From Patescibacteria group bacterium (GTDB lineage Bacteria; Patescibacteriota; Patescibacteriia; 2-12-FULL-60-25): a stretch of 64,000 nt of DNA. The stretch is from assembly GCA_041661725.1 (NCBI GenBank), contig JBAZTX010000003.1, positions 218,794 to 282,793 of the forward strand, given 5' to 3'. This document shows, one piece after another, positions 1-64,000 of the stretch (the first letter of the stretch is position 1; every line of letters starts with the position of its first letter). Under the pieces are notes generated by a model that was not told the DNA's origin, did no database searches, and was given only the letters and a program-made list of their open reading frames with translations. A program made the position numbers and the translations under genes.

Positions 1-600
1 GCGGATGAGATCGCTCAGCAAAATAATCTGGCGGAAGGTCAGGTAAAAGTCGGCATGGCATTGGTAGTCCCCGGTGGGCAACCGGCGGCGATCGAACAAA
101 CGAGAATTTTAGCAGTCGGCAACAGTAAGGAAGCTGCAGCGCGCTTGTCAGAGCCGGGAGCGTCTTCAATTTCAGTGCCTCAAACAGCAAATCCGACTAA
201 AAAACCTTCAGATGTCGTAGAGAAACCTAATGCGGTAAAAACAAAATTGTTTTGGCCGACCAGTGGTCACGTTATCACTCAGTACTATGGCTGGAAGCAT
301 ACGGGTCTTGATGTTGACGGAGATTTTACTTCGCCTTTGTATGCGGCAGAGGATGGCGTAGTAGAAGTTTCCGGTTGGAACAGCGGCGGTTACGGTTTGA
401 TGGTTTTGATAGATCATCCGAACGGCATAAAAACTCGTTACGGCCATGCTTCAAAACTTTTCGTCAAAGCCGGCGACACTGTCCATCGCGGCCAAGTCAT
501 CGCCATGATGGGATCGACGGGCCGTTCCACCGGTTCGCACTTACACTTCGAGGTTTACGTCAACGGTAAGCGCGTGAATCCGTTGTTGTATATAAGATAA
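1..600 (+). CDS. LysM / M23-family peptidoglycan metallopeptidase, 5' end cut by window edge
   Basis: Frame 1 is open from base 1 (ADEIAQQNNLAEGQVKVGMALVVPGG looks like the end of a LysM repeat). The C-terminal half has M23 signatures HTGLDVDG, GYGLMVLIDHPNGIKTRYGH and GSTGRSTGSHLHFEV. Confidence 0.85.
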   Translation, partial: ADEIAQQNNLAEGQVKVGMALVVPGGQPAAIEQTRILAVGNSKEAAARLSEPGASSISVPQTANPTKKPSDVVEKPNAVKTKLFWPTSGHVITQYYGWKHTGLDVDGDFTSPLYAAEDGVVEVSGWNSGGYGLMVLIDHPNGIKTRYGHASKLFVKAGDTVHRGQVIAMMGSTGRSTGSHLHFEVYVNGKRVNPLLYIR

Positions 601-680
601 AACTAGAAACTGGAAACTAGAAAGAGCGATTCTGTTCAACTGTTAACTCTTTCCAGTTTCTAGTTGCAAGTTTTCAGTAT
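601..680. repeat. CTAG-rich palindromic element (family PE-1), full hairpin copy
   Basis: Arms aactagaaactggaaactagaaagagcg / ctctttccagtttctagtt surround a ~20 nt loop. There is a near-identical copy at 55283-55353, a split copy at 53231-53436 and a half copy at 26924-26951. Confidence 0.8.
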
Positions 681-767
681 TCGTTCTTGACCGTCAGGCC
701 GTTTTTAGCTAAACTCCACAAACTAAGCCCATCTATTTAATCAGGGCATACTGAGCAAAGTCGAAGT

Positions 768-2150
768 ATGGAACCAATAATCAACCAATTACCAGGCTCA
801 AAAGTCGAGCTAAAATTTACGGTCACGGCCGAAGAGGCGCAACCTTATATCGATCAGGCTGTTTCGGATATCAGCGAACATAAAACCATACCCGGTTTTC
901 GTCCTGGCAAAGCGCCTTATGCGGAAGTCAAAAAAGCTGTCGGCGAGATGGCTATTTGGGAAATGGCACTTGAACGTATTGTTAAAGCTTGGTTTGTAAA
1001 AAGCGTTTTGCAGCAAAACTTGGAAACTGTCGGCTCTCCGGAAGTTGCCGTCGATCAGCTTACGCCCGGTGCGGACATGAAGTTTACATGCACGGTTGCA
1101 GTAATGCCTGCGATGCAAAAAATTGAAGTTATCGCAGAACCATTTATTGAGCTGAAAAGCAAAGATGTCACCGAAGATGAAATCAACAAAGCGGTCGAGG
1201 ATTTGCGCAAGATGCGCCATCAAGAAGTTGTAACGGATGCACCGGCAGACAAAAATAGCTTGATGATCATCGATCTTGAGATGAAGAAAGACAATGTCGT
1301 GCTGGAGGGCGGCGTTGCAAAAAGCTATCGCGTTTATTTGACTGAGGAACATTACATTCCCAACTTCGCCGATCAGTTGATTGGATTAAAGAAGGGCGAT
1401 CACAAAGAGTTTAAACTGCCGTTCCCCAAAGAACATTTTCAAAAGATTTACGCCGGCCAGGAAATTGATTTTGACGTAACGGTCAACGACGTATACGAAA
1501 TTAAACTTCCGGACGTAAACGATGAATTCGCCAAAAGTCTCGGTCTTGAAAATCTGCAAGCATTGCGCGATCTGCTCAAAAAAAACATGCAATCGGAAAA
1601 CGACAGGCATGCGATGGATAAAGCGGAAGTCGAGCTGCTCGAAACGCTGGTTAACAAATCATCTTTCACCGAAACGCCGGAGATTCTCATCAAAGAAGAA
1701 GCGCGCAGAATGGTTGACGAAATTAAACGCGACGTGGAAAGCCGCGGCGGACGCATGGAGGATTATTTGTCCAGCCTCAAAAAATCAGTCGACGAGCTGC
1801 GTTTGGATTTTATCCCGCAGGCCATCAAACGCGTGCAGACCTCGGTTTATGTCCGCAACATTGCCAAAGAAAATAAACTCGAAGTCACTGATGCGGAATT
1901 GGATAACGAGATAGACAGATTGCTGGATGTTGCAAAAGATCAAGACAAAGACGTGCGCGACCAAATCAGCTCGCCGGAGTATCGCGATTACGTCCACACT
2001 GTGATGAAAAATAGAAAAACTTTGGAGCTTTTGAAGGAAAAAGGCATCAGAGATTACAAAAAATTCATGGAACGTTTTGCGCAGGAAGATGCCGAACATG
2101 TCCATGACCACGGCGAACACGTTCACGGTCCGGATTGCCAACACGAATAA
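768..2150 (+). CDS. tig: Trigger factor
   Basis: 460 aa with N-terminal ribosome-binding motif GFRPGKAP, a central FKBP-like region and a helical C-terminal arm. It ends in an unusual His-rich tail, AEHVHDHGEHVHGPDCQHE. Confidence 0.9.
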   Translation: MEPIINQLPGSKVELKFTVTAEEAQPYIDQAVSDISEHKTIPGFRPGKAPYAEVKKAVGEMAIWEMALERIVKAWFVKSVLQQNLETVGSPEVAVDQLTPGADMKFTCTVAVMPAMQKIEVIAEPFIELKSKDVTEDEINKAVEDLRKMRHQEVVTDAPADKNSLMIIDLEMKKDNVVLEGGVAKSYRVYLTEEHYIPNFADQLIGLKKGDHKEFKLPFPKEHFQKIYAGQEIDFDVTVNDVYEIKLPDVNDEFAKSLGLENLQALRDLLKKNMQSENDRHAMDKAEVELLETLVNKSSFTETPEILIKEEARRMVDEIKRDVESRGGRMEDYLSSLKKSVDELRLDFIPQAIKRVQTSVYVRNIAKENKLEVTDAELDNEIDRLLDVAKDQDKDVRDQISSPEYRDYVHTVMKNRKTLELLKEKGIRDYKKFMERFAQEDAEHVHDHGEHVHGPDCQHE

Positions 2151-2154
2151 ACGA

Positions 2155-2187
2155 ACAAAAAACCCCGACATCACGTCGGGGTTTCGT
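2155..2187. terminator. Bidirectional hairpin terminator between convergent genes
   Basis: aaaaaaccccgac-atcac-gtcggggttt has a 7 bp GC stem flanked by an A-run and a T-run. It lies between the tig stop and the stop of the minus-strand gene. Confidence 0.8.
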
Positions 2188-2815
2188 TTAGCCTTTGAAA
2201 ATCTTTTTTGAAAAAGATTTTGGAAAGATGAAAAATCGTGTGAGTGATAAAGTAGGCTGCGAAAACGTCGATGGAATAGTGCCAGTGTCCCAAAAGAACC
2301 GCGCATGCAAACAAGATCGAAACTGTCAGGAAAAAATAACGCAGGATTTTTTCGCGCCAAAATATAAGCGTCATTAAAAAAGGCAAACCGGTGTGGCCGG
2401 AAAAAAACAAATCTCCCGTAAAGTTGAACCAATCGACGATGCGGCTTTCGTCTATCGGCGCTTGTGTTGGAAATGGTCCAATGTGCGTCAGTGAAACTGC
2501 GAACGCGCGAATGAAGATGAAAAGCGCAACTGTCTTTAAGACGAATGGAATGCGTTTTGGTTCGAGCAAACAGATGAGCGTAACCAAGATTGCAAATATC
2601 GCAAAGCCTTCCACGAAAATAAAATCCAAATTTACAACCGGCAGATTGCTAAGTAACAGATCTGTCACGGAACTGCTGGCGCGGGAACTGGCGTAAGTGC
2701 CTGAAAAAAAGTTAGCTATCAAGCTAGCAATAAAAGTCAGAAAACCGAAAATAACAGAAATCGTAAAATCCCGTTTTGACCATAGAGCCCGATGTTTAGC
2801 TAAAAATTTGGGCAT
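2171..2815 (-). CDS. PAP2_C / sphingomyelin-synthase-like integral membrane phosphotransferase
   Basis: GDLFFSGHTG and HWHYSIDVFAAYFITHTIFH match the SMS D3 (C-G-D-x3-S-G-H-T) and D4 (H-Y-T-x-D-V-x3-Y) motifs. The protein has several hydrophobic helices. The ORF-track start at 2911 is TTG, so I used the first ATG (2815). Confidence 0.7.
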   Translation of the reverse strand: MPKFLAKHRALWSKRDFTISVIFGFLTFIASLIANFFSGTYASSRASSSVTDLLLSNLPVVNLDFIFVEGFAIFAILVTLICLLEPKRIPFVLKTVALFIFIRAFAVSLTHIGPFPTQAPIDESRIVDWFNFTGDLFFSGHTGLPFLMTLIFWREKILRYFFLTVSILFACAVLLGHWHYSIDVFAAYFITHTIFHLSKIFFKKDFQRLNETPT

Positions 2816-2907
2816 ATTTATATTACGAATCTTGTCAGGAATATAATTCAATCTTGCACCAAGCGCTTTATTTAAGCAAAGTAAAAAAAGAGCCGCCGAG
2901 GAGCGGG

Positions 2908-3768
2908 TCAAATCTTCGAAGGCTCGAAGATGAGCGAAGGGTCGTCGATCACGCGGTCGACGCGTTTATGGATGCGCACGCGCGAGAGGACGGAAAATAC
3001 TCCCAAGGCCGCGGCCAAGATGTAGACGGCGGTTGGCATGTCGGAGCCTAGCATCAGATAGACCTGGAAGAGCATGCAGATGGCAAGCCCGATGGCCTGA
3101 ATGGTACTCTTGGTCTTGCCGTAGTTCGTTGCTTTGCTGCCGCGCGCTAGACGTCGGCCGATCTTATCCATCCAAAACTTGAGCGGTCCCTGTTGTTTTT
3201 GCTTTTTAGCGGACCACCACATGCGAACGCCGATGTTGATCGGATTGCGAATCAGCGTGCCGAGCACATCCCAGACCACGATCCAAATGGTCACCCAGAG
3301 ATTGATGATGCCTCGTAGCGAGAACCAGACGATCATTGGAAGATACTTGAGCTTATCCAACGCAGGATCTCCGTACTTGCCAAAGCGTTTGGCTCGCGGG
3401 CTACGATAGATTCTATGCTTTTTCCAGAGTCTGGCCACTGTTCCGTCGGTCGTGTCCATGCTTGCACCGATTGTCGAGATGTTGAGCCAGACCGTAAAGA
3501 TGAGCCAAGTGCGCGGATCATTCAATGCTGAATGATGTGCTTGCGACACCAGGTTGTACCAGCAGTAGATGTATCCGGCACCCCCGATCCAGTAGATCAG
3601 AAAACCCCAGAGCGAAATCCAGTTGGGCGAAAAACACGGGAGCTTGATGCTCAACTTGTACAGCCAGTCCCCGGGAAAGAACTTGATGGAAAGAGCGATG
3701 ATTGCGGCGACTCCGTAAGGAACGCCGATTCTGATCCAAAGCGGTGATGACTGAAACAGTGCGTCCAT
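2908..3768 (-). CDS. CDP-alcohol phosphatidyltransferase-family membrane protein with atypically spaced motif
   Basis: DTTDGTVAR-x16-GKYGDPALD fits D-x2-D-G-x2-A-R...G-x3-D-x3-D but has 16 instead of 8 spacer residues. Multi-TM protein with ATG start and gggagg SD. Confidence 0.65.
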   Translation of the reverse strand: MDALFQSSPLWIRIGVPYGVAAIIALSIKFFPGDWLYKLSIKLPCFSPNWISLWGFLIYWIGGAGYIYCWYNLVSQAHHSALNDPRTWLIFTVWLNISTIGASMDTTDGTVARLWKKHRIYRSPRAKRFGKYGDPALDKLKYLPMIVWFSLRGIINLWVTIWIVVWDVLGTLIRNPINIGVRMWWSAKKQKQQGPLKFWMDKIGRRLARGSKATNYGKTKSTIQAIGLAICMLFQVYLMLGSDMPTAVYILAAALGVFSVLSRVRIHKRVDRVIDDPSLIFEPSKI

Positions 3769-3856
3769 GGCATTCCTCCCATTGCAGAAGTGACTGTCAA
3801 AACCGGTAAGGTTTTATCATGAAATATGGGGAAAAACAAGATAGGCCACAGGTGTT

Positions 3857-3881
3857 AAAAAAACAGAGCCAGTTTGGCTCG
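3857..3881 (-). terminator. Intrinsic terminator of the GC-rich orphan gene 3904-4392
   Basis: On the minus strand: gagccaaactggctc hairpin followed by tgttttttt. Confidence 0.7.
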
Positions 3882-3903
3882 AGCTGAAAGCTTGTGTTGT
3901 CTG

Positions 3904-4392
3904 CTATGCGCAGCTACTACCGTCTTTTGGGAATATCACTTCGTCGTCAGGATCTGGTGCCGGAAAGGCTTTGTGTATGCCGGGGCCTTGCGGCGGATGG
4001 CTGGAACGCATGCGCTCTCCCAGAGTTGCGGTGAGCACGTTCGCGTTGCTGTCCGATGCAGGAATCGGAGTTGCGTCAGGCGAGCTCACTGTACGAGCTG
4101 GCTGCGGTGCGGCCTCTGTCTTGCCGTAGAGGCCTTTGGTTTGCTTGAGCCTCTCGTACTCCTCTTTTGTGATCACCGTTTTGTCTCCGCGGCGATTAAA
4201 CACTTTTTCCGGATCGACTTTAATGCCCTCGATCCATCGGCAATGTTCTGTAAAGTACTCCCCGTTTTTATCAATCGCGGCGATGAAATGGATGACGTGC
4301 TTACGGGGAGTGTGTCTATCTCCAAACGTGCCTTCTTCCAGCAGCACGACGCCATTGATGCCTCGCGCCGCGTATTTTTCAGGAGAAATCAT
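3904..4392 (-). CDS. Hypothetical protein (GC-rich orphan cassette)
   Basis: 162 aa ORF with ATG start, strong SD (aaggagg), and its own promoter and terminator. It is visibly GC-richer than its neighbours. I recognise no motif. Confidence 0.65.
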   Translation of the reverse strand: MISPEKYAARGINGVVLLEEGTFGDRHTPRKHVIHFIAAIDKNGEYFTEHCRWIEGIKVDPEKVFNRRGDKTVITKEEYERLKQTKGLYGKTEAAPQPARTVSSPDATPIPASDSNANVLTATLGERMRSSHPPQGPGIHKAFPAPDPDDEVIFPKDGSSCA

Positions 4393-4432
4393 GGCGCCTC
4401 CTTATCGGCGTGAATACGTTTTTAGCTTATTA

Positions 4433-4461
4433 AACTTAACAGATATTGCTAAAAGTGGCAA
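4433..4461 (-). promoter_or_regulatory. Sigma70-type promoter for 3904-4392
   Basis: Minus strand reads TTGCCA, 17 nt spacer, TAAGTT, about 40 nt upstream of the ATG. Confidence 0.6.
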
Positions 4462-4659
4462 GGACACTTGAGTCTATAAAGTCCTTCCATCCCCGCATTA
4501 TATATAGGCTATGGTGGACCCGCCGTAGACTTGGGCGCAGGCGGGTAAAGTCTGTAAAGCATGCCCTGAGCGAGCATGAGTTAACGCGAGTCGAACGGGT
4601 CCTTAAAGTTCGTAGTAATGAAAAAAAGAGCAGTTTCGCGACTTGCTCCGGTCGAGTGG

Positions 4660-4824
4660 TTATCTGACGGTGATGGTCTTGGCGAGGTGGCGAGGCCGAT
4701 CCGGATTGAGTCCTTTGGCGATAGCGACTTCGTAGGCAAAGCGCTGCAACAGAATGGTCCAGAGAATCGGCGCCGTAAGCCGCGGGATTTGTCGGGGATT
4801 TTTAGCAGGTAAAAGGGATCTAGG
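4660..4824 (-). pseudogene. glmS: Relic of the 3' end of glmS (glutamine-fructose-6-phosphate aminotransferase); last ~45 codons only
   Basis: Minus-strand frame gives ...TAPILWTILLQRFAYEVAIAKGLNPDRPRHLAKTITVR*. This closely parallels the conserved GlmS C-terminus (PLQLLAYHVA..KG.DVDQPRNLAKSVTVE). It has no start codon, an in-frame TGA lies at 4825-4827, and it abuts the ASCH gene stop. Confidence 0.75.
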
Positions 4825-5167
4825 TCAACAGTGTCACAACCCTAAACCCAATCACAACCACCGTCTCATTATCTGCGACCGGTCTTTTGTACATCTTTTC
4901 AAATACTTGTCTTTGCTTTTCTTTTGATTCATATTTTTCATGCTCTTTGCCATCCAGTGGAAGATCGATAAAAGTCGTCCGAGAAACATTAGCGACTTCG
5001 ATTTCGGCAAAGGGCTGATTGGTCGAGCTGTCTTTGACTAAAATAGTGTCTCCATTTTTCAGAAAACCGTATTTGTCGCCCAAACGGTAAGTCAGGGTTT
5101 TTGAGCCGTCTTTAACAAGCGGAACAAGCTCCGCCGCAAAACCAAGGATGATGTCGGTATGGTGCAT
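4820..5167 (-). CDS. ASCH (PUA-like) domain protein
   Basis: 115 aa. The N-terminal pattern FAAELVPLVKDGSKTLTYRL...GDTILVKD is typical of small ASCH beta-barrel proteins. Confidence 0.6.
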   Translation of the reverse strand: MHHTDIILGFAAELVPLVKDGSKTLTYRLGDKYGFLKNGDTILVKDSSTNQPFAEIEVANVSRTTFIDLPLDGKEHEKYESKEKQRQVFEKMYKRPVADNETVVVIGFRVVTLLT

Positions 5168-5264
5168 ATTAATAATGATTCTAGCACCATCTGAGTTACA
5201 TTTGAAAGGTTATCCCCTTGACAATCTCATCAAAATATGGAACCGGGTATATATAGGACATGAG

Positions 5265-5315
5265 AGTCCATAAAGTCAAAAGTCCATAAAGTCCATAAAG
5301 TCCTTAAAGTCCTAG
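5265..5315. repeat. Tandem ~9 nt stutter repeat (agtccataa x ~6)
   Basis: agtccataa-agtcaaa-agtccataa-agtccataa-agtccttaa-agtcctag. A related ataaagtcc word occurs at 4475-4490. Confidence 0.85.
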
Positions 5316-5418
5316 TATTGATGTAAGATTAATTTTTATGTTGGCAGAAGGCATGTAGGGTGTAAGATCGATTTGTCGATGTTACGTGCTACGTGTTATA
5401 TGTTACATGACTATATAT

Positions 5419-7236
5419 ATGTTGAATTTGTTAAAAAAGCACTTTGGATACGAAACGTTTCGTCCGTTGCAAAAAGAGATTGTCGAGCATTGCGTTGCGG
5501 GCAAAGACGCGTTGGTGTTGATGCCGACAGGTGGAGGCAAGTCTTTGTGCTACCAGTTGCCGGCTCTTAAATTCTCGGGATTGACGGTCGTCATTTCGCC
5601 TTTGATCTCGCTCATGAAAGATCAGGTCGACGCATTGCGCGCCAACGGCATTGCTGCGGCTTACATGAATAGCTCGCAAAGTCCGACAGAGAACAGGCAG
5701 GTGGAAGAGTCTGCGGCACGCGGCGAGATTAAGCTTTTGTATCTTGCGCCGGAGCGGTTGGCTATGCCGCGCACCGTCGACTTTTTGCACGGCCTGCAAA
5801 TCAGCTTGTTCGCGGTTGACGAGGCTCACTGCATTTCCGAATGGGGGCATGATTTTAGGCCGGAATATCGCAATCTTGTTTCGTTGCGTGATTTGTTTCC
5901 CGGAGTTCCCGTCCTCGCTTTGACTGCGACGGCTAACGCCCGCGTACAAGGAGATATAATCGCACAACTTAAACTGCAAGGAGGACGAGTCTTCCGTTCC
6001 AGTTTTGACAGGCCGAATTTAACTTATCGCGTGCTGCCCAAAAAACGTTCGCTGGATCGTTTGGTGCAAGAAATCCGCAAGCTTCCGAGTCAAGCGGCCA
6101 TAGTCTACTGTTTTTCGCGCAAACGTACGGAAAAGTTTGCGGCGGATTTATGCGCCAACAACATCAAAGCCGCTGCCTATCATGCGGGTTTGACTGCGGA
6201 TGAGCGTTCGCGCATTCAAGATGATTTTATTCATGATCGAGTCCCCGTCATCTGCGCAACGATCGCATTCGGCATGGGCATCGACAAACCCGATGTTCGT
6301 CTCATCGCTCACATGGATTTGCCAAAGTCAGTCGAAGGCTATTATCAAGAGACGGGTCGCGCCGGCCGCGACGGTTTGCCTAGTGAATGTCTATTGTTTT
6401 TCTCGAACGGCGACCGTTTTTTGCATAATTATTTCATCAATCGGATGCAGGATGCCGATGAAAAGGTCCGCGCTCGACGTCAACTTGATCAAATCAGCAA
6501 TTATTGCGAACAGGACAAATGTCGCCGCGCATTTTTGCTCAAATATTTTGGCGAGGAATACGTCAAAGGTAATTGCAATGGTTGTGACGTTTGTCTGCCA
6601 AAAACGGAAGTCGCAACTGTGCAGGAAGTCGAGTTTGACCGCGAACTGTTTGAGGAACTTCGCTTGCTGCGCCGATCAATCGCACAAGAAAAGTCCATAC
6701 CGCCGTATTTGGTTTTTGGCGACAGGTCTTTGCAAGACATGTCGCGCTGGTATCCTCAAAGTAAAGAAAACTTTGCAAAAATCTTTGGAGTTGCGGAAAA
6801 TAAATTGCGGGAATACGGCACAGCTTTCATCGATTCGATTCGCGAATATGCTGAAGCAAACGGCATTGGCGAGCGTGAAATTCCGGAGGCGACAAATAAA
6901 CCGGCGAGAATTTCGCGTGCTCTCACTCCAACGTATTTGACGACCGTTGAAATGTACAAAAAGATGATGTCGCTTGAACAAATCGCGCAAGCGCGTGGCT
7001 TGGTGGTCGGTAGCATAGTCAATCACCTGGAAAAAGCTTTTGAGCTGGGAGTCGATCTGGATTTTTCGCGTTTATCTTTTCCGGAGGATCGTCTAAACCG
7101 CATTGAATCGGCTTTTAAAAAATCAGGCAATGATTTTTTAAGCTCGGCGCGGGAGATTTTGGGAGAAGGATTTGAATATGATGAAATCAAAATCGCGAGA
7201 ATGATTTTGAAGGCGAGGGAACGTTCGATGAATTAA
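5419..7236 (+). CDS. recQ: ATP-dependent DNA helicase RecQ
   Basis: Motifs [30 protein letters not shown] and LTATA, a Zn-binding C-x-C...C-x2-C region ([12 protein letters not shown]...CNGCDVC) and an HRDC-like tail. The ORF track starts at GTG 5386; in-frame ATGs lie at 5407 and 5419. Confidence 0.9.
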
Positions 7237-7240
7237 TTAT

Positions 7241-8101
7241 ATGTCTAAAACTATACAAGGTAAGACGACCGAAGCGATGATATCTATTGTCCGTTTCGAA
7301 AATTCGGCGATTCGACGACATTGGGACGAAGATCAAGAGAAACAATATTTTAGCGTTGTTGATATAATTGGGGCTATCACGGGGAGCAGCATCCCCAAGC
7401 GCTATTGGACGGACCTAAAAAAGAGACTCAAGGATGAGGGATTTGAGGTGTACGATAAAATCGTACAACTGAAGTTTCTGGCTAAAGATGGCAAAAAATA
7501 TGCAACTGACTGTGCAGACGTAGAAACAATGCTTCGTATTATTCAAAGCGTTTCGTCGCCAAAAGCAGATCCGATTAAGCAATGGCTTGCTCATATCGGT
7601 TATGAACGTATTGAAGAAACGATCGACCCGGAGAAAGCCATCGATCGCGGAATGGCAACTTATCTGTTGAAAGGTTATTCTCCGGAATGGATTAACCAGC
7701 GATTGCGCTCCATTGAAGTACGAAAAGAGCTTACGCAAGAATGGAGCCAGCGAGGAATCAAAAACGGCGGTGAATTTGCACAGCTTACTGACATACTGAC
7801 GCACAGATGGTCTGGATTGCGAACAAGAGATTATAAAAAGGTCAAAGGTTTGCAGGGTCATAACCTTCGCGACCACATGACGACGCTTGAACTTGTCTTA
7901 AACATGCTCGCCGAAGCCGGCACAACGGAGATTGCGCGCGCGGATGATGCTCAAGGTTTTGACGGTAACCGCGATGCGGCAGTCAAGGGCGGTGGGATTG
8001 CCGGAGATGCGAGGAAGAAACTTGAAGAAACAACAGGAAAGCCCGTCATATCTTCTAGTAACCGTTTGCCGAAATCGTCGGATCGCAAATTTTTGAATTA
8101 G
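7241..8101 (+). CDS. Bro-N domain / DNA-damage-inducible protein D (DinD)-like protein
   Basis: RRHWDEDQEKQYFSVVDIIGAIT...TDCADVETMLRIIQSVSSPKADPIKQWLAHIGYERIEE...NLRDHMTTLELVLNML matches the Bro-N + DinD pattern. The gene starts 4 nt after recQ. Confidence 0.75.
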   Translation: MSKTIQGKTTEAMISIVRFENSAIRRHWDEDQEKQYFSVVDIIGAITGSSIPKRYWTDLKKRLKDEGFEVYDKIVQLKFLAKDGKKYATDCADVETMLRIIQSVSSPKADPIKQWLAHIGYERIEETIDPEKAIDRGMATYLLKGYSPEWINQRLRSIEVRKELTQEWSQRGIKNGGEFAQLTDILTHRWSGLRTRDYKKVKGLQGHNLRDHMTTLELVLNMLAEAGTTEIARADDAQGFDGNRDAAVKGGGIAGDARKKLEETTGKPVISSSNRLPKSSDRKFLN

Positions 8102-8167
8102 TAAAATTGATTCAATAGAAATAATAAAAGCCCGTTTGGTGCAGGTGGGCGAGGCCTGTGGAGAGAA

Positions 8168-8596
8168 TTATGTGCTGTGCTCTGCGAGATCAATGCCGAT
8201 GTCGGCCGGGCCAAATGAGTGGGGCAGCAGATCGGAGAGCTGGACGATGCCCGTCGCGAGCATGATTTCGATGTCGTATTTGTTAAGCGATGACCATTCC
8301 ATCAATTTTTGCCTGCATTTGCCGCAGGGCGGAATGATGGTTGGCGCACAACCCTCCAGTGCACCGACTGCAACAACCAAGATTGGATGTCTTTCACCGG
8401 CCGCGACCATTGCGCACAGAGCGGCTTCCTCGGCATGGGTGTCGTCATTATCTACGCCCTGCACATTGCAACCGATATAGATGTTGCCCGTCTTGGTGAG
8501 GACAGCTGCCCCAACCATGAACTTAGTGTATGGCGCGTAGGCATTGACTTGCACGTCCATCGCCCGAGAGACGAGCTCTTCAACCTGGTGCATCAT
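8168..8596 (-). CDS. cdd: Cytidine deaminase
   Basis: AYAPYTKFMVGAAVL, zinc ligands HAEEAAL and PCGKCRQ. The start is uncertain (in-frame ATGs at 8617, 8596 and 8593); the ORF-track start at 8677 adds an implausible leader. Confidence 0.85.
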   Translation of the reverse strand: MMHQVEELVSRAMDVQVNAYAPYTKFMVGAAVLTKTGNIYIGCNVQGVDNDDTHAEEAALCAMVAAGERHPILVVAVGALEGCAPTIIPPCGKCRQKLMEWSSLNKYDIEIMLATGIVQLSDLLPHSFGPADIGIDLAEHST

Positions 8597-8787
8597 TGCT
8601 GATGGCTCTCTATTCATTGATAGTCCTTTGTGAGAAGTTGCTGCGGAGGTTGTAGCAGAAAAAATAAGAAAAGTCAATAGTATTAAACCCCCGATAACTC
8701 GGGGGCTTTTGTACGTTATGGCTTGTGAAACGTCGCTTCGATGTTATTTTGCAGGTTTCGAAAGTGGGGAAGGAGAAGGTGTGATTG

Positions 8788-9603
8788 TTATTTACCCCTT
8801 ATGCGGAACAACCAGGCCGCAATGGGCAGGCTAATAATGATTATGCCCAGGCACCACGCCAAAGATATCCAGGCGGAGTTGCCGGAAGGCGTGCCGACCA
8901 GCCATGTTCGCATTGCGTTCATGACATGCGTCAACGGTTGATTCTCGGCGAATGCTCTCAAGACAGTCGGCATCGTTTGCGTTGGAACGAAGGCACTCGA
9001 GATAAAAGTCAAAGGAAAGATGACCACGAAGCCGGTCCACTGTGCCGCTTCGAGGCTTTTTACCACAAGACCCAGAATCGCGGAAAGGCTTGAAATGGCG
9101 AGGCTGAATAACAGTGCCAGTCCGATCACATACAGCCATTCGATTAACCCGGCAGTCGGTCTGAATCCAACCAGCAAGCCGACCAGGATGATTATCACTC
9201 CGGAGATGGCGTTGCGGATGAGGTCGGCCGTGATGTGGCCGATTAACAGAGTACTTGGATACATTGGCAGAGAACGCAAACGATCGACGATGCCTTGCTG
9301 CAAGTCAACAGCCAAGTTCATGGTTGTGTAGTTGGCGCCAAATGCCAAAGTTTGCACAAAGATACCCGCGAACAAATAGTTGGCATAACTTACGTCGCCC
9401 GTGTCTATTGCTCCGCCGAGTACGTAACGATTTAACAGCATAAACATTATGGGGAACATGGCGACCGACATGAGTTGATCCATGCTTCTCGTAATATGCC
9501 TAACGCTTCGTTGAGTCATGATCCAAGCATCTGAAACATACCAAAATATTTTGGGTTTGATTTGTTGCGTTTGGGCATTTGATTCAATTGCAAGAGTAGT
9601 CAT
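8788..9603 (-). CDS. ABC-2 type exporter permease
   Basis: 271 aa with six hydrophobic segments. Its start overlaps the stop of the upstream ATPase gene (ATGA), the arrangement seen in DrrAB-type exporters. Confidence 0.8.
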   Translation of the reverse strand: MTTLAIESNAQTQQIKPKIFWYVSDAWIMTQRSVRHITRSMDQLMSVAMFPIMFMLLNRYVLGGAIDTGDVSYANYLFAGIFVQTLAFGANYTTMNLAVDLQQGIVDRLRSLPMYPSTLLIGHITADLIRNAISGVIIILVGLLVGFRPTAGLIEWLYVIGLALLFSLAISSLSAILGLVVKSLEAAQWTGFVVIFPLTFISSAFVPTQTMPTVLRAFAENQPLTHVMNAMRTWLVGTPSGNSAWISLAWCLGIIIISLPIAAWLFRIRGK

Positions 9604-10586
9604 AGTGTTGATGACGCATTCGTATATTGTTCCGCTTCTGCGGAAGCCGAATGGCCGGTAAGTGTGAGGAAAACGTCATCAAGAGTTGGACGGTGCAGTG
9701 AAAGACTCTCGACATCTATCTTGGATTCCTCCAGCATGGATAAAACTTTTTTCAGGTCAGTCGTTCCGTTTTTGGTGATGACGCTTAAGCTTCTGCGCTT
9801 TGTGTCGCCTTGCATCACGTCTGCCCCGAACAGTTTGAGGGCGTTAAGGTAGCCGCCGTTGTCTTTCATGATTATTTCCAGATGATCGGGTCCGATGCTG
9901 GTTTTAAGTTCGGTCGGCGTTCCCTGTGCGATGACAATGCCTTTATCTATGACGATAATTCTGTCGGCCAGCCTGTCGGCCTCCTCCATATATTGAGTGG
10001 TAAGCAAGATGGTCACGTTTGTTGCTGCGAGTCCCTTGATTATTTCCCACATGGTGATGCGGCTGTGTGGATCCAAGCCGGTCGTTGGCTCGTCGAGAAA
10101 CAGAATGGGCGGCGAGGCGATCAAACTCATGGCCAGATCGATTCTTCTGCGCATGCCTCCGGAATAGGTTTTTACTCGACGATTGCTCTGTTCCACCAGG
10201 TCGAGTCTTTCCAAAAGTTTTTGGCTTAGGTTTTTTGTTTCTTGTTCGCCGAGCCTGTAGAGCATACCTATCATCTCTAGGTTTTCCCTGCCGGTAAGAT
10301 ATTCATCGACAGCGGCATATTGTCCGGTTAAGCCGATGTTGGATCTGACTGCGCCAGACTCATTTCTGACGTCGAAACCGTTTACAGTCGCCGTGCCCTC
10401 ATCTTGCGAAAGCAACGTGCTGAGTATTCTGACGATTGTCGTTTTTCCGGCGCCGTTCGGTCCCAGCAGCGCCAATATTTCGCCGCGTCTCACGTTAAAA
10501 TCTATTCCATCGAGGACTTTTAATTTACCGTACGATTTTTTTAGGTCTTTTACCGCGATTGCGCGGTCCGTGGATGTATTAAGCAT
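9600..10586 (-). CDS. ABC transporter ATP-binding protein (DrrA-like)
   Basis: Walker A GPNGAGKTT, signature YSGGMRRR, Walker B ILFLDEPTTGLD, H-loop region. Confidence 0.9.
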   Translation of the reverse strand: MLNTSTDRAIAVKDLKKSYGKLKVLDGIDFNVRRGEILALLGPNGAGKTTIVRILSTLLSQDEGTATVNGFDVRNESGAVRSNIGLTGQYAAVDEYLTGRENLEMIGMLYRLGEQETKNLSQKLLERLDLVEQSNRRVKTYSGGMRRRIDLAMSLIASPPILFLDEPTTGLDPHSRITMWEIIKGLAATNVTILLTTQYMEEADRLADRIIVIDKGIVIAQGTPTELKTSIGPDHLEIIMKDNGGYLNALKLFGADVMQGDTKRRSLSVITKNGTTDLKKVLSMLEESKIDVESLSLHRPTLDDVFLTLTGHSASAEAEQYTNASSTL

Positions 10587-10775
10587 ATAGGAAAACTTAA
10601 AATACGCTGTTATCCCTGTGGGCGTTTTTTATGCAATCCATCGCAGTTCAGTAACCGTGCGGCTGCCCGGGCCGCGCGTAATTTGCGATGTTTAGTTTGA
10701 AATTTAATCACGGAGCAACCTGTAATTCAAAAGTATACTGACATTTAAAAGCCGTCAAGATATTTTTTATAAACA

Positions 10776-10804
10776 AAAATCCCCCGACATGTTGGGGGAT
10801 TTTA
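10776..10804 (-). terminator. Hairpin terminator after the VOC gene
   Basis: aaaaatcccccgacatgttgggggatttt, a GC stem with flanking A and T runs. Confidence 0.75.
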
Positions 10805-10807
10805 GCG

Positions 10808-11170
10808 TCACGGTCTGTGAAACGTTGCTTCGATGTTATTGCCCTCTGGATCGAGGACAAAGCCGCCATAATATTTCGGACCATAATCCGGACGCGGGCC
10901 GGGCGGGCCGTTGTCTTTGCCTCCGGAAGCAAGGGCGGCATCGTAGAAATCTTTTACCATCTGTTCTGATGTTGCCTTAAAACCGATGTGCGCATACTTG
11001 GCTTTTTCTTCGCCTAAGTTTAACCAAAAATCCCAGGCGTCGCCTTGCTTAAAGCCGGCATAGTCCTCGCCGTCCATCGCGAGCTCGTAGCCAAGCGGCT
11101 TGAGAGCTTTAACGTAAAAATCTTTGGCCCGCTGCATATCGCGGACAAACAATGAGACGTGATCGAGCAT
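10808..11170 (-). CDS. VOC (glyoxalase/bleomycin-resistance) family protein
   Basis: 120 aa. MLDHVSLFVRDMQRAKDFY...HIGF...FVLDPEGNNIE is the typical paired beta-alpha-beta-beta-beta pattern. Confidence 0.8.
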   Translation of the reverse strand: MLDHVSLFVRDMQRAKDFYVKALKPLGYELAMDGEDYAGFKQGDAWDFWLNLGEEKAKYAHIGFKATSEQMVKDFYDAALASGGKDNGPPGPRPDYGPKYYGGFVLDPEGNNIEATFHRP

Positions 11171-11306
11171 ATATTTGGGATTATGAATTATTTTTTTATC
11201 TTATCCGTTGTGCGGCATAAGTCAAACCGCCTGTTGATTGTTTTTGCACTTGCAATCAATAACGTACGGAGTAAGGTCAAAAGATAATTCATCTAACCGC
11301 AAACAT

Positions 11307-11648
11307 ATGAAAAAGTTTGTCGTATTATACATGGCGCCCATCGCCGAGCTGGACAAAATGATGCAAAACACAGACAAAGAAAAAATGCGTGAGATGGATG
11401 CGATTTGGTTAAAATGGATCGCTGACCACAAAGACAGTTTTGTGGATCAAGGCGCGCCGCTGGGTAAAAACAAACGCGTAACAAAAGAAGGAATTAACGA
11501 CATCAGGAACGAGGTAACGGGTTATGCCGTCGTCCAAGCCGAGTCGCACGAAGATGCCTGCAAAATTTTTGAGGATAATCCTATGTTTGAGATGCCGGGG
11601 GCGTATGTTGAGGTTCTGGCGTGGGTGGAGATGCCGACGACTAAGTAG
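11307..11648 (+). CDS. Hypothetical small protein (possible dimeric alpha/beta-barrel type)
   Basis: 113 aa from the first ATG (MKKFVVLYMAP...). The ORF-track start at 11238 is a non-ATG extension. I recognise no diagnostic motif. Confidence 0.55.
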   Translation: MKKFVVLYMAPIAELDKMMQNTDKEKMREMDAIWLKWIADHKDSFVDQGAPLGKNKRVTKEGINDIRNEVTGYAVVQAESHEDACKIFEDNPMFEMPGAYVEVLAWVEMPTTK

Positions 11649-11667
11649 TCGATTTGCTTTGGCAAAA

Positions 11668-11695
11668 TAAAAACGACGGTTTGTCCGTCGTTTTT
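11668..11695 (+). terminator. Hairpin terminator
   Basis: aaaacgacggtttgtccgtcgttttt. Confidence 0.75.
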
Positions 11696-11794
11696 ACATG
11701 GGATCACATTGTCGAGGTTGTCCGCACTGTTATAGCGAGTTTACCACTGTATTCATACATCTCTGTCTGGTCCAAGTTAATTTTTTTTAGACAT

Positions 11795-12112
11795 TTATTT
11801 CCACGTTCTTTTTTTATTGATTTCTTCTTTGTATCTGAATGATCGTTCAAGATCGATATTGTGCCGATTCGCAATTGAACACAGGAATATCAAGATATCA
11901 GCCAACTCCTCATCGATTGAACCAACGATTGAGTTTGGATCGGTACGCATTTTTTCGCTCTTTCTAATAGCTTTAAACAATTCACCGACTTCTTCTCCAA
12001 GCATTAATGACTTTTCTAGCACGGTTTGAGTTGTGAAACCTCTCTCTTTTTCTAATTCAACAACATATTGTTGAATGTTTTTTAGTGTTGGATCCTCTTT
12101 TAATTCTGGCAT
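11795..12112 (-). CDS. MazG-like all-alpha nucleotide pyrophosphohydrolase
   Basis: EEVGELFKAIRK...EELADILIFLCSIANRHNIDLERSFRYKEEINKKR is the MazG/YpjD-type metal-binding helix pair. First ATG used (MPELKED...). The region is AT-rich. Confidence 0.7.
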   Translation of the reverse strand: MPELKEDPTLKNIQQYVVELEKERGFTTQTVLEKSLMLGEEVGELFKAIRKSEKMRTDPNSIVGSIDEELADILIFLCSIANRHNIDLERSFRYKEEINKKRTWK

Positions 12113-12200
12113 ACTTTTTTCGTTACAGCTTATTTTAACAGAGGTGAAATAATTTAACAATAAAAAATGATGCAGACAGAGCGATTACTGCACCTTGCTT

Positions 12201-13112
12201 CTACGCTTTGTTCATCGATATACCGACGTACTTGTTAATGTGATTGCGCTTGTAAGGGTATCTTGCCCAGATGTCAGTCATGGATTCTGTTCTGAGATCT
12301 CCGAGATAAAGGACGCATTCCGGCTGGTCAAAGACGGGCCATGCATGGACTCGCTGATCGGGGTAGACGATGATAGCGTATCCTTCAGTGTTTTTCTCCC
12401 AGAAAGTAAACTTGATTCTAGGCTTCCATCCAAGTCTCTCTTTCAACTGCTTCAGTTCAACGAACTTAGCCATGATATCCGCTGAACTTGCGAAATCGTC
12501 GCCAATTAGGCTTTTTGCACGTCCTCGCAGGATAGGGATCACCATTTTGACCTTAACGATGTTCAAGATATCGGCTATTTGGATGACGTAGCTCAGATGA
12601 GGCAATGTCTTTTGGAGAATCACTGTAGACAATGACACTTCGATGTCTGCATCTCTCAGGGCAAGTAAGCCCTGAATGATGCCATCGAAATTGCCTCGAA
12701 CTTGGTCGTTAATCAGTCGTGGACCATCTAGCCCAGCGTTGACGTAGTGAACTTTTCCCTTGAGCTTTTTACAGACATCGGGAGTCATCAATATGCTGTT
12801 GGTTGGAAGTCCCAAGACTTGAAATGCTCCGTGGTACATTTCGATGACTTCGAAAATGTCCTTTCGAACGAGTGGTTCGCCGCCAGATAAATAAATTCTC
12901 GGAGTACCTGTCAGTTTTATTTTTAACGTTTCGAGATCTTCCTGGCTAGGTTCTTGATAGATTTCAGATTCACTACAGAATTCGCATGCAAGATTACATC
13001 GTCTGGTGACTTGAACGATCACGGAGAGAGGCCCGCTGACTTTTGCATAGTCAAGGCTACTGTTGTCTGCTGAGAATTCGTGATTCGCGAAATCGAAAAA
13101 GATTTTACTCAT
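12201..13112 (-). CDS. Radical SAM enzyme, 303 aa, no SPASM/twitch Cys cluster
   Basis: VTRRCNLACEFC (C-x3-C-x2-C) and SGGEPL. Its size and single-cluster layout resemble MoaA-core or viperin-size enzymes, but the family cannot be assigned by eye. It has an SD (aaaaggag). Confidence 0.8.
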   Translation of the reverse strand: MSKIFFDFANHEFSADNSSLDYAKVSGPLSVIVQVTRRCNLACEFCSESEIYQEPSQEDLETLKIKLTGTPRIYLSGGEPLVRKDIFEVIEMYHGAFQVLGLPTNSILMTPDVCKKLKGKVHYVNAGLDGPRLINDQVRGNFDGIIQGLLALRDADIEVSLSTVILQKTLPHLSYVIQIADILNIVKVKMVIPILRGRAKSLIGDDFASSADIMAKFVELKQLKERLGWKPRIKFTFWEKNTEGYAIIVYPDQRVHAWPVFDQPECVLYLGDLRTESMTDIWARYPYKRNHINKYVGISMNKA

Positions 13113-13172
13113 GGTTCCTACTCCTTTTCTTAACTTTCTCGTTGCCTCTTTGCGTTGTTAAGGGGCAGCATT

Positions 13173-13201
13173 ATTTGATCATAAATGATCATTTTGGTCA
13201 A
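13173..13201 (-). promoter_or_regulatory. Promoter with embedded perfect palindrome (candidate operator) for the radical SAM-MazG pair
   Basis: Minus strand reads TTGACC, 17 nt spacer, TCAAAT. The spacer and -10 box contain the inverted repeat tgatcat-aa-atgatca (13176-13191). Confidence 0.55.
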
Positions 13202-13320
13202 TACTTACACCTTGAATTCGTTTATAATCTGCCATGGAGTATACGATTTGCTTTTTGTTAGCACCCACCATAAACTCTCAACCAAAACAAAATCCGACCT
13301 TTTGCGAGATCGGATTTTGG

Positions 13321-13395
13321 TGGGGTGACCAGAGGGAGTTGAACCCTCGCCAGCGGGACCACAACCCGCTGTTCTACCGTTAAACTATGGCCACC
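13321..13395 (-). tRNA. tRNA-His (anticodon GTG), CCA encoded
   Basis: Reverse complement is GGTGGCCATAGTTTAACGGTAGAACAGCGGGTTGTGGTCCCGCTGGCGAGGGTTCAACTCCCTCTGGTCACCCCA. The acceptor stem includes a G-1:C73 pair, the anticodon loop is TTGTGGT and the T-arm is GGGTTCAACTCCC. Confidence 0.9.
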
Positions 13396-13508
13396 ATGCT
13401 CAATGAACAATGAACAATTAAAAATTTACAATTTAACTGCCGGTTGCTCACAAATAAAAGTACGCGGTGATATTTATACCGTATTTTGCGGTCTTTGGCA
13501 AGATTGGG

Positions 13509-13901
13509 TTATTCTTCAATCATTTTGCGCATTTTATCCCAATAGTGCTCTTTCCATCCGGCGGCGACCATGTCGTATTTGTCCTCCGGAATTCCGGTTT
13601 GGGTGAATATCAGTTTGCAGCCGTCGTCCGTGGGAAAAATCTCAAAAGTGACGGTGGAAAAATGTCCTTCCGGCCAATCTGAACCTCGCCAGGTTTGAAC
13701 GATTCTGGCATTGTGGTGCAGTTCCTCGTTAACCGCCTGGATCATACCGTCGTATGCGCTGACGGAGCCGCCGATCTCGCGGTTTATCTCCGCTTTGGCG
13801 CCGGTAAATTGCGAATGCTTGTCCGAATCCAGCAGCATCTCATAAATGACATGTGGGCCGGCTTTAAGCCCGATTTCTTGTTGCAGGCTTTTTGTGTTCA
13901 T
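13509..13901 (-). CDS. SRPBCC / AHSA1 (activator of Hsp90 ATPase-like) domain protein
   Basis: 130 aa. ...RIVQTWRGSDWPEGHFSTVTFEIFPTDDGCKLIFTQTGIPEDKYDMVAAGWKEHYW is typical of the family. Confidence 0.75.
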   Translation of the reverse strand: MNTKSLQQEIGLKAGPHVIYEMLLDSDKHSQFTGAKAEINREIGGSVSAYDGMIQAVNEELHHNARIVQTWRGSDWPEGHFSTVTFEIFPTDDGCKLIFTQTGIPEDKYDMVAAGWKEHYWDKMRKMIEE

Positions 13902-13970
13902 AGCGAGTTGAGTTAATTATAAATTTTGACGTTGCTAACGTTTTAGAAACCAAAGATCTTTTGGAACCTT

Positions 13971-14291
13971 TTATTTGGTTTGCAGTTTTTTGGATTTTTC
14001 GGCGCGCTTTAGTGCGAGTAAAAATCCGCCCCCGCCCTTTTTTACCCATTTGGACGTTCGGGCAACGGTCGTTGAGCTTAATGACGTGGCTTTTTGTATG
14101 TCCGCATAAGACATGCCGGCGTTAAGCATTTTTACAACTTGCCAGCGTTTTGCAAAATCCTCAATTTCTTCCGGGGTTAATAAATCATGAAAAAACAACT
14201 CAGCTTCGTGAAGAGTTTTTAAACTCAGGATAATATTATACAGTTCGATTTTATTTAACGCGCGTTTATTCATAAGTGCGAGGTTATGCAC
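13971..14291 (-). CDS. TrpR-like YerC/YecD family DNA-binding protein
   Basis: LLTPEEIEDFAKRWQVVKMLNAGMSYADIQKATSLSSTTVARTSKW matches the YerC/YecD pattern. Confidence 0.8.
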   Translation of the reverse strand: MHNLALMNKRALNKIELYNIILSLKTLHEAELFFHDLLTPEEIEDFAKRWQVVKMLNAGMSYADIQKATSLSSTTVARTSKWVKKGGGGFLLALKRAEKSKKLQTK

Positions 14292-14761
14292 TTACTTTAC
14301 TACGATAAAGGAGAAAGTCAAAGTTTATAAATAGTCTGATTTACGGCGATTTGATAAGTTTTATCACCGATTATCAACAAAGATGAGATAAAATACTTTA
14401 TTTGAGTAAAGTGCACATGTGGATAAAATGATGCAAGTTTAGCTCGGTTAAGCGTCAAAAATGTCTTTTTTGACAAGATGTGCAAAGGTATGGGAAGTTT
14501 AATGAAATAGAACTTGAAAATGGATGCATCGGAAGAAAGGTGCCATTAAATTTAACCATAATTTTCGGCAGGATCGGCAGCTTAAGGAGTCGGGTACAAT
14601 TAAAGATTGCAAACACGCGAATAATTTTTTGCGATTTGCGTTATTTTGAGAAGCCACGACCTGTCTGTCTTTTTCAAACTCTTTTTAAACCTTGAGCCGG
14701 TCATTAGTCATCAGTCATTTGTCTTTAGTCTTTAGTCATTAGTTTTCCTAACCCCACTGAT

Positions 14762-17700
14762 ATGATCTTCGAAGATCCAACCCGCAGACGCTGGCGGATT
14801 GCAGTCGCGTCCTTTACGCTCATGGCCTTGCTCGGCTTGGTTTTAGTTAGCCTTTCGGCGGCTGCACTTATGACCAACCCGGAGCTTCCGGGTTTGGATG
14901 ATGGGACTAAAACTGCAAACGCAGCGTCGAGCCAACAAACGTCGATAGATGTTTTTGATGCTGTGTCGCAACCAAAGACGACGGAACAATGGAAATACAC
15001 GGGACCTGCAGTCGATGCGACCTTGATGGGTGCGGCGGTTACCGGCACCGCGCTGCTTGCATCTGTTTCAAAAAAAGGTTCTGCACTCAGCTCGGCTTTT
15101 TTATTGCAGCAAGACTCAAACAGCGTGCGTTCTTTTAAGGGGCATACTGCAAATTTAGACGTTGTATATCCGGATTGGTTTTTTCTTTCGCGTACCGATT
15201 GTTCGGTCGATGAGCGCATTAACCCGGATGTGACTTCAGTGTTGCATTCATCCGGCGTAAATATTGTGGCAAGATTGACTGACGGTGAGGGTCAGGCGAG
15301 CTATCAAAAGCAAGCGTCCGCCGTGATGAACGATCCGACTCTGCGCACCTGCGTGGCGCAAAAGCTGGCGGAAGAGACAATAAAAAATGGTGGCAAGGGT
15401 TTGTTGGTAGACATCGAGTCGCTGGATCCTGCGGATGGAAATGCGTATTTGAGTTTTTTGATTGAGTTGCAAAAATATTTGCACGCGCAGAACATGTGGT
15501 TAATTGTTGTGGTGCCTTCGGGCAGCCAGGCTTATCCGGTTGATGCGATCTCCAAAATTTCCGATGCGGTTCTTGTCGTCATGCACGGCGAACATTACGC
15601 TGCGAGCGCGCCCGGTCCGCTCGCAAGCCAAGGTTGGTTTGAAGAAACTCTAAATCATTTTTCGCAGATTGTTCCCGCAGACAAGCTCTTGGTCGGCTTG
15701 GGATCTTACGGTATGGACTGGCCGATTGCGCCTACTGGTACTGCCAGCGGCCTGACTTACGGCGAAATCATGTCCACTGCAAAAGTCTCCGGGGCGTTGC
15801 CAAAACTTGCGCCGAAAAGTTTGAATACGACTTTCGGTTATCAAGATGCAAACGGAGCAGAGCACAACGTGTGGGTGCTGGATGCGCTTGCGTTGTGGAA
15901 TCAGTGGAAGAAAGTCCAAACCGAAAAATCTCTCGGCGTCGCGGTTTGGCGATTGGGTTCCGAAGATCCAAATATTTGGAGTTTTTTGGCGAAATCAAAT
16001 CCAAGTATTGATGCGCTTAAAACTATCGGATCTATTTACAGCGTTTATTCTTCCACCGGCTCAGAGATTTTTAAGATTCAGTCCAACCCAACAAACGGCA
16101 GCATAAACATTTCGCAAAACAAAGACGGTTTGATACAAAATGCTGATTATACCAAATTGCCGTCCGGTTATATTTTATCGAGAGTAGGGAGTGCGCCTCC
16201 GGAGAAATCTTTGGTCTTGGCTTTTAGCGGCGGTCCGGATCCGGTTTGGACTCAGCGCATCATGGATACGCTCTCTTCTTTTGGAGTTCCGGCAGTGTTT
16301 TTTGTCACCGGCAGTCAAGCTGGTAAATATCCCGACGTATTGCAAAAGATTTCTGCGGCCGGTTATGTCATCGGAAATCGCAGCGACATCAGCCCGTCTG
16401 ATTTGCAGAGCGTTCCGACCGATCAGTTGAGAACGGAAGTGAATGCAACGCAGCGCATGATTGAAAATGCGACAAACCGTCACAGTCTGTTGTTTGAAAC
16501 AAACTATCCAAATACTCCGGAAGACGTCGCGCCGCTGACAACCGTTGCGGATTTGGGTTATGTGATTGTTGCGCCGAATGTCACGCCTAAAGATTGGGAG
16601 TCGACGGATGCTGATCAGCTTGTGGCTGATATTGAAAAGCGGATTACGGCACCGGAAAGTCACATAATATCTTTGCATGACGGCGGAGGCGATCGATCGG
16701 TTTTGATTTCTGCACTCAAGACGTTGATTCCCGCACTGCAGTCAAAAGGATATAAATTTATACGCATGGACGAGGCGATCGGTGTCAGTCAAAATCAACT
16801 TCTTCCGTCATATAACGGCAATGAAGCGGTTTTTGTAACCGCGACAAACATCGTGGATCGTATGCGCAATTTGTTTTGGCCGACCATCTTTTGGCTTTTC
16901 TTGATGACCACGTCTTTCTCGCTGTTTAGAATTTTGTTCATGAGCATCTTTGTTCTGCGCTCGACTAAAAAACACGGACGCAACAAAATCAGGGCACCGG
17001 GGAACAAATTCGTTTCTGTTTTGATTCCGGCTTACAACGAAGAAAAAACGATAGGCAAAACATTAGAGTCTTTGCAGGCCAGTACTCATCAACGTATGGA
17101 GATGATTGTCATTGATGACGGAAGTACGGATAGGACGGCTGAAGTGGTTGAGGAATATGCGGCCAAAGATTCTCGCATACGCTTGATTCGCAAACCCAAT
17201 GGCGGCAAGGCGACGGCACTTAATATGGGAATGCGCGAAGCGACTTATGATATTGCGGTCACGATTGACGCTGACACGATTTTGTTGCCGGAAACGGTCA
17301 ATGAATTAATTAAGCCTTTCGGCGATCCCACGGTCGACGCGGTTTGCGGCAATGTAGAAGTCGGCAACGTGCACAATGTACTCACCGGTTTTCAGGCGCT
17401 TGAATATATCACGGCACAGAATTTTGATCGGCGTTGTTTTGAGGAATTAAATGCGATCAGCGTTGTGCCGGGCGCGACAGGCGCATGGAAACGTCAAAGG
17501 GTTTTGGATATCGGCGGTTATGAAAGCGACACGCTTACGGAAGATGCGGATTTGACCATCAAAATGCTGGCCAGCGGCGGTCGAATCGTTTACGCGCCAA
17601 ACGCGCGTTCCAGAACAGAAGCGCCGGATAACCTCAGAGATCTTTCCAAACAGCGTTTTCGTTGGAGCTTTGGCACCTTCCAGTGTCTGGGCAAATATTC

Positions 17701-18088
17701 AAACTACTTTTTTAGAGGCGCAGTCGGCTGGGTGGCTCTGCCTAACATTTTTATCTTTCAAATCATCTTTCCGCTGCTTGCTCCAATCGGCGATGCCGTA
17801 TTTATCTTGTCGTTGATCAGGGGGGATTTCTCAGTTTTGTTCTGGAGTTATATATTTTTTACGATCATGGACGTCATCGGTTCGATGTTCGCGTTTCTTT
17901 TGGAGCACAAACCAAAACGCCTGATGCTCTTTGTTTTGATTCAAAGGTTCTACTATCGTCAGTTCATGTACGTCACGATCATTCGTGCTATCATCGCCAT
18001 GCTGCGCGGCCGCCGTTACGGTTGGAACAAGCTTCAACGCACCGGCACGGTCGCCGCCGCTCCGTCGTTGGCTGAAAAAGCCGGTTGA
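14762..18088 (+). CDS. Tripartite membrane protein: GH18-like domain + degenerate NodB/CE4 deacetylase-like domain + GT2 processive glycosyltransferase (PgaC/IcaA-like)
   Basis: N-terminal TM, then a GH18-like region (GLLVDIESLD). The CE4-like region (PAVFFVTG, IISLHDGGG) has FSGGPD where TFDDG is expected. The GT2 region has VSVLIPAYNEE, DADT, TEDADLT and QRFRWSFG, followed by C-terminal TM helices. Confidence 0.8.
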   Translation: MIFEDPTRRRWRIAVASFTLMALLGLVLVSLSAAALMTNPELPGLDDGTKTANAASSQQTSIDVFDAVSQPKTTEQWKYTGPAVDATLMGAAVTGTALLASVSKKGSALSSAFLLQQDSNSVRSFKGHTANLDVVYPDWFFLSRTDCSVDERINPDVTSVLHSSGVNIVARLTDGEGQASYQKQASAVMNDPTLRTCVAQKLAEETIKNGGKGLLVDIESLDPADGNAYLSFLIELQKYLHAQNMWLIVVVPSGSQAYPVDAISKISDAVLVVMHGEHYAASAPGPLASQGWFEETLNHFSQIVPADKLLVGLGSYGMDWPIAPTGTASGLTYGEIMSTAKVSGALPKLAPKSLNTTFGYQDANGAEHNVWVLDALALWNQWKKVQTEKSLGVAVWRLGSEDPNIWSFLAKSNPSIDALKTIGSIYSVYSSTGSEIFKIQSNPTNGSINISQNKDGLIQNADYTKLPSGYILSRVGSAPPEKSLVLAFSGGPDPVWTQRIMDTLSSFGVPAVFFVTGSQAGKYPDVLQKISAAGYVIGNRSDISPSDLQSVPTDQLRTEVNATQRMIENATNRHSLLFETNYPNTPEDVAPLTTVADLGYVIVAPNVTPKDWESTDADQLVADIEKRITAPESHIISLHDGGGDRSVLISALKTLIPALQSKGYKFIRMDEAIGVSQNQLLPSYNGNEAVFVTATNIVDRMRNLFWPTIFWLFLMTTSFSLFRILFMSIFVLRSTKKHGRNKIRAPGNKFVSVLIPAYNEEKTIGKTLESLQASTHQRMEMIVIDDGSTDRTAEVVEEYAAKDSRIRLIRKPNGGKATALNMGMREATYDIAVTIDADTILLPETVNELIKPFGDPTVDAVCGNVEVGNVHNVLTGFQALEYITAQNFDRRCFEELNAISVVPGATGAWKRQRVLDIGGYESDTLTEDADLTIKMLASGGRIVYAPNARSRTEAPDNLRDLSKQRFRWSFGTFQCLGKYSNYFFRGAVGWVALPNIFIFQIIFPLLAPIGDAVFILSLIRGDFSVLFWSYIFFTIMDVIGSMFAFLLEHKPKRLMLFVLIQRFYYRQFMYVTIIRAIIAMLRGRRYGWNKLQRTGTVAAAPSLAEKAG

Positions 18089-18176
18089 TGAGTTTAGAGT
18101 TAGACGCAAGATTTTGCGTCTCTACACAAACTCTTCAACCCCTGTCGTCTGTCGTCTAATACCTGTTGTCTATATT

Positions 18177-18536
18177 ATGTTTACTGCCGCGAACGTTACA
18201 GTCATGGTTAAGGATTTGGATATGGCCATCGAATTTTATCGCGACGTGCTGGGTTTGGCATTGACAAATCGTTATCAAAATCATTGGGCGGAGATCAGAG
18301 GTCCTGATTTGTTGATAGGACTTCATCCTGCGGGCGATAAAAAAATCGAGAACAGCGGCAATCTCTCAATCGGTTTTGGGACGATGACTTTTGATCAAGA
18401 TGTATTGATGCTCGAAGAAAAAGGAATAAGACTTGAAGTTAAAGATGCAGAATTGAGCCGTATGGCCTATTTTAAAGATCCCGATGGCACGCCGCTTTAT
18501 GTGCGCGAGATGAAGGTGAGTGAAAGCGAGATGTAA
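18177..18536 (+). CDS. VOC (glyoxalase) family protein
   Basis: MFTAANVTVMVKDLDMAIEFYRDVLGL...YFKDPDGTPLYV. First ATG in the frame; the upstream part of the ORF-track ORF overlaps the previous gene. Confidence 0.75.
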   Translation: MFTAANVTVMVKDLDMAIEFYRDVLGLALTNRYQNHWAEIRGPDLLIGLHPAGDKKIENSGNLSIGFGTMTFDQDVLMLEEKGIRLEVKDAELSRMAYFKDPDGTPLYVREMKVSESEM

Positions 18537-18578
18537 AAAAAGATCGACCGAGAAGGTCGAACGAGAACGGGCCGACGT

Positions 18579-19307
18579 TTAGGCGTTGATCAGAGATTCC
18601 GCCATGTCAACCAGGTTGCGGAAGTAAGGGACGCCGGGGTAGTTGGACGGGCGGTAGATTCCTTGCGCGTCAAACAGAATCGGACACGCTCCGGCCGTGT
18701 ACGCTCCCTGGACGTCCGCCACAGGATGATCTCCGACGTGGGCGACGAGCTCTGCCGGCACGTCGGCTCTTGCGAATGTCCGGCGAAAGATTTCCGGATC
18801 GGGTTTACTGACGTCTTCGGTGCCGCTGTCGGTGACGAAGGCGAAGTGTTCCCGAATACCCAAACGCTTGAGGTCGCGTTCTAAATTGCCGTTGGCATTG
18901 GAGATGACTCCGAGCGTAAACCGAGTCTTGAGCAACTCGAGTGCCGGAATCACATCAGTGCCGAGGCCCATGAACCAGTTGTGGGTCATATGGTACTCGT
19001 TCGCCAGAATCGCGAATCTGCAGAGTCCGTCATCCGATACATGTCCGAGGCAACCCTCGACGATTGCGGTGTAGTAATCGACAGCGTTCTGCGGAATCGG
19101 AATTGCTGCGTGGTTAGTCATCTTGAACGGAGGCATGATCTTGGCACGGAAGGTGCGTTCGGCTTGCATGACTTGAGCTGTAGAAACTTCTGTGTCGAAG
19201 AAGTCGTTGATTGCAGTGGCCAGCGTGTTGTATCGCGGCCACATCAAGGTATGGCCGAGATCCAGCGTGATGAGTCTGGTCGCGGGGTTAAAAGATCGAC
19301 TTTGCAT
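18579..19307 (-). CDS. HAD-superfamily hydrolase-like protein (GC-richer, own promoter)
   Basis: Motif I-like LITLDLGHTL (second Asp replaced), ISNANG, VGDHPVADVQGAYTAGA. Strong SD (aggagg). Confidence 0.6.
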   Translation of the reverse strand: MQSRSFNPATRLITLDLGHTLMWPRYNTLATAINDFFDTEVSTAQVMQAERTFRAKIMPPFKMTNHAAIPIPQNAVDYYTAIVEGCLGHVSDDGLCRFAILANEYHMTHNWFMGLGTDVIPALELLKTRFTLGVISNANGNLERDLKRLGIREHFAFVTDSGTEDVSKPDPEIFRRTFARADVPAELVAHVGDHPVADVQGAYTAGACPILFDAQGIYRPSNYPGVPYFRNLVDMAESLINA

Positions 19308-19334
19308 CGGGTGCCTCCTGATTGGTGTGCGATT

Positions 19335-19363
19335 TTATTATCATTTGCCGATAAAACGGTCAA
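19335..19363 (-). promoter_or_regulatory. Sigma70-type promoter for 18579-19307
   Basis: Minus strand reads TTGACC, 17 nt spacer, TAATAA. Confidence 0.55.
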
Positions 19364-19485
19364 GATGAAAGCAGGTCGATCGAGGTGCGCCGGATGCGGC
19401 GCTTATTGTGTTTTGATCTTTAAAAGAGTAAATTGATTACCAATAACAATTCTACACATGTCGTCTGTTGTCTCTCGTCTAAACT

Positions 19486-20421
19486 ATGACCATCAAACTT
19501 TTTAATCAACTCTCCAAATCCGACGTCAACATCGCGGGCGGCAAAGGCGCATCGCTGGGCGAGATGACGCAGGCCGGCATTCCGGTGCCGCCGGGATTTG
19601 TAATTCTAGCTCAGGTTTTTGACGAGTTTCTAGCCAAGACGGATTTGACCCAAGAAATTAAATCTCAACTCGCCAAAGTCAATTATGATGACGTGTCATC
19701 GGTTGAACGCACATCGCGAATTATCAACGACTTGATCGACGACGCAAAGTTTCCGGAAGATTTGCAGGTAGAAATAATATCGGAATTTAAAAAATTTGGC
19801 ACAGAGTTCGTCGCTGTCCGTTCGTCTGCAACCGCGGAAGATTCTTCTGTCGCAAGTTGGGCGGGCGAATTGGAAAGTTTTTTGAATACGACGGAATCGA
19901 CATTGCTTGCGAACGTCAAAAAATGTTGGGCATCTTTGTTTACGCCGCGTGCTATCGTCTACCGCAACGAAAAAGGCATGAAGGACACACATGTATCCGT
20001 CGCGGTCGTTGTGCAGAAAATGGTGCAGTCAGAAGTCGCGGGCATCTGTTTTACTGTCCATCCCGTCACCAAAGACACCAATCAGATGATTATCGAAGCC
20101 TGTTGGGGCCTGGGAGAGTTTATCGTCGGCGGAATCGTTACTCCGGATTCTTATGTCATCGACAAGCGTGACGGAAAAATGATCGACGTCAATATCGCAG
20201 AACAAGAGACGATGCTCGTGTGCGGCAAAAACAGTAATGAGACAGTCGGCGTCCCGTCCGATAAAAAAGCCGCGCAAAAACTCGACGTTGTTCAAATCGG
20301 CAAACTCGCTTCCATCTGTCTTAACATCGAAAAGCATTACGGCTTTCCCTGCGATATCGAGTGGGGAATGGAAAACGGGGAGTTTTTTATTGTGCAGAGC
20401 AGGCCGATAACAACGTTATAA
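19486..20421 (+). CDS. Stand-alone PPDK_N-type ATP-grasp (PEP/pyruvate-binding family nucleotide-binding module)
   Basis: 311 aa. VNIAGGKGASLGEM...GIPVPPGFV...FVAVRSSATAEDS...WASLFTPRAIVYR...VAVVVQKMV...DIEWGMENGEFFIVQSRPIT matches the N-terminal module of PpsA/PPDK/rifampin phosphotransferase. No swivel or TIM-barrel domain is present. Confidence 0.85.
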   Translation: MTIKLFNQLSKSDVNIAGGKGASLGEMTQAGIPVPPGFVILAQVFDEFLAKTDLTQEIKSQLAKVNYDDVSSVERTSRIINDLIDDAKFPEDLQVEIISEFKKFGTEFVAVRSSATAEDSSVASWAGELESFLNTTESTLLANVKKCWASLFTPRAIVYRNEKGMKDTHVSVAVVVQKMVQSEVAGICFTVHPVTKDTNQMIIEACWGLGEFIVGGIVTPDSYVIDKRDGKMIDVNIAEQETMLVCGKNSNETVGVPSDKKAAQKLDVVQIGKLASICLNIEKHYGFPCDIEWGMENGEFFIVQSRPITTL

Positions 20422-20427
20422 CTCACC

Positions 20428-21510
20428 ATGCCCTTGTCACAGATCAAGTCCATCGAATTTTGGGCACGCGAATATCGCTTGCCGCTTTGGTGGTTGAACG
20501 ATCCGCGGCACGTATCAATTGGCGACAATACTTTCTTTATATTTAAGAATCCAATTTTGCATTGTTACTATGTCAACGGAAGAATGCAAAAAGAACATTC
20601 GTCCGGGCATGTTTATTTTTCAAAAGCTGACAGTTTTGCGCGATACATTGAACGGTCGCAAGCGATGATTGAGAAAATGCAAAAGGCTGAAGCGGATTTT
20701 TTTTGCAAAGATCTCAAATCTTTGACTGACAAAGAATTTTACGATGTATTTGACGGCTTTAGGGTTTTGTTAAAAGATTTTACCGCCCTGTACACCAGGA
20801 CTGAGGCTGAAAAGTTAAAAAAATTCGAAGGGACTAAAGACAAAAAAATAAAAGAAGAACTTTTTAAAGTCGGCAAAATTCGTTTCGAGCTAAGAAAATC
20901 CGTAGAGTCAATTTTTCATATTCTGCTCGGCGATGTTTTAAAAGAAATTGCCAGACGTTTTAAAATTAAATCAAAAGACTGGTTTTTCTATGATTGTGCC
21001 GAGGCGCAAAGTTTGTTTAATGGCCGAAAAGTCAGTCCGCGAGTGATAATGCAAAGACAAAAGGGTTACGCCGTGTTGAACATTAACGGCAAAAGGGAAC
21101 TTTTAGTCGGCAACGACTATAAAAAAGCCTGGGCGCTTGTAAAAAAAATGACTGTCCAAGATGATAAAAAGATTTTGCGGGGCTTGGTCGCACAGCCCGG
21201 AAAAGTCAAAGGAAAAGTTGAGCTGATTTTGCACAATGTGCGCAATTTATCAAAAAAAGTAAACGCATTTAAAGTCGGGAATATTCTGGTCACGGAAATG
21301 ACGACACCTGCGACCGTCGTCGCCTGCAAAAAGGCTGCCGCCATAATCACCGACGAAGGCGGAGTATTGTGTCATGCTGCAATCATCAGCCGCGAACTTA
21401 AAAGACCATGTATCGTCGGCACCAAAATTGCAACGCAAGTTTTGCATGACGGCGACGAGGTGGAGGTTGATGCGGATAAGGGAACGGTCATTATTATCAA
21501 GCGTATCTAA
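20428..21510 (+). CDS. Helical N-terminal domain + PEP-utilizer mobile (phosphohistidine swivel) domain protein, paralog A
   Basis: 360 aa. The C-terminus GKVKGKVELI...VTEMTTPATVVACKKAAAIITDEGGVLCHAAIISRELKRPCIVGT...EVEVDADKGTVI is a PEP-utilizers swivel with the catalytic His. The ~270 aa N-terminal region is of unknown function. Confidence 0.8.
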   Translation: MPLSQIKSIEFWAREYRLPLWWLNDPRHVSIGDNTFFIFKNPILHCYYVNGRMQKEHSSGHVYFSKADSFARYIERSQAMIEKMQKAEADFFCKDLKSLTDKEFYDVFDGFRVLLKDFTALYTRTEAEKLKKFEGTKDKKIKEELFKVGKIRFELRKSVESIFHILLGDVLKEIARRFKIKSKDWFFYDCAEAQSLFNGRKVSPRVIMQRQKGYAVLNINGKRELLVGNDYKKAWALVKKMTVQDDKKILRGLVAQPGKVKGKVELILHNVRNLSKKVNAFKVGNILVTEMTTPATVVACKKAAAIITDEGGVLCHAAIISRELKRPCIVGTKIATQVLHDGDEVEVDADKGTVIIIKRI

Positions 21511-21589
21511 GCGTCCAATATTCAGAATTCGATATTCAGCGCGCGATATAGTATAGTAGCGAGCGGATATTCGATATTCGTCATATAAT

Positions 21590-22699
21590 ATGAAACCCGT
21601 AATAAATTCATATCAGCCCTCGATGACCGAGTGGTTTGCGGCCATCGGCGAGGAAGAAGAGTCAAAAGCTTTTCGCGATGAGGATAATCGCAAAGTCGAC
21701 AGGCTGGAGATGTTGTATCAAGAAATCGGTTTGCCTTATGAAAGACCGGAAGAAATGTCAGCCAGGGATTTGGCGGACATGACGCCTCGATTCAAAATTA
21801 TCTTCGATGAGCGCGGTGATGAATTGTGTGCTATTCGTCTTGTCCCAAATAAACCCGAACTTCCAAAATTGCGCCAGCGAGGCGTGTCGATCCGTCAGTG
21901 TTACGAAAATTGGTTTTTAAAACAAGATATAAATCCGGATGATTATACGGCATATATTTGTCCGCATTCAGAGACGCTTAACTGGTCGGCGACAATTATC
22001 GTCGGCGATGAAAAAATTTACGGCGAGATGATCCGCGGTTTGCATAGTCAGTTGACACACGGCGAAACGGACGGAGAACTGCTGCATTTTGAGTATGACT
22101 TTAACGATTGGAAGTGGTCCAAACAAGACGACGAAGCGCAGTCGGTTATCCAAAGAATGATTGAGCTACTGCATGTCGAAGATAGATTGAAACAGCGCGC
22201 GCTTGAAGAAAAATTTAATTGCGAATTTTCTCACGACTATCTGAAAGGTTATTTTGAATCAACCGTTTGGCCGGATAATAAAGTTTATATAATTGATTAC
22301 AATCGTCTTTTGCCAAAATACTTGCCATCCGATTGGTCTGTCCGCGAAACAGCGGAAGCGACGTCGCAAGAAATAACAGGCGTAACGGCGCATCCGGGAA
22401 AAGTCAGCGGACGAGTTAGAATCGTTACGACTGAAAATATCGAAAATATGCAAATCGAAGATGGGGAAATTTTGGTTTGCGACAATACCGACGTTAGATT
22501 TTTGCCGCTCATGAAAAAAGCCGGCGCGATCGTCACCGACCGCGGAGGAATTTTGAGCCACGCGGCCATCATCTCTCGCGAGCTCGGCAGGCCCTGTATT
22601 ATCGGCACTAAAGTTGCGTCGCAAGTTTTGCATAATGGCGAGATGGTGGAGGTTGACGCGAGCAATGGAATTGTTACGATGCTGAAACGCGCTGCGTGA
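21590..22699 (+). CDS. Unrelated N-terminal domain + PEP-utilizer mobile domain protein, paralog B
   Basis: 369 aa. Swivel: GKVSGRVRIV...AGAIVTDRGGILSHAAIISRELGRPCIIGT...MVEVDASNGIV. The N-terminal ~270 aa is dissimilar to paralogs A and C by eye. Confidence 0.8.
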   Translation: MKPVINSYQPSMTEWFAAIGEEEESKAFRDEDNRKVDRLEMLYQEIGLPYERPEEMSARDLADMTPRFKIIFDERGDELCAIRLVPNKPELPKLRQRGVSIRQCYENWFLKQDINPDDYTAYICPHSETLNWSATIIVGDEKIYGEMIRGLHSQLTHGETDGELLHFEYDFNDWKWSKQDDEAQSVIQRMIELLHVEDRLKQRALEEKFNCEFSHDYLKGYFESTVWPDNKVYIIDYNRLLPKYLPSDWSVRETAEATSQEITGVTAHPGKVSGRVRIVTTENIENMQIEDGEILVCDNTDVRFLPLMKKAGAIVTDRGGILSHAAIISRELGRPCIIGTKVASQVLHNGEMVEVDASNGIVTMLKRAA

Positions 22700-22700
22700 T

Positions 22701-23852
22701 ATGGACATGAACCCCGATGAGCTGATAGCTTATTTAAAATCGCAAAAATGGTTTTATGGCGTGCGGATTGATTCCGCATTGCTTTTTTATTCCGCCAAAC
22801 AAGAGGGAATGCGCAAGCATGTTAAAAATATGCACGGCATCGATTTTGCCGAGACGCTTCGTGTCCCTTTAGACGGCAAGCCCGTCCGTGTAATTAATAC
22901 GGAGCAGGCTAAAGCGTTCCATGGCGTCAGTCTGACGAAGATCCAGAAAGATCCGTCAATTTTGTCATTGTGCATCAAAGAGAATGATGAACTTTGGGCG
23001 CGTATTGCCGGAGAATGCGATGATCTGGATCGAGTGATAAATGTCGGGGACGATCAAACCGCGATTCAGATGTTCAAAAAAATATCATCATCTTATGCCG
23101 AGGCCAGTGCGCAATTTATAGTCATTTTTTCTTTGGGTTTAAAGCTTACGGAACTCGGCGCCACAGGGGCGACAAAGCTGATTCTTGAGCAGCATGACAG
23201 TTGGCGTAATCAAATTGCGTTTAAAGAAGAACGGATGGGCGAGCATTGGTATCGTTTTTTTGATCTCATGCGTCAAAAGTATGATTTGAAAAGTTCGGCT
23301 AAGGATTTGATGGGTTGTCTCTCGTTGCCGGAAGTTTTGGCCTGGCTCGACGACAGATCGGTCGATGTTGATAATCTTGTTGCCACGCGTCAAAAGCAAG
23401 ATTTTGTTTATCACGATTCTTGTAAAGAACGTTACGTTGTCGATGATGCCGATCTTGTTTCACGAATCGTTTCGCAACTTAGTTCACAGACACAGGATGT
23501 ATCATCGTCCGCTGAGATCAAAGGCCAGCCGGCATTCGTCGGAGACGATTTTGTGACGGGAGAAGTCTTGGTTATAAAAACTAAAAATGAACTTAATGCG
23601 AAAGCGCCTTTTATGTCCGGTAAGATAATCGTCGCAGAACAAACAACGCCGTATTACATTCAATATCTTAAAAATGTAAAAGCGATTATCACCGACGAAG
23701 GCGGAATTACTTGCCATGCCGCTATTGTCAGCCGAGAGATGTGCATCCCATGCATCATCGGTACGAAAAACGCGACTCAAATTTTGCAAGACGGTGATTT
23801 GGTGGAAGTAGACGTCGGGCGTGGAATTATTAAGGTTATAAAGTCAGTATAA
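22701..23852 (+). CDS. Helical N-terminal domain + PEP-utilizer mobile domain protein, paralog C
   Basis: 383 aa. Swivel: VTGEVLVIK...VKAIITDEGGITCHAAIVSREMCIPCIIGT...LVEVDVGRGII. The start lies 1 nt after the previous stop. Confidence 0.8.
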   Translation: MDMNPDELIAYLKSQKWFYGVRIDSALLFYSAKQEGMRKHVKNMHGIDFAETLRVPLDGKPVRVINTEQAKAFHGVSLTKIQKDPSILSLCIKENDELWARIAGECDDLDRVINVGDDQTAIQMFKKISSSYAEASAQFIVIFSLGLKLTELGATGATKLILEQHDSWRNQIAFKEERMGEHWYRFFDLMRQKYDLKSSAKDLMGCLSLPEVLAWLDDRSVDVDNLVATRQKQDFVYHDSCKERYVVDDADLVSRIVSQLSSQTQDVSSSAEIKGQPAFVGDDFVTGEVLVIKTKNELNAKAPFMSGKIIVAEQTTPYYIQYLKNVKAIITDEGGITCHAAIVSREMCIPCIIGTKNATQILQDGDLVEVDVGRGIIKVIKSV

Positions 23853-23926
23853 AAAACGAGTACAAATGATGATGCCCGCCGGAGAGTCTCCGACGGGCGT
23901 TGTATTGAAGCGAAATCGAGTGGATG

Positions 23927-24442
23927 CTAGAGACGGAACTCCGAGGTGACAATCAGGCCGGACGCTGTAGATGAGAGTATCACGCCATGACACTCTTCTA
24001 GTGGCGCGATGACAGTGCTTGTCAGGCCGTAGACCAGACACTCGATGAACGGCGAGTGCCCAACTCCGAGCAGGTGCACATTCAGGCCGAGGTGACCGAG
24101 TTCGTGTAGAAACTCTAGCGTCATGCGAGCCGCTTCCTCGCGAACCAGCTCATTTTCCGGAACAAGGTTCTGGTCATACTTGGCGAAATATGCTCGCCAA
24201 GCGCCCATGCGTTTTGTGTCGAGAGCGTCGAGTTCGTGGCACTGTCGAATGAGCGGAAAGTCGCTGGCGCCTTCAGCGAAGGCTTGCAGGGTCCCCGACG
24301 TGCGCGGCTGATGGGATATCGCAAAGTGCGTATACCCTTTGCCTCGCATCTGCTCGCGGCCGACCACGATCGCATGTGCGATGCCTTTCGGGGCGAGCTC
24401 GCCGTTGATGTGATGCGCGTGTCGACGCAGTTCGATGAGCAT
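23927..24442 (-). CDS. Histidine phosphatase (phosphoglycerate-mutase-like) superfamily protein, GC-richer
   Basis: MLIELRRHAHH (RH(G/A)-type catalytic motif) and a second catalytic His in LLGVGHSPFIE. First ATG with SD aaggagga used. Confidence 0.65.
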   Translation of the reverse strand: MLIELRRHAHHINGELAPKGIAHAIVVGREQMRGKGYTHFAISHQPRTSGTLQAFAEGASDFPLIRQCHELDALDTKRMGAWRAYFAKYDQNLVPENELVREEAARMTLEFLHELGHLGLNVHLLGVGHSPFIECLVYGLTSTVIAPLEECHGVILSSTASGLIVTSEFRL

Positions 24443-24508
24443 TGCGCTCCTCCTTGTGAAGTTTCGACGTCTTTTGCGAAGGGCTAATTCCCTGGGCATT
24501 GACTGAAG

Positions 24509-24537
24509 AACATACAGGAAAATGACTTACTAGTCAA
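24509..24537 (-). promoter_or_regulatory. Sigma70-type promoter for 23927-24442
   Basis: Minus strand reads TTGACT, 17 nt spacer, TATGTT. Confidence 0.55.
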
Positions 24538-24566
24538 GGGTCGTATTAGACACTTTGTAGCTTTGT

Positions 24567-25577
24567 ATGCAAAATGGCCTTAAGTCTATGCAGGTCGCTT
24601 CACACAAAAAAATCGTTGTCCTCGGCGGCGGAACGGGTACGTTTACCGTTCTTTCCGGACTCAAATATCATCCCGTCGACCTTTCAGCTGTCGTTTCCAT
24701 CGCCGATGACGGCGGCTCGACCGGGATTTTACGCGACGAACTCGGTGTTTTGCCGCCGGGCGACATTCGGCAGTGTCTGGTTGCTCTTGCAAACGGCGAT
24801 CAGGTTTTGCGCGATCTTTTTAATTACCGTTTTACGCAAGGCGGACTGGACGGTCACAACTTTGGAAATATATTCCTGTCTGCTCTTGAAAAAATCACCG
24901 GCGATCCGTTGGCCGCGGTGCGAGAAGCTAATCGAATTTTAAACGTCAAAGGCCGCGTTATTCCGGTTTCTTCGCGCGCCACGGATTTGTATGCAGAGTT
25001 GGATGATGCAACTGTGGTTAAGGGCGAACATGCGATAGACAAGCCGTCTTCAAATCGTGCGGCCATTCGACGCTGCTTTCTTTCTCCCGAGGTCCCCGCA
25101 AACCTCGAAGCGCTTGATGCGATTCGTGCGGCCGATATCATCGTGATGGGTCCGGGCGATTTGTATACGAGTTTGATTCCGGTTCTTCTCGTCAAAGGAA
25201 TTGCGCAAGCAATGGCGGAAAGCAAAGCCAAAAAAGTTTTGGTCATCAATTTGACTTCCAAGAACGGACAAACGCAGGGTTACAAGGCGAGTGATTTTTG
25301 TGAAGTCGTATCCAGACACATCTTGCCCGCATCGATCGACGTCGCCATTCTCAATTCTGCAAAACCATCGGATGAAGTGGCGCGGAGATACATTGAGGCA
25401 GGAGATCATGTTATTGAGGACGATTTGGATGTCGGCTCTATGCAGATTTGGCGCAGTGATTTACTGTCAGATGATATAGTGCCAAATGTTCCGGGGGATA
25501 GGCTTAAGCGCAGTCTTTTGCGCCATGATCCCGATAAATTAGCGGCTGCTATTCTTGCCGCGGCAGGAGTGGCATAA
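24567..25577 (+). CDS. YvcK / CofD-family (UPF0052, gluconeogenesis factor-like) protein
   Basis: KIVVLGGGTGTFTVLSGLK...SIADDGGSTGILRDELGVLPPGDIRQCLVAL...GPGDLYTSLIP. Confidence 0.85.
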   Translation: MQNGLKSMQVASHKKIVVLGGGTGTFTVLSGLKYHPVDLSAVVSIADDGGSTGILRDELGVLPPGDIRQCLVALANGDQVLRDLFNYRFTQGGLDGHNFGNIFLSALEKITGDPLAAVREANRILNVKGRVIPVSSRATDLYAELDDATVVKGEHAIDKPSSNRAAIRRCFLSPEVPANLEALDAIRAADIIVMGPGDLYTSLIPVLLVKGIAQAMAESKAKKVLVINLTSKNGQTQGYKASDFCEVVSRHILPASIDVAILNSAKPSDEVARRYIEAGDHVIEDDLDVGSMQIWRSDLLSDDIVPNVPGDRLKRSLLRHDPDKLAAAILAAAGVA

Positions 25578-25636
25578 TGACAATTAACAATGAATAATTA
25601 ACAATGAATAATTTCATTAAGAAACGACTAATAACT

Positions 25637-26944
25637 ATGAAATACGCCTACGCTATTGCTATAAGTCTCGCTTTGTTCGGAGCGGGATGCTTTTCGAATC
25701 GTCCCACGTCGCTCGTCCCACGTCCCACGTCGACGGAGCAGAATGCGACGACGACAGTGGATCAAAATCAGTCTGCACCCGGGACGGGAAGCTGGCTGCA
25801 ATACAGAAACTACAATTATGGTTTTGATTTCAAATATCCTGCGAATGCAGTCGAGACTTATAGAAGCGATTCGGCGACAGGGACTGTTTTTACTTTGGAT
25901 CTCGGTCCGACCGTTGCAAGCTCAACCGCGCTTTCTGTACCGGAAGATACGCTTGATGTTAAAATTATTTCTGACGAGATGAGTGCTGATCTTAAAAGCA
26001 GAATTAATATCGAAAACAATTGTTATAATGAGGACGGAGAGTCAGCGCGGGTAACGCCAGGAGTAATCTATAACGGACAACAGGTCTGCGTCGTCGAAAG
26101 CGCGGGCGCGGCTGCAGGGAATCGTTACAATCAATATTGGTATACTATTCCGCTCGGTAAAAAGAATCTGGTTTTTGCTTTCACGATTCACTCGGTCAAT
26201 TGTCAAAACTTCGATAAACCGGGTGCGTGTCTGGCGTTTGATGAAAGCCGCGATTCGCTGGTGAGCAAAATGATAATGTCTACGCTAAATACTTTTACAC
26301 CTAGTAAGAGCAAAGAGAATTTGAATTTGCGATTTGAGACAAAGTCGATTAAAGAAGAGGCTAAAGATCATTCGGTTGATGTGAAATATCCGGTCATGTT
26401 TGGCGGAGATGCTGCGGTGAGAGGTGTGATCAACGGCGCGATCAATACTTACATCAGCACAACGACGCAGACTTTTGCTAGATTGCTTAAGACGGAAGGT
26501 AAAGCGTCACCTGGACCTTTTGTGTTACAGGGCAATTATTCGATTTATAACGTCAGTTCGAATGTTGTCAGTATCGTTTTTAACGGCTACGAATACACGG
26601 GCGGTGCACATGGGATTTCGATTTTCGAGACTTTTGTTTTTGACACTACGACAGGCAACCGTTTGTCGTTTGATGACATCTTCAAATCCGACAGCGGTTA
26701 CCTAAAAATCGTTTCAGATTATGCAATCGCTGAACTTTCCAAGAAGCCGGATATGGATGTTGAGGGCTTAAAATCAGGCGCCGCACCGGATTTGAAAAAT
26801 TATCAATATTACTACTTGAATCAAGATGGCCTCGTTATCATCTTCCCGGAATATCAAGTTGCGCCGTACGCAGCGGGTCCACAGGTTGTGACCGTGCCTT
26901 ACGCCTCACTGAAAGACATAATGAAACTGGAAACTAGAAACTAG
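25637..26944 (+). CDS. Lipoprotein with DUF3298/DUF4163-type (RsiV/PdaC-like) C-terminal domains
   Basis: Lipobox LALFGAGC and YEYTGGAHGISIFETFVFDTTTGNRLSFDDIF...LVIIFPEYQVAPYAAGPQVVTVPY. The last codons and the stop lie inside a PE-1 half element. Confidence 0.75.
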   Translation: MKYAYAIAISLALFGAGCFSNRPTSLVPRPTSTEQNATTTVDQNQSAPGTGSWLQYRNYNYGFDFKYPANAVETYRSDSATGTVFTLDLGPTVASSTALSVPEDTLDVKIISDEMSADLKSRINIENNCYNEDGESARVTPGVIYNGQQVCVVESAGAAAGNRYNQYWYTIPLGKKNLVFAFTIHSVNCQNFDKPGACLAFDESRDSLVSKMIMSTLNTFTPSKSKENLNLRFETKSIKEEAKDHSVDVKYPVMFGGDAAVRGVINGAINTYISTTTQTFARLLKTEGKASPGPFVLQGNYSIYNVSSNVVSIVFNGYEYTGGAHGISIFETFVFDTTTGNRLSFDDIFKSDSGYLKIVSDYAIAELSKKPDMDVEGLKSGAAPDLKNYQYYYLNQDGLVIIFPEYQVAPYAAGPQVVTVPYASLKDIMKLETRN

Positions 26945-26955
26945 AAAGAGCAAAT

Positions 26956-27201
26956 ATGCAAAAAAGATCCTTTGTACCCAATTGGCTCGGGTTGATCAAG
27001 TATTTACGTGACCCGAAATCAGATTGGAAACCGAAGGCTACAATCGTCGTAGCAATCTTGTATTTAATCTGGCCGATAGATCTCTTGCCTGACATAGCGC
27101 CAATACTCGGTTGGCTGGATGATATCGGCATCACGTCGCTCGCCATTGCATATTTGCTGCATGCGTCAGGTCAGTACTCAAAACAAATAGAAAAAGAATA
27201 A
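26956..27201 (+). CDS. DUF1232 (YkvA-like) small membrane protein
   Basis: WPIDLLPDIAPILGWLDDIGI is the family signature. Confidence 0.75.
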   Translation: MQKRSFVPNWLGLIKYLRDPKSDWKPKATIVVAILYLIWPIDLLPDIAPILGWLDDIGITSLAIAYLLHASGQYSKQIEKE

Positions 27202-27204
27202 TTT

Positions 27205-28023
27205 ATGTTCAACTTTATATCCGCAGTCGTACTCGGTTTGGTGGAAGGCGTGACGGAATTTTTGCCGGTGTCATCAACGGGACATTTGATTTTAATCAAT
27301 CAATGGTTTTCTTTCGGCGAACCTTTTACAAAACTTTTTGATATCGTCATTCAATCCGGCGCGATTCTGGCGGTGATAGTTTTATTTTGGAAAGATGTCT
27401 GGCCACCCGCCCTCACCCCAAACCCCTCTCCCACAAGAGCAGGAGAGGGGCTTTCGAAAGAGAGTTGGTTAAGAAACTGGAAGACGGTTTTGATTGCATT
27501 CGTGCCAACTGCGATCATTGGACTGTTATTCGGCAAGATCGCAGAGCAATATCTTTTCACTCCGACGGTTGTCGCCTTGGCGTTGATTTTTTACGGGATT
27601 GTTTTTTTGATTTTGGAAAAACACGACTCGCGAAACGAAAAGTCAGTTGTGACTTTTGGCGATGCTGCAATTATCGGTCTGATCCAAGCTCTCGCACTTG
27701 TGCCTGGCACATCAAGGTCCGGTGCGACGATTATTGGTATGCTTATTTTGGGCTATACGCGCCCGGTTGCCGCTAAGTTTTCTTTCTTGCTCGCGATTCC
27801 GACTTTAATCGCTGCCGGCGGATACTCGCTTTTAAAATACGATGCTTCGATTTCGAGTTCGGAGTGGCTGTTACTGTTTATCGGTTTTATTGTATCTTTC
27901 GCCTCGGCTTTTTTGGTAGTCAAATGGTTTATGGCGTACATCAGCCGCAAAAGCTTCGTTCCTTTTGCCTGGTATCGCCTGATTTTGGGCTTAGTTGTCA
28001 TATTATTCGTCATTTGGGGTTGA
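27205..28023 (+). CDS. uppP: Undecaprenyl-diphosphate phosphatase
   Basis: VEGVTEFLPVSSTGHL and PGTSRSGATI motifs with 8 hydrophobic segments. It carries an in-frame hairpin-repeat insertion (see 27405-27457). Confidence 0.9.
   Translation: MFNFISAVVLGLVEGVTEFLPVSSTGHLILINQWFSFGEPFTKLFDIVIQSGAILAVIVLFWKDVWPPALTPNPSPTRAGEGLSKESWLRNWKTVLIAFVPTAIIGLLFGKIAEQYLFTPTVVALALIFYGIVFLILEKHDSRNEKSVVTFGDAAIIGLIQALALVPGTSRSGATIIGMLILGYTRPVAAKFSFLLAIPTLIAAGGYSLLKYDASISSSEWLLLFIGFIVSFASAFLVVKWFMAYISRKSFVPFAWYRLILGLVVILFVIWG
27405..27457. repeat. GC-rich hairpin element inserted in frame in uppP
   Basis: cccctctcc-cacaagagca-ggagagggg (27423-27450) encodes ...LTPNPSPTRAGEGLS... in a loop region. Related ccccc..ggggg hairpins occur at 43930-43985, 44826-44843 and 58907-58930. 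Confidence 0.75.
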
Positions 28024-28096
28024 CAATGTTTATAAATTAGTACAATCTAAGATATTCCTCGGAATGGTTCCGAGGTTGCACCTTGAGAGGATCATC

Positions 28097-29746
28097 ATGA
28101 AGATGAGAATTGTGGCGCTGCTCATTGCAGCCGTTGTTCTCTGTTTCGGTACGCGGGCTATGGCCCAAGCGCCGTCGCAGGGTCCGACGTCGGCATACCC
28201 GGGCGGCCGCTACACGCGGTACCCGGATCTCAATAGTGCAGTTTGCGACGACAAAATCGCCGCAAACTGTGTCATCACAGTTGACGGGACTGACTATGTC
28301 CCGGGCCTCGTGCACGGCCGCACGCGGCGCGAGACAGCGCTCGCCAACTGCAAGTTGGCGTTCACCCTCCGCCTGCCGGTTCTTGCGCGTTCTGCGCGGG
28401 CACCTCAGCAGTTGGGGGACTTGTTTACGTCAACCGGGGCGCCTCGTGCCTCCGTGTCGTTGAACGCAGCGTGTTTGAAAGCTCTGGGCCGTCGTGATTT
28501 TGATGCCCAGATGCGTGCCCGCGATGCAGCATTCGAAGCTCGTCGTCGCGCGGCAGCTGCCGCTGCAGCATCCTCAGCGACTGTCGTCGCGCGAGCGCCT
28601 GCGCCGTCCGCGGCTCCGGCGCCAACGTACGTCATGACTCCGGAAGAGGCAGCGCGTCTCAAGCAGCTCGAAGCTGCTCTGGAAGCAGAGAGCGCGAGCA
28701 CTCGTGCTCGCGCGCCCAGCAAGCCGGCCGCAAGGCCGACTGTGACCGTAGCGCGAGTTCGTCCCGCAACTGCGCCAAGCGATTGGTGCGGCCTGGGCGA
28801 CAACCTGCAGCTCGTATCCGTCAACGACACCGACGTTGCACGCATCAGGGTTCTCCCCGGTGCGCAGTTCGCGAGCGTTCAGCGCTCGTGCATCGCCAAG
28901 AAGTTCAATGTAGAGTGGGGGATGGCTTACGCCGACTCGCACAACAGCTACAAGAATTTCATCGGAGCCTGTTTCATGCCCGACCGCAAGGTCGAGCTCG
29001 ATACTGACCGCATGTCGGTCAAGTCGTGGGACAAGACCAAGCTCGACGGTCCTGTCGACGTCACATTCATGAAGGACTGCGAGGCCAAGGGCGGCGAGTT
29101 TCGATTCGCTCTCCAGGCCGGACAGATCATCACTCTCTCGGCAAAGAACTCAGAAAGCGAGAGTCAGCCGACTCCGCCGACGGTAAGCGCGCCCAACGAG
29201 GCGCCCGACGAGACTCCGCCTCTCGAGGCAGAGTCCAACCCCGCACCTTCAACGGATCCGACAGCCGTCGCCCTGGCGACGCCGCCGGTGCCAGAATCGT
29301 CTGCGGGAAGTCCCGCGCCTGTTGCATCGCTCGAGGGGGCCGTTGCCTCCTCACCGACTGCGTCAGCTTCGAATGTGTTGCCTCCCGTTAACGTCGCGGC
29401 AACGCGTCCCGCGCCTAGCGGGGACTTCCAACGGGCCGTGCAACAACATGAAGCCGCTCAGCGGCTCATGAAGTGGCCGGCATACATAGCGCTGTTGCTC
29501 GCAGCAGCGCTAATGATCGTTTGGATTGTGGTACGGAGGCGGAGGATTGAACTCCGCGACCCGTACGTCCCAATACGTATGCGGACAGAAGAGGGGGTTC
29601 CCTCAAGAATAACGATAGTACCCGCGCCTGAGCCTCCGCCTCTCGAGGCAGTGAGCATCTCGTTGGAGACCAGCGAGGAACTGAGCGCTTCTGACCCGTT
29701 CCCTTCGATACGTCCGCCGCAGAATGCGCCCGGCGGAATCAGTTGA
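28097..29746 (+). CDS. GC-rich secreted, C-terminally membrane-anchored Ala/Pro-rich protein, hypothetical
   Basis: Signal peptide [25 protein letters not shown], Cys-containing domains, low-complexity A/P/R tracts and a C-terminal TM + stop-transfer (ALLLAAALMIVWIVVRRRR). G/C-ending codons dominate. SD gagagg, with TTGACA at 28020 and TACAAT at 28041. Confidence 0.7.
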   Translation: MKMRIVALLIAAVVLCFGTRAMAQAPSQGPTSAYPGGRYTRYPDLNSAVCDDKIAANCVITVDGTDYVPGLVHGRTRRETALANCKLAFTLRLPVLARSARAPQQLGDLFTSTGAPRASVSLNAACLKALGRRDFDAQMRARDAAFEARRRAAAAAAASSATVVARAPAPSAAPAPTYVMTPEEAARLKQLEAALEAESASTRARAPSKPAARPTVTVARVRPATAPSDWCGLGDNLQLVSVNDTDVARIRVLPGAQFASVQRSCIAKKFNVEWGMAYADSHNSYKNFIGACFMPDRKVELDTDRMSVKSWDKTKLDGPVDVTFMKDCEAKGGEFRFALQAGQIITLSAKNSESESQPTPPTVSAPNEAPDETPPLEAESNPAPSTDPTAVALATPPVPESSAGSPAPVASLEGAVASSPTASASNVLPPVNVAATRPAPSGDFQRAVQQHEAAQRLMKWPAYIALLLAAALMIVWIVVRRRRIELRDPYVPIRMRTEEGVPSRITIVPAPEPPPLEAVSISLETSEELSASDPFPSIRPPQNAPGGIS

Positions 29747-29909
29747 TGACGGCCTGCCGACGCCGTCCTTAAACTCAAGTCGACCGTCCCCATTTCGGAC
29801 GCTTCAGCTCTCACTCTGCTGCCCTTAGCTTTATAGCGCAGGCAGCTCTTTTTTTTAACTAAAATTTTTTAATTGTACATTGTTCCTTGTTAATTGTATG
29901 ATTGTTCCC

Positions 29910-30497
29910 ATGTCATTGGTTGATTACCAAAAAAACACAGATGAGGAACTGGCGTCCATAGTGCCTACGGACCACAGGGCTTTTGTGCCTTTGGTGAGGC
30001 GTTATGAATCCAAACTTTTGGCTTATATCAGGCGCATCAGTGGATTCCAAAAGGAGGATGCGGAAGATATTTTGCAGGATGCTTTTGTCGATGCTTACCG
30101 CCATATTGCCGGTTTTGATCCGCATTTGAAGTTTTCCAGCTGGATTTATCGTATAGTACATAACAGGACGATCTCGGCTTACCGCAAGCACAAGTCATCT
30201 TTTAACAATGTTTCCATAGATGACGAGGATATGGGTTTTGAAAGATTGCTGGCCGCAAAAGAGGAAAGTCAGAATTTGGTAGAAAGTTCATTAAACTCAA
30301 AAGTCATAAAACAAATATTAGACAAATTACCTCCTCGCGATAAGGAGGTGTTGGTCTTGGCATATATCGAAGAAAAGTCATACGAGGAAATGAGCGACAT
30401 TTTGCAGGCTCCCATTGGCACTGTAGGCACATGGATCAGGCGCGCCAGGCAAAAGTTCGCAAAATTGGGAGATGAGTATCCCAACCTAATAAGATAA
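29910..30497 (+). CDS. ECF-type RNA polymerase sigma factor
   Basis: Region 2 (EDILQDAFVDAYRHIAGFD...FSSWIYRIVHNRTISAYRK) and region 4 (LPPRDKEVLVLAYIEEKSYEEMSDILQAPIGTVGTWIRRARQKF). Confidence 0.85.
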   Translation: MSLVDYQKNTDEELASIVPTDHRAFVPLVRRYESKLLAYIRRISGFQKEDAEDILQDAFVDAYRHIAGFDPHLKFSSWIYRIVHNRTISAYRKHKSSFNNVSIDDEDMGFERLLAAKEESQNLVESSLNSKVIKQILDKLPPRDKEVLVLAYIEEKSYEEMSDILQAPIGTVGTWIRRARQKFAKLGDEYPNLIR

Positions 30498-30500
30498 AAT

Positions 30501-31250
30501 ATGAGCATAGCCGATCAATTTGAGAAAAAAATTCAAACCGGAGAACTTGCCACGCCCATTCCGCGCTGGGTGGTTATCCTTAAGCACGCCGCGCTATGGA
30601 CGGCATTTACGTTGGTCGCAATGTTTGCCGCGGTTTCCGCAGGCGTGTTTGTTTGGTTTATTTTAGACCCCGTAAATTTGACGATTGATGCAGGCAGATC
30701 AATATCCCTTGATAGATTTTTGGATGTACTGCCTCTGCTGTGGGCTATCGTGAGTTTTGCATGCGCTCTGCTGGCCGTTTGGATCTTTACAAAATCTCCG
30801 CGCGGTTACAGATTCAGAGTTGCTGCGGTTTTAGTGATTTGTTTTTTTGCCATTGCATCTTTGGGAGTAGCGGCTGCTTCCTCCGGCATCGCCAACCGCG
30901 TAGAAGAAATGGCCTCCAGATTCGTTCCCGAATATTCGTTGATGGCCAGACCGCGAATTTTAAAAATGATGAACCCCGGCATGGGCATGATTGTCGGCCG
31001 TATAGAATCCTTTGGAACCTCCACTCTGGAATTGAGCGATCCGGAAGGTTTTTTTTGGACGTTCAGTATTAATCCGCAGGACATGCCTCAAATGATAAGG
31101 TCTATGCAGCCGGGCGCCTGCGTTCGCATTGTGGGTGACGTTAGCAGCACGAGCAGAACAGGTGAAGTTGAGATTCTTAGGCCATGCCCTCGCGGCGTGC
31201 GTTTGCATCCTCCGGTAATGCCTCCGGTAATGCCTTTATTCAATCGATAA
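30501..31250 (+). CDS. Multi-pass membrane protein, candidate anti-sigma partner
   Basis: Starts 3 nt after the sigma gene stop. It has four hydrophobic segments followed by a soluble C-terminal domain. No zf-HC2 motif is seen. Confidence 0.5.
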   Translation: MSIADQFEKKIQTGELATPIPRWVVILKHAALWTAFTLVAMFAAVSAGVFVWFILDPVNLTIDAGRSISLDRFLDVLPLLWAIVSFACALLAVWIFTKSPRGYRFRVAAVLVICFFAIASLGVAAASSGIANRVEEMASRFVPEYSLMARPRILKMMNPGMGMIVGRIESFGTSTLELSDPEGFFWTFSINPQDMPQMIRSMQPGACVRIVGDVSSTSRTGEVEILRPCPRGVRLHPPVMPPVMPLFNR

Positions 31251-31286
31251 TGTTTTTGAGTTTTGTTGTTGTGCTATGATGTTCGC

Positions 31287-31736
31287 ATGACTGGAAAGCG
31301 CACTTACGCAGCTCATGCGATCAGCATGTTGGGAAGCTGGTGGGGAATTGCCTGCTCGGTTATTTTGGTTTTTATAATTCATCCCGTACCTTTGGAAAAA
31401 GGATTGAATTTGCTACTTTGGGTTTTTGTCCCGACGATAGCATCTGAAGGATTTAAATTAATTATTCGCCGTCCGCGCCCTGCGATGAGAGGCGAGACAG
31501 TTAAAGTCAAAGCATACGGATATAGCTTTCCAAGCTCGCACACGGTTGCCGCAACGATGCTTGCCGCTTGGATTTTGCTTGTGCCGGAAATCCGTTGGTG
31601 GTCGTGGCTGTTTTTAACCTGGCCGATCGCAGTCGGCTGGTCGCGCGTATGGCTACGTGCGCACGACGCGATCGACGTTGCGGGCGGTATTGCGTTCGGA
31701 GCGATTTGGTCGCTTTTGTTCAGCTTGTTGTTCTAA
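31287..31736 (+). CDS. PAP2-family lipid phosphatase
   Basis: KLIIRRPRP, PSSH and SRVWLRAHDAIDV match K-x6-RP / PSGH / SR-x5-H-x3-D. First ATG in frame. Confidence 0.8.
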   Translation: MTGKRTYAAHAISMLGSWWGIACSVILVFIIHPVPLEKGLNLLLWVFVPTIASEGFKLIIRRPRPAMRGETVKVKAYGYSFPSSHTVAATMLAAWILLVPEIRWWSWLFLTWPIAVGWSRVWLRAHDAIDVAGGIAFGAIWSLLFSLLF

Positions 31737-31823
31737 AAAAATAACAAATAACAAATAACAAGAGCAACTAAGCGACTCTTGATATTTGTATTTAAAAAAA
31801 GAGCCTCGTCAGCAGTCGATGGG

Positions 31824-32309
31824 CTAGTGGGAGAAGCTGCTTGCGAGGCGCGAGAGAGTCGCGCGATCAAGATCTATTTCGAGGTGAGTTAGCTTGTATT
31901 CGCGGATGATATTCATCGCATTCAGCAGATCCGCTTCAGTGCCGCCGTCGAGTAATGCTTTGACGGTTTGGAGCGCATGTTTGCGAAGAAGGATGTCGAG
32001 AAATATCGGAGAGATCTCAGCGCTCACGCAGGTCACCACTGCTTTGCACTGACCGTTGCATTGCAGCATGGAATTCAGCTCAACGGCCGCCTGAACGTCT
32101 GCGTGAGCTTTGCAGCGCATCGCCAAGTCGTGTGCGTGATGAAGCAGGTGAGTCTGAAGTTCCGTGGGTTCCAGATCAAGCTCTTCGAAAGAGATATGCT
32201 TGTTAAGTATTAGCTTGTCCAAACCGTGAGCATGCTCCGTGTCGCCGTTCCTGCATTGAGCCAGAAAAGCTTTTGCAAGATGAACCAGGAATGTCTTGTC
32301 GATCGTCAT
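31824..32309 (-). CDS. Hypothetical protein (GC-richer orphan cassette)
   Basis: 161 aa, helical and His-rich. It has an SD (cggagga) and its own promoter. Confidence 0.6.
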   Translation of the reverse strand: MTIDKTFLVHLAKAFLAQCRNGDTEHAHGLDKLILNKHISFEELDLEPTELQTHLLHHAHDLAMRCKAHADVQAAVELNSMLQCNGQCKAVVTCVSAEISPIFLDILLRKHALQTVKALLDGGTEADLLNAMNIIREYKLTHLEIDLDRATLSRLASSFSH

Positions 32310-32348
32310 CGGTTATCCTCCGAGGAAAGAGCGTGGTTGATAAAAAAT

Positions 32349-32377
32349 ACCATAAGATATTTTTAACGTTTTGTCAA
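32349..32377 (-). promoter_or_regulatory. Sigma70-type promoter for 31824-32309
   Basis: Minus strand reads TTGACA, 17 nt spacer, TATGGT. Confidence 0.6.
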
Positions 32378-32425
32378 TCCTGGACTGTTCTGTTGCGGTA
32401 AACGTGCTAAGCTTTAAGTATCATT

Positions 32426-33571
32426 ATGCTGTCATCCAAACCCAGAGCGATTTTGATTGATGTTATTCCGCCTCGCATGCCGGATAAAGAAGCGAAGCGG
32501 CGCATTTATGAATTGGAAAATTTAACGCAAACATACGGCGGCATAGTCGTTGTCAAAATCATTCAAAAACGCGCGATTCCTGATTACAAAACCTTTGTCG
32601 GTTTGGGCAAGTTGGAAGATATTGTTGCGCTTGCGAAAGAAGAGAAAGTGGAGCTTATTGTCCTCAACAATATTTTAAAACCGCATCAGATTTTTAATAT
32701 CGAAAAGCGCGTGGAAAAAGAGCGCATCGCGGTTTGGGATCGCATCGATATGATACTTAAAATTTTTCAAAAGCATGCGACGACCATCGAAGCTAAATTG
32801 CAGATAAGGCTCGCAGGTATTCGTCACATGGGGCCGCGCATCTTTCGCATGGGTTTGGAGTTGGGCCAGCAGCAAGGCGGTATCGGCGTGCGCGGCGGCG
32901 GCGAGACCAACATCGAGATCATGAAACGCCATCTGGCCGAGCAGGAAAGATCGATTAAAAATCAGCTCGCGAAAATTTCCAATACGCGTGGCCAGCATCG
33001 CGCGCGTCGCGATCGTCTGGGGCTCAAAACAATTTCAATCGTTGGTTACACCAATGCGGGCAAATCATCGCTCTTAAACGCGCTGACTCGCAAAGGCGCC
33101 TACGTCGCCGATGAACTTTTCGCGACGCTGGACACTCGCGTCGCCAAACTCTGGCTGCCGCTGCAGACAACAGACGACAGACAACAGACGACAGCAGAAG
33201 CTGCGGGACGATCGGTTTTGCTGTCCGACACCATCGGCTTCATTCAAGATCTTCCGCCGGAACTCATCGACGCATTCAAATCCACGCTCGAAGAAACGAT
33301 AGAAGCGGAATTAATTCTGCATGTCATCGACGTAAGCGATCCTTTTGTCCACGAAAAAATAGAAGAAGTCGAACAGATTCTAGATCAACTCGGCGTGAGT
33401 AAGACGCCTAAAATTTACGTCTTCAATAAAACCGATTTGGTAAAAAGAATTCCCAAAACAACATTGCTTAAGCGCTACAAACAAATGACGCCGGTTTTTG
33501 TGTCGGCGTTGAAGGGTGAGGGGTTGGAAGAGTTGAAGAAGCAGATCGCCCGTGTTTTATTGACGTTTTAG
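32426..33571 (+). CDS. hflX: GTPase HflX
   Basis: HflX N-domain, G1 GYTNAGKSSLLNAL, G3 DTIGF, G4 NKTD. It has an in-frame repeat insertion between G2 and G3. Confidence 0.9.
   Translation: MLSSKPRAILIDVIPPRMPDKEAKRRIYELENLTQTYGGIVVVKIIQKRAIPDYKTFVGLGKLEDIVALAKEEKVELIVLNNILKPHQIFNIEKRVEKERIAVWDRIDMILKIFQKHATTIEAKLQIRLAGIRHMGPRIFRMGLELGQQQGGIGVRGGGETNIEIMKRHLAEQERSIKNQLAKISNTRGQHRARRDRLGLKTISIVGYTNAGKSSLLNALTRKGAYVADELFATLDTRVAKLWLPLQTTDDRQQTTAEAAGRSVLLSDTIGFIQDLPPELIDAFKSTLEETIEAELILHVIDVSDPFVHEKIEEVEQILDQLGVSKTPKIYVFNKTDLVKRIPKTTLLKRYKQMTPVFVSALKGEGLEELKKQIARVLLTF
33164..33197. repeat. cagacgaca/cagacaaca stutter repeat inserted in frame in hflX
   Basis: cagacaacagacgacagacaacagacgacagcag encodes LQTTDDRQQTTAEAA. 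It is the reverse complement of the gtcgtctgt word blocks found just upstream of the ATGs at 18177, 19486 and 61021. Confidence 0.8.
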
Positions 33572-33624
33572 CCCAGTTTTGTTATTCTTGGCTAACAATA
33601 ATAGTTTAATTTTTTAATTTTTGT

Positions 33625-35619
33625 ATGAATTCATACCTACTGTTCGCGCTGATTTCGGCGCTAGTTGCGTTGGGATGGGGAGCTTATCTTGTTAGTTGGA
33701 TTCTTAAACAGAATCATGGCGAGGGCAAGATGGTGGAGATTTCCAAAGCCATCCAAGAAGGCGCGCAAGCTTATTTAAAGCGTCAATATACCGTTATCGC
33801 CTACATCGGAGCGGCTATTTTTGTTCTGCTCTGGCTGACTCTTGGCTGGAAGATGGCGCTCGGCTTTTTGGTTGGTTCAGTTCTTTCCGGTCTTGCGGGT
33901 TATGTTGGCATGAGCGTTTCGGTTCGCGCCAATGTGCGCACAACTCAAGCCGCAAAGAAAGGTATGAAGGAGGCTTTGGACGTTGCGGTTAAAGGCGGAA
34001 CGGTTACCGGACTTTTCGTTGTCGGTCTCGCTCTTCTTGGTGTAACCGGTTTTTATTGGTTGGTCGGTGACTTGAGAGCTCTGATCGGTCTTGGTTTTGG
34101 CGGATCTTTGATCTCACTTTTTGCCCGTCTTGGCGGCGGTATCTTCACTAAAGCCGCGGACGTGGGTGCGGATCTCGTGGGTAAAGTCGAAGCGGGTATT
34201 CCGGAAGACGATCCTCGCAATCCGGCTGTGATTGCAGATAACGTCGGCGATAACGTCGGCGATTGCGCCGGTATGGCCGCAGATTTGTTCGAGACGTATG
34301 TTGTGACGGCTGTGGCTGCGATGTTGCTTGGGTCGTTGGCTTTTAAAGGCAATTCAAATGTTTTGCTTTATCCGTTGGTGATAGGCGGCGTATCCATCAT
34401 CACCTCGATTGTCGGCACATTCTTTATTCGCCTGGGTGAAAATAAAAACATCATGGGTGCGTTGTACAAAGGCTTGATTGCAGCCGGTGTTTTGGCGGCG
34501 ATTGCTTTCTGGTTTGTTGCATTCAAATTTTTCCCGGCCGGTTCCGCCGTCAGTGCTTACGCGATATTCAAATGTTCATTTATCGGTTTGCTCGTGACTG
34601 CTGGCATGGTTTGGATTACGGAATACTACACTTCGACAAAATATAAACCTGTTCAGAAAATCGCCGAAGCTTCGCAGACAGGACATGGCACGAACGTGAT
34701 TGCAGGTCTTGCCATGAGCATGAAGTCGACCGCGTTACCGGTCATCTTAATCAGCATTGCGATTTTGTGGGCTTATTCGTTGGCCGGTCTTTACGGCATC
34801 GCCGTTGCGGCTATGGCCATGCTTTCGCTCGCGGGTATCATCGTCACGATTGATGCATACGGTCCTATCACGGATAACGCCGGCGGCATCGCCGAGATGG
34901 CCGAGTTGCCGGAAGAAGTTCGTGAAGTCACCGATCCTCTTGATGCTGTCGGTAACACAACTAAGGCTGTCACCAAAGGTTACGCTATCGCATCAGCCGG
35001 ACTTGCGGCTTTGGTTCTCTTCGCCTCTTACACTCAAGAGTTTGCAGATGCTGGCAAGACGCTCGTATTTGCTTTGCAGGATCCTAAGGTCATCGTAGGT
35101 TTGTTCATCGGCGGTTTGCTGCCGTATCTTTTTGGCGCATTTGCCATGGAGGCTGTCGGCAAAACAGCCGGCGCAGTGGTGGAAGAAGTTCGTCGTCAAT
35201 TCCGCGAAATTCCAGGTATCATGGAAGGTACAGGCAAGCCTGAATATGGAAAAGCCGTCGATATTGTGACGCGCGGTGCTTTAAAGAGCATGATTGTTCC
35301 CGCTTTGTTGCCGGTTCTAGCTCCGATTGTTGTCGGCTGGTTGCTTGGCCCGGTTGCATTGGGCGGCTTGCTCGTCGGTTCAATCGTCACTGGTTTGTTC
35401 GTTGCGATTTCGATGACTTCAGGCGGCGGCGCATGGGACAATGCAAAGAAATATATTGAATCAGGACATTTTGGCGGCAAGAAATCATTTGCTCACCAAG
35501 CTGCGGTCACTGGCGATACTGTCGGCGATCCGTACAAAGATACCGCCGGCCCGGCCATCAACCCGATGATCAAGATTTTGAACATCGTTGCGCTGTTGAT
35601 TGCGGCGTGGATGATGTAA
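33625..35619 (+). CDS. hppA: Membrane-bound ion-translocating pyrophosphatase
   Basis: [38 protein letters not shown] and [18 protein letters not shown], with ~15 TM helices. Confidence 0.95.
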
Positions 35620-35637
35620 AAACGTCCCCGTTTTTAT

Positions 35638-35667
35638 CGTAGGGACAGGTCGCGACCTGTCCCTACG
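35638..35667. terminator. Perfect 13 bp palindrome between convergent hppA and glpK
   Basis: cgtagggacaggtcgcgacctgtccctacg. It overlaps the glpK stop codon. Confidence 0.7.
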
Positions 35668-37258
35668 TCGAAATTGACGCCCAACCGCGGGCGCGTTCTA
35701 TCGCGCGTTCGTATTGGGCCAGAAACGCACGGCCTCGTTCCGGGCGTTTTTGTATAAATGTTTTTTCGCATTTTGAAAATTTGGATGCCTGCTCCCAGGT
35801 CTTCCAAACGCCCGCACCAAGACCTGCAATCATGGCGGCTCCTGCGGCGGTTGATTCCAGATTGTTGGATCGGCAGATTTTGACATTACTCATGTCAGCC
35901 TGACTTTGCATCAGGGGATTGGAGCGCGCCAGTCCGCCGCTGACTTTCCAGAAAGTTGTTTTGCTGTTTGTCTGTTCATCCAACAGCGTGGACATTCTGG
36001 CGGCTTGGCAGGCAATCGCCTCGATTGCGGCGCGGCACAAGTGTGCTTTGGTTGTTCCGCGATTCAAGCCGATAATCAGGCCGCGCGCCGCCGGATCCCA
36101 ATCCGGCGCTGCCAAACCGCTGAAGGCCGGCACAATGGTTACGCCGCCGGTTGTAGTCACGGTTTCCGCAAGAGCGTCGAGTTCTTTCATGTCTTTGACC
36201 AAACTCATTTGATTTTTAAACCATTCGAGCATTGCGCCGCCCGTCAACGCACTTGTCTCAAATGCGTATTCAATCGGATATTCGGGACGATGCCAAGCGA
36301 CCGTCGTCAAAATCCCGCTGGCCGCCGGGTGTGGCAAGTCACCGATCGTTTTGAGGGCAAAAATTCCGGTCCCATACGTCACCGCGGTCATGTTCTTGCC
36401 AAGCGGGCCGTGGCTGAATAGCGCGGCTTGCTGATCTCCCAAGATTCCGGTGATGGGTATCTCGCAACCGAAAAGTTTTTTATCTGTTGTGTCGAATTGT
36501 CCTTCGGACGGCATGAGAAGAGGCATCTGTGATTCTTTGATGCCGAAGAATTTTAATAAATCTTCATCCCAAGTAAGTGTCTTCAAATTAAACAACATGG
36601 TTCTGCTCGCATTCGACGGTTCTGTAGCGTGCAGACGTCCGCCAGTCAAATTCCAAAGTATCCACGAGTCAATCGTACCAAAAATCAACCCTCTCCCTCC
36701 GTCATTGCGAGCGAAGTCAGACGTAGCGCGGACGTAAAATCCCCGTGGGGACCACGTCCCCTCTACGGGGCAATCTTCCTCTTTGTCATTCCTGCGTAGG
36801 CGGGAATCCATCCGATTATATTTATTGTTCAACCACTCAATCTTTGTGGCGCTAAAACTCGGGTCGACGACCAGCCCCGTTGCCGCGCGAATACGGCGCG
36901 CCAGATCGCGATGACTCTCGATCTCTTTGCAGCGCTCCGCCGTTCTCCTGTCTTGCCACACGATGGCTCGCGCAACCGGCTTGCCGTTTTTGGAATTCCA
37001 ACCGACCACCGTTTCTCTTTGATTTGCAATGCCTATGCAAGCGATGTTTTTGGCGTTGACTTTAGTTGCTTTTAAAACTCTTCTTGCGCAGCTTAAAGTT
37101 TTTGTCCAAATTTCAATCGGGTCTTGTTCCACATTTCCATCTTCCCCCGCAAAGATGTTAAGCGGCAAAGAAACTTGCCCGAGTTTTTTAAGTTTGTCGT
37201 CAAAGACAATCGCGCGCGTCGATGTTGTGCCAATGTCCAAAGAGAGGATGTGTTGCAT
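35663..37258 (-). CDS. glpK: Glycerol kinase with ~40-codon in-frame repeat insertion
   Basis: LSLDIGTTSTRAIVFD, GIANQRETVV, LFGTIDSWILWNLTGG and GDQQAALF are FGGY-kinase signatures. Confidence 0.9.
   Translation of the reverse strand: MQHILSLDIGTTSTRAIVFDDKLKKLGQVSLPLNIFAGEDGNVEQDPIEIWTKTLSCARRVLKATKVNAKNIACIGIANQRETVVGWNSKNGKPVARAIVWQDRRTAERCKEIESHRDLARRIRAATGLVVDPSFSATKIEWLNNKYNRMDSRLRRNDKEEDCPVEGTWSPRGFYVRATSDFARNDGGRGLIFGTIDSWILWNLTGGRLHATEPSNASRTMLFNLKTLTWDEDLLKFFGIKESQMPLLMPSEGQFDTTDKKLFGCEIPITGILGDQQAALFSHGPLGKNMTAVTYGTGIFALKTIGDLPHPAASGILTTVAWHRPEYPIEYAFETSALTGGAMLEWFKNQMSLVKDMKELDALAETVTTTGGVTIVPAFSGLAAPDWDPAARGLIIGLNRGTTKAHLCRAAIEAIACQAARMSTLLDEQTNSKTTFWKVSGGLARSNPLMQSQADMSNVKICRSNNLESTAAGAAMIAGLGAGVWKTWEQASKFSKCEKTFIQKRPERGRAFLAQYERAIERARGWASIST
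36690..36810. mobile_element. Composite palindromic (MITE/RPE-like) element inserted in frame inside glpK
   Basis: gtcattgcgagcgaagtcagacgtagcg ... ccccgtggggaccacgtcccctctacgggg ... gtcattcctgcgtaggcgggaatc encodes RLRRNDKEEDCPVEGTWSPRGFYVRATSDFARNDGG, placed between the conserved W-L and LFGTID blocks. Related words occur at 48876-48922, 50246-50362, 51036-51075 and 53283-53410. Confidence 0.75.
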
Positions 37259-37317
37259 ATGACCGGATTATATCACGATCCTGGACTTTGGAGTCGTAAC
37301 ACGCTATCCTGTCAACC

Positions 37318-37950
37318 ATGTCTGAAATTATAGAATTTTTTTCGCGCCTGCATAATTTGGAAGATTTAATACGCTGGGGAGGATACACTGTTTTGGCGGT
37401 TATTGTCTTTGCCGAGTCCGGTCTGTTGATCGGTTTTTTCTTACCCGGTGACTCTCTCCTTGTAACCGCGGGGCTTCTTGCGTCTCAGGGTTATTTGAAC
37501 ATTTGGGAGCTTTGGATATTGTTGTCCGTGATGGCGATTGCGGGTGATTCGGTCGGTTATTATTTTGGCAAAGTCACGGGACCGAAAATTTTTACGCGTG
37601 AAAAATCGATTCTTTTCAATAAAGATCATTTACTGCGCGCGCAGGCTTTTTATGAAAAACACGGCGGTAAAACAATTGTGCTTGCGCGCTTCATGCCTAT
37701 CATCCGAACTTTTGCGCCGATTATTGCAGGAGTCGGTAAAATGCCTTATCGCAAATTCGTGACATATAACGTTGTAGGCGGAATCGGTTGGGTGACATTG
37801 ACTTTGGGTCTTGGATATTTTTTGGGCAGAGTGATACCTGACGCGAGCAAATATTTGCACTGGATCATCATTGCAGTGATTTTTATTTCAATCAGCCCGG
37901 GCGTGATCGCGTGGCTGCGTGAGAGGAACAAACGTACATCACGTACATAG
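37318..37950 (+). CDS. dedA: DedA-family membrane protein
   Basis: FFLPGDSLLVTAG...YFGKVTGPKIF...ARFMPIIRTFAPIIAGVGKM. The last codons and the stop lie in the gtacat repeat. Confidence 0.85.
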   Translation: MSEIIEFFSRLHNLEDLIRWGGYTVLAVIVFAESGLLIGFFLPGDSLLVTAGLLASQGYLNIWELWILLSVMAIAGDSVGYYFGKVTGPKIFTREKSILFNKDHLLRAQAFYEKHGGKTIVLARFMPIIRTFAPIIAGVGKMPYRKFVTYNVVGGIGWVTLTLGLGYFLGRVIPDASKYLHWIIIAVIFISISPGVIAWLRERNKRTSRT

Positions 37951-38008
37951 CGTTTATAGCGTGCATAACGTTGTACGTCAGATACGCGATGTACGCTATG
38001 TACGTTTT
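37928..38008. repeat. gtacat/atgtac palindromic element (family PE-2), copy 1
   Basis: aaacgtacatcacgtacatagcgtttatagcgtgcataacg / ttgtacgtcagatacgcgatgtacgctatgtacg. The copies at 46377-46473 and 47122-47218 are clearly related. Confidence 0.8.
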
Positions 38009-38060
38009 TATGTTTTAAGCTATACTAATGTCACTTAAAGGCTATTAGCCACGTTTTAAT

Positions 38061-38630
38061 ATGGCGGAACAAAAAATTGATTTGGAACAAGAAAAAGCGC
38101 TGTTTATGCAGATAAAAAGCGACCCACAGGCCATTGGCCTGGTTTACGACCGTCATGCAGGGCAGCTGTATGGGTATTTACTCAAACGCTGCGGGCATAA
38201 AGAAACGGCCGAAGATTTGGTGGCGCAGTCGTTTATGAAGCTCCTGCAATCGGCGCCAAATTTGGAATGGCAGGGCGTGCCGATCGGCGCATGGCTTTAC
38301 CGTGTTGCATCAAACGCATTGGCCGATCATTGGCGCAGCAGCGCTGTGCGCAAACAAACTTCGCTGGATGACGAAGATGATAATTGGGATCCGCCATCGC
38401 TTGATGATCCGGCTTGGTCCGCGGAGATGTCGCTTGAAGGCGACAGGTTGCGCGCGGCCATCGATCAACTTTCACGCCGCGATCAGGAAGTTCTGACTTT
38501 AAAATTTTATGGAGAATACTCCACGGAAGAAATTGCATCGCAGTTGGGCATCTCCAATAATCACGCGGCAGTTTTGATTTATAGATCGCTGGGCCGGATG
38601 CGCAAGATTCTAACTCAAACTACAAAATAG
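38061..38630 (+). CDS. ECF-type RNA polymerase sigma factor
   Basis: Region 2 (AEDLVAQSFMKLL...GAWLYRVASNALADHWR) and region 4 (LSRRDQEVLTLKFYGEYSTEEIASQLGISNNHAAVLIYRSLGRMRK). Confidence 0.85.
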   Translation: MAEQKIDLEQEKALFMQIKSDPQAIGLVYDRHAGQLYGYLLKRCGHKETAEDLVAQSFMKLLQSAPNLEWQGVPIGAWLYRVASNALADHWRSSAVRKQTSLDDEDDNWDPPSLDDPAWSAEMSLEGDRLRAAIDQLSRRDQEVLTLKFYGEYSTEEIASQLGISNNHAAVLIYRSLGRMRKILTQTTK

Positions 38631-38631
38631 T

Positions 38632-41600
38632 ATGTCATTTAACGAAGAACAAATCGCGCAACGCATAGACGAGGCGCTCGAAGGCAATGAAAGCAAGGCG
38701 ATGCCAGAGGACAGGCCTTATTTGCGCATGGCAAAAGCTCTTAAGCAACATGCCGCATGGAAACAGGACAAAATGGATCCGAAAGTTATGGCTGCACAAA
38801 AAGAGCATCTGCTTGAGGCGGCGAAAAACCTTGAATCCCGAATCCCGAATCCCGAAATCCGAGATTCAGCGCAGCGGACATTCAGCGAAGCGGACATTCG
38901 ACATTCGACCCAAGTTCGTCGGCCCTGGTTCCTCTGGGTCGGCGGAGCGGTTGCTGTTGCGGCCGTCGTGCTGCTCGTCTTTGCTGCACAGACGGGGACT
39001 ATTCCTTTTAAACAATTATTCAAAACTCAATCGCAGAGCGGTTTGTCAAAACTTTCGTTGGTTATTCCCGCCGCCAACGCAGGTGATGCATTCAGTATGC
39101 TGGTTGAAAAACAAAATGACGGCACAGCGGAGCTTGATACTTCTTTTCAAATAAATTCTAAGGTTGATATTGATCAAGATAAGCTTAAGCAGAGTTTGCG
39201 CGTGGTTAAAGTTTCGGATCAGGGCGATGAAAGCGTGCCTTTTGATTTTAACAAAACGGGCGACAATCAATTTAACGTTAAGCCTCAAAATGAGTTGGAA
39301 ACGGGCAGTGTTTACCGCGTAGTGATTGCAACTGCAGTGCAGGGCGAAACGGGAGATTTGCGCCAGCGCGATTTTTCGTGGGCAGTGCAAACAAAGGATG
39401 TTTTTAAAATCATTCGCGCCGTACCCGGCGATGCGTCCACCGGCGTACCTCTTGATACGGCAATTGAGCTTACTCTTTCGCAGGTCGGTTGGCAGGATCC
39501 GGCGCAGTATTTTGCCGTCGAACCGCAGGTCGATGGTCGATTCGAAACGCACGGCCGCACGTTGGTCTTTTTGCCGAATAAGCCTTTGTCGCCTTTGACT
39601 CTGTATACCGTGACTTTTAAAAAAGGTTGGGGTTTAGGCGACGGCGGATCAACTTTGAACGATGATTATTCTATACGTTTTCAAACCAGCTCCGGCAAAG
39701 TCAGCTCTGCGCAAAAATACATCAATGTCACATCGTACTTGTTTGAATCTGCGCCCGGTACGGAGCCGGTTATCGGCGTTTGGTACAGCGATGTAGATAA
39801 GCCGGTTACGGTTACAGGTTATTCATTATCATTTGATGATGCCAAATCAGTCATTCAAAAAATCGAAAGCCAGCCTTCGTGGATTGATGCAACTGACATT
39901 CGAAATAAAACATTGGCAGACAAAGTCGGCGGTCAGGCGTTTACGCAACAGGCGAATTTGGAAAATGTGGGTGAATATAGCAAAGGAATAAGATTGTCGA
40001 ATTCCATTTCGGCAGGTTTTTACGCCATTCGTTTGGATCAAGAAGGTGTGCAGCCCACTTGGGTTTTGTTGCAAGTTACAAATCTGGCGGCATATTCGAT
40101 GGCCGACAAGGATCAGATTTTGGTTTGGACCGTTAACACGGAAACCGGCAAACCGGTCGAGACAACCGTATCCATGGATGGACAAGCTGTCAAAACAGAT
40201 TCGCAGGGTACAGCTCGCCTTAAAACTCCGGAATCGTGGTCAGCTAGTGATACGAATATCACGAGGAACGCACCGGCGGTCGTCTTAGAACTGGGCGAGG
40301 GTTCCATGCGATTGCTCAGCGTTTTGCGTAAAGATTGGGAATTCATGTATTTTGGTTCTTCTTACGGAGGTAACGGCGCATCTTTCGACACGTGGTCCTA
40401 TCTTTATAGCGACAGGCCGCTGTATCGCTCGCAAGATAAAATTAATGTCTTTGGTTTGCTGCAGGATAGAAATTCCAATCGCGGCACGGGAACTGCGGAG
40501 GTGAGGTTGATGAATCGCAGTTTCATTGATTACGGAACTTACGACAGCAAGGTTTATGCCAAAGCGGATCTTAACGAAGACAATGCGGGATTCTTTAGCG
40601 GTCAGATTTCGTGGAGCGGTACGCTTACGCCCGGATACTATGAATTGGTTTTGTTTAAAGACGGCCAACGCGTGACTTCGCGTTCAATCGAAATCAGAGA
40701 CACGGTGAAACCGGCTTATTACTTGCAGGTCGTGCCTGAGCGTGTGAACGTTTTTACGGGCGAACAAGCAAAAGGCCAGTTGATTGCAAAATTTTTTGAT
40801 GGTACGCCGGTTGCAAAGGCAAAGATATTATTGAATGCTTCCGGCGGATTCGATTCCACCAATCAACCGTTGACAGTCACGACGGATGATGCCGGTTATG
40901 CAAGTTATTCTTTTAACCTCGGTACGCCCAAGTGCGATTTGGGGGAACGCTATCAAAATTGCTACGCGCAAACCAATTTGAGCATAGAGGCCAGACCGGC
41001 TGTCGGTGAAGAAGGAGAGATCTACGCTTACGCAAGTTATAACGTTTGGCGCAGCCATTCTTCGCTTAATGAAGATTCGATTAAAGAAGATAACGGAAAC
41101 GCAACTTTGCGTTATAGAGTGCGCAAGGTTGATCCGAGTAAGGCCAACGGCCGCACGGACGATTCTGTTTTAACAGATGGCCAAGCCAGCGTAAGCGTAA
41201 AAGCGAAATTTATCGAGCAGCATTGGGATAAGACTCAGACGGGAACGTACTTTGATTCTCTGGAAAAGAAAGTAGTACCGCAATACAGGTATGTGCAGCG
41301 CGATGTAGAAGCCGGGAATTTTGATGCAGTGACGGATACTAACGGTTATGCGACTTTCAACTATCAGCTTAAAGACAATATTTCTTATCGCGTTGTTGTA
41401 TGGACCGATAATGGCGGCGCAACGCAGTCTGTAACGTCTTACGTATCAAAAGGTTGGTATGACCGTTCGGGCAACGATGCTCCGAGTTTGGTATCGACGG
41501 ACGCAGCTGATAATCGTAACTCATTTAATTTGGGAGATAAAGTTTCGTTAAGCTTTACTCAATCCGGACAAAAAATGAGCGGTGAAAATGAAAGTTTTAT

Positions 41601-43932
41601 GTTTGTGCACGCCGCGCGCGGAATTCGCAGCTTGCAAGTTTCATCCAACGCTACGCATGAGTTTGATTTTACCGAAGAGGATGTGCCCAACATGACGGTT
41701 TACGGAGTCGTATTTTCCAAAAACGGTTTTGCCATGTCGCAATACAGCGTTATGTTTGATTCGCAAAGCCGCGAATTAAACGTAGTTATCGAACCGGATA
41801 AAACAAGCTATGCTCCGGGTGAAAATATAAATTTCCGCGCAAAAGTAACGGACAAAAACAGCAATGTAATAAAAGATGCGCATATCGCGGTTTCGGTTGT
41901 TGATGAAGCCCTGCTTTCGATAGCCCAGCTTGGAGCTGACGAGATGCCGTTGAACACGCTTTATCAATTATTGCCGGACGGCATAGTCGCAACCGGTGCA
42001 ACTCACTTGGCTGATCAGGCTAGCGGTTTTGCGGGCGGCGGCGCGGAGATGGGCGGCGGTGAGCGCAGCAATGCAGTGCGCAAAAACTTTAAAGACCAAG
42101 CGTCTTTCATGTCGCTCTTAACCAACGGCGACGGAGTTGCGACCGGTTCGTTCACTTTGCCGGACAACATTACATCGTGGCGCTTTACCGCAGTTGCGAT
42201 GACGCAGGATTTGCGCGCCGGTGCGGCCAAATTGAATGTCAGCGCAAGCAAGCCATTGTTTGTGGAAGCTGTTATTCCGCAAAATATTCTATCTGCCGAT
42301 AAGCCGGTATTAAAATTACGCGCTTTTGGAACGGCCTTGCCAAAGACCGGCGAGGTGGCGTACACGGTTGACGCGCCGACTTTGGGAATTAACAAGCAAG
42401 AGGTCAAAGGCCAGGTAAATCAAGCTGTTTATCTTGCATTGGACAATCCGATTGTCGGTTCGCACAAGGCGACGATCGGCATATCGGTAAACGGTCAGGC
42501 TAAAGATGCGATTGAGCACACGATAAACGTGGCTGCATCCGGCGCCACGCATGATGAGCGCGTTTCCATCGAGCTTGCACCCGGAACGGAGCTCTCTGAC
42601 ATTGGTGAGGCCACGGAAGTTCAACTTGCTTTTGAATCCAAAACGCGTTCCGCCGCCAGATCTGAATTGGATGCTTTGGCAAATCCGTGGTCTGCAAGAT
42701 TGGAATCCGCCGTTGCCGGCCGCGTATCAAGAGAGTTGTTGCGCGATTATTATCAATCCAACGAATTGGATCCGAATGATATAAGTTTGACGAGTTATCA
42801 ACTGCTAAGCGGAGGTTTGGGGGTCTTGCCTTATTCGTCCGAAGACGTGACCTTGAGTTCCAAAGTCGCCGCAGTCGCACCGCAGGGAGTCGACCAAGCT
42901 GCGCTTGCCAATTATTTTTGGAGCGTGACGGATAATGCAAAAGCTTCGCGTGAAGAATCGATTCAAGCTTTGGCCGGTTTGGCTGCACTTGGTCAGCCGG
43001 TGATTTCCCGCTTGCATCAGGTTGCGGAACTTACGGATCTTTCGTGGCGCGAAACGCTGGCCTTGGCTCGCGGTTTGGATGAGATCGGTGAACGCGAAGC
43101 AGCGCGAACACTGTTGGACGGATTAATTTCAAAGTCAGAAGAACATGATGGTTCGATGACATTAAACGTCAGCAAATCCCAAGGCGAAACAATTGAAGCG
43201 ACTGCGGAAGCGGCGGCTTTAGCTGCGTCCATGGCGCATCCTTCGGCGGATAAGTTGATGGCTTACGTGGAATCAAACTGGAACAACGAAGCTTTAACGG
43301 ATTTGGATCGCGTCATGTATTTGCAAAAAGTCGTGCCGACAATGGTTTCGGGTAATGTTAAAATAAGTTACGCTATCGGTCAGGATCAAAAAACAATCGA
43401 GCTGAGCGACAATGAACCGGTGCATTATGAGACATTGACTGCAGATGAGGTTAGAGCTTTCCGTGCAGTCAGCGTGGACGGCCCGGCGTCCGTGTCTTAC
43501 GTCAAACGCGTAAACGGAAATCTCAGCGCATCATCCGATTTACTGAAAGTTGGTCGTGATTATAAAATAGATGGCGCGGCGGCGCAGACGTTCCACGAAG
43601 GGGATTTGGTTACGGTAAGTTTGAACGCGACATGGGATCAAAAGGCTCAAGATGGTTGTTATGTGCTGCGTGATCGTCTGCCGGCGGGATTCATGCCCGT
43701 GGTCAATATCAATTACGATCGTTACGGCAACATGCCTTTGTACTTTCCATTCAACGTGCAAAACAACGAAGTGTCCTTTGTTGTTTGCGAACATGATAAG
43801 CCCGCAGCAATCAATTATTTGGCGCGCGTCGTTTCCCTAGGCACTTACAATGCGGCAGGTGCTTTGTTGCAATCCATGCAAACTCCGTCGCTCGCGACGG
43901 TTTCCACGCCGGCGGTTGTAGAGGTGAAATAG
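38632..43932 (+). CDS. Membrane-anchored alpha-2-macroglobulin-family giant protein with a cytoplasmic N-terminal (anti-sigma-like) segment; no thioester motif
   Basis: 1766 aa, starting 1 nt after the sigma gene stop. About 95 aa are cytoplasmic, followed by one TM (WFLWVGGAVAVAAVVLLVFAA), Ig-like repeats and the A2M signature FTLPDNITSWRFTAVAMT...ASKPLFVEAVIP. The expected CxEQ position reads PWSARLES. Confidence 0.8.
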   Translation: MSFNEEQIAQRIDEALEGNESKAMPEDRPYLRMAKALKQHAAWKQDKMDPKVMAAQKEHLLEAAKNLESRIPNPEIRDSAQRTFSEADIRHSTQVRRPWFLWVGGAVAVAAVVLLVFAAQTGTIPFKQLFKTQSQSGLSKLSLVIPAANAGDAFSMLVEKQNDGTAELDTSFQINSKVDIDQDKLKQSLRVVKVSDQGDESVPFDFNKTGDNQFNVKPQNELETGSVYRVVIATAVQGETGDLRQRDFSWAVQTKDVFKIIRAVPGDASTGVPLDTAIELTLSQVGWQDPAQYFAVEPQVDGRFETHGRTLVFLPNKPLSPLTLYTVTFKKGWGLGDGGSTLNDDYSIRFQTSSGKVSSAQKYINVTSYLFESAPGTEPVIGVWYSDVDKPVTVTGYSLSFDDAKSVIQKIESQPSWIDATDIRNKTLADKVGGQAFTQQANLENVGEYSKGIRLSNSISAGFYAIRLDQEGVQPTWVLLQVTNLAAYSMADKDQILVWTVNTETGKPVETTVSMDGQAVKTDSQGTARLKTPESWSASDTNITRNAPAVVLELGEGSMRLLSVLRKDWEFMYFGSSYGGNGASFDTWSYLYSDRPLYRSQDKINVFGLLQDRNSNRGTGTAEVRLMNRSFIDYGTYDSKVYAKADLNEDNAGFFSGQISWSGTLTPGYYELVLFKDGQRVTSRSIEIRDTVKPAYYLQVVPERVNVFTGEQAKGQLIAKFFDGTPVAKAKILLNASGGFDSTNQPLTVTTDDAGYASYSFNLGTPKCDLGERYQNCYAQTNLSIEARPAVGEEGEIYAYASYNVWRSHSSLNEDSIKEDNGNATLRYRVRKVDPSKANGRTDDSVLTDGQASVSVKAKFIEQHWDKTQTGTYFDSLEKKVVPQYRYVQRDVEAGNFDAVTDTNGYATFNYQLKDNISYRVVVWTDNGGATQSVTSYVSKGWYDRSGNDAPSLVSTDAADNRNSFNLGDKVSLSFTQSGQKMSGENESFMFVHAARGIRSLQVSSNATHEFDFTEEDVPNMTVYGVVFSKNGFAMSQYSVMFDSQSRELNVVIEPDKTSYAPGENINFRAKVTDKNSNVIKDAHIAVSVVDEALLSIAQLGADEMPLNTLYQLLPDGIVATGATHLADQASGFAGGGAEMGGGERSNAVRKNFKDQASFMSLLTNGDGVATGSFTLPDNITSWRFTAVAMTQDLRAGAAKLNVSASKPLFVEAVIPQNILSADKPVLKLRAFGTALPKTGEVAYTVDAPTLGINKQEVKGQVNQAVYLALDNPIVGSHKATIGISVNGQAKDAIEHTINVAASGATHDERVSIELAPGTELSDIGEATEVQLAFESKTRSAARSELDALANPWSARLESAVAGRVSRELLRDYYQSNELDPNDISLTSYQLLSGGLGVLPYSSEDVTLSSKVAAVAPQGVDQAALANYFWSVTDNAKASREESIQALAGLAALGQPVISRLHQVAELTDLSWRETLALARGLDEIGEREAARTLLDGLISKSEEHDGSMTLNVSKSQGETIEATAEAAALAASMAHPSADKLMAYVESNWNNEALTDLDRVMYLQKVVPTMVSGNVKISYAIGQDQKTIELSDNEPVHYETLTADEVRAFRAVSVDGPASVSYVKRVNGNLSASSDLLKVGRDYKIDGAAAQTFHEGDLVTVSLNATWDQKAQDGCYVLRDRLPAGFMPVVNINYDRYGNMPLYFPFNVQNNEVSFVVCEHDKPAAINYLARVVSLGTYNAAGALLQSMQTPSLATVSTPAVVEVK
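38831..38910. repeat. cgaatcccgaa / gcggacattc stutter block in frame in the cytoplasmic segment of the A2M-like gene
   Basis: ttgaatcccgaatcccgaatcccgaaatccgagattcagcgcagcggacattcagcgaagcggacattcgacattcgacc encodes LESRIPNPEIRDSAQRTFSEADIRHST. Confidence 0.8.
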
Positions 43933-43998
43933 CATAACTCACCCCGTCCCTCTCTTTGCTAAAGAGAGGGGCTGGGGGTTAGTTAGGCTCAACAACCT

Positions 43999-44940
43999 AT
44001 GAACAAGAAAAACTTGTTTGGTGTTTTTATAGCATTGACTCTCGCCTGTGTTTTTTCCGGTTGCGGTAAAAGTCAAAATCATGTCGAACCCGTCAAGAGT
44101 ATCAAGCAAGAAGTGACATCAACTGCGTTGACGATGGAGCGTCCGACTTCTTCCATTCCGATAAGCACGGTGTTTATTGATCCTCAAGCTTTTAACGCCA
44201 CTAACGCATTAAAACCATTTGCGTTAAAGGGATCGCCGATTGCCGGCGTCGTCAATCATCATGTTCTGGCTGCGGACATCTTGGCGCAATTTTTTAAAAC
44301 CATAAAAACCACGCGTCCGGATTTTGAAACTTTTATTATTATCTCGCCTGATCACTTTAGCCGCGGCAGAGGAGTGTCGACTCATGGATTGACGTATGTG
44401 ACGCCGGCTGGCGATGCGGTTGTACGTAAACGCTGGGTTTTTGAATTGGGAAAGATCGGGGTTTGGGACGGAACGGATAAGCGTGCATTTGAAAATGAAC
44501 ATGGCGTTGGCGCTCTTGTGCCTTTTATTGAACGCGAATACCCGCAAGCTAAGATTTTGCCTCTTTTTTTGCGTGCCGACGTAAAACTTGATCAAGCCAA
44601 ACAGATAGGTGAGGCGCTTGCTAAACTTTCTGACGAAAAGACGTTTGTCGTCGTATCATCAGATATGAGCCACGGCTTAAAAGAGTTCGACGCAGCTCAA
44701 CGCGATGTCGAGACTCTGCAATGGTTGCGTAACGGCAATTGGGATCGTCTGACTTCCGCGACCGACAAAAATACCGACAGTGCTGTCGGTTTTGCTGTCC
44801 TGCACGCTTACTTGCAAAAAAAACTCCCCCTTGGCAAAGGGGGGCAGGGGGGATTTCTTTTGCTCTCTCACAAACAGAGCACTGACTACGTCGCTGATCC
44901 GACCAACGTCACGACTTACATCTCGGGAGTTTGGGAGTGA
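43999..44940 (+). CDS. MEMO1-family (AmmeMemoRadiSam system protein B-like) lipoprotein
   Basis: Lipobox LACVFSGCG plus AGVVNHHVLAADI, IIISPDHF, ENEHGVGALVPFI and VVSSDMSH. An in-frame hairpin (cccccttggcaaaggggg, 44826-44843) encodes KKLPLGKGGQGG. Confidence 0.75.
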   Translation: MNKKNLFGVFIALTLACVFSGCGKSQNHVEPVKSIKQEVTSTALTMERPTSSIPISTVFIDPQAFNATNALKPFALKGSPIAGVVNHHVLAADILAQFFKTIKTTRPDFETFIIISPDHFSRGRGVSTHGLTYVTPAGDAVVRKRWVFELGKIGVWDGTDKRAFENEHGVGALVPFIEREYPQAKILPLFLRADVKLDQAKQIGEALAKLSDEKTFVVVSSDMSHGLKEFDAAQRDVETLQWLRNGNWDRLTSATDKNTDSAVGFAVLHAYLQKKLPLGKGGQGGFLLLSHKQSTDYVADPTNVTTYISGVWE

Positions 44941-45372
44941 TTAAGCCTCCAGCCTGCGCAAGACATCCAGCATGGGAGCTTTTGCAATATTTACTTCCAA
45001 AACTTTTGTCACAATTGTTTTAATATTACTCGGCAATCCGTCTTGCAACCGGCGGCACATTTCCGCAGGCATAATCAGGTTGATGGATTGAATGTCGTTT
45101 GATTTTTGAAGTTCTACTATTTTATCGACAATCTGTTTTGTATATCGAACGCGTCTCGCTCCTTCGTCCACGTCTGTCGATGGATTTGCCGTGCGTCCTC
45201 CGCCGATCGTTACAGAACCTTCCGTATCCGGTTGGTGCAATTCCGGCGCTTCTATCGTCGCGACTTCCGTAAGATCTTTGTCGTGTGCAAGATGAATGAC
45301 AGCATGTTCAAAATCACCGACTACGATTAACGTCGGATGTTCGTAGTGTTGAAGCTCTTGTGGGATCTGCAT
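44941..45372 (-). CDS. Host-attachment-protein / baeRF (eRF1-like) family protein
   Basis: 143 aa. The C-terminal pattern INLIMPAEMCRRLQDGLPSNIKTIVTKVLEVNIAKAPMLDVL resembles the L.APP..LG.LR..L......KDL....P pattern of that family. Its start overlaps the gpsA 3' end by 59 nt. Confidence 0.5.
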   Translation of the reverse strand: MQIPQELQHYEHPTLIVVGDFEHAVIHLAHDKDLTEVATIEAPELHQPDTEGSVTIGGGRTANPSTDVDEGARRVRYTKQIVDKIVELQKSNDIQSINLIMPAEMCRRLQDGLPSNIKTIVTKVLEVNIAKAPMLDVLRRLEA

Positions 45373-46363
45373 ATTGCAAGTTGGTTAAATAATTAACAAA
45401 CGGTTTGCTGAAATCCTTTTTGTTACGTATGCATTTTTGAATAACCGTGAGCAAAGGAGTTTTGACGTTTAATTTTTTTGCGAGTTTCAATCCCGTATCA
45501 GTGGCTGCAATACCTTCGACCGTTCTAATACCAAGTTTGTGCGGTTCGCTGCGGCGCGCATGCATCAGTTTTTCGCCGTACAAGCGATTGCGTCCGTGCG
45601 AAGAAAATCCCGTCACCAGCAAATCGCCTAGTCCCGCAAGCGACGTCGCTGTATTTGTGTCAGCTCCGGCTTTGGAAAGCAGCTCGGACATCTCGCGGAT
45701 TGCGATTGTAACGATTATTGATTTTGTATTGGTCGGATATTTTAGTCCGTCGCAAAAACCCATGGCAATGGCATAAGCGTTTTTAAGCGCTCCGGCCAAA
45801 CTGACGCCCAATAAATCATCTGAAAGTTCTGTTTTAACGTTTCTGCCTTTGATTATTTCGGAAACTGTTTGACGCGCTTTTGCATTTTGACCTGCAATGA
45901 CAAAAGCCATCGTCGCGTCTTTGACTATTTCGTTGGCAATAGCCGGTCCGCCCAGCATACAAACGCGTTCGCTAAGTTGTCTTGACAGCACTTTTTGCAA
46001 ATATACGGCCATCGGATCAAGCGTATTTTCATTCAGCCCCTTTGAAATGGTTACAACTAAAGTATCCCTTTTAAGATATGGTTTGGCAAGCAGCATCACC
46101 ACGTCAACGGCATTTGACGGAACGGCTACGATTACGAGTTTTGCATCTTTAAGACTTGCTTCGATATCGCCGGTCGCACTGACATTCTCTGGCAACTTAA
46201 CGCCTTTCAAATATTTATTGTTGCGATGCTTTTTATTGATGCGCTTTTCGACTTTCTTCTCGATGCAATAAAGACTGACGTGATGCCCGAGATTCCCAAG
46301 ATGCCATGCGAGCGCCGTTGCCATATTTCCTGCGCCCAATATTGAAATGTGCTGTTTTGTCAT
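45314..46363 (-). CDS. gpsA: NAD(P)H-dependent glycerol-3-phosphate dehydrogenase
   Basis: ISILGAGNMATALAWHL Rossmann motif, KGLNENT, GGPAIANEI, LKNAYAIAMGFCDGL. Confidence 0.9.
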   Translation of the reverse strand: MTKQHISILGAGNMATALAWHLGNLGHHVSLYCIEKKVEKRINKKHRNNKYLKGVKLPENVSATGDIEASLKDAKLVIVAVPSNAVDVVMLLAKPYLKRDTLVVTISKGLNENTLDPMAVYLQKVLSRQLSERVCMLGGPAIANEIVKDATMAFVIAGQNAKARQTVSEIIKGRNVKTELSDDLLGVSLAGALKNAYAIAMGFCDGLKYPTNTKSIIVTIAIREMSELLSKAGADTNTATSLAGLGDLLVTGFSSHGRNRLYGEKLMHARRSEPHKLGIRTVEGIAATDTGLKLAKKLNVKTPLLTVIQKCIRNKKDFSKPFVNYLTNLQYADPTRASTLRTSDVNRSR

Positions 46364-46376
46364 AAGGACATTTTAA

Positions 46377-46473
46377 CAAAAAACGTACATCGCGTACATA
46401 GCGTGCATAGCGTACATCGCGTTTTTTTTCGCCATGTACGTCAGGTACGCGATGTACGTTATGTACGCTTCGC
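46377..46473. repeat. PE-2 palindromic element, copy 2 (left flank of GC-rich cassette)
   Basis: aaaaaacgtacatcgcgtacatagcgtgcatagcgtacatcgcg-ttttttttcgcc-atgtacgtcaggtacgcgatgtacgttatgtacg. Confidence 0.8.
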
Positions 46474-46475
46474 GT

Positions 46476-46518
46476 AGAAACACATCGAGCCCGATCAGGA
46501 GTAAACCTGTCGGGCTCG
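46476..46518 (-). terminator. Intrinsic terminator of 46542-47021
   Basis: Minus strand: cgagcccga-loop-tcgggctcg followed by atgtgtttct. Confidence 0.65.
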
Positions 46519-46541
46519 GAAAGTGGCGCGCGTTCTGCGGA

Positions 46542-47021
46542 TCAGAACGCCTGCGCCCTGAGGATGATGTTGTTGGAGACGGCCAAGATCTTGACTGACT
46601 CGAGAGAGATCTCGTTGCCATGAAGATCGACTGCGAAGAAGTTGCAATCTTCTGCTCCGATCTTCTCCATGAACTCGAGATCGTGGCACACGGTCATGCA
46701 GATGCATGCCTGTTTTGCGCCGATCGTCGGCCTGAATCCGACGTAGTACCCGGCACGTGCATGTTCTGCACCGACCCTGCAGAAGACCCCCATCTTGCGG
46801 GTGTACTTCGACTTTGCATTCGTCACCAGACCGTCTGTCGGCGTGGCGCAGGCATCTCCCTTGACCAGCGTGCCGTTGATCGGCCCGCTGAAATTCATCC
46901 AACCGTAGAAGATACGCAGGGCGAGCCATGACCACACGATCTCGCCGACGTTCTTGCGATTGAAGTGGTAGGCCTCGGATCGCGCGCTCAGGAAGGCGAT
47001 GATTGCCATCAGAGTCTTCAT
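46542..47021 (-). CDS. GC-rich, Cys-rich secreted hypothetical protein
   Basis: 159 aa from ATG 47021 (MKTLMAIIAFLSARSEA signal-like), SD aaggaga, 8 Cys. The ORF-track N-terminal extension (to 47243) reads through the promoter and a repeat. Confidence 0.65.
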   Translation of the reverse strand: MKTLMAIIAFLSARSEAYHFNRKNVGEIVWSWLALRIFYGWMNFSGPINGTLVKGDACATPTDGLVTNAKSKYTRKMGVFCRVGAEHARAGYYVGFRPTIGAKQACICMTVCHDLEFMEKIGAEDCNFFAVDLHGNEISLESVKILAVSNNIILRAQAF

Positions 47022-47088
47022 TATCTGTCTCCTTGTAAAGAACGGCAAAGCCGCCTCTTTGTTGACGTAAAAAACGACTATGAGGCTA

Positions 47089-47117
47089 AGTATAGCATAA
47101 AAATGGGGTTTTGTCAA
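47089..47117 (-). promoter_or_regulatory. Near-consensus sigma70 promoter for 46542-47021
   Basis: Minus strand reads TTGACA, 17 nt spacer, TATACT. Confidence 0.7.
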
Positions 47118-47121
47118 CCCC

Positions 47122-47218
47122 CGCCACGCGTACTTAACGTACATAACGTTCATAACGTACCTGACGTCGTCGGACGCTATGCACGCGATGTACGTGATGT
47201 ACGTTAGGTACGTTATGG
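47122..47218. repeat. PE-2 palindromic element, copy 3 (right flank of GC-rich cassette, inverted relative to copy 2)
   Basis: cgcgtacttaacgtacataacgttcataacgtacctgacgt...acgctatgcacgcgatgtacgtgatgtacgttaggtacg. It aligns best with the reverse complement of 46377-46473 (shared gcgtac.taacgtacat, gtacctgacgt, acgctatgcacgc). Confidence 0.75.
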
Positions 47219-47220
47219 TC

Positions 47221-48330
47221 CTATTGTTTGATGAGCGGTACAACTATTCTGTATCTTTGCGGACCTAGATTTGTAGATCTGACGGCCTCGGCCACAACTG
47301 CTGGTACAAGATATGAGTAATCGTAAGTTTGAGTTTTGGAAAGTCTGACAAAGGCAAAAGAAATATCTGTGATTTGTTTATAGCCAGGCAGGTCACCTGC
47401 AAGTCCGCCGCGTTCCAATAGGCTTTGCAGGGTCGCGGTATCAATGGCAGCGTAATCAGATCTTTGCGGTTCGTCGGGGAAAGTCATCCAGCCCGAAACC
47501 ATTTCGCCGGTTTGTGAATTAACCAAAATTTGTCCGCCCAGTTCCGGCTGCCCGTCTTTATCCACGATATTCCAGCCGTCGAGAAAGCGTTCAAAAGAAA
47601 CGGGCAAGATGCTTGGGTAGCTTGCAACGCATCCTGTCGTCGGTACTTCTGGCAAAGCGGGCGGAGCTTTGTCAAACATTTGGTCGGAAGTTTGCAGCGC
47701 GACGATTTGATTGCGAACGTCTGTCGGCGCGCAGCCTTGCAGTCTGTCGAGCTTGTCGAGCCAGACGCTCCATGCCGGGGCGATTTGAATATTTTTTAAC
47801 AACTGTTCGTTGATGCCGCGTAGTTTTAAAAATACGTCGACTTTATCTATCAGTTGCTCGTTGCCCATCCATGAATTGACGATGGGATTTTTGGGTTTTG
47901 TCGTGTCATTCGTAAAAGTCAGTTTATGATCAAGCGAATAATATTTCCAAACAGCGCTTTCTTTGTTGGTCCACGTAAGTGCGTAGCCAAGATTGCGAGT
48001 GTCATCGCCGACAAGACCGGCTGGCAAGCCGATGGCCTGGGTCAAGTTTTGAAATTCAGTCAGATTCAAATCGCCGGCGGGTAAACGCACAACAGTCACA
48101 GTCGGCTGTATTGTCGGCAGATCTGTATCGATGTTTATCACGTCGGTGCTTTTGCCTGTCGGAAAATTAATTTTTGGCAAGATTCCAAAACCGCCGTTTT
48201 GCGAAGGAGCGCCTCCGATTTCCGCAGGGCCGAGCGTTTCCGCAATCTGCGGGACTGTAATCGGTTGATTGCAGCCGGCAGCCATCAAGGGCACGACAAT
48301 CAGCAGAAGGAACGAATGTTTTGGTCTCAT
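47221..48330 (-). CDS. Hypothetical lipoprotein
   Basis: MRPKHSFLLLIVVPLMAAGC lipobox, 369 aa. I recognise no catalytic motif. Confidence 0.7.
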   Translation of the reverse strand: MRPKHSFLLLIVVPLMAAGCNQPITVPQIAETLGPAEIGGAPSQNGGFGILPKINFPTGKSTDVINIDTDLPTIQPTVTVVRLPAGDLNLTEFQNLTQAIGLPAGLVGDDTRNLGYALTWTNKESAVWKYYSLDHKLTFTNDTTKPKNPIVNSWMGNEQLIDKVDVFLKLRGINEQLLKNIQIAPAWSVWLDKLDRLQGCAPTDVRNQIVALQTSDQMFDKAPPALPEVPTTGCVASYPSILPVSFERFLDGWNIVDKDGQPELGGQILVNSQTGEMVSGWMTFPDEPQRSDYAAIDTATLQSLLERGGLAGDLPGYKQITDISFAFVRLSKTQTYDYSYLVPAVVAEAVRSTNLGPQRYRIVVPLIKQ

Positions 48331-48454
48331 ACGCCGTATATAATACCTCTTTTTATGACTTCTTGACACCCGTACCGGTTTGCTATATATTCCTAGCCAG
48401 CCACTAGGCTTTTGTCCGGTGCTACATGCTCCATGTTATGTGTTACATGACCAT

Positions 48455-48862
48455 ATGAACAGTTTATTTCGCGTTTCCGCGCGCAATCATGCGGGATTGA
48501 TCCTTATGACGATGATTGCCGAAGCCAAAAGCTCCGGTGATTTTGTGAGCTTAAAAGATGTTGCCGGGCGCATGAGTCTTTCACAAGGCTTTTTGGAAGA
48601 GATCGCCATGGCGCTGAAAAAGTCCGGTTTGATCAAGGGCCGCAAAGGACCGGGCGGCGGATACAGATTGGCCAAGCCTGCATCAAAAATTACGGCTGAA
48701 CAGATTTTAACTGCACTCGAAGGTCCGATTGCGCTTGTTGAATGCAACGGCGGAAAGTGTCCCGTCGCTTCGCATTGCTCTTCCAAGTCGCTTTGGAACT
48801 TTTTGCAAAAAGACGTTTTAGCTTCATTAAAAAAGACGACACTCGCTAAGTTGGTAAATTAA
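48455..48862 (+). CDS. Rrf2-family transcriptional regulator (IscR-like)
   Basis: wHTH SLKDVAGRMSLSQGFLEEIAMALKKSGLIKGRKGPGGGYRL and Cys ligands VECNGGKCPVASHC. First ATG used; the upstream extension is made of gttacatg-type repeat words. Confidence 0.85.
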   Translation: MNSLFRVSARNHAGLILMTMIAEAKSSGDFVSLKDVAGRMSLSQGFLEEIAMALKKSGLIKGRKGPGGGYRLAKPASKITAEQILTALEGPIALVECNGGKCPVASHCSSKSLWNFLQKDVLASLKKTTLAKLVN

Positions 48863-48863
48863 T

Positions 48864-50231
48864 ATGTCTGAATCCCCATTGTCATTTCGACCGAAGCGTA
48901 AAAGCGAAGTGGAGAAATCTCATCGCTCAAAACCTTCAACAGCTCATCGAGTTGGTCATGGTTTGAGATCGGTTTATTTGGATAACGCCGCAGCCTCGCC
49001 GCTTGATGCAAAAGTTTTAAAAGCGATGTTGCCTTATTTTAGTTCCATTGCTGCTAACCCGTCATCTTTACATTCCGCGGGACAAGCTGCTAACAAAGCC
49101 GTGACACAGGCGCGAAAGTCAATTGCTGAAATCATAAATGGCCATGCCGATGAGATCATTTTTACTTCGGGGGGAACCGAGTCGGATAATTTGGCGATTA
49201 ACGGTGTCATTGCGGAATGTCGTACAACGTACAACGTACAACGTACCAACGTCGAAAGCGGGTTGCCGCATGTCGTCACGACCGCGATCGAGCACCATGC
49301 GATATTGGAGTTGCTGACGCGTTTACAAAAGAAGGGCGAGATTGATTTGACTATCGTCAAACCGCAAAAGAATGGCGTCGTGAAAGTCGACGACGTGATG
49401 TCGGCCATAAATGACAGAACCGTCTTGGTCAGTGTTATGTATGCCAACAACGAGATCGGCACGATCCAACCAATCGGCGATATCGGACGGGCGATACTCA
49501 AATATCGAAGCTCGAAGCTCGAATCTCGAAACATCGAACGTGGTACGTCGTACGATGTACGTGGCACGTTTCCTTTGTTTCATTCCGACGCCTGTCAGGC
49601 CGCGGGTTATCTTGATTTGAATGTTGAAAAATTGCATGTTGATTTGCTGACTTTAAACGGCGGAAAAATTTACGGACCAAAAGGCATCGGATTTTTGTTT
49701 GTCCGCCGCGGAGTAAAACTTGCACCGACTGTTATCGGCGGAGGTCAGGAAAGAGGTTTAAGATCCGGCACGGAAAACGTGCCGGGAATCGTCGGCATGG
49801 CAAAAGCATTGGAGCTGGCGCAAAAAGATCGCGATAAAGAATCAAAACGTCTTGCGCAGCTTCGCGACAGATTGATAAAAGGACTTTTACGCATTCCAAA
49901 GTCGCGCTTAAACGGCGATCCTGTCGAGCGTTTGCCTAATAACGTTAACATCTCGTTTATGGACATCGAGGGCGAGGCAGCGATGTTGTACTTGGATGCA
50001 AAAGGCATCTCGTGTTCAACCGGTTCGGCCTGTGCATCAACTTCGCTCGATCCATCGCATGTCATTCTCGCACTCGGCATGTCGTACGAAGCTGCACACG
50101 GTTCACTTCGTTTTTCTCTCGGTCACGACACGACAAAGTCGGACGTTGACTACGTAATAAAAGTAATGCCCGGCATTGTCGAGATGCTGCGCAAGATTAG
50201 TCCGGTAACATTGGACATGTCGCATTTCTAA
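48864..50231 (+). CDS. iscS: Cysteine desulfurase (NifS/IscS class) with three repeat-derived in-frame segments
   Basis: VYLDNAA, FTSGGTESDNLAI, HSDACQAAG and active-site loop STGSACAS. The true start is uncertain because the first ~30 codons derive from a gtcatttcgaccgaagcg repeat. Confidence 0.9.
   Translation: MSESPLSFRPKRKSEVEKSHRSKPSTAHRVGHGLRSVYLDNAAASPLDAKVLKAMLPYFSSIAANPSSLHSAGQAANKAVTQARKSIAEIINGHADEIIFTSGGTESDNLAINGVIAECRTTYNVQRTNVESGLPHVVTTAIEHHAILELLTRLQKKGEIDLTIVKPQKNGVVKVDDVMSAINDRTVLVSVMYANNEIGTIQPIGDIGRAILKYRSSKLESRNIERGTSYDVRGTFPLFHSDACQAAGYLDLNVEKLHVDLLTLNGGKIYGPKGIGFLFVRRGVKLAPTVIGGGQERGLRSGTENVPGIVGMAKALELAQKDRDKESKRLAQLRDRLIKGLLRIPKSRLNGDPVERLPNNVNISFMDIEGEAAMLYLDAKGISCSTGSACASTSLDPSHVILALGMSYEAAHGSLRFSLGHDTTKSDVDYVIKVMPGIVEMLRKISPVTLDMSHF
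49221..49255. repeat. cgtacaa stutter block in frame in iscS
   Basis: cgtacaacgtacaacgtacaacgtaccaacgtcg encodes RTTYNVQRTNV, placed between the conserved NLAI and HV.T..IEH blocks. Confidence 0.8.
49503..49568. repeat. cgaagctcgaa + gtacg stutter block in frame in iscS
   Basis: atatcgaagctcgaagctcgaatctcgaaacatcgaacgtggtacgtcgtacgatgtacgtggcacg encodes YRSSKLESRNIERGTSYDVRGT, just before FHSDACQ. Confidence 0.8.
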
Positions 50232-50245
50232 CTTAATGACTTGTC

Positions 50246-50362
50246 TGTCATTCCGAGCGAAGTGCCCAAACTCATGGCACGTAGTCGAGGAATCCCTTGT
50301 TAAACAGTTGGATTGTTATGTAAGGGATCCCTCCACTTCGCTACGCTACGGTCGGGATGACA
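50246..50362. mobile_element. MITE-like imperfect palindrome (gtcattccgagcgaag family)
   Basis: tgtcattccgagcgaagtg...gaggaatccctt / aagggatccctccacttcgctacgctacggtcgggatgaca, intergenic between iscS and nifU. Confidence 0.7.
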
Positions 50363-50372
50363 AATAGAACTT

Positions 50373-51029
50373 ATGACCAAACCTACCACAAACTCACCAG
50401 ACATAACTCCGCGCAAAAACTCGGACGGCGGTTTTTATTCGGATGTCGTTAAAGATCATTTTTTTCATCCCAAGAATTTCATGGAAGATGAATCCGCTTA
50501 TAAGGCCGACGGACAAGGCGTTGTCGGATCTCCGGCCTGTGGCGATGTTATGCGCGTTTGGATTAAAGTCGATCCAAAAACGGAACGCGTTACTGATTGC
50601 CGTTGGAAAACTTTTGGATGCGCTTCTGCGATCGCCGCGACTTCCATGATGTCGACGATGGTTATTGAAAACAACGGCATGACTCTCGATCAGGCGCGTC
50701 AAATCCGTCCGCAAGATATTATGGAGCGCCTCGGCGGTTTGCCTGCACGCAAAATCCATTGTTCCGTTTTGGGAGACAAAGCTCTGCGCTCCGCGATCAA
50801 CGATTATTATCGTAAGTCGGGACAAATCGACAAGATCGAAATCGAGCAGGGCCGCGTCATCGACAAGGTTTTGAAAATCACAGATCACGACATCGAGGAA
50901 GCCGTGCTCGAAGGCGCAGATACATTGGACAAGATCCAATCCAAAACAAAAGTCGGCACCGGCGATCCTTCCTGCATTCCGGAAGTCGAGCAGCTGATGA
51001 AGTTTTATAAGGAGAAGTATTTCGGATAA
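50373..51029 (+). CDS. nifU: Fe-S cluster scaffold, IscU/NifU N-domain + BFD-like middle domain
   Basis: GSPACGDVMRVWIKV, WKTFGCASAIAATS, HCSVLGDKAL and the C-terminal ITDHDIEEAVLEGADTLDKIQSKTKVGTG. Confidence 0.85.
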   Translation: MTKPTTNSPDITPRKNSDGGFYSDVVKDHFFHPKNFMEDESAYKADGQGVVGSPACGDVMRVWIKVDPKTERVTDCRWKTFGCASAIAATSMMSTMVIENNGMTLDQARQIRPQDIMERLGGLPARKIHCSVLGDKALRSAINDYYRKSGQIDKIEIEQGRVIDKVLKITDHDIEEAVLEGADTLDKIQSKTKVGTGDPSCIPEVEQLMKFYKEKYFG

Positions 51030-51082
51030 ATTTAATTGTCATTGCGAGGGAAGTCGGAGCGACGTGGCAATCTTCAAATGGA

Positions 51083-51107
51083 AACAGCTGCCGAGAGCAG
51101 CTGTTTT
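51083..51107. terminator. Hairpin terminator
   Basis: aacagctgc-cgaga-gcagctgtt followed by ttgttt. Confidence 0.65.
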
Positions 51108-51113
51108 GTTTAT

Positions 51114-51193
51114 AACAAAATAGCTCCGAACCAACTATTGCTAATTGACTCGGAGCTATTCCTATCTATTGAGACCCGATAGGAAGGGTGAGA
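51114..51193. repeat. 80 nt perfect direct repeat, copy 1 (two-hairpin element)
   Basis: aacaaaatagctccgaaccaactattgctaattgactcggagctattcctatctattgagacccgataggaagggtgaga is identical to 51808-51887 (offset 694 nt). It contains an 11 bp stem (aatagctccga/tcggagctatt) and an 8 bp stem (ttcctatc/gataggaa). Weaker similarity extends ~15 nt on both sides. Confidence 0.9.
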
Positions 51194-51223
51194 GAGTTGG
51201 AGGCGGACTACGAGTGAGGCGCT

Positions 51224-51721
51224 TCAGCCTAAGGAGACCTCGATCAAGTCGGACTGCCATCTTTTGTCGTCGCCTTCCGGGCTTGCAAGCTCCTTCCAAA
51301 GCTCCTTGACCTCGGCGAGGAGCGCATCGACTCCGGCCTCATCGGCCTTGCGCCACGGCGACCTTTGCTTCCTGTCTGTACAGTACTGCAGGTTGTCGTG
51401 ACCCTCGATTCGGACCTCGAACCAGAGGCGCACTGCCCAGCGTTCGTCCATGTGGAACACCTTGCTTGACGTGTCCACGACCTTCCAGCAGCGACCGGGG
51501 CCGACCTTCTCGATCTGGATTGCAAACTGCGTGGAGTCCACGTGCTCGCTGAATCCGGTGAGGCAGATCCTAACCTCGGAGTTGGGGAGATCGTTCTCGA
51601 GCCTCGCGACAAGCTTCGCTATCGCTGCGTACGATTCCGGCCGTGTACGGCCTGGGCTGAAGGTTGCGAAGATCTGTTTCAGGGCGTCCAGTCCTACTTC
51701 GATGAGCGGTCTCTCTTCCAT
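51224..51721 (-). CDS. Hypothetical protein (GC-rich cassette flanked by the 80 nt repeats)
   Basis: 165 aa from the second ATG, which follows SD gaaggagg. I recognise no motif. Confidence 0.65.
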   Translation of the reverse strand: MEERPLIEVGLDALKQIFATFSPGRTRPESYAAIAKLVARLENDLPNSEVRICLTGFSEHVDSTQFAIQIEKVGPGRCWKVVDTSSKVFHMDERWAVRLWFEVRIEGHDNLQYCTDRKQRSPWRKADEAGVDALLAEVKELWKELASPEGDDKRWQSDLIEVSLG

Positions 51722-51749
51722 TGCTACCTCCTTCATCGTTGGTACGGGT

Positions 51750-51778
51750 TATTTAGCACCTTCAGTACTGACGGTCAA
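51750..51778 (-). promoter_or_regulatory. Sigma70-type promoter for 51224-51721
   Basis: Minus strand reads TTGACC, 17 nt spacer, TAAATA. Confidence 0.55.
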
Positions 51779-51807
51779 GCCAAAAAAACGACAGCTGTTA
51801 TATAAAA

Positions 51808-51887
51808 AACAAAATAGCTCCGAACCAACTATTGCTAATTGACTCGGAGCTATTCCTATCTATTGAGACCCGATAGGAAGGGTGAGA
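51808..51887. repeat. 80 nt perfect direct repeat, copy 2
   Basis: Identical to 51114-51193. It lies ~45 nt downstream of the stop of 51937-52185. Confidence 0.9.
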
Positions 51888-51936
51888 AAGGTGGGTGGCT
51901 AGTCGTCCTCGTAGTCGTAGTACTCCTCGGTTTGCC

Positions 51937-52185
51937 CTAGCGGTTACGTGCGTGAGTTCTCGCCCGCTCGAAGTTGAAGTCGTCGAACAATTGGAAGACA
52001 ACGATGAGCATCCAGAAGCAAATGCTCAGAGTTGCCATTCCGACAGTCTCGAGCTTCAGAGTCTCCACGTCGCTGATTCCTCGCGCGGTGATCATGAGGA
52101 TCCAGCTCATCGCGAACAATGGTACTGTGATGATGGTTGCGAAGAGCGCCGCGTCTTTTACGCACGATAGCAAGATCTTGAACAT
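51937..52185 (-). CDS. Small two-TM membrane protein, hypothetical (GC-rich)
   Basis: 82 aa, ATG start, SD gggaga, two hydrophobic helices. Confidence 0.55.
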   Translation of the reverse strand: MFKILLSCVKDAALFATIITVPLFAMSWILMITARGISDVETLKLETVGMATLSICFWMLIVVFQLFDDFNFERARTHARNR

Positions 52186-52209
52186 GAGATTCTCCCTCGC
52201 GTTTTATGT

Positions 52210-52467
52210 TCAAAGCCAGCGGTTGTCGAGGTTGTGATGGAAGTCGCATTCCTCGGCATAGCGCTGGCGGAGTCGCCTGGGTGAGAAAATGAATTCGCCG
52301 ACCAAGGCCGCACGGCAGTCTTCGGGTGTGATAGGCCACAACCTGCGCAACATACGCAGATCCTCGCGCACTGTCTCCATTACACGGGGTGCTGCAGCCC
52401 AGAGCCCGACGATGTAGTAGAAACCAATGATGTTCAGGATCGTGCGAATCGCTCTTGTCATAGCCAT
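52210..52467 (-). CDS. Small membrane-anchored hypothetical protein (GC-rich)
   Basis: 85 aa from MAMTRAIRTILNIIGFYYIVGLWAA, SD aaggag. Confidence 0.55.
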   Translation of the reverse strand: MAMTRAIRTILNIIGFYYIVGLWAAAPRVMETVREDLRMLRRLWPITPEDCRAALVGEFIFSPRRLRQRYAEECDFHHNLDNRWL

Positions 52468-52578
52468 CTCCTTGTGGTGGAAGTTGCGAAACCGGTTACT
52501 GCCCCCGAATGAGACAAGCAAATTATCTCCTTTGGGGGAAGTTGCTCGCCGACTGGGTGCCGGCGAGCGAGGGTGGGA

Positions 52579-52965
52579 CTAATGATTGCAGAGTTTTGAG
52601 GTGAACCCGGCCAGCGTGCGTGTGATCGCGCCGAGCTTGAGGAGGCGAGCAAACTGTCCGTTGAATCGCGAAAGATGCACCCACTCGTCCTCTGTCCAGC
52701 GGTGCCAACTCCATGGAAATACCTGGAACCAGACACGTTCGAACGAGGACTTCTGATCATCGGGGAATCCGATGGGCCAGCCGTCGGCACCGAAGAACTC
52801 TGTCCGAGGGATCTCGCATTCCGTGACGCTCGCGCTGGGAGAATTCTCGGCGGTGAAATCCACTTTGAACACCGCTCCCGACGGCCAGGAATCAACATTC
52901 TCCGCTTCATCACGGAACGTGGGGCGCGGATCGTCTTCAGTGCCGAGAAAGTTGCTGCGGTTCAT
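52579..52965 (-). CDS. Hypothetical Trp-rich soluble protein (GC-rich)
   Basis: 128 aa from the first ATG. The ORF-track start at 52998 is TTG, so the start is uncertain. Confidence 0.5.
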   Translation of the reverse strand: MNRSNFLGTEDDPRPTFRDEAENVDSWPSGAVFKVDFTAENSPSASVTECEIPRTEFFGADGWPIGFPDDQKSSFERVWFQVFPWSWHRWTEDEWVHLSRFNGQFARLLKLGAITRTLAGFTSKLCNH

Positions 52966-53160
52966 GATCTCTCTGTCGTCTTGAGGGAACAGCGACAAAT
53001 ATCCGTCGCGCTTTAGCCGTTGATGCGGCTCCTCAAGACAGGTACTGTTTTATCAGTTCAATGTGCACCTCTTTGATTCCGGGGGTTGGATGATTTCCGG
53101 AATGCGTGACAATGATTTGGGTACAAATCAACATTACGCATTTCATAAATCTGATGCAAT

Positions 53161-53189
53161 AATTTAGCATAAATTAGCCATTTTGTCAA
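53161..53189 (-). promoter_or_regulatory. Sigma70-type promoter for the 52965-51937 gene string
   Basis: Minus strand reads TTGACA, 17 nt spacer, TAAATT. It would give a ~190 nt leader. Confidence 0.55.
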
Positions 53190-53230
53190 GGATAAGAAGT
53201 TCTGTTTTTGGTGTTTTTGGCTAACTAATG

Positions 53231-53436
53231 ACTAGAAACTGACAACTGTAAACTGGAAAGAGCGAATTAAGTTGTTAAGCACTGAGATTTCTCTCCCGCC
53301 TCCAACTGATACATGTCTGCGGGATCCCGAAGGAAGCGGGACACTTCGCTTTTACGCTACGGTCGAAATGACAGGAGGGGAGGAACTTTCCGGTAGAAAT
53401 GACGGAGGGTACTCTTTCCAGTTTACAGTTTCTAGT
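53231..53436. mobile_element. PE-1 element whose arms are separated by ~150 nt of other repeat-family sequence (nested insertion)
   Basis: Left arm actagaaactgacaactgtaaactggaaagagcg (53231-53264) and right arm ctctttccagtttacagtttctagt (53412-53436). The interior carries gggatcccgaaggaagcggg...cgctacggtcgaaatgaca, related to 50246-50362. Confidence 0.7.
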
Positions 53437-53451
53437 TTATCCTGTTGCAGT

Positions 53452-53673
53452 ATGAAAAAGATTACTAAAATAGTCGTTGATCGTGAGCTCTGCATTGGCG
53501 CAGCCCCGTGCGTAGTCGTGGCGCCGAAAGTTTTTCAGTTGGATAATGAAAATAAAGCAATCGTCGTAGATGCGCACGGAGCGGACGATGATACGATTTT
53601 GCTGGCAGCTCAATCTTGTCCGGTGCAGGCAATCAGTTTGTTTGACGAAGAGGGGAATCAGATTTATCCGTAA
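53452..53673 (+). CDS. Small ferredoxin (single-cluster type)
   Basis: 73 aa. VVDRELCIGAAPCVVVAPKVF...AAQSCPVQAI is typical of Fer4_13/15-type ferredoxins. First ATG after the repeat. Confidence 0.75.
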   Translation: MKKITKIVVDRELCIGAAPCVVVAPKVFQLDNENKAIVVDAHGADDDTILLAAQSCPVQAISLFDEEGNQIYP

Positions 53674-53777
53674 AATCCCACCCACAGGATCTCTCCGAAC
53701 GAAAGTAAATAAAAAAGAGCCCCACTTAGCCGAGGCTTCGTGGGGCAAGTAAGCTAGAGCGGAGCGTCCGCTCTTTT

Positions 53778-55136
53778 TTATTTCTTGCGCGCTGGAGGCG
53801 GATCGACGAAGTCTTGAATAGCTTGGTCGTTCACGCTGTCGCGCAATCCGCTGAAAATGTCGTCATTACTTCCTTCGGCGACATGCTCAGCGTGGGTGAG
53901 CGGACGAACATTTCGGATTTCGTCCGGAATGCCGATCGAAGATGTTTGGGTCCCATCGAAGGCAGGATCTCTTTCGACGCCCGTAGGAACATTGATCCCT
54001 CGCGGCCGTGAAGAAGTCTCGGGTCGTGAACCGAATTCCGCTGTGCGCCGAGGGTCGAAATGTGATTGAGCTACTGGAAGCGGCGGCGGTGTTATTCGTC
54101 TCGCCGGAGCCGGCCTAGGTGCGCGCGCCGGCGGCGGGATGACGACCGGTGCGGAAGGTTCTTCTGGCTCGAGTCCGATCGACATAGTCTCTCTTGGTTC
54201 TGCCAGGCTTACGCTCGCCGGCGATTCGTCATCCGCAATAACTTCGAGTTCGCCGGTAGAAACGTCATCCCAGTCGATTGAGTCGTCTGCTTGTGCTGCT
54301 GACGGCTCGACGGAATCCAGGAATCGGAGAGACAGTGCCTCGATATCGTCTTCATCAGCCGGCGGCGGTTCCTCACCTAAGAGCAAGTGCAGTGCCGCGT
54401 CGCGGATGAACATCTTGGGATTGTCGCGACTGATCATGTCCAGTCCGCGCTGAATACGATTCGCGTGCAGCTCGAGCTCGCTCTGGCGTTGTCGAGCTTC
54501 TTCAATGACGCGCTGCGCCGCTTCCGCTGCCTGCGTCGCTTTTTCGGCAAGGGTCTTGTAGCGCTCCAAGGCGTTGTCACGCAGCGCCTTCCAGTCAGCA
54601 TGCTCTTCGTCCATCCTGATAGTCCGACGGCGCATAGAATCAACGAGCTGCTTGAACTTGCCGTTCTCTTGGATCTGCAATTCGAGCTCTTCCTGGATAC
54701 TCTCGAGAAGTGCGAGATCGCCGCGGTTGGCAGCTGGATTTTTAGGCAGGCAGCCGGTAGCTACGATGCCTTGCAGAACCAAAGACTGCTGCGAGACGGA
54801 CAGGACGACTTCCTTGAGCATGAGCATACTCGCCAGGATGTCGGGTACGGGAATCGCCTCGATTACCGCGCGTTCACTGACGACGCGATAGCGGATTCGG
54901 TATCCCATGTTTTGCGTCGATGCTGGGTGAAAACGGAAGTAGTCACCCTCTTCCAGGCGGTCGACGGTTTTGAACTGGTTTGCTGACTCCAACTCAATAT
55001 CCACGGAGCCCGCCTTCACCTTAAAGACGCAACCCGGATATTTGTCGACGTCGATCAGCTTGTCCCTGGCGCGGACAAGAGTTGATCTCGAAGCAGACTG
55101 TGAAGATACGAAACGGTTGAGCTTGTCGCTTGCCAT
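53778..55136 (-). CDS. GC-rich hypothetical protein: N-terminal beta-barrel-like domain, coiled coil, long Pro-rich acidic tail
   Basis: 452 aa from ATG 55136 (SD gaggag). The ORF-track TTG start at 55274 lies inside the -35 box. GDYFRF within the N-domain is faintly cNMP-binding/cupin-like. Confidence 0.65.
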   Translation of the reverse strand: MASDKLNRFVSSQSASRSTLVRARDKLIDVDKYPGCVFKVKAGSVDIELESANQFKTVDRLEEGDYFRFHPASTQNMGYRIRYRVVSERAVIEAIPVPDILASMLMLKEVVLSVSQQSLVLQGIVATGCLPKNPAANRGDLALLESIQEELELQIQENGKFKQLVDSMRRRTIRMDEEHADWKALRDNALERYKTLAEKATQAAEAAQRVIEEARQRQSELELHANRIQRGLDMISRDNPKMFIRDAALHLLLGEEPPPADEDDIEALSLRFLDSVEPSAAQADDSIDWDDVSTGELEVIADDESPASVSLAEPRETMSIGLEPEEPSAPVVIPPPARAPRPAPARRITPPPLPVAQSHFDPRRTAEFGSRPETSSRPRGINVPTGVERDPAFDGTQTSSIGIPDEIRNVRPLTHAEHVAEGSNDDIFSGLRDSVNDQAIQDFVDPPPARKK

Positions 55137-55246
55137 TAGACTCTCCTCGTAGATCCCCGCAGCATTATGCGCAGGGGAAAGAACGATTGTTTTTGTTTTA
55201 AATCTTTCATCCGGCGCTACTCGCAAAGAGCTTAGCCGAACGTGTG

Positions 55247-55274
55247 ATTGTACATTTTTTTGGGACTTTGTCAA
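55247..55274 (-). promoter_or_regulatory. Near-consensus sigma70 promoter for 53778-55136
   Basis: Minus strand reads TTGACA, 16 nt spacer, TACAAT, giving a ~110 nt leader. Confidence 0.7.
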
Positions 55275-55282
55275 CCCTATTT

Positions 55283-55353
55283 AACTAGAAACTGGAAAGA
55301 GCGATTCGGTTTAACACATAACTCTTTCCAGTTTCTAGTTTCCAGTTTTCAGT
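55283..55353. repeat. PE-1 palindromic element, full copy
   Basis: aactagaaactggaaagagcgattcggtttaacacataactctttccagtttctagtttccagttttcag. Its right arm encodes the last codons (ILKTGN) and the TAG stop of the methyltransferase gene. Confidence 0.85.
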
Positions 55354-56534
55354 ATCCTTACGTTCCTACGCAGATGCTGTCCGGTTCTTTCGTAATACAT
55401 GTCCATTTGCCTTAGATTGGCGGGCAAATCCTCCAAAGCGAATCCCAGTGACGCAAAGTCGATGTCCGAATCCGTTGCAATGATTTGCGAGCCGACTTTG
55501 TAAGACGGAAAAATGGCAACAATGCGTCCATCTTTTTTCATCAATGGTTTAAGCGCTGCCAGAGCATCTTTCCAAAGTTGAGTGATTTGAGATGCGTTTT
55601 TTTGAATCTCGCTCAACGATTCGCGGCCTCTCAAGGCAGGTCCGAGCCAGCCTTCCGTAACAACCGCATCAATCGATTTCGGCGAAAGATAGTGCCCGAC
55701 TTCTTTTACATCAGAAGTAAAAACTTTAAAACGAGTTTCATCGTCTTGCGATAAAATATTTTTATTCAAAAGCCATTCTAAGTTTCCGGAAGTGTCATCC
55801 GTTTGTCGTTCGTCGATGTCGCTGCCGATTATTTTTGTTTCGCTTGTCGCCAAAGCGGCTTCCATTAAAATAGTGCCTGATCCGCAAAACGGATCCAACA
55901 AAGTTCCGCCGTCCGGCGTTTGTGCAAGATTGACCATCATGCGCGCAAGTTTTGGCGGCAACATTCCGTTGATATCATCGCGGCATGGGCGGCCGTAATC
56001 GCGCAAACTCCACGCGTCAGCATCTTGTACCTGCGTTGTGCGTCCCAAAAAAGTTTTGCCTTTGTCGAGCATCAAACAAAAATCTGCGTTTGGTTGTTCG
56101 GTCAGATGGCATTTGGCCACCGCGGCAGGGGAGAGCGGCTGCCCGCCTTCGCCGCTGACCCAACGGATCTTCCATCCCAATTCTTTTAATGCACGTTTAA
56201 TGTGCAATGGATATTTTTCAAAAATCTTTTTTTCTTTTCCATTTCCTCCAAAGGACGTCCAACCGAATTCAAGACCTGTCATCTCTTGTTTGCCGGAGGC
56301 GAGCTGTGCAATATCTGCAGCTTTCAAATCCGTGCCTTTTGACTCCAAAATCACGTCGCCGAGCTTAATGACTCCGCCAAGTTGGCTCATTAGAACATCA
56401 GCCTGCCAGTCGTTCATCTCCACGATGCAGGTGTTTGGAGTTTGGGAGACTATTTTCGCCTTTGGTTTAAAAGCCAAAAATTCCGCTAAAGATAGCCGTG
56501 GATGGTTGCCGAAGACAAGAAAGTGGAGAGCCAT
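55335..56534 (-). CDS. THUMP-like + class I SAM-dependent RNA (guanine-N2-type, Trm11/RlmL-like) methyltransferase
   Basis: N-terminal FLVFGNHPRLSLAEF, SAM motif I LLDPFCGSGTILMEAAL, motif IV-like DAVVTEGWLGP. Start taken at MALHF; the upstream extension consists of cgtccc repeat words. Confidence 0.65.
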   Translation of the reverse strand: MALHFLVFGNHPRLSLAEFLAFKPKAKIVSQTPNTCIVEMNDWQADVLMSQLGGVIKLGDVILESKGTDLKAADIAQLASGKQEMTGLEFGWTSFGGNGKEKKIFEKYPLHIKRALKELGWKIRWVSGEGGQPLSPAAVAKCHLTEQPNADFCLMLDKGKTFLGRTTQVQDADAWSLRDYGRPCRDDINGMLPPKLARMMVNLAQTPDGGTLLDPFCGSGTILMEAALATSETKIIGSDIDERQTDDTSGNLEWLLNKNILSQDDETRFKVFTSDVKEVGHYLSPKSIDAVVTEGWLGPALRGRESLSEIQKNASQITQLWKDALAALKPLMKKDGRIVAIFPSYKVGSQIIATDSDIDFASLGFALEDLPANLRQMDMYYERTGQHLRRNVRILKTGN

Positions 56535-56712
56535 AATAAACGCCAATATGATACAGCGTCCCGCGTCCCGCGTCCATCGTCCCACGTTAGCGGTCAAACC
56601 TTGACTTTTTGAGTTATTTATGGTGGTCTATGCGTATCTCGTATATTCTATACGAAGGTCTTCGACAACCTAAAAGACGGCTATGGCGGCCGTCAAACCA
56701 GGGAGAAAGACA

Positions 56713-58716
56713 ATGTCTCACCACGTACTGTCCGTACTGTATTCGATCGTTGGACGGAGGGGAGCGTTGTCGCTGGTAACCCTCCTCGTCACTCTTCTCG
56801 TCGCGCTGACTGCGCAGACCGCGCGTGCCGACGACAACCCGTACGCTTCTGAAGCCTGCGTGACGACGATCAACCCCGACAAGGTGATTGGCGACAAGCA
56901 CTTCAGCGTCATCACCATCAACAAAAGATTGGCGCACGAGAGTCCTAAGACGTGCAGTCTTCGGACCGCGCATCAGATACACCCGATCGTCGTCGACGGC
57001 AAGCAGCTTGATGTCGAGTCCTGGTTGCGCAGCGTGTACGCCGCCAATCAGAGCGAGCATCCGACGGTTTTGTGCCGTTGCGTGTCGCGCTCCGGAAAGG
57101 TGTCGCAGTGCTCAACCGGAACAGATTCGTTCTGCTCCGATGGCACAGTAGCCAACATCATGGGCGTACCATCCAACGGGTGGAAGGCTTATATTCTCAT
57201 TCCGAGCACGTTAATGCTTACTCAAGAGCAGAGGAACATCGCTGCCGCCAAGGCCGCATGTGCCGAGGCAAGCGGTGCGAGCGCCATTAATGCGTGTCGC
57301 GAAGCAGGCCTTCTTCTGCAGACTCCCGGTCCCGCGGTCCCTTATGTCAGCGATGCAGAGATCTTCAAGAAGGAGATGGAAGCTTCGAAGGCCAAGGTCG
57401 CGGAGATGACGACCAGGCTCGCGCAGATGGATGAACAACTGGTCGAAACCCAGAAGGCGCTTGCCGCTGCGCGCTCTGATGCGAACTCATGGTTGTTGGG
57501 AGTCGTAATAGAGGCGATTGCGTACGCCGTTCTTAACTTGGTTCTCGCCTGGTACATCTGGACCAAGCGAAAGCTCGCAAAAGAGCTCAAGAAAGAACGC
57601 GCGGCAAACGAGGAACTCAACCGTGCAAACCTGGAGTTGCATGCAGGGCTGGCTAAGGCCGGCGACTTCTTGAAACAACAAGGCCTCGAACATCGCAAGG
57701 CCATGTCGCGGCTTGAGAACGAAGCGCGTGATGAAATCAGGCGCCTCAAGGATGAAAACAAAAAGCTCGATCAAGAGCTGAACAAGACCAAGAATGTCTT
57801 GCGCAACGTCAATATCGACAAGGCGACGAAAGAGGTTGAGGAAATCCGACAGGAAATTGCTAGACTCAACCTGCTCCGCACCGGCGACGTCGAGGTCTTG
57901 AGTCAGCGCTTGAGTCAGATTCCCGGCGAAGCCGCCGCTCTAACTCAGCCGTCCGACAGACGTGCTGACAAGATGAATAAGGTCATTGAATTCTACAGCG
58001 GTGAGCTTGGTGATCTCATCCAGGGCTGTGCGCCGGACGGTTACAGTCTCGTGCCGCCGGCTATGGACGACATGGATCAGGCGAAGCGTTTGGTTGCCAA
58101 GATCGCGCGCCTTGTCGCCGACAAGGAAATTGAACTCGAGGCGCTGCGCCAAGCGGCTCCTCTCGCAGTTCGGCCTTTGAACGACAACGCCGCTAGTGCG
58201 GCTGACTCTGCATCTTCCGCGGGCGCGGCTGATTCAGCCCCCGCAGGAAGTCCTAAGGACATCGACGACGCGACCATGATTCGCGCCGTGGACAAAGTTG
58301 TTGACCTCTTGTCCCACTGGTTCGAAGCTCTGCGCCGCGTTGCAGAACTTGAAACGCGCATCAAGACGTCGCAAGACGTTGTTCGCGCTCTCAAAGATCC
58401 GTTCAATATACCGGCAGTGCAGTCGGGGCTCGATGCGCATCGCATCGAGTTGGGAGACGCTCGCAAAGAGGAGAATGAGCTAAGTAATAAGCTCAACTCG
58501 CTGGGAGCGAATCGACTCACGCTCCGCGCGGCGGAAGTCTCCAAGGATGACTACGTTGATCTTGTGAAGGTAAAGTCGATCATTCTCCAAGAACTGATTG
58601 ACGTCTTGAACCATGCGGCTCCGGCCGCAAGAGTTGGCGCTGCGCCTACTGCGTATGCGCATACTATTCCGCCGCCAAACGGCACAGACGATCCAAATGG
58701 TGGACACTCCACCTGA
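56713..58716 (+). CDS. GC-rich membrane protein: Cys-rich extracytoplasmic domain, one TM, long cytoplasmic coiled coil
   Basis: Signal/anchor LVTLLVTLLVALTAQTARA, 12+ Cys in the first 230 aa, TM WLLGVVIEAIAYAVLNLVLAWYIW, then heptad-rich K/E/L sequence. SD gggaga. Confidence 0.7.
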   Translation: MSHHVLSVLYSIVGRRGALSLVTLLVTLLVALTAQTARADDNPYASEACVTTINPDKVIGDKHFSVITINKRLAHESPKTCSLRTAHQIHPIVVDGKQLDVESWLRSVYAANQSEHPTVLCRCVSRSGKVSQCSTGTDSFCSDGTVANIMGVPSNGWKAYILIPSTLMLTQEQRNIAAAKAACAEASGASAINACREAGLLLQTPGPAVPYVSDAEIFKKEMEASKAKVAEMTTRLAQMDEQLVETQKALAAARSDANSWLLGVVIEAIAYAVLNLVLAWYIWTKRKLAKELKKERAANEELNRANLELHAGLAKAGDFLKQQGLEHRKAMSRLENEARDEIRRLKDENKKLDQELNKTKNVLRNVNIDKATKEVEEIRQEIARLNLLRTGDVEVLSQRLSQIPGEAAALTQPSDRRADKMNKVIEFYSGELGDLIQGCAPDGYSLVPPAMDDMDQAKRLVAKIARLVADKEIELEALRQAAPLAVRPLNDNAASAADSASSAGAADSAPAGSPKDIDDATMIRAVDKVVDLLSHWFEALRRVAELETRIKTSQDVVRALKDPFNIPAVQSGLDAHRIELGDARKEENELSNKLNSLGANRLTLRAAEVSKDDYVDLVKVKSIILQELIDVLNHAAPAARVGAAPTAYAHTIPPPNGTDDPNGGHST

Positions 58717-58745
58717 CCCCCACACTTCTCGGGGTCTCTTTTTTT
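58715..58745 (+). terminator. Intrinsic terminator
   Basis: gacccc-cacacttctc-ggggtc followed by tcttttttt. Confidence 0.75.
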
Positions 58746-58814
58746 ATCCCTCCTTGCTGGGATGGTCGGAACCCCCTCGCCCTCATGCCGGACTACCACC
58801 TCCCCCTTCGGGTA

Positions 58815-58979
58815 CTCCTCCTTCGCAAGGAGGAGAGTCGGAAAACCTCAGTCTCGTCGGACTCGCCAGCTCCTTTATCAAGGAGCAGTTTTGAGTAACT
58901 TAGTAACTACCCCCTAGGCAAAGGGGGTAGGGGGGTTTTCGGAAACTCACAAACTACTCTCCTCCTGGTGTAGGAGGAG
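58815..58979. repeat. String of four short GC hairpins
   Basis: ctcctcc-ttcgcaa-ggaggag (58815-58835), gctcc-tttatcaa-ggagc (58869-58886), ctaccccc-taggcaaa-gggggtag (58907-58930), ctcctcc-tggtgta-ggaggag (58959-58979). Confidence 0.8.
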
Positions 58980-59139
58980 TGGCGAACGCGTAGAGAGCCG
59001 AGGTGGTAGACGGCTGGTCTTGACTGAAAGCAGGTAATATATTAAGTTATAGGCCATTAATACCTAACCTTTGCCGGCCAAAATCCCGAATTTTTAGCCA
59101 AAAACGGGGTTTCCGCAAATAGCGGACGTGCAAAAAACT

Positions 59140-59685
59140 ATGCGACTTTACGAGTTGCTTTACATCATCCCGGCTACCCTGGCTGAAGAAGAAGTCAGCC
59201 AAGCCGAGAATGAGATCCAGGCGCTTATCCAGCGCTACAACGGCGTGCCAAAAGAAACGCGCCGCTTGGGCAAGTTCAAGTTTACATATTTAATTAAAAA
59301 GGTCAGACATGGCCATTACGTGCTTTCTTATTTTGAGGCAGAACCGGTAGAGGTCGCCAAAATCAACGAGGCGCTGCGCATTCATGAAAAAGTTTTGCGC
59401 CATCTGATTTTGCGCGCCGAAGAAGCGGGCGGAAGCGAGTTTAATCTGGTACAATTCCAAGAGGTGGTTGTGGAAGGCGGCGCCAAAGATGACCGCACAA
59501 GACGCCGCAAGATGGAGGCTGAAAAATCCAAGGCAGCAGAAGATGTCAAAGTCGCCGCGGAGTTAGACGCCAAGCCTGAAGAAAAAACGGAAGACGAGGA
59601 AGGCTCTGTAAAAGAAGAGGCTGAAAAAATCAGCCCCGAAGAGCTCGACCGCAAAATCGACGCTGCGCTCACTGAAAATACGTAA
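59140..59685 (+). CDS. rpsF: 30S ribosomal protein S6 with long K/E-rich C-terminal extension
   Basis: MRLYELLYIIP...HGHYVLSYFEAEP...LRHLILR, followed by ~85 aa of charged tail. The ORF-track start is GTG at 59128. Confidence 0.9.
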   Translation: MRLYELLYIIPATLAEEEVSQAENEIQALIQRYNGVPKETRRLGKFKFTYLIKKVRHGHYVLSYFEAEPVEVAKINEALRIHEKVLRHLILRAEEAGGSEFNLVQFQEVVVEGGAKDDRTRRRKMEAEKSKAAEDVKVAAELDAKPEEKTEDEEGSVKEEAEKISPEELDRKIDAALTENT

Positions 59686-59731
59686 TTTATTCATTGTTAA
59701 TTGTTATTTGTAAATTGTTAATTGAATAAGT

Positions 59732-60181
59732 ATGTCCATGAGCTTGAATCGCGCCACGATCATCGGCAATCTGACCAGGGATCCGGAAATGCGCACAACC
59801 ACCAGCGGCCAGAGCGTTGTAAACTTTTCAGTCGCAACATCGTCGCAGTGGACTGATGCTGCCGGTCAGCGCCAAGAGCGCACCGAGTATCATCCCATTG
59901 TCGCTTGGGGCAAGTTGGCGGAAATCTGCCATCAGTACCTTGGCAAGGGCCGCAAGGTCTATATCGAAGGACGCTTGCAAACCCGCGAGTGGGAAACTCC
60001 GGACGCGCAAAAGCGCCAGCGCACCGAAATCGTTGCCGACAACATGATCATGTTGGATAAAGCCGGCCAAGGCGGGGCAGTTGCACCGACCACGGTTAGA
60101 ACGCCTGATGACAGTCCGGTACCGCAGGTCGAACCTGGCGTGGGCGATCAAGAAATCAGGATAGAAGATATTCCATTTTAA
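59732..60181 (+). CDS. ssb: Single-stranded DNA-binding protein
   Basis: LNRATIIGNLTRDPEMRTT..G..V.NFSVAT OB fold, with the C-terminal acidic tip EDIPF. Confidence 0.95.
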   Translation: MSMSLNRATIIGNLTRDPEMRTTTSGQSVVNFSVATSSQWTDAAGQRQERTEYHPIVAWGKLAEICHQYLGKGRKVYIEGRLQTREWETPDAQKRQRTEIVADNMIMLDKAGQGGAVAPTTVRTPDDSPVPQVEPGVGDQEIRIEDIPF

Positions 60182-60186
60182 ACTCT

Positions 60187-60402
60187 ATGAATAAAAAAAC
60201 TCCGCATAATTGTTATTTCTGCCACTCGAACATCGAAGAGATCAACTATAAAGACACTAACTTGCTGCGCCGCTATCTTTCCTCTTTCGGCAAGATAGTA
60301 GCCCGCAAGCGCTCCGGCGCCTGCAGCTGGCACCAGCGTAAGTTGGCCGGCGCTATCAAACGCGCACGCTTTATGGCCATCCTTCCATTCGTAGTCAGAT
60401 AA
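60187..60402 (+). CDS. rpsR: 30S ribosomal protein S18
   Basis: CYFC...INYKDTNLLRRYLSSFGKIVARKRSGACSWHQRKLAGAIKRARFMAILPF. Confidence 0.95.
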   Translation: MNKKTPHNCYFCHSNIEEINYKDTNLLRRYLSSFGKIVARKRSGACSWHQRKLAGAIKRARFMAILPFVVR

Positions 60403-60405
60403 GTT

Positions 60406-60434
60406 AAAAACCCCGACTTGACGTCGGGGTTTTG
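60406..60434 (+). terminator. Intrinsic terminator of the rpsF-ssb-rpsR operon
   Basis: aaaaaccccgac-ttga-cgtcggggtttt. Confidence 0.85.
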
Positions 60435-60469
60435 ATTAGCGTGTTCATTTGTGATTTACTATCAATCAT

Positions 60470-60967
60470 ATGACAGATCAATCTTTAGAGCATCATCGTC
60501 CTTCAGCGGACGAATATTTCCTCGAAATAGCCAAGACCGTCGGCTCGCGCGGCACTTGCGACCGCGGACGCATCGGCGTCGTTCTTGTCAAAGATAAAAG
60601 AATCTTGGCAACCGGTTATGTCGGTTCGCCGATCGGCACGCCGCATTGCGACGAGGTCGGACACCAAATGCACAAAGTCACGCATGAGGACGGAACCGTG
60701 ACTCAACACTGCGTGCGTACTTCCCACGCCGAGATAAATGCAATCTGCAATGCGGCCCGTTACGGCGTTGCCATCGACGGCGCAACTTTGTATGGTAAGT
60801 TTGAGCCGTGTTATACTTGTGCCAAAGCGATGATAAACGCCGGCATCAAGCGCGCTGTTTACGAGCGTTGCTATCACGCGGCAAGCGAATCCAGAGAACT
60901 GTTCAAACAAGCCGGCGTGGAGCTTGTCGTGTTGTCCGACGAAGTCGAGCAGTACGCGAATCAATAA
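60470..60967 (+). CDS. comEB: dCMP deaminase (ComEB-type)
   Basis: DEYFLEIAKTVGSRGTC.R..IGVVLV, HAEINAI, PCYTCAKAMINAGIKRAVY. Confidence 0.9.
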   Translation: MTDQSLEHHRPSADEYFLEIAKTVGSRGTCDRGRIGVVLVKDKRILATGYVGSPIGTPHCDEVGHQMHKVTHEDGTVTQHCVRTSHAEINAICNAARYGVAIDGATLYGKFEPCYTCAKAMINAGIKRAVYERCYHAASESRELFKQAGVELVVLSDEVEQYANQ

Positions 60968-61020
60968 ATGACATTTAATAACCAATAAACAATTCTGGCT
61001 ATCGTCTATCGTCTAATAAT

Positions 61021-61947
61021 ATGAACAATCCCGAACAAATACAGTCCGCCGCGCAAGAGAGTGAAGACTCCGGAGTGCGGGAGAAAAATGAAAGATTGAC
61101 GCTGCGTGTCAAACCGGATGAGGCGCTTGAGCCATACGAAGAAAACATTAAGCCTCAATTGGAGAGATATGTCGCAAATGCGGGGGAGTTTTTGAATCAA
61201 CTGCATGTTTTGCGCGATCTCGAAAAAAGTAATTTTTCCAAAGATAAAGAATCAATAAAAAATGCAAAAGAAAACTTACTTTCTTTGTTCAATGCAAAGT
61301 TGTTTGTAGATTTTTACGGTCGCGACAGCGGTGAGGCGCTTGAGAGTTTGTCCGGTCTGCTGGATCTGCCGGAAGATGTAAAAGAAGAATTGCAAAATAG
61401 GGTTTTAGCACGTTCTTCAAAAGATGTTGCAACTTTGCGGCAAAAGCAAGAGGAGATAACACAGACGGAGATTGATGTTAATCCTCCAATTGCATCAGCG
61501 TTTGAAGATGCACCTGTGGCAATCCCTGTGGCGGAAGTTTCTACATCCCGTCAAATCCCCAAAGAAAAACCTGCAGCTGAGACGGAAAGCGAAAATGAAT
61601 TAATGATGAAATTGACGCTTGCCAAAAGAGTTTTGCGCGATATGGAGAAAGAGCTCAGGAAGAACTATGCAGACGCTGAAGGTGATGAGAGAAAAACTAT
61701 AAAATTAAAATTGGATGAAAACGGCAAGCTGCAAGATCGTTTGGCAAATGAGTTAGATGACGTTTTAAGTCAAATGCCATCGCTGCATCAAGGAGAAAGA
61801 GATTTGTTTCCTGATCAAGGCAGCGAGCATATGGTTGTTGTAAGGCAGTCTCTTGCTAAGGTTCTGACTGATATTAATAAATTCATTGAGAAGCAGACGA
61901 ACGGCGTCATTCATCAGCCTTCTGATTGGCTCGAGCTAAATAGATAA
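61021..61947 (+). CDS. Acidic, helical/disordered hypothetical protein
   Basis: 308 aa, E/K/D/L-rich, ending ...HQPSDWLELNR. It is convergent with a small CxxC protein gene 21 nt away. Confidence 0.65.
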   Translation: MNNPEQIQSAAQESEDSGVREKNERLTLRVKPDEALEPYEENIKPQLERYVANAGEFLNQLHVLRDLEKSNFSKDKESIKNAKENLLSLFNAKLFVDFYGRDSGEALESLSGLLDLPEDVKEELQNRVLARSSKDVATLRQKQEEITQTEIDVNPPIASAFEDAPVAIPVAEVSTSRQIPKEKPAAETESENELMMKLTLAKRVLRDMEKELRKNYADAEGDERKTIKLKLDENGKLQDRLANELDDVLSQMPSLHQGERDLFPDQGSEHMVVVRQSLAKVLTDINKFIEKQTNGVIHQPSDWLELNR

Positions 61948-61967
61948 AAAAAGAGGACCCAGATGGG

Positions 61968-62330
61968 TCAAGATGCGCAGAGCTCGATCATAGCTCTGCG
62001 TATTTCGTTTAGCTTGTTAGTCGCCTGCCTTGAGACGCCGAGTTGTTCCGCTTTTGGCAGAGCGGCGGCAATGCAGCGCGGGAAATTTTCGAAGTGTTCC
62101 CAGTCCGGCATATCGTCGGCAAATGCTTCATTGAGCTGCGGTGTTCCCCGCAGAATGTCAAGAAAGGCATTGATCAACACTACGAAATCCCATTGCTTGA
62201 AGGTGCTTTCGCGAGCAACCTTCCTACACATCTCGTGGGTCGGGTTGCCGTTGCCGTCAATCACGATCTCTTCGGCCGTTGATCCGGGTTGATTACAATG
62301 GATGCAGACGAGATTGGAGTTCACGTCCAT
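61968..62330 (-). CDS. Small GC-rich CxxC...HxxC (zinc-ribbon-like) protein, paralog 1
   Basis: 120 aa. N-terminus is VCIHCNQP-x17-THEMC. SD gaggtg. The 5' region is homologous to that of 63451-63879. Confidence 0.65.
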   Translation of the reverse strand: MDVNSNLVCIHCNQPGSTAEEIVIDGNGNPTHEMCRKVARESTFKQWDFVVLINAFLDILRGTPQLNEAFADDMPDWEHFENFPRCIAAALPKAEQLGVSRQATNKLNEIRRAMIELCAS

Positions 62331-62442
62331 GATGCACCTCGTTTTGAGCGGTTTGGAGCATGACCGAGTAGTCCTCGGCCGAATGGAGCACCTTGGCAGA
62401 TATATTGAATCATGTCAAGGCTAAAAGGTAAAAAAACCGGCT

Positions 62443-62471
62443 TTGACAAAAGGGTAAAAAAATGCTATACT
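62443..62471 (+). promoter_or_regulatory. Near-consensus sigma70 promoter upstream of 62601-63404
   Basis: TTGACA, 17 nt spacer, TATACT. The ~125 nt leader ends in the hairpin cccaagc-gatta-gcttggg + tttaaaatt (62558-62585), 16 nt before the ATG. Confidence 0.65.
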
Positions 62472-62600
62472 GTATTAAGTAAATCAAAATAAAAGCTAAG
62501 TTATGCAGAGTTCGCGTATTGATTCAAGATTTTATACATCATAAAAAGTTAAAAACGCCCAAGCGATTAGCTTGGGTTTAAAATTAACAAAAACAAAAAT

Positions 62601-63404
62601 ATGTATTCACCCGAAATGAAGTTATCGCCCGAGAACATACCGCAGCTTCCGGACAAGGACGTTGAGTCTGTAAGGACATCGCCTTCTGAAATGGCGCCGA
62701 CTATTAAGATGCTTAAGCCGGAAGATGTGCACGGCCCGTTGGAAGCGATGCCGGAGACTTTGGTGAAAACAGTCAGGCCGGAGGCCGTTGGGATGGAAGA
62801 GTATGTTGAGCCGGACGAGTCTATTACTTTAAAAACAGATGCTACTGTCGCTCGCGAAAAACAATCGCTCGCCGAAAAAGCGCCGACAGTCAGAACTGAG
62901 GAATCTGTTGCGCTTAAAGCTTCGGAAGTCCAAACATTTAAAACAGGCGAGACGGTCGCAAGAGAAGATGCTTTGGCAAAAGCGAGAGCCGATTTTCATG
63001 AAAGCGGGATTGCGGCATCCAAAGAAACGATTAGAAATTTCGATCAGATGCACATGGAGTATGATGCAATCCACGATCGCGTAACAAAGTGGCTGGATAA
63101 GCTGGACGAGATGCTTGCACAACCAAGTCCTTTGTCCGAACTTGCCGGTCTTAAAGATCAGGCGATGAAAGCAAAAGCACAGATCGAGGGCCAGCTTGAT
63201 TTGGAACAGTACGGTATTGCAAAATCAGAATCGGGTGCTGCCCCGTTTAAGGTTGAAGTTCCCACCGACTGGCCGCAGCTTGAGGCTCGTTTAAATGAAA
63301 TAGCGGAAACGATGAAAGCCGGACATACTTTGAGGGAGCAGCCATTGCCCACCATCAAAGAACAGCCGACAGCCAACGCTCAAGGTCCTGAAGCAACGGC
63401 GTAA
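62601..63404 (+). CDS. Acidic, disordered/helical hypothetical protein
   Basis: 267 aa with repeated (K/R)(T/P)E-type segments. It contains ...VPTDWPQLEARLNE, reminiscent of the PSDWLELN end of 61021-61947. Confidence 0.65.
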   Translation: MYSPEMKLSPENIPQLPDKDVESVRTSPSEMAPTIKMLKPEDVHGPLEAMPETLVKTVRPEAVGMEEYVEPDESITLKTDATVAREKQSLAEKAPTVRTEESVALKASEVQTFKTGETVAREDALAKARADFHESGIAASKETIRNFDQMHMEYDAIHDRVTKWLDKLDEMLAQPSPLSELAGLKDQAMKAKAQIEGQLDLEQYGIAKSESGAAPFKVEVPTDWPQLEARLNEIAETMKAGHTLREQPLPTIKEQPTANAQGPEATA

Positions 63405-63450
63405 AATTATTAAAAAAAGAGCCCTCACTTCCAGAGTCGAAGTGGGGGTT

Positions 63451-63879
63451 TTAGTTTGCGCCGGTAGAAGCCAGATGTCGTATCCGGTCCCGCAGACCGT
63501 CGACCGTCTCGACCAGACGGGATTTGTTGTTGGTTGTGAAAGACGAGCTCTCAACCAACTTCGACGCCTGATCCAGACACTTGATGTAGTCGATGATGGT
63601 AGCCTCTCCGGGCACCCAGTATTCCCTGAAAAGCTCCATGAGCTCGTCAAGGGGTTTCGGTAATTCGCGGCAGAGCGCGGTGTATGCCTTGAGCCAGAGG
63701 CCATGGGCTGTGGACGCGATCGCGAGCTGATGCACATCTTTTTTCAAGCAGCGGCGATGCATATTCGCCTCGCTCTCGTATTTATACTCCGGGCCGTGCA
63801 GAATCGGTTGTTCGCAGAGCTTGCAGACCGGTTGTGTCGAGGATGAATCCAGGGGCTGTCTGATGGTTTTGGTGCTCAT
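63451..63879 (-). CDS. Small GC-rich CxxC...HxxC (zinc-ribbon-like) protein, paralog 2
   Basis: 142 aa. N-terminus is VCKLCEQP-x15-MHRRC. SD gaggtg. TTGACA lies at 63959-63964 (minus strand). Confidence 0.65.
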   Translation of the reverse strand: MSTKTIRQPLDSSSTQPVCKLCEQPILHGPEYKYESEANMHRRCLKKDVHQLAIASTAHGLWLKAYTALCRELPKPLDELMELFREYWVPGEATIIDYIKCLDQASKLVESSSFTTNNKSRLVETVDGLRDRIRHLASTGAN

Positions 63880-64000
63880 GACTCACCTCGTTTTTGGTTG
63901 GGAGCGCGGCTCCGCGTGAACGGAACCGAATGGGATAGCTTGGCAAAAATCCGGGTTTTTGTCAAGATGTCTGTATATGAATTTGGACAAAGTTATTATA

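Follow-up and report, generated by a model that had tools for sequence, protein, structure and literature searches.

Integron gene cassettes are delimited by attC sites, in which two cores, R'' (RYYYAAC) and R' (GTTRRRY), bound a single imperfect hairpin of 57–141 nt. Phage morons are autonomous promoter–gene–terminator units with a deviant base composition. The promoter-early stem-loop (PeSL) elements of T4-type phages are mobile regulatory cassettes (Arbiol et al. 2010, PMC2839356; Comeau et al. 2014, PMC4122927). An ORFan may lie between two PeSL modules in one phage where a relative has a single module; homologous recombination between the modules has been proposed, and it is the modules that supply each gene with expression signals of its own (PMC2839356; PMC4122927). 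The minimal mobile elements of Neisseria are taken here by the definition quoted in PMC3787668. The genomes of Patescibacteria (CPR bacteria) are tiny, and the ways in which accessory genes enter and leave them are poorly known. The window analyzed here, a stretch of 64,000 nt from a Patescibacteria genome, carries a repeated 80-nt element, named R, at a variable locus that shares traits with each of these systems.

The island between nifU and the ferredoxin gene

An Rrf2–iscS–nifU–fdx cluster is split in the window by a GC-rich island of ~2.4 kb that carries orphan genes and is flanked by ribosomal, Fe–S, and other housekeeping genes of Patescibacteria MAGs. No family match was found for the cassette ORFs scanned. 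The features of the island are as follows.

51030–53451, no strand: whole island, from the nifU stop to the ferredoxin start; the site is empty in the related loci L018 and L021
51085–51110, plus strand: nifU terminator, CAGCTGC-CGAGA-GCAGCTG plus a T-run
51098–51200 (exact core 51114–51193), minus strand: R copy A, 3' module of ORF A, 107 bits with covariance model R1; hairpin 1 at 51160–51184, hairpin 2 at 51120–51159, U-tract at 51114–51119
51224–51721, minus strand: ORF A, 165 aa from ATG 51721, frame open to 51736, orphan family
51727–51778, minus strand: inferred promoter and RBS of ORF A; −35 TTGACC at 51778–51773, 17-nt spacer, extended −10 TGCTAAATA at 51758–51750, SD GAAGGAGG at 51734–51727
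51792–51894 (exact core 51808–51887), minus strand: R copy B, 3' module of ORF B, 108.6 bits; hairpin 1 at 51854–51878, hairpin 2 at 51814–51853, U-tract UUUUGUUUUUU at 51802–51813
51937–52185, minus strand: ORF B, 82 aa, small and predicted to be a membrane protein, no family match, R copy B after it
52210–52467, minus strand: ORF C, 85 aa, hydrophobic N-terminus, no family match
52468–52578, minus strand: S element, another conserved intergenic module with two hairpins; hairpin 1 at 52544–52568, hairpin 2 at 52502–52538
52579–52965, minus strand: ORF D, 128 aa from ATG 52965 (139 aa from TTG 52998), no family match
53161–53189, minus strand: island promoter, TTGACA, 17 nt, TAAATT, with TG upstream

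The two R copies, 51114–51193 and 51808–51887, are identical over 80 nt at an offset of 694 nt, and a base-by-base check places the ends sharply at these positions, exactly as a sequence-only reading of this DNA had reported. The weaker outer similarity described in that reading is also present, although the repeat finder gives its extent as 51098–51200 and 51792–51894 (103 nt, 93% identity) and not as about 51098–51205. The seven mismatches of the 103-nt repeat are all confined to the outer 23 nt, leaving the inner 80 without any (p ~1e-5 by our own calculation, with a uniform spread assumed). The copies do lie downstream of minus-strand stop codons, at a distance that was given as 30–45 nt and measures 30 nt from the TGA of ORF A (51224–51226) to copy A and 49 nt from the TAG of ORF B (51937–51939) to copy B. 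Copy A is the final island element ahead of the convergent nifU terminator, and copy B resides directly upstream of the ORF A promoter. The 3' arm of the nifU terminator, CAGCTGTT, falls within the weaker outer repeat and recurs beside copy B at ~51792–51799.

Two assemblies, ENA ERZ27249449 and JGI 3300014208, share an identical layout at 99.9% identity, so the repeat is not an assembly artefact, and there is zero polymorphism between these two strain-level copies of the window genome. A perfect core with diverged flanks points to homogenization of the copies, by gene conversion or recombination between them, or to tight constraint on the core; the diverged flanks make a very young duplication of the 103 nt less apt, and the earlier wording of a "recent duplication or recombination" has to be qualified in this sense.

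R is confined to this locus. Its 42-nt hairpin core occurs twice in the 64-kb window, compared with 0 occurrences expected from 100 shuffles, and a covariance-model scan likewise returned two copies in 64 kb, both inside the island. Searches of the whole MAGs STC_25 and SO_2017_GW1_242 gave one match per genome, and the JGI metagenome collection yielded R at the same loci only and none elsewhere. A dispersed repeat of the REP, BIME, or MITE type was ruled out on these grounds, with one or two copies per genome, always at one locus. REP and BIME sequences are likewise intergenic hairpins 3' of genes, able to stabilize or terminate transcripts and to serve as recombination substrates; unlike them, R is not dispersed, with a single copy in each of two MAGs and two copies here, always at the same locus.

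The other junctions of the island are built differently. S, not R, occupies the ORF D/ORF C junction; it lacks a U-tract, runs on into the SD of ORF C, and is also found in L015 and L023, the latter carrying its hairpin-2/leader part twice. Between ORF C and ORF B lie 24 nt with no element. Islands have at most two R copies and the remaining junctions carry S or nothing, so cassette boundaries are not marked by R throughout. The promoter-like site noted at 53189–53161 in the sequence-only reading is confirmed by its sequence, and STC_25 has the stretch that contains it, 53154–53451, at 97% identity and with other ORFs under its control.

Structure of R and its predicted role in termination

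In gene sense (minus strand), R folds into a 7-bp hairpin 1, an 18-bp hairpin 2, and a terminal UUUUGUU. Hairpin 2 comprises 11 Watson–Crick pairs and a 7-pair extension with three G–U pairs, and is closed by a GCAA loop. Both hairpins had been recognized from the letters alone; their stems, given there as 8 and 11 bp, are of 7 and 18 bp, the 11 corresponding to the Watson–Crick part of the second. The fold has a z-score of −3.7 and an energy of −32.2 kcal/mol in the sense orientation versus −26.5 kcal/mol in the antisense orientation; for hairpin 2 by itself the values are −23.6 and −16.3 kcal/mol. This strand preference of hairpin 2 is due to the three G–U pairs, which argue for a structure of the sense-strand RNA.

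Compensatory changes in relatives support both stems of R. Across five distinct R copies, aligned with hand-trimmed loop inserts, 95% of the pair cells are paired, where slid partners give no more than 42%; of the 25 pairs, 7 have changed on both sides. An extra diverged copy, L023:11648–11730, which was outside the training set of the covariance model, scored 29.9 bits and keeps both hairpins; its pairing is retained although the loop of hairpin 1 and the greater part of hairpin 2 have changed. The covariation is thus drawn from three lineages plus this diverged copy. Folding and covariation, the check that had been proposed for the repeat, thus returned a stable two-hairpin structure with compensatory pairs in relatives. 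Some of the conservation exceeds what pairing demands: the hairpin 1 loop GGGUYUCAAUA is kept across lineages, for which a plain terminator has no need, as is the pyrimidine-rich leader CUUUCUCACCCUUCC, and the stop-proximal leader is conserved and common to R and S.

A stable sense-strand stem followed by UUUUGUU(UUUU), 30–49 nt past the stop codons, is the arrangement of an intrinsic terminator, and a terminator scan picked up copy B as terminator-like; the stem is atypically long and AT-rich. As judged from sequence, a role for R as an intrinsic terminator module is well supported: the short conserved hairpin and the long hairpin with its U-tract would act together in ending transcription. 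The proposal of a conserved 3' UTR or terminator module stands, the element being structured and following unrelated genes (ORF A, ORF B, and three ORFs in relatives). No relevant match to Rfam 15 was obtained at E <= 1 in 48–56 kb, with two sub-threshold miRNA chance matches elsewhere; ARAGORN detected no tRNA or tmRNA, and TRF returned nothing relevant.

Variation of the locus and the ORF A unit

The nifU–fdx site differs widely among relatives. The two genes adjoin in L018 and L021, unrelated islands occupy the site in L019 and L022, and the window, L023, and L015 have islands that contain R but whose ORFs are not homologous. Counted over three lineages, five unrelated ORFs have R behind them. 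STC_25, whose backbone is 87–93% identical to that of the window, has a single R after a different ORF where the window has the order R–promoter–ORF A–R. The same four-part order is found in L011, a 1,086-nt contig whose lineage is assigned from ~110 nt of flanks identical to L015, and this close relative again has a single R after a different ORF; the breakpoints between the two lie at the start of R and just past the upstream stop codon. The search for further copies of the element therefore located them in relatives, at the same locus and with different genes, and the comparison of strains revealed varying gene content, with the ORF A unit flanked by R in two lineages whose sister strains have one R. 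Neither of the observations that had been named as speaking against the cassette proposal, a lack of other copies together with unvarying content, was made.

Backbone identity between the window and STC_25 is mosaic in a sliding comparison, ranging from 0.70 to 0.995 per 200 nt, suggesting frequent homologous exchange. Because of this mosaic, the identity of the R core to STC_25 is unexceptional, and a special conservation read from the identity of the R core (100%) and of the fdx-side boundary (97%) was dropped. A simple R-by-R deletion alone was likewise rejected as the step from the window layout to L023, or from L011 to L015: the single R has a different gene upstream of it as well, and extra replacement events are therefore needed. 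A look-up of the ferredoxin protein for relatives returned the same genome only. In viral contigs, a stem-only pattern scan matched L004, which proved to be a chance palindrome, and the hairpin 1 pattern matched nothing.

The promoter, SD, and ORF that had been described between the copies (51778–51224) form a real unit by sequence. Copy B is followed after 23 nt by TTGACC-17-TAAATA with an upstream TG, and then by the SD; this promoter failed a strict hexamer scan because the last −10 base is A, and it is kept ahead of the ORF A homologues in L011 and L008. Comparison with all homologues makes ATG 51721 the likely start. ORF A has a GC content of 59%, compared with 48.6% for the window, and dN/dS values of 0.23–0.40 indicate purifying selection. 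Its family is very rare: a profile search of 1.84 billion representatives found 4 real clusters only, a fifth match, P0139, being a spurious tandem-repeat protein. There is no Pfam match, the AlphaFold2 model is poor (pLDDT 61), and Foldseek against the PDB gave nothing below E = 0.36. A phage origin was discarded, with no relatives on viral contigs, no tblastn match in 50,697 phage records, and no PHROG match, and so was a defence-system origin, with no PADLOC match.

ORF A and its promoter resemble genes of GC-rich Patescibacteria and, to judge from their sequence, look imported from such relatives. ORF A paralogues are arranged in arrays in L005 and L008, where repeated terminator-plus-promoter modules separate the units; each junction contains a GC hairpin, T6, and a TTGAC promoter, and the terminator differs from R. 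Between the window and L011, the synonymous difference (pS) is 0.32 for ORF A and 0.67 for nifU of the same lineages, which may be counted as a sign of transfer between lineages. The suggestion that the module travels with the cassettes is doubtful, since R is AT-rich and host-like (42% GC), ORF A is import-like, and the source arrays use another terminator.

Comparison with known systems and possible mechanisms

PeSL elements share much with this locus: an intergenic module of ~100 bp with a stem-loop terminator and a strong sigma-70-type promoter, a combination that copy B and the ORF A promoter appear to provide, is repeated beside small orphan genes in hyperplastic regions, and two-module and one-module states alternate, here between the window and L023 and between L011 and L015. 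Recombination between modules would, by analogy, be the mechanism in both, and circles comparable to the PeSL mini-circles may form. Unlike PeSL elements, which reside in T4-type phages, R belongs to one nifU–fdx hotspot on a Patescibacteria chromosome and has no phage matches; it has two hairpins and a separate promoter, whereas the PeSL stem-loop is embedded in the promoter; it is present in 1–2 copies per genome, not ~50; and the two have no sequence homology. The 694-bp ORF A unit resembles morons in having its own promoter, SD, and terminator and a GC content ~10 points above its surroundings, but it lies outside any prophage and is bracketed by a repeated module, which is generally missing in morons. 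As in the Neisseria minimal mobile elements, close relatives share the conserved genes on either side but not what lies between them, which is empty, unrelated, or of the R type between nifU and fdx, with no mobility genes found in the ORFs scanned. The differences are that conserved structured non-coding modules (R, S, and the promoter) inside the island also mark breakpoints and that the host is an uncultivated CPR bacterium.

Like integron cassettes and CALINs, the island strings together small ORFs on one strand under a shared upstream promoter, with a structured repeat behind an ORF and a cassette content that varies, and the sequence-only reading had considered a cassette boundary or recombination site. 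This part of that reading is not upheld. A regex search of both strands found no RYYYAAC or GTTRRRY core pair in six R copies or the whole island, and R was ruled out as an attC site because it lacks cores and forms two separate hairpins in place of one bulged hairpin; its structure favours sense-strand RNA over bottom-strand DNA. ORF A has its own conserved promoter, in contrast to the promoterless ORF of an integron cassette, and the element does not follow every ORF, the C/B junction being bare and the D/C junction carrying S. No IntI or other recombinase or transposase domain was detected in 34 window ORFs (the four island ORFs plus 30 of at least 180 aa, all in non-overlapping frames) or in the precomputed Pfam annotation of neighbouring genes; as CALINs also occur without an integrase, this absence alone is not decisive.

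We consider it probable, if by no means certain, that R is a portable bipartite 3' module that ends transcription and whose repetition aids the gain and loss of cassettes. The structure, position, and covariation of R can be read from the sequences, as can the variable content of the locus and the presence or absence of the ORF A unit in relatives; termination, R-by-R recombination, and circle formation are inferred. Alternatively, R could be the ordinary terminator of the last island gene, copied upstream of ORF A by a one-off local rearrangement with no part in gene flux. The 8 nt of the nifU terminator arm beside both copies fit such an event, since the arm is missing beside R in L023 and L011 and the window duplication therefore arose in situ; the lack of polymorphism between the two assemblies and the host-like base composition of R agree with it as well. 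However, ORF A and ORF B are not homologous, which excludes a tandem gene duplication, and R–promoter–ORF A–R recurs, without the CAGCTG piece, in a lineage with a nifU divergence of 67% at synonymous sites. With a single R beside different genes in sister strains of both lineages, and a perfect core between diverged flanks, a purely local origin seems unlikely. An RNA function, as a 3'-UTR-derived small RNA or a stability element bound by a protein or RNase, with duplication sharing the tail between genes, would explain why the loop of hairpin 1 and the leader are conserved beyond pairing; small RNAs are usually built in this way, from a 5' hairpin with a terminator hairpin behind it, the structure is strand-specific, and S follows the same two-hairpin plan without a U-tract. 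Against this, no target, partner, or Rfam family has been identified, and the diverged L023 copy alters the very loop, and most of hairpin 2, with pairing intact, making such a function improbable as the main explanation, although it is compatible with that of a portable terminator module.

Two further explanations invoke an enzyme encoded in trans. R, and S with it, could be sites of a site-specific recombinase on an integron-like or pdif-like platform, as the conserved structured elements at ORF boundaries, the variable content at a fixed chromosomal site, and the attL/attR-like direct repeats around the ORF A unit might suggest. The missing attC cores, the two independent hairpins whose G–U pairs favour one-strand RNA, the lack of an Rfam match, the lack of recombinase or transposase domains among the ORFs scanned or precomputed (at least 180 aa), the private promoter of ORF A, the absence of R from other junctions, and its 1–2 copies per genome together leave this idea with very little probability. 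Only slightly less improbable is that R, its diverged form, and S are recognition elements of an undescribed Patescibacteria gene-capture system at nifU–fdx, in which a trans-encoded enzyme would exchange cassettes at structured RNA or single-stranded DNA sites, unlike passive homologous recombination; this would account for the conserved hairpin 1 loop, the conserved leader that R and S share near the stop codon, and the abrupt ends of the perfectly identical 80-nt core.

If R is a portable terminator module, it would stop the transcripts of small orphan genes in the hypervariable nifU–ferredoxin island of this Patescibacteria clade, shielding them from both the convergent nifU operon and the promoter that comes next. 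Copy B and the strong promoter behind it would constitute a terminator–promoter junction, making ORF A an autonomous, moron-like unit. As the same module of 80–100 nt lies on both sides of that unit, ordinary homologous recombination between the copies could delete the 694-bp unit, possibly as a circle, insert it again at a different R, or replace the content adjoining R in the course of allelic exchange between strains.

The nifU–fdx locus is a defined hotspot at which orphan genes are exchanged between lineages while non-coding modules, namely a promoter, a leader hairpin, and a terminator module, are retained and reused. The locus also yields an RNA motif (model R1) and a marker for strain-level variation in uncultivated bacteria. 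If recombination between modules does drive the exchange, modular shuffling like that of T4-like phages would also operate in cellular genomes, and foreign GC-rich ORFs would have a simple way in that needs no recombinase, bringing working expression signals along or gaining them at once.

The duplicated R element and its island

The island of about 2.4 kb (51030–53451) lies in the window between nifU and a ferredoxin gene (fdx), with Rrf2–iscS–nifU on one side and the ferredoxin, methyltransferase and ribosomal protein genes on the other. The window is Patescibacteria chromosome; the named MAGs whose nifU is 78–94% identical are annotated as "Patescibacteria group bacterium". The GC content is 55.5% in the ORF block, 59% in ORF A and 42% in the repeated element R, compared with 48.6% in the window. 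The features, in the order of minus-strand reading, are as follows.

53189–53161, minus strand: promoter-like site ahead of ORFs D, C and B
ORF D (128 aa), ORF C (85 aa) and ORF B (82 aa), minus strand: small genes, all upstream of the copy B unit
S element, between ORF D and ORF C: two hairpins without a U-tract, extending into the ORF C SD
51792–51894, minus strand: R copy B, its 80-nt core starting 49 nt past the ORF B stop
ORF A promoter, minus strand: TTGACC–17 nt–TAAATA with TG in front, 23 nt past the copy B U-tract
51721, minus strand: ATG of ORF A, preceded by GAAGGAGG downstream of the promoter; the start shared by all ORF A homologues
51098–51200, minus strand: R copy A, its 80-nt core starting 30 nt past the ORF A stop

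The perfect 80-nt repeat with a 694-nt offset described in the sequence-only reading is confirmed, as 51114–51193 and 51808–51887 match exactly. A repeat finder extends it to 103 nt with 93% identity, and all seven mismatches fall in the outer 23 nt, an arrangement with a probability of about 1e-5 by our own calculation if mismatches were spread uniformly. The core has thus either been homogenised actively or been constrained tightly while its flanks drifted. The 42-nt hairpin core occurs only twice in the 64-kb window, where shuffled sequences are expected to contain none, and the two-R layout recurs in an ENA assembly (100% identical) and a JGI assembly (99.9%), which excludes an assembly artefact. 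The outer repeat at both copies contains 8 nt of a nifU terminator arm, which was not seen beside R in the related loci L023 and L011; this duplication therefore arose at this locus, and its flanks have since diverged and its core has not. Simple tandem gene duplication is ruled out, as ORF A is unrelated to ORF B.

Short palindromic intergenic repeat families, exemplified by the TGTCATTTCGACCGAAGCGTAAAAGCGAAGTG and AACTAGAAACTGGAAAGAG hairpins, surround the island and its neighbours (48878–48911, 50244–50262, 51035–51053, 53342–53373; 53231–53262, 53412–53438, 55283–55353), and one copy sits between the nifU stop and R copy A. In the iscS gene (48864–50231), two surface-loop positions (49180–49260 and 49520–49575) have in-frame insertions specific to the lineage, ECRTTYNVQRTNVES and LESRNIERGTSYDVRGT, the second coinciding with the short repeat TCGAACGTGGTACGTCGTACGA; IscS of MAG STC_25 (L023 8567–9859) has a different first-site insert, VIPISNSVIPAKAGIQNPMDPRIRKDDKRE, and more distant relatives have none. 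These inserts look like small palindromic repeat elements placed in frame in an essential gene. Elsewhere (19486–23852), the PPDK N-terminal nucleotide-binding domain is the sole domain of one gene, after which come three tandem paralogues (360–383 aa) that all have a PEP-utilizers mobile domain at the C-terminal end; a PEP-utilising enzyme is here split and triplicated. Two large GC-rich ORFs, 53778–55274 (minus strand, 498 aa, with a long C-terminal half rich in proline and acidic residues) and 56683–58716 (plus strand, 677 aa), had no match in a Pfam search.

Structure and conservation of R

Read on the minus strand, which is sense for the adjoining genes, R consists of a pyrimidine-rich leader (CUUUCUCACCCUUCC), hairpin 1 (7 bp, 11-nt loop) and, directly abutting it, hairpin 2 (18 bp, GCAA loop) followed by UUUUGUU. 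Because the long stem contains three G–U pairs, the sense RNA folds better than the antisense, both for the 84-mer (−32.2 versus −26.5 kcal/mol) and for hairpin 2 alone (−23.6 versus −16.3 kcal/mol). A consensus terminator scan lists copy B as terminator-like; an Rfam search returned no match for R, and a tRNA search found none nearby.

Across five distinct copies, with the loop inserts of d-type copies trimmed by hand, 95% of pair cells are paired, compared with at most 42% when partners are slid, and 7 of 25 pairs have changed on both sides, as in the hairpin 1 change from CCUAUC/GAUAGG to CCCAUC/GAUGGG. A covariance model trained on these copies recovers them and also finds L023:11648–11730, outside the training set (29.9 bits, E = 6e-5), where both hairpins are kept through many compensatory changes and the U-tract is absent; no further sense-strand match was found in the window or the other loci. 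Coming from three lineages and one diverged copy, these patterns are supportive of, rather than conclusive for, selection on the structure.

The hairpin 1 loop and stop-proximal leader are conserved beyond the needs of a terminator, and R and S begin alike (TAG-YCC-CACC). In the lineage of MAG SO_2017_GW1_242, the apex motif of R hairpin 2, CAGATAAC...GTTGTCTG, is that of S, and the R apex carries palindromic inserts of 50–80 nt. In this lineage, R and S alike have such inserts precisely at the apical loop of hairpin 2 (CAGATAAC | GTTGTCTG; L011:967–1022, L015:6793–6877 and L015:7552–7663), each with a sequence of its own; tiny mobile palindromes seem to target this apex preferentially.

The nifU–fdx site in relatives and the origin of ORF A

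In L018 and L021 the nifU–fdx site is empty, with fdx beginning 34–41 nt after nifU. Unrelated islands occupy it in L019/L020 (82-aa and 878-aa genes) and L022 (six genes, among them those for an M23 peptidase and a methyltransferase), and neither R nor S was found in them; the islands of the window, STC_25 and SO_2017_GW1_242 carry R. The island has thus been inserted into an Fe–S gene cluster that is otherwise contiguous, and the insertion site is a hotspot. A scan of public genome and metagenome collections for the hairpin 1 pattern matched R only at this locus, which rules out a dispersed REP- or MITE-type repeat.

STC_25 (L014/L023) has one R, identical in its core, in a backbone 87–93% identical to the window, and SO_2017_GW1_242 (L015, the JGI contig L012) has one R and a nifU 78% identical. 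In both, R occupies the nifU-proximal island end after different ORFs (82–92 aa and 191–222 aa, respectively). The full L023 island (1,639 nt) opens with a promoter region 97% identical to that of the window over 298 nt, after which come a copy of the S hairpin-2 leader, ORF1, the diverged R-like element, ORF2, a full S, ORF3 and, last, R; neither L023 nor any other of the related loci gave a tblastn match to window ORFs A–D. The short contig L011 has a 73%-identical ORF A and flanks matching L015. Its order is a 57-aa gene, R, a window-type ORF A promoter, ORF A and R, compared with a 51-aa gene, S, the 191–222-aa gene and R in L015; the two differ from directly past the stop codon upstream and come together again with the first base of R. 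Two lineages therefore each show the ORF A unit between two R copies and a lone R beside something else. Between the window and STC_25, identity over 47000–58000 is strongly mosaic; stretches of 200 nt range between 70% and 99.5%, and 55400–55900 and 56400–57100 stand out as blocks above 98%. This pattern suggests frequent homologous exchange between these lineages.

ORF A, with a dN/dS of 0.23–0.40 across five homologues, is by this measure a real gene. Its family is very rare, with four other clusters among 5.8 billion proteins and four genuine clusters among 1.84 billion representatives; Pfam, PHROG and PADLOC gave no match, a search for phage relatives found none, and a structure search gave no usable match. 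Two GC-rich genomes, L005 (67% GC) and L008 (61%), contain four-small-gene arrays between glycosyltransferase genes (L005:6572–8885 and L008:9410–11887), composed of ORF A homologues, distant paralogues (139–165 aa) and a 208–218-aa gene. Every array junction carries a near-identical module of a GC-rich hairpin, T6, a TTGAC(C/A) promoter and an SD. The ORF A promoter in the window and L011 matches the L008 junction promoter from −35 to −10, whereas the terminator after ORF A does not match the L008 one, so a GC-rich relative appears to have been the joint source of ORF A and its promoter, and the local AT-rich R to serve ORF A as terminator. Between the window and L011, the synonymous difference (pS) of ORF A (0.32) is half that of nifU (0.67) for these lineages, which argues, with the L011 backbone judged from short flanks, that the unit moved between lineages after their split.

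A probable terminator module and its possible role in recombination

In the best-supported reading, R would be a 3′ stabiliser-plus-terminator module, with copy B closing the ORF D–C–B transcript and copy A that of ORF A, and would insulate these transcripts from the ORF A promoter and the convergent nifU operon. Because R is repeated, it would also supply 80–100 nt of homology through which the 694-bp promoter–ORF–terminator unit could be looped out, putatively as a circle, re-inserted or exchanged; the mosaic backbone is as expected if homologous exchange is frequent. The same exchange model has been proposed for the promoter-early stem-loop (PeSL) cassettes of T4-type phages, in which an ORFan lies between two terminator/promoter modules in RB49 and a single module stands instead in phi1, and mini-circles have been detected (Arbiol et al. 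2010, PMC2839356; Comeau et al. 2014, PMC4122927). The locus also fits the minimal mobile element, defined by variable content between fixed flanking genes without mobility genes (PMC3787668).

The cassette-like and terminator-module readings of the sequence-only account thus largely hold, whereas an integron-like reading does not: attC cores and a single bulged hairpin are absent, the structure is RNA-biased, the ORF A cassette has its own promoter and there are junctions without R, which rules out an integron or CALIN. No recombinase domain was found in the ORFs examined across the 64 kb. The conserved hairpin 1 loop and leader, the start and apex shared by R and S, and the local duplication are compatible with R having an RNA function of its own and, less probably, with a dedicated recombination system.

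The organisation of the locus is clear and testable; termination, recombination and circles are inferred. Modular shuffling mediated by regulatory cassettes is a known principle, which would here operate in a CPR chromosome rather than in a phage.

Follow-up and report, generated by a model that had tools for sequence, protein, structure and literature searches.

At the right-hand end of the window, by which we mean the whole 64,000-nucleotide stretch of Patescibacteria DNA analysed here, two genes for acidic proteins on the forward strand each face a small gene on the reverse strand, and the question arises of what exactly was duplicated. The four open reading frames of this region are borne out: acidic-1 (61021–61947, +; 308 aa, pI 4.85), m1 (61968–62330, −; 120 aa), acidic-2 (62601–63404, +; 267 aa, pI 4.78) and m2 (63451–63879, −; 142 aa). 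The facing stop codons are separated by only 20 and 46 nt, with hairpin terminators in the gaps, and the initial annotation regarded this arrangement as a two-gene module repeated in tandem together with its regulatory leader. That the small gene was duplicated along with its leader is well supported, but duplication of a two-gene module is not: the small genes are homologous at the profile level, the acidic genes are not homologous by BLASTP or hhalign, and acidic-1 and acidic-2 belong to different transcription units. Without homology between the acidic proteins, there was no duplication of a two-gene unit. We conclude that the repeat consists of one small gene plus the promoter and 5′ untranslated region belonging to it, only this gene and its regulatory leader having been copied in an ordinary local gene duplication. 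No further modules follow past the end of the window, where the next gene is epmA. The contrast in composition between the two kinds of gene is real, with GC3 values of 0.62 and 0.70 in the small genes against 0.40 and 0.49 in the acidic genes; most long open reading frames of the window are near 0.50, and a few reach 0.65–0.70. The account as a whole, with a copied small gene and leader, a dyad-symmetric extended −10 promoter, a 5′ stem-loop and unrelated acidic genes, is in our judgement rather probable.

Both minus-strand proteins carry the motif V/I-C-x-x-C-x-Q-P ... H-x-x-C, as originally noted, and in m1 this N-terminus is followed by a four-helix C-terminal domain. They give no BLASTP match to each other, and their relatedness is visible at the profile level only (hhalign E = 3.5e-4 over 66 C-terminal columns); a single HMM built from the m1 and m2 types recovers both subtypes. 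Judged from these sequence comparisons, m1 and m2 are very distant paralogues within one small orphan family of two subtypes, which comprises about seven clusters at 50% identity among 1.84 billion representative proteins and is nearly confined to one Patescibacteria clade. The m2 type is the widespread subtype, including the distant member P0011 and the high-GC member P0009; the m1 type was found only in the window and in the related loci L006, L004 and L011, and the C-terminal residues of m1 (...IRRAMIELCAS) are invariant. The putatively ancestral copy, m2, stands back to back with epmA, the gene of the EF-P lysine ligase, and in one Patescibacteria sub-clade m2 and its leader would have been copied across the neighbouring acidic gene to give m1. 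The identity of the two proteins has since fallen to about 18%, and the leaders have retained five sequence blocks. The direction from m2 to m1 is suggested by the distribution of the subtypes among relatives, rather than by a rooted tree.

The N-terminal ~40 residues of the family (C-x2-C, about 18 residues, H-x2-C), including those of m2, are similar to DUF2175 (PF09943), a domain of uncharacterised archaeal proteins that our literature search found mentioned in no paper. Matches to DUF2175 at E ≤ 10 were obtained for 4 of 10 family members, with scores of 25.7 bits for P0007 and 17.3 bits for m2 of the window against a gathering cut-off of 25.1 bits, and with no match for m1; the alignment is limited to positions 4–45 of the 98 in the profile. 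One member also matches Ribosomal_L24e weakly (E = 0.13), L24e being an RNA-binding zinc ribbon, and the N-terminus presumably resembles zinc ribbons of the TRASH type as well. No counterpart of the four-helix domain at the C-terminus exists in Pfam, PDB or BFVD, and profile and structure searches recognised no DNA- or RNA-binding domain in the small proteins. These features suggest small zinc-binding proteins that would combine a DUF2175/L24e-type ribbon with a new helical bundle; as a best guess, to which we give low confidence, they would be regulators or adaptors that bind nucleic acids or proteins.

The acidic proteins show no significant similarity to each other: the best BLASTP E value is 0.15, and hhalign of the ortholog profiles gives E = 0.4 with a probability of 0.15%. 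The motif P(S/T)DW.(E/Q)L, which had been proposed as common to both, is missing in the acidic-1 ortholog of the related locus L009. A gap of 53 nt, free of terminators, separates dcd from acidic-1, and in L009 the acidic-1 ortholog overlaps dcd by 29 nt. Acidic-1 is the final gene of the dcd operon and lies outside the duplicated unit; acidic-2 has a consensus sigma-70 extended −10 promoter at 62443–62471 (+), TTGACA-17-TATACT with TG. The acidic genes are neighbours unrelated to each other, and the compactness of the genome explains why they and the small genes have terminators in common. A GC-rich hairpin followed by a U-run, which we took to define an intrinsic terminator, is present at 61946–61969 (−), 61971–62005 (+) and, on both strands, 63418–63452. 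The first of these is the terminator of m1, a GACCC-atct-GGGTC hairpin and T-run that overlaps both stop codons. The second is a 14-bp hairpin (z = −5.3) within the 3′ end of the m1 coding sequence, where ...IRRAMIELCAS is encoded, and because a U-rich tail comes after it on the plus strand, it is likely the terminator of acidic-1. The third, a hairpin between an A-run and a T-run (z = −4.95 on the plus and −2.7 on the minus strand), serves acidic-2 and m2 in both directions. The locus is a cautionary case in which tight convergent packing in a compact genome mimics a repeated two-gene system.

The pairing of small and acidic genes, described at first as strict, is broken in two places: L009 contains m2, acidic-2 and acidic-1 without m1, and the high-GC homolog P0009, whose gene follows a ClpA/B-like gene, has no acidic neighbour. 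The picture is different for m2 and acidic-2, which lie side by side in convergent orientation in the window, L006, L009, L016 and L017–19 and are syntenic in every Patescibacteria relative in which both sides of m2 are visible. They are also absent together from L004, where m1 and acidic-1 stand behind an m2-type promoter and hairpin and where a manual alignment points to a probable, degenerate remnant of the Shine–Dalgarno sequence and start of m2. This synteny and joint absence leave room for a functional link in that one pair, so m2 and acidic-2 may be functionally linked, although synteny in one clade may be mere inheritance. It is unlikely, in our view, that each zinc-ribbon protein forms a functional pair with the acidic protein facing it, duplicated as a unit and possibly controlled by convergent transcription. 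Besides the m2/acidic-2 synteny, such a pair would fit the overlap of the 3′ ends, with the likely acidic-1 terminator inside the m1 coding sequence, and the evolution of both small and acidic proteins, which is much faster than that of their housekeeping neighbours. Against it stand the lack of homology between the acidic proteins, the place of acidic-1 in the dcd operon and its occurrence without m1, the solitary P0009, and the acidity of m1 itself (pI 4.9), which leaves no charge complementarity. Nor did Pfam, NCBIfam, PHROG and PADLOC yield any match to toxin, antitoxin or defence families, and the toxin–antitoxin reading that had been offered fails on this and on the convergent orientation of the genes. 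The resemblance to a type II toxin–antitoxin module is confined to small, fast-evolving genes that occur in pairs, one of them with a zinc-ribbon-like motif; such modules consist of adjacent, co-directional and co-transcribed genes of known families, whereas the genes here are convergent and therefore not co-transcribed, the partners are acidic proteins of 267–308 aa, and the pairing is not strict.

The DNA upstream of m1 and m2 is alignable, as was first reported, and reads TTGACA, N14, TGCCAAG(G/C)T, N3, CCATTCGG, a variable hairpin, GCTCC.AACC, AAAACGAGGTG, N3, cATG, so that the two leaders have five collinear blocks in common. Their local alignment score of 25 compares with 14.4 ± 2.1 in dinucleotide shuffles (n = 2000), none of which reach 25, and a 20-nt block of the leader has exactly 2 copies in the window against 0.26 expected by chance. 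The −10 position is indeed occupied by the hexamer CAAG(G/C)T, which is conserved in 10 leaders from about eight lineages, but the suggestion of a non-sigma-70 promoter drawn from it does not hold, as the canonical promoters of this genome are TTGACA-N14-TGC-TATACT and the leaders keep the same frame. Taking a −35 near TTGACA, a 17-bp spacer, TG one base before the hexamer, and A2 and T6 in the −10 as the features of a sigma-70 extended −10 promoter, we found all of them in the two leaders and in every relative, as TTGACA-N14-TGC-CAAG(G/C)T; of the consensus hexamer only A2 and T6 are retained. We therefore infer that the leader contains a sigma-70 extended −10 promoter, TTGACA-N14-TGC-CAAGNT. 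The putative m1 promoter occupies 62390–62418 (−), with the −35 TTGACA at 62413–62418, N14, TGC at 62396–62398 and the −10 CAAGGT at 62390–62395; the putative m2 promoter occupies 63937–63965 (−), with TTGACA at 63960–63965, N14, TGC at 63943–63945 and CAAGCT at 63937–63942. Pattern scans of the genome and of metagenomes found the leader solely upstream of the small genes, and a covariance-model search of the window and nine related loci (127 kb in all) revealed no further copies.

Transcription would start from a conserved purine about 4 nt ahead of a stem-loop of 7–9 bp, which in the window has 7 bp in both mRNAs (m1, 62362–62380, −; m2, 63908–63927, −). The pairing is supported by covariation: the paired share of cells is 89.7%, as compared with 76% in shuffles, compensatory changes are seen at 4 of the 7 pairs, the observed score is not reached in any of 500 shuffles, and when the register is slid only 31–52% of cells pair. 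Read in the sense of the small gene, six cells are G-U, a sign of an RNA on the small-gene strand. On folding, the hairpin of every leader begins 3–5 nt from the proposed transcription start. Of the conserved RNA leader that had been proposed as an alternative, a variable hairpin in the small-gene mRNA therefore stands with covariation support, and anything more elaborate, or a match to Rfam, does not: at gathering thresholds the Rfam scan of the window yielded a tRNA only, and the best match in 60900–64000 was RT-2, whose 19.3 bits fall short of the gathering score of 40. Bacterial mRNAs are stabilised by 5′-terminal stem-loops (Emory et al. 1992 and Hambraeus et al. 2002, as listed in PMC3997798), and here the stem-loop would act in this classic way, protecting the mRNA from 5′-end-dependent decay. 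After it come a spacer that is rich in A and unstructured and then GAGGTG, a strong Shine–Dalgarno sequence (62335–62340 in m1 and 63884–63889 in m2, both −). The E. coli ompA and papA and the B. subtilis aprE leaders likewise have a hairpin a few nucleotides from the 5′ end, a position that is predicted in our case, with an open ribosome-binding region after it, and in common with these stabilisers the structure is conserved and the sequence is free to vary (references in PMC3997798). Unlike a pure mRNA stabiliser, the small-gene leaders, with their predicted start, keep the flanking sequences ATTCGG and GCTCC. Promoter, Shine–Dalgarno sequence and conserved pairing do not account for these near-invariant blocks on either side of the hairpin, so an extra constraint on them, such as a bound factor, is likely.

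The odd −10 of the small genes can be attributed to the symmetry of their promoter, which is a dyad, CTTGRCA-N14-TGYCAAG. On the opposite strand TGCCAA would be read as a −35, TTGGCA, and TTGACA with the next 3 nt as TGT-CAAGAT. In front of epmA (ATG 63977–63979, +) this gives a putative overlapping divergent promoter at 63940–63979 (+), composed of TTGGCA (63940–63945), N14, TGT, CAAGAT (63963–63968), 8 nt and the ATG. The single 29-bp element would load RNA polymerase either way and never both ways simultaneously, driving m2 leftwards and a leaderless epmA rightwards, and in the m1 copy the dyad would have been inherited and the reverse −10 would have decayed. The trinucleotide ATC ahead of TTGACA, which completes CAAGAT on the opposite strand, is present in 6 of 6 m2-type leaders and in 0 of 3 m1-type leaders, which have GCC or GGC instead, and CAAGAT lies 8–9 nt ahead of the epmA ATG in all m2-type lineages. 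This distance implies a leaderless or near-leaderless epmA mRNA. The epmA gene has no Shine–Dalgarno sequence; its absence alone is no proof of a leaderless mRNA, because many housekeeping genes here are without one. In favour of the dyad reading, starts at dcd, 24499 (−) and 29910 (+) in this genome also look leaderless.

Two other readings of the leader have to be weighed against the sigma-70 promoter. The non-consensus yet conserved −10, and the presence in the window of a gene (29880–30497) whose translated sequence suggests an ECF-type sigma factor, could indicate promoters of an alternative sigma factor such as this one. We hold that to be highly improbable, since the −35 matches TTGACA perfectly, spacing and TGC do not differ from those of the genome's consensus promoters, A2 and T6 are retained, a GGAAC/CGT-type ECF signature is absent, and the motif is restricted to the small genes. 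A related candidate, in which the small proteins are ZAS anti-sigma factors (H-x3-C-x2-C within an N-terminal anti-sigma domain, encoded beside an ECF sigma gene), was rejected, as they have C-x2-C...H-x2-C and no zf-HC2 match, and 32 kb separate them from the ECF sigma gene. Less improbable, though still rather unlikely, is that the leader is chiefly a regulatory target, a factor binding the 7-14-7 dyad or the 5′ hairpin with its ATTCGG and GCTCC flanks and co-regulating the small gene and epmA; the factor may be the zinc-ribbon protein itself, and the idea is compatible with the promoter. It would explain the invariant flanks of a covarying hairpin and the retention of the same blocks by both paralogues across a long divergence. 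It would also explain why this noncoding DNA, ahead of the gene for a fast-evolving protein, matches housekeeping genes in its conservation: between the window and L009 the epmA–m2 intergenic DNA is 73% identical and housekeeping coding DNA 72–77%, as compared with 34% for the m2 protein. The DUF2175-like ribbon with its one weak L24e match agrees with such a role, whereas the lack of a recognised DNA- or RNA-binding domain, the high-GC homolog without such a leader and the lack of extra copies of the element in the 127 kb searched do not. Unless a regulatory role of this kind is true, no major question is altered by the locus.

Returning to the sigma-70 dyad promoter, we infer from its layout that the 29-bp element is a fully overlapping divergent promoter for the apparently leaderless epmA. 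Symmetric promoters can drive divergent transcription, with one RNA polymerase binding event blocking the other, and in bacteria they often serve pairs of mRNAs (10.1101/2020.01.31.928960; PMC12825309). The epmA–m2 dyad shares with those promoters, as these sources present them, an inherent symmetry read on both strands. The bidirectional promoters of Warman et al. have overlapping −10 elements and starts 7–25 bp apart, most often 18 bp (10.1101/2020.01.31.928960). In the epmA–m2 dyad, by contrast, each −35 coincides with the TG and the first half of the other −10, so that the promoters would overlap completely, and the predicted starts, near 63931 (−) and near 63975–63977 (+), are about 45 bp apart, which places this candidate outside the class as described. 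It is quite doubtful that the small proteins form a new family of Patescibacteria autoregulators, binding the dyad or the 5′ hairpin of their own mRNA and toggling polymerase between their own gene and leaderless epmA, a reading that also takes in a coupling of EF-P modification to a signal and, in the dyad with swapped −35 and −10, bidirectional promoters of a new, mutually exclusive class. It should be mentioned that m1-type leaders retain CAAG(G/A)T, though no divergent leaderless gene requires it there.

At this locus a single orphan small gene was duplicated locally, promoter and 5′ UTR included; the impression of a two-gene module arises from the compact packing of convergent genes. The initial annotation had proposed that a convergent pair, a plus-strand acidic gene facing a minus-strand gene for a CxxC...HxxC protein, was copied in tandem; this holds for the small gene with its leader, but not for the acidic partner, where no homology was found. 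The four ORFs and the terminator hairpins between facing stops are present as described: acidic-1 (61021–61947, +; 308 aa, pI 4.85, GC3 0.40), small gene m1 (61968–62330, −; 120 aa, pI 4.94 and thus acidic too, GC3 0.62), acidic-2 (62601–63404, +; 267 aa, pI 4.78, GC3 0.49) and small gene m2 (63451–63879, −; 142 aa, neutral with pI 7.66, GC3 0.70). The contrast in composition between small and acidic genes is likewise evident (GC3 0.62/0.70 versus 0.40/0.49); most long ORFs of the window lie near 0.50, and a few at 0.65–0.70.

The convergent stops are 20 nt (acidic-1/m1) and 46 nt (acidic-2/m2) apart. The m1 terminator is a hairpin with a T-run at 61946–61969 (−), acidic-1 is likely terminated by a 14-bp perfect hairpin with a U-rich tail in the 3′ coding end of m1 (61971–62005, +), and a hairpin between an A-run and a T-run at 63418–63452 serves both acidic-2 and m2, in both directions. 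The 61971–62005 hairpin sits within the last 12 codons of m1. Three orthologs carry the encoded tail EIRRAMIELCAS unchanged, which may reflect the terminator role for acidic-1 as much as protein function.

The kinship of the small proteins emerges at the profile level, but not in BLASTP, which gave no match between m1 and m2. The C-terminal 66 columns of the two ortholog profiles align (E 3.5e-4), and a MAFFT alignment of 10 sequences places CxxC, H..C and the (Y/F)xxC(L/I)xxAL motif all in register; by this comparison, the two proteins are distantly related. Four of the ten family members match the uncharacterised Pfam family DUF2175 over the N-terminal ~40 residues, one of them above the cut-off (window m2 scores 17.3 bits against a cut-off of 25.1), and one member matches L24e weakly. 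The searches of all four proteins against Pfam, NCBIfam, PHROGs and PADLOC gave sub-threshold noise only, including weak sigma-factor matches (E 0.02–0.08) that we judged untrustworthy. In the AF2 model of m1, residues 45–120 form a confident helical bundle and the N-terminus is unmodelled; the m2 model is weaker (pLDDT 60), with the same helix order. Foldseek searches with both models returned nothing significant in PDB or BFVD; haemoglobins were among the non-significant matches. A weak collinear match between columns 59–132 of the small-family profile A9 and myoglobin helices E–H (E 0.013) was set aside as probable helical-pattern noise, the conserved proximal His being absent, and a weak, collinear McdB match was attributed to the same noise. 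As a low-confidence guess, the small proteins could be zinc-ribbon regulators or adaptors.

Homology of the acidic genes, which the duplicated-module reading requires, was rejected on sequence and profile comparison: the best BLASTP match has E 0.15, and profile–profile alignment (E 0.4) covers only nine residues around PxDW. The P(S/T)DW-type motif that the proteins were said to share is absent from the acidic-1 ortholog of L009, a more distant relative. Profiles of the two acidic families (A5, A6) found no relatives in PDB or IMG/VR, and neither family has a match in Pfam, NCBIfam, PHROG or PADLOC. By their predicted signals, the two genes are members of different transcription units. A strong terminator closes rpsR at 60408–60432 and is followed by dcd; the 53-nt gap from dcd to acidic-1 is terminator-free, and the L009 counterparts have a 29-nt overlap. 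Acidic-2 has a promoter of its own, TTGACA-17-TATACT with TG, at 62443–62471 (+). Its 5′ UTR of ~125 nt (62478–62600) carries a GC-rich hairpin at 62558–62576 with T-rich tails on both strands. This hairpin is missing from the L006 ortholog, whose UTR is much shorter, and could represent an attenuator or terminator that was inserted. The N-terminal half of acidic-2 (62601–63000) contains 5–6 short repeats, APT[IVL][KR] or xT[LF]KT[DG][AE]T[VI]A, which resemble repeated linear motifs and are kept in the L006, L009 and L017 orthologs.

The window contig continuation (L001) and close relatives were recovered through exact-protein look-up, and the family was sought with an exhaustive HMM scan of 1.84 billion representative proteins, in addition to three word-indexed searches. 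Only two m1-type clusters were found (P0003 and P0005), window m1 and P0002 grouping with P0003, whose annotation in the MAG GCA_028688515.1 (Patescibacteria group bacterium) is that of a hypothetical protein. The m2 type comprises four clusters (P0006, with which window m2 groups, P0007, P0011 and P0009) and one further sequence read from the L009 contig. Both copies are present in L006; L009 has epmA (the EF-P lysine ligase gene) back to back with m2, which converges on acidic-2, followed by a shorter acidic-1 overlapping dcd, m1 being absent; the still more distant L017 has epmA, m2 and acidic-2 in the same orientations. In L004, epmA is back to back with a promoter and hairpin of the m2 type; next come 46 nt that on manual alignment resemble a decayed m2 SD and start, and then the m1 SD and m1 converging on acidic-1. 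This locus lost m2 and acidic-2 through a single deletion. These arrangements indicate that the m2 type is widespread and probably ancestral, m1 being a later copy.

Pairing of the small gene with an acidic gene is no rule, contrary to the strict pairing first assumed: L009 has acidic-1 without m1, and the P0009 gene on the high-GC contig L020 has a ClpA/B-like AAA+ gene 20 nt upstream and neither an acidic partner nor the leader. P0009 clearly belongs with the m2-type homologs (CSLCEQPILYGP...HRRCL..VHQE) and is encoded on a metagenome contig (L020, 1–2991); its gene sits between the ClpA/ClpB-like double-AAA+ gene and a gene for an unannotated 202-aa protein, and the base composition of its host is very different from that of the window organism. 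This context and the raised GC3 of m1 and m2 hint at horizontal acquisition; a phage origin was rejected, with no relatives in IMG/VR. The suggestion that further modules might follow past position 64000 failed on contig extension: the first gene is a divergent EF-P lysine ligase (282 bits against EpmA/GenX, cut-off 286.9), the genes after it in L001 are unrelated and hypothetical, and the leader covariance model finds two copies only.

A common series of elements runs through both leaders with order and spacing preserved: cTTGACA, N14, TGCCAAG(G/C)T, N3, CCATTCGG, a hairpin of differing sequence, GCTCC.AACC, AAAACGAGGTG, N3 and cATG. Within the 64 kb, the 20-nt block TGCCAAGSTNNNCCATTCGG has exactly two occurrences, against 0.26 expected by chance, and the local alignment score of the leaders exceeds all of 2000 dinucleotide shuffles, which bears out the claim that the regulatory leader was copied along with the small gene. 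Together with the covariance model, which matches only these leader instances in the window and related loci, this rules out a chance likeness. CAAG(G/C)T does occupy the −10 position in both leaders, as noted initially, but the non-sigma70 reading attached to it is not favored: recognisable promoters of the genome read TTGACA-N14-TGC-TATACT or -TAAATT (62443(+), 47117(−), 53189(−)), and the leaders have the identical frame and retain TG and the most important −10 positions, A2 and T6.

The sixth base past the hexamer is a purine in 10/10 leaders, and in every leader folded singly the hairpin starts 3–5 nt past it. On the ten-sequence alignment, 89.7% of hairpin cells are paired, against 31–52% in slid registers, with compensatory changes in four of the seven pairs and a covariation value reached by no shuffle. 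Six G-U cells occur in the small-gene sense, a sign that the structure forms in RNA of that strand and is not a DNA palindrome. A conserved RNA leader is thus supported as far as this hairpin goes, but RNAalifold found no other conserved structure, leaving SD sequestration or an alternative fold unsupported, and Rfam gave no match to the leader. A sub-threshold RT-2 RNA match at 62354–62533(+), over the m1 leader and the acidic-2 promoter, was treated as noise (19.3 bits against a gathering threshold of 40, E 0.13). A 5′-terminal stem-loop followed by an open ribosome-binding stretch is the textbook layout of 5′ stabilisers (references in PMC3997798); the leader likewise has a 5′-end stem-loop, after which come an unpaired A-rich segment and the strong SD GAGGTG, and we infer that its hairpin may act in this way.

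A regulon-wide motif was also considered; genome, metagenome and viral pattern scans gave only small-gene loci and chance matches. Scans of genome and metagenome contigs recovered the same loci and two additional lineages (L009, L010, L011); the few matches judged to be chance were L008, L013, L015 and L023–L033. The unrelated metagenome matches L013 (1643–1682) and L015 (1276–1315) have seven extra identical flanking bases in common (GTC before TTGACA, GG and TC around ATTCGG), with downstream genes outside the small-protein family; this is probably a coincidence.

Protein identity between the window and L009 is 88% for dcd, 87% for ssb, 80% for rpsR, 72% for epmA, 56% for acidic-2, 34% for m2 and 26% for acidic-1. 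DNA identity is 73% in the epmA–m2 intergenic region versus 72–77% in housekeeping coding DNA, so the leader is conserved on a par with the latter; the constraint on it is real and exceeds that on the protein encoded behind it. The nearly invariant blocks ATTCGG and GCTCC on either side of the hairpin are unaccounted for by promoter, hairpin or SD and might be contacted by a bound factor. In the same neighborhood, upstream of rpsF, a GC-rich gene (56683–58716, GC3 0.66) encodes a 677-aa coiled-coil protein with a hydrophobic N-terminal segment and a membrane helix mid-protein; its length varies greatly among close relatives (590 aa in L002, 782 aa in L009).

A testable curiosity of the locus is a promoter that m2 and epmA may have in common. 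The element cTTGACA-N14-TGCCAAG is a dyad, and at the m2 copy the plus strand reads TTGGCA (63940–63945), N14, TGT, CAAGAT (63963–63968), 8 nt and the epmA ATG (63977). The ATC before TTGACA, which completes CAAGAT on the other strand, is kept in 6/6 m2-type leaders; the same bases are GCC or GGC in all three leaders of the m1 type, whose dyads have no divergent gene next to them. The distance from hexamer to epmA ATG is 8–9 nt in all lineages, and epmA has no SD. Taken together, these features suggest that the 29 bp comprise two completely overlapping divergent promoters, for m2 and epmA, although the argument from a leaderless epmA is weakened by the many housekeeping genes here without an SD. 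Each −35 would then be the opposite promoter's TG plus half its −10, and RNA polymerase could not occupy the dyad in both orientations at once. In known bacterial bidirectional promoters, the −10 elements overlap and start sites lie 7–25 bp apart (10.1101/2020.01.31.928960), whereas the predicted starts of the dyad are ~45 bp apart. A sigma-54 reading of the plus-strand TTGGCA was rejected by inspection, as no TTGC lies at the right spacing.

Leaderless-looking starts occur elsewhere in the genome (dcd, 24499(−), 29910(+)). In the 60408–60472 region, dcd has TACTAT 7 nt ahead of its ATG, straight after the rpsR terminator. Of the other two, the one that opens a 190-aa ORF reads TTGACT-17-TATGTT-9-ATG, and an apparent ECF-type sigma factor gene, so named from sequence only, has TTGTAC-18-TATGAT-7-ATG. 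SD use is split among the L001 starts (window 54–64 kb and 10 kb beyond): GC-rich hypothetical genes, m1 and m2 included, have a strong GGAGGT or GAGGTG 5–8 nt before the ATG, and rpsF, ssb, rpsR, dcd, epmA, both acidic genes and an LTD-domain gene have none. One possible explanation of this split is recent gene acquisition, another the existence of two regimes of translation initiation.
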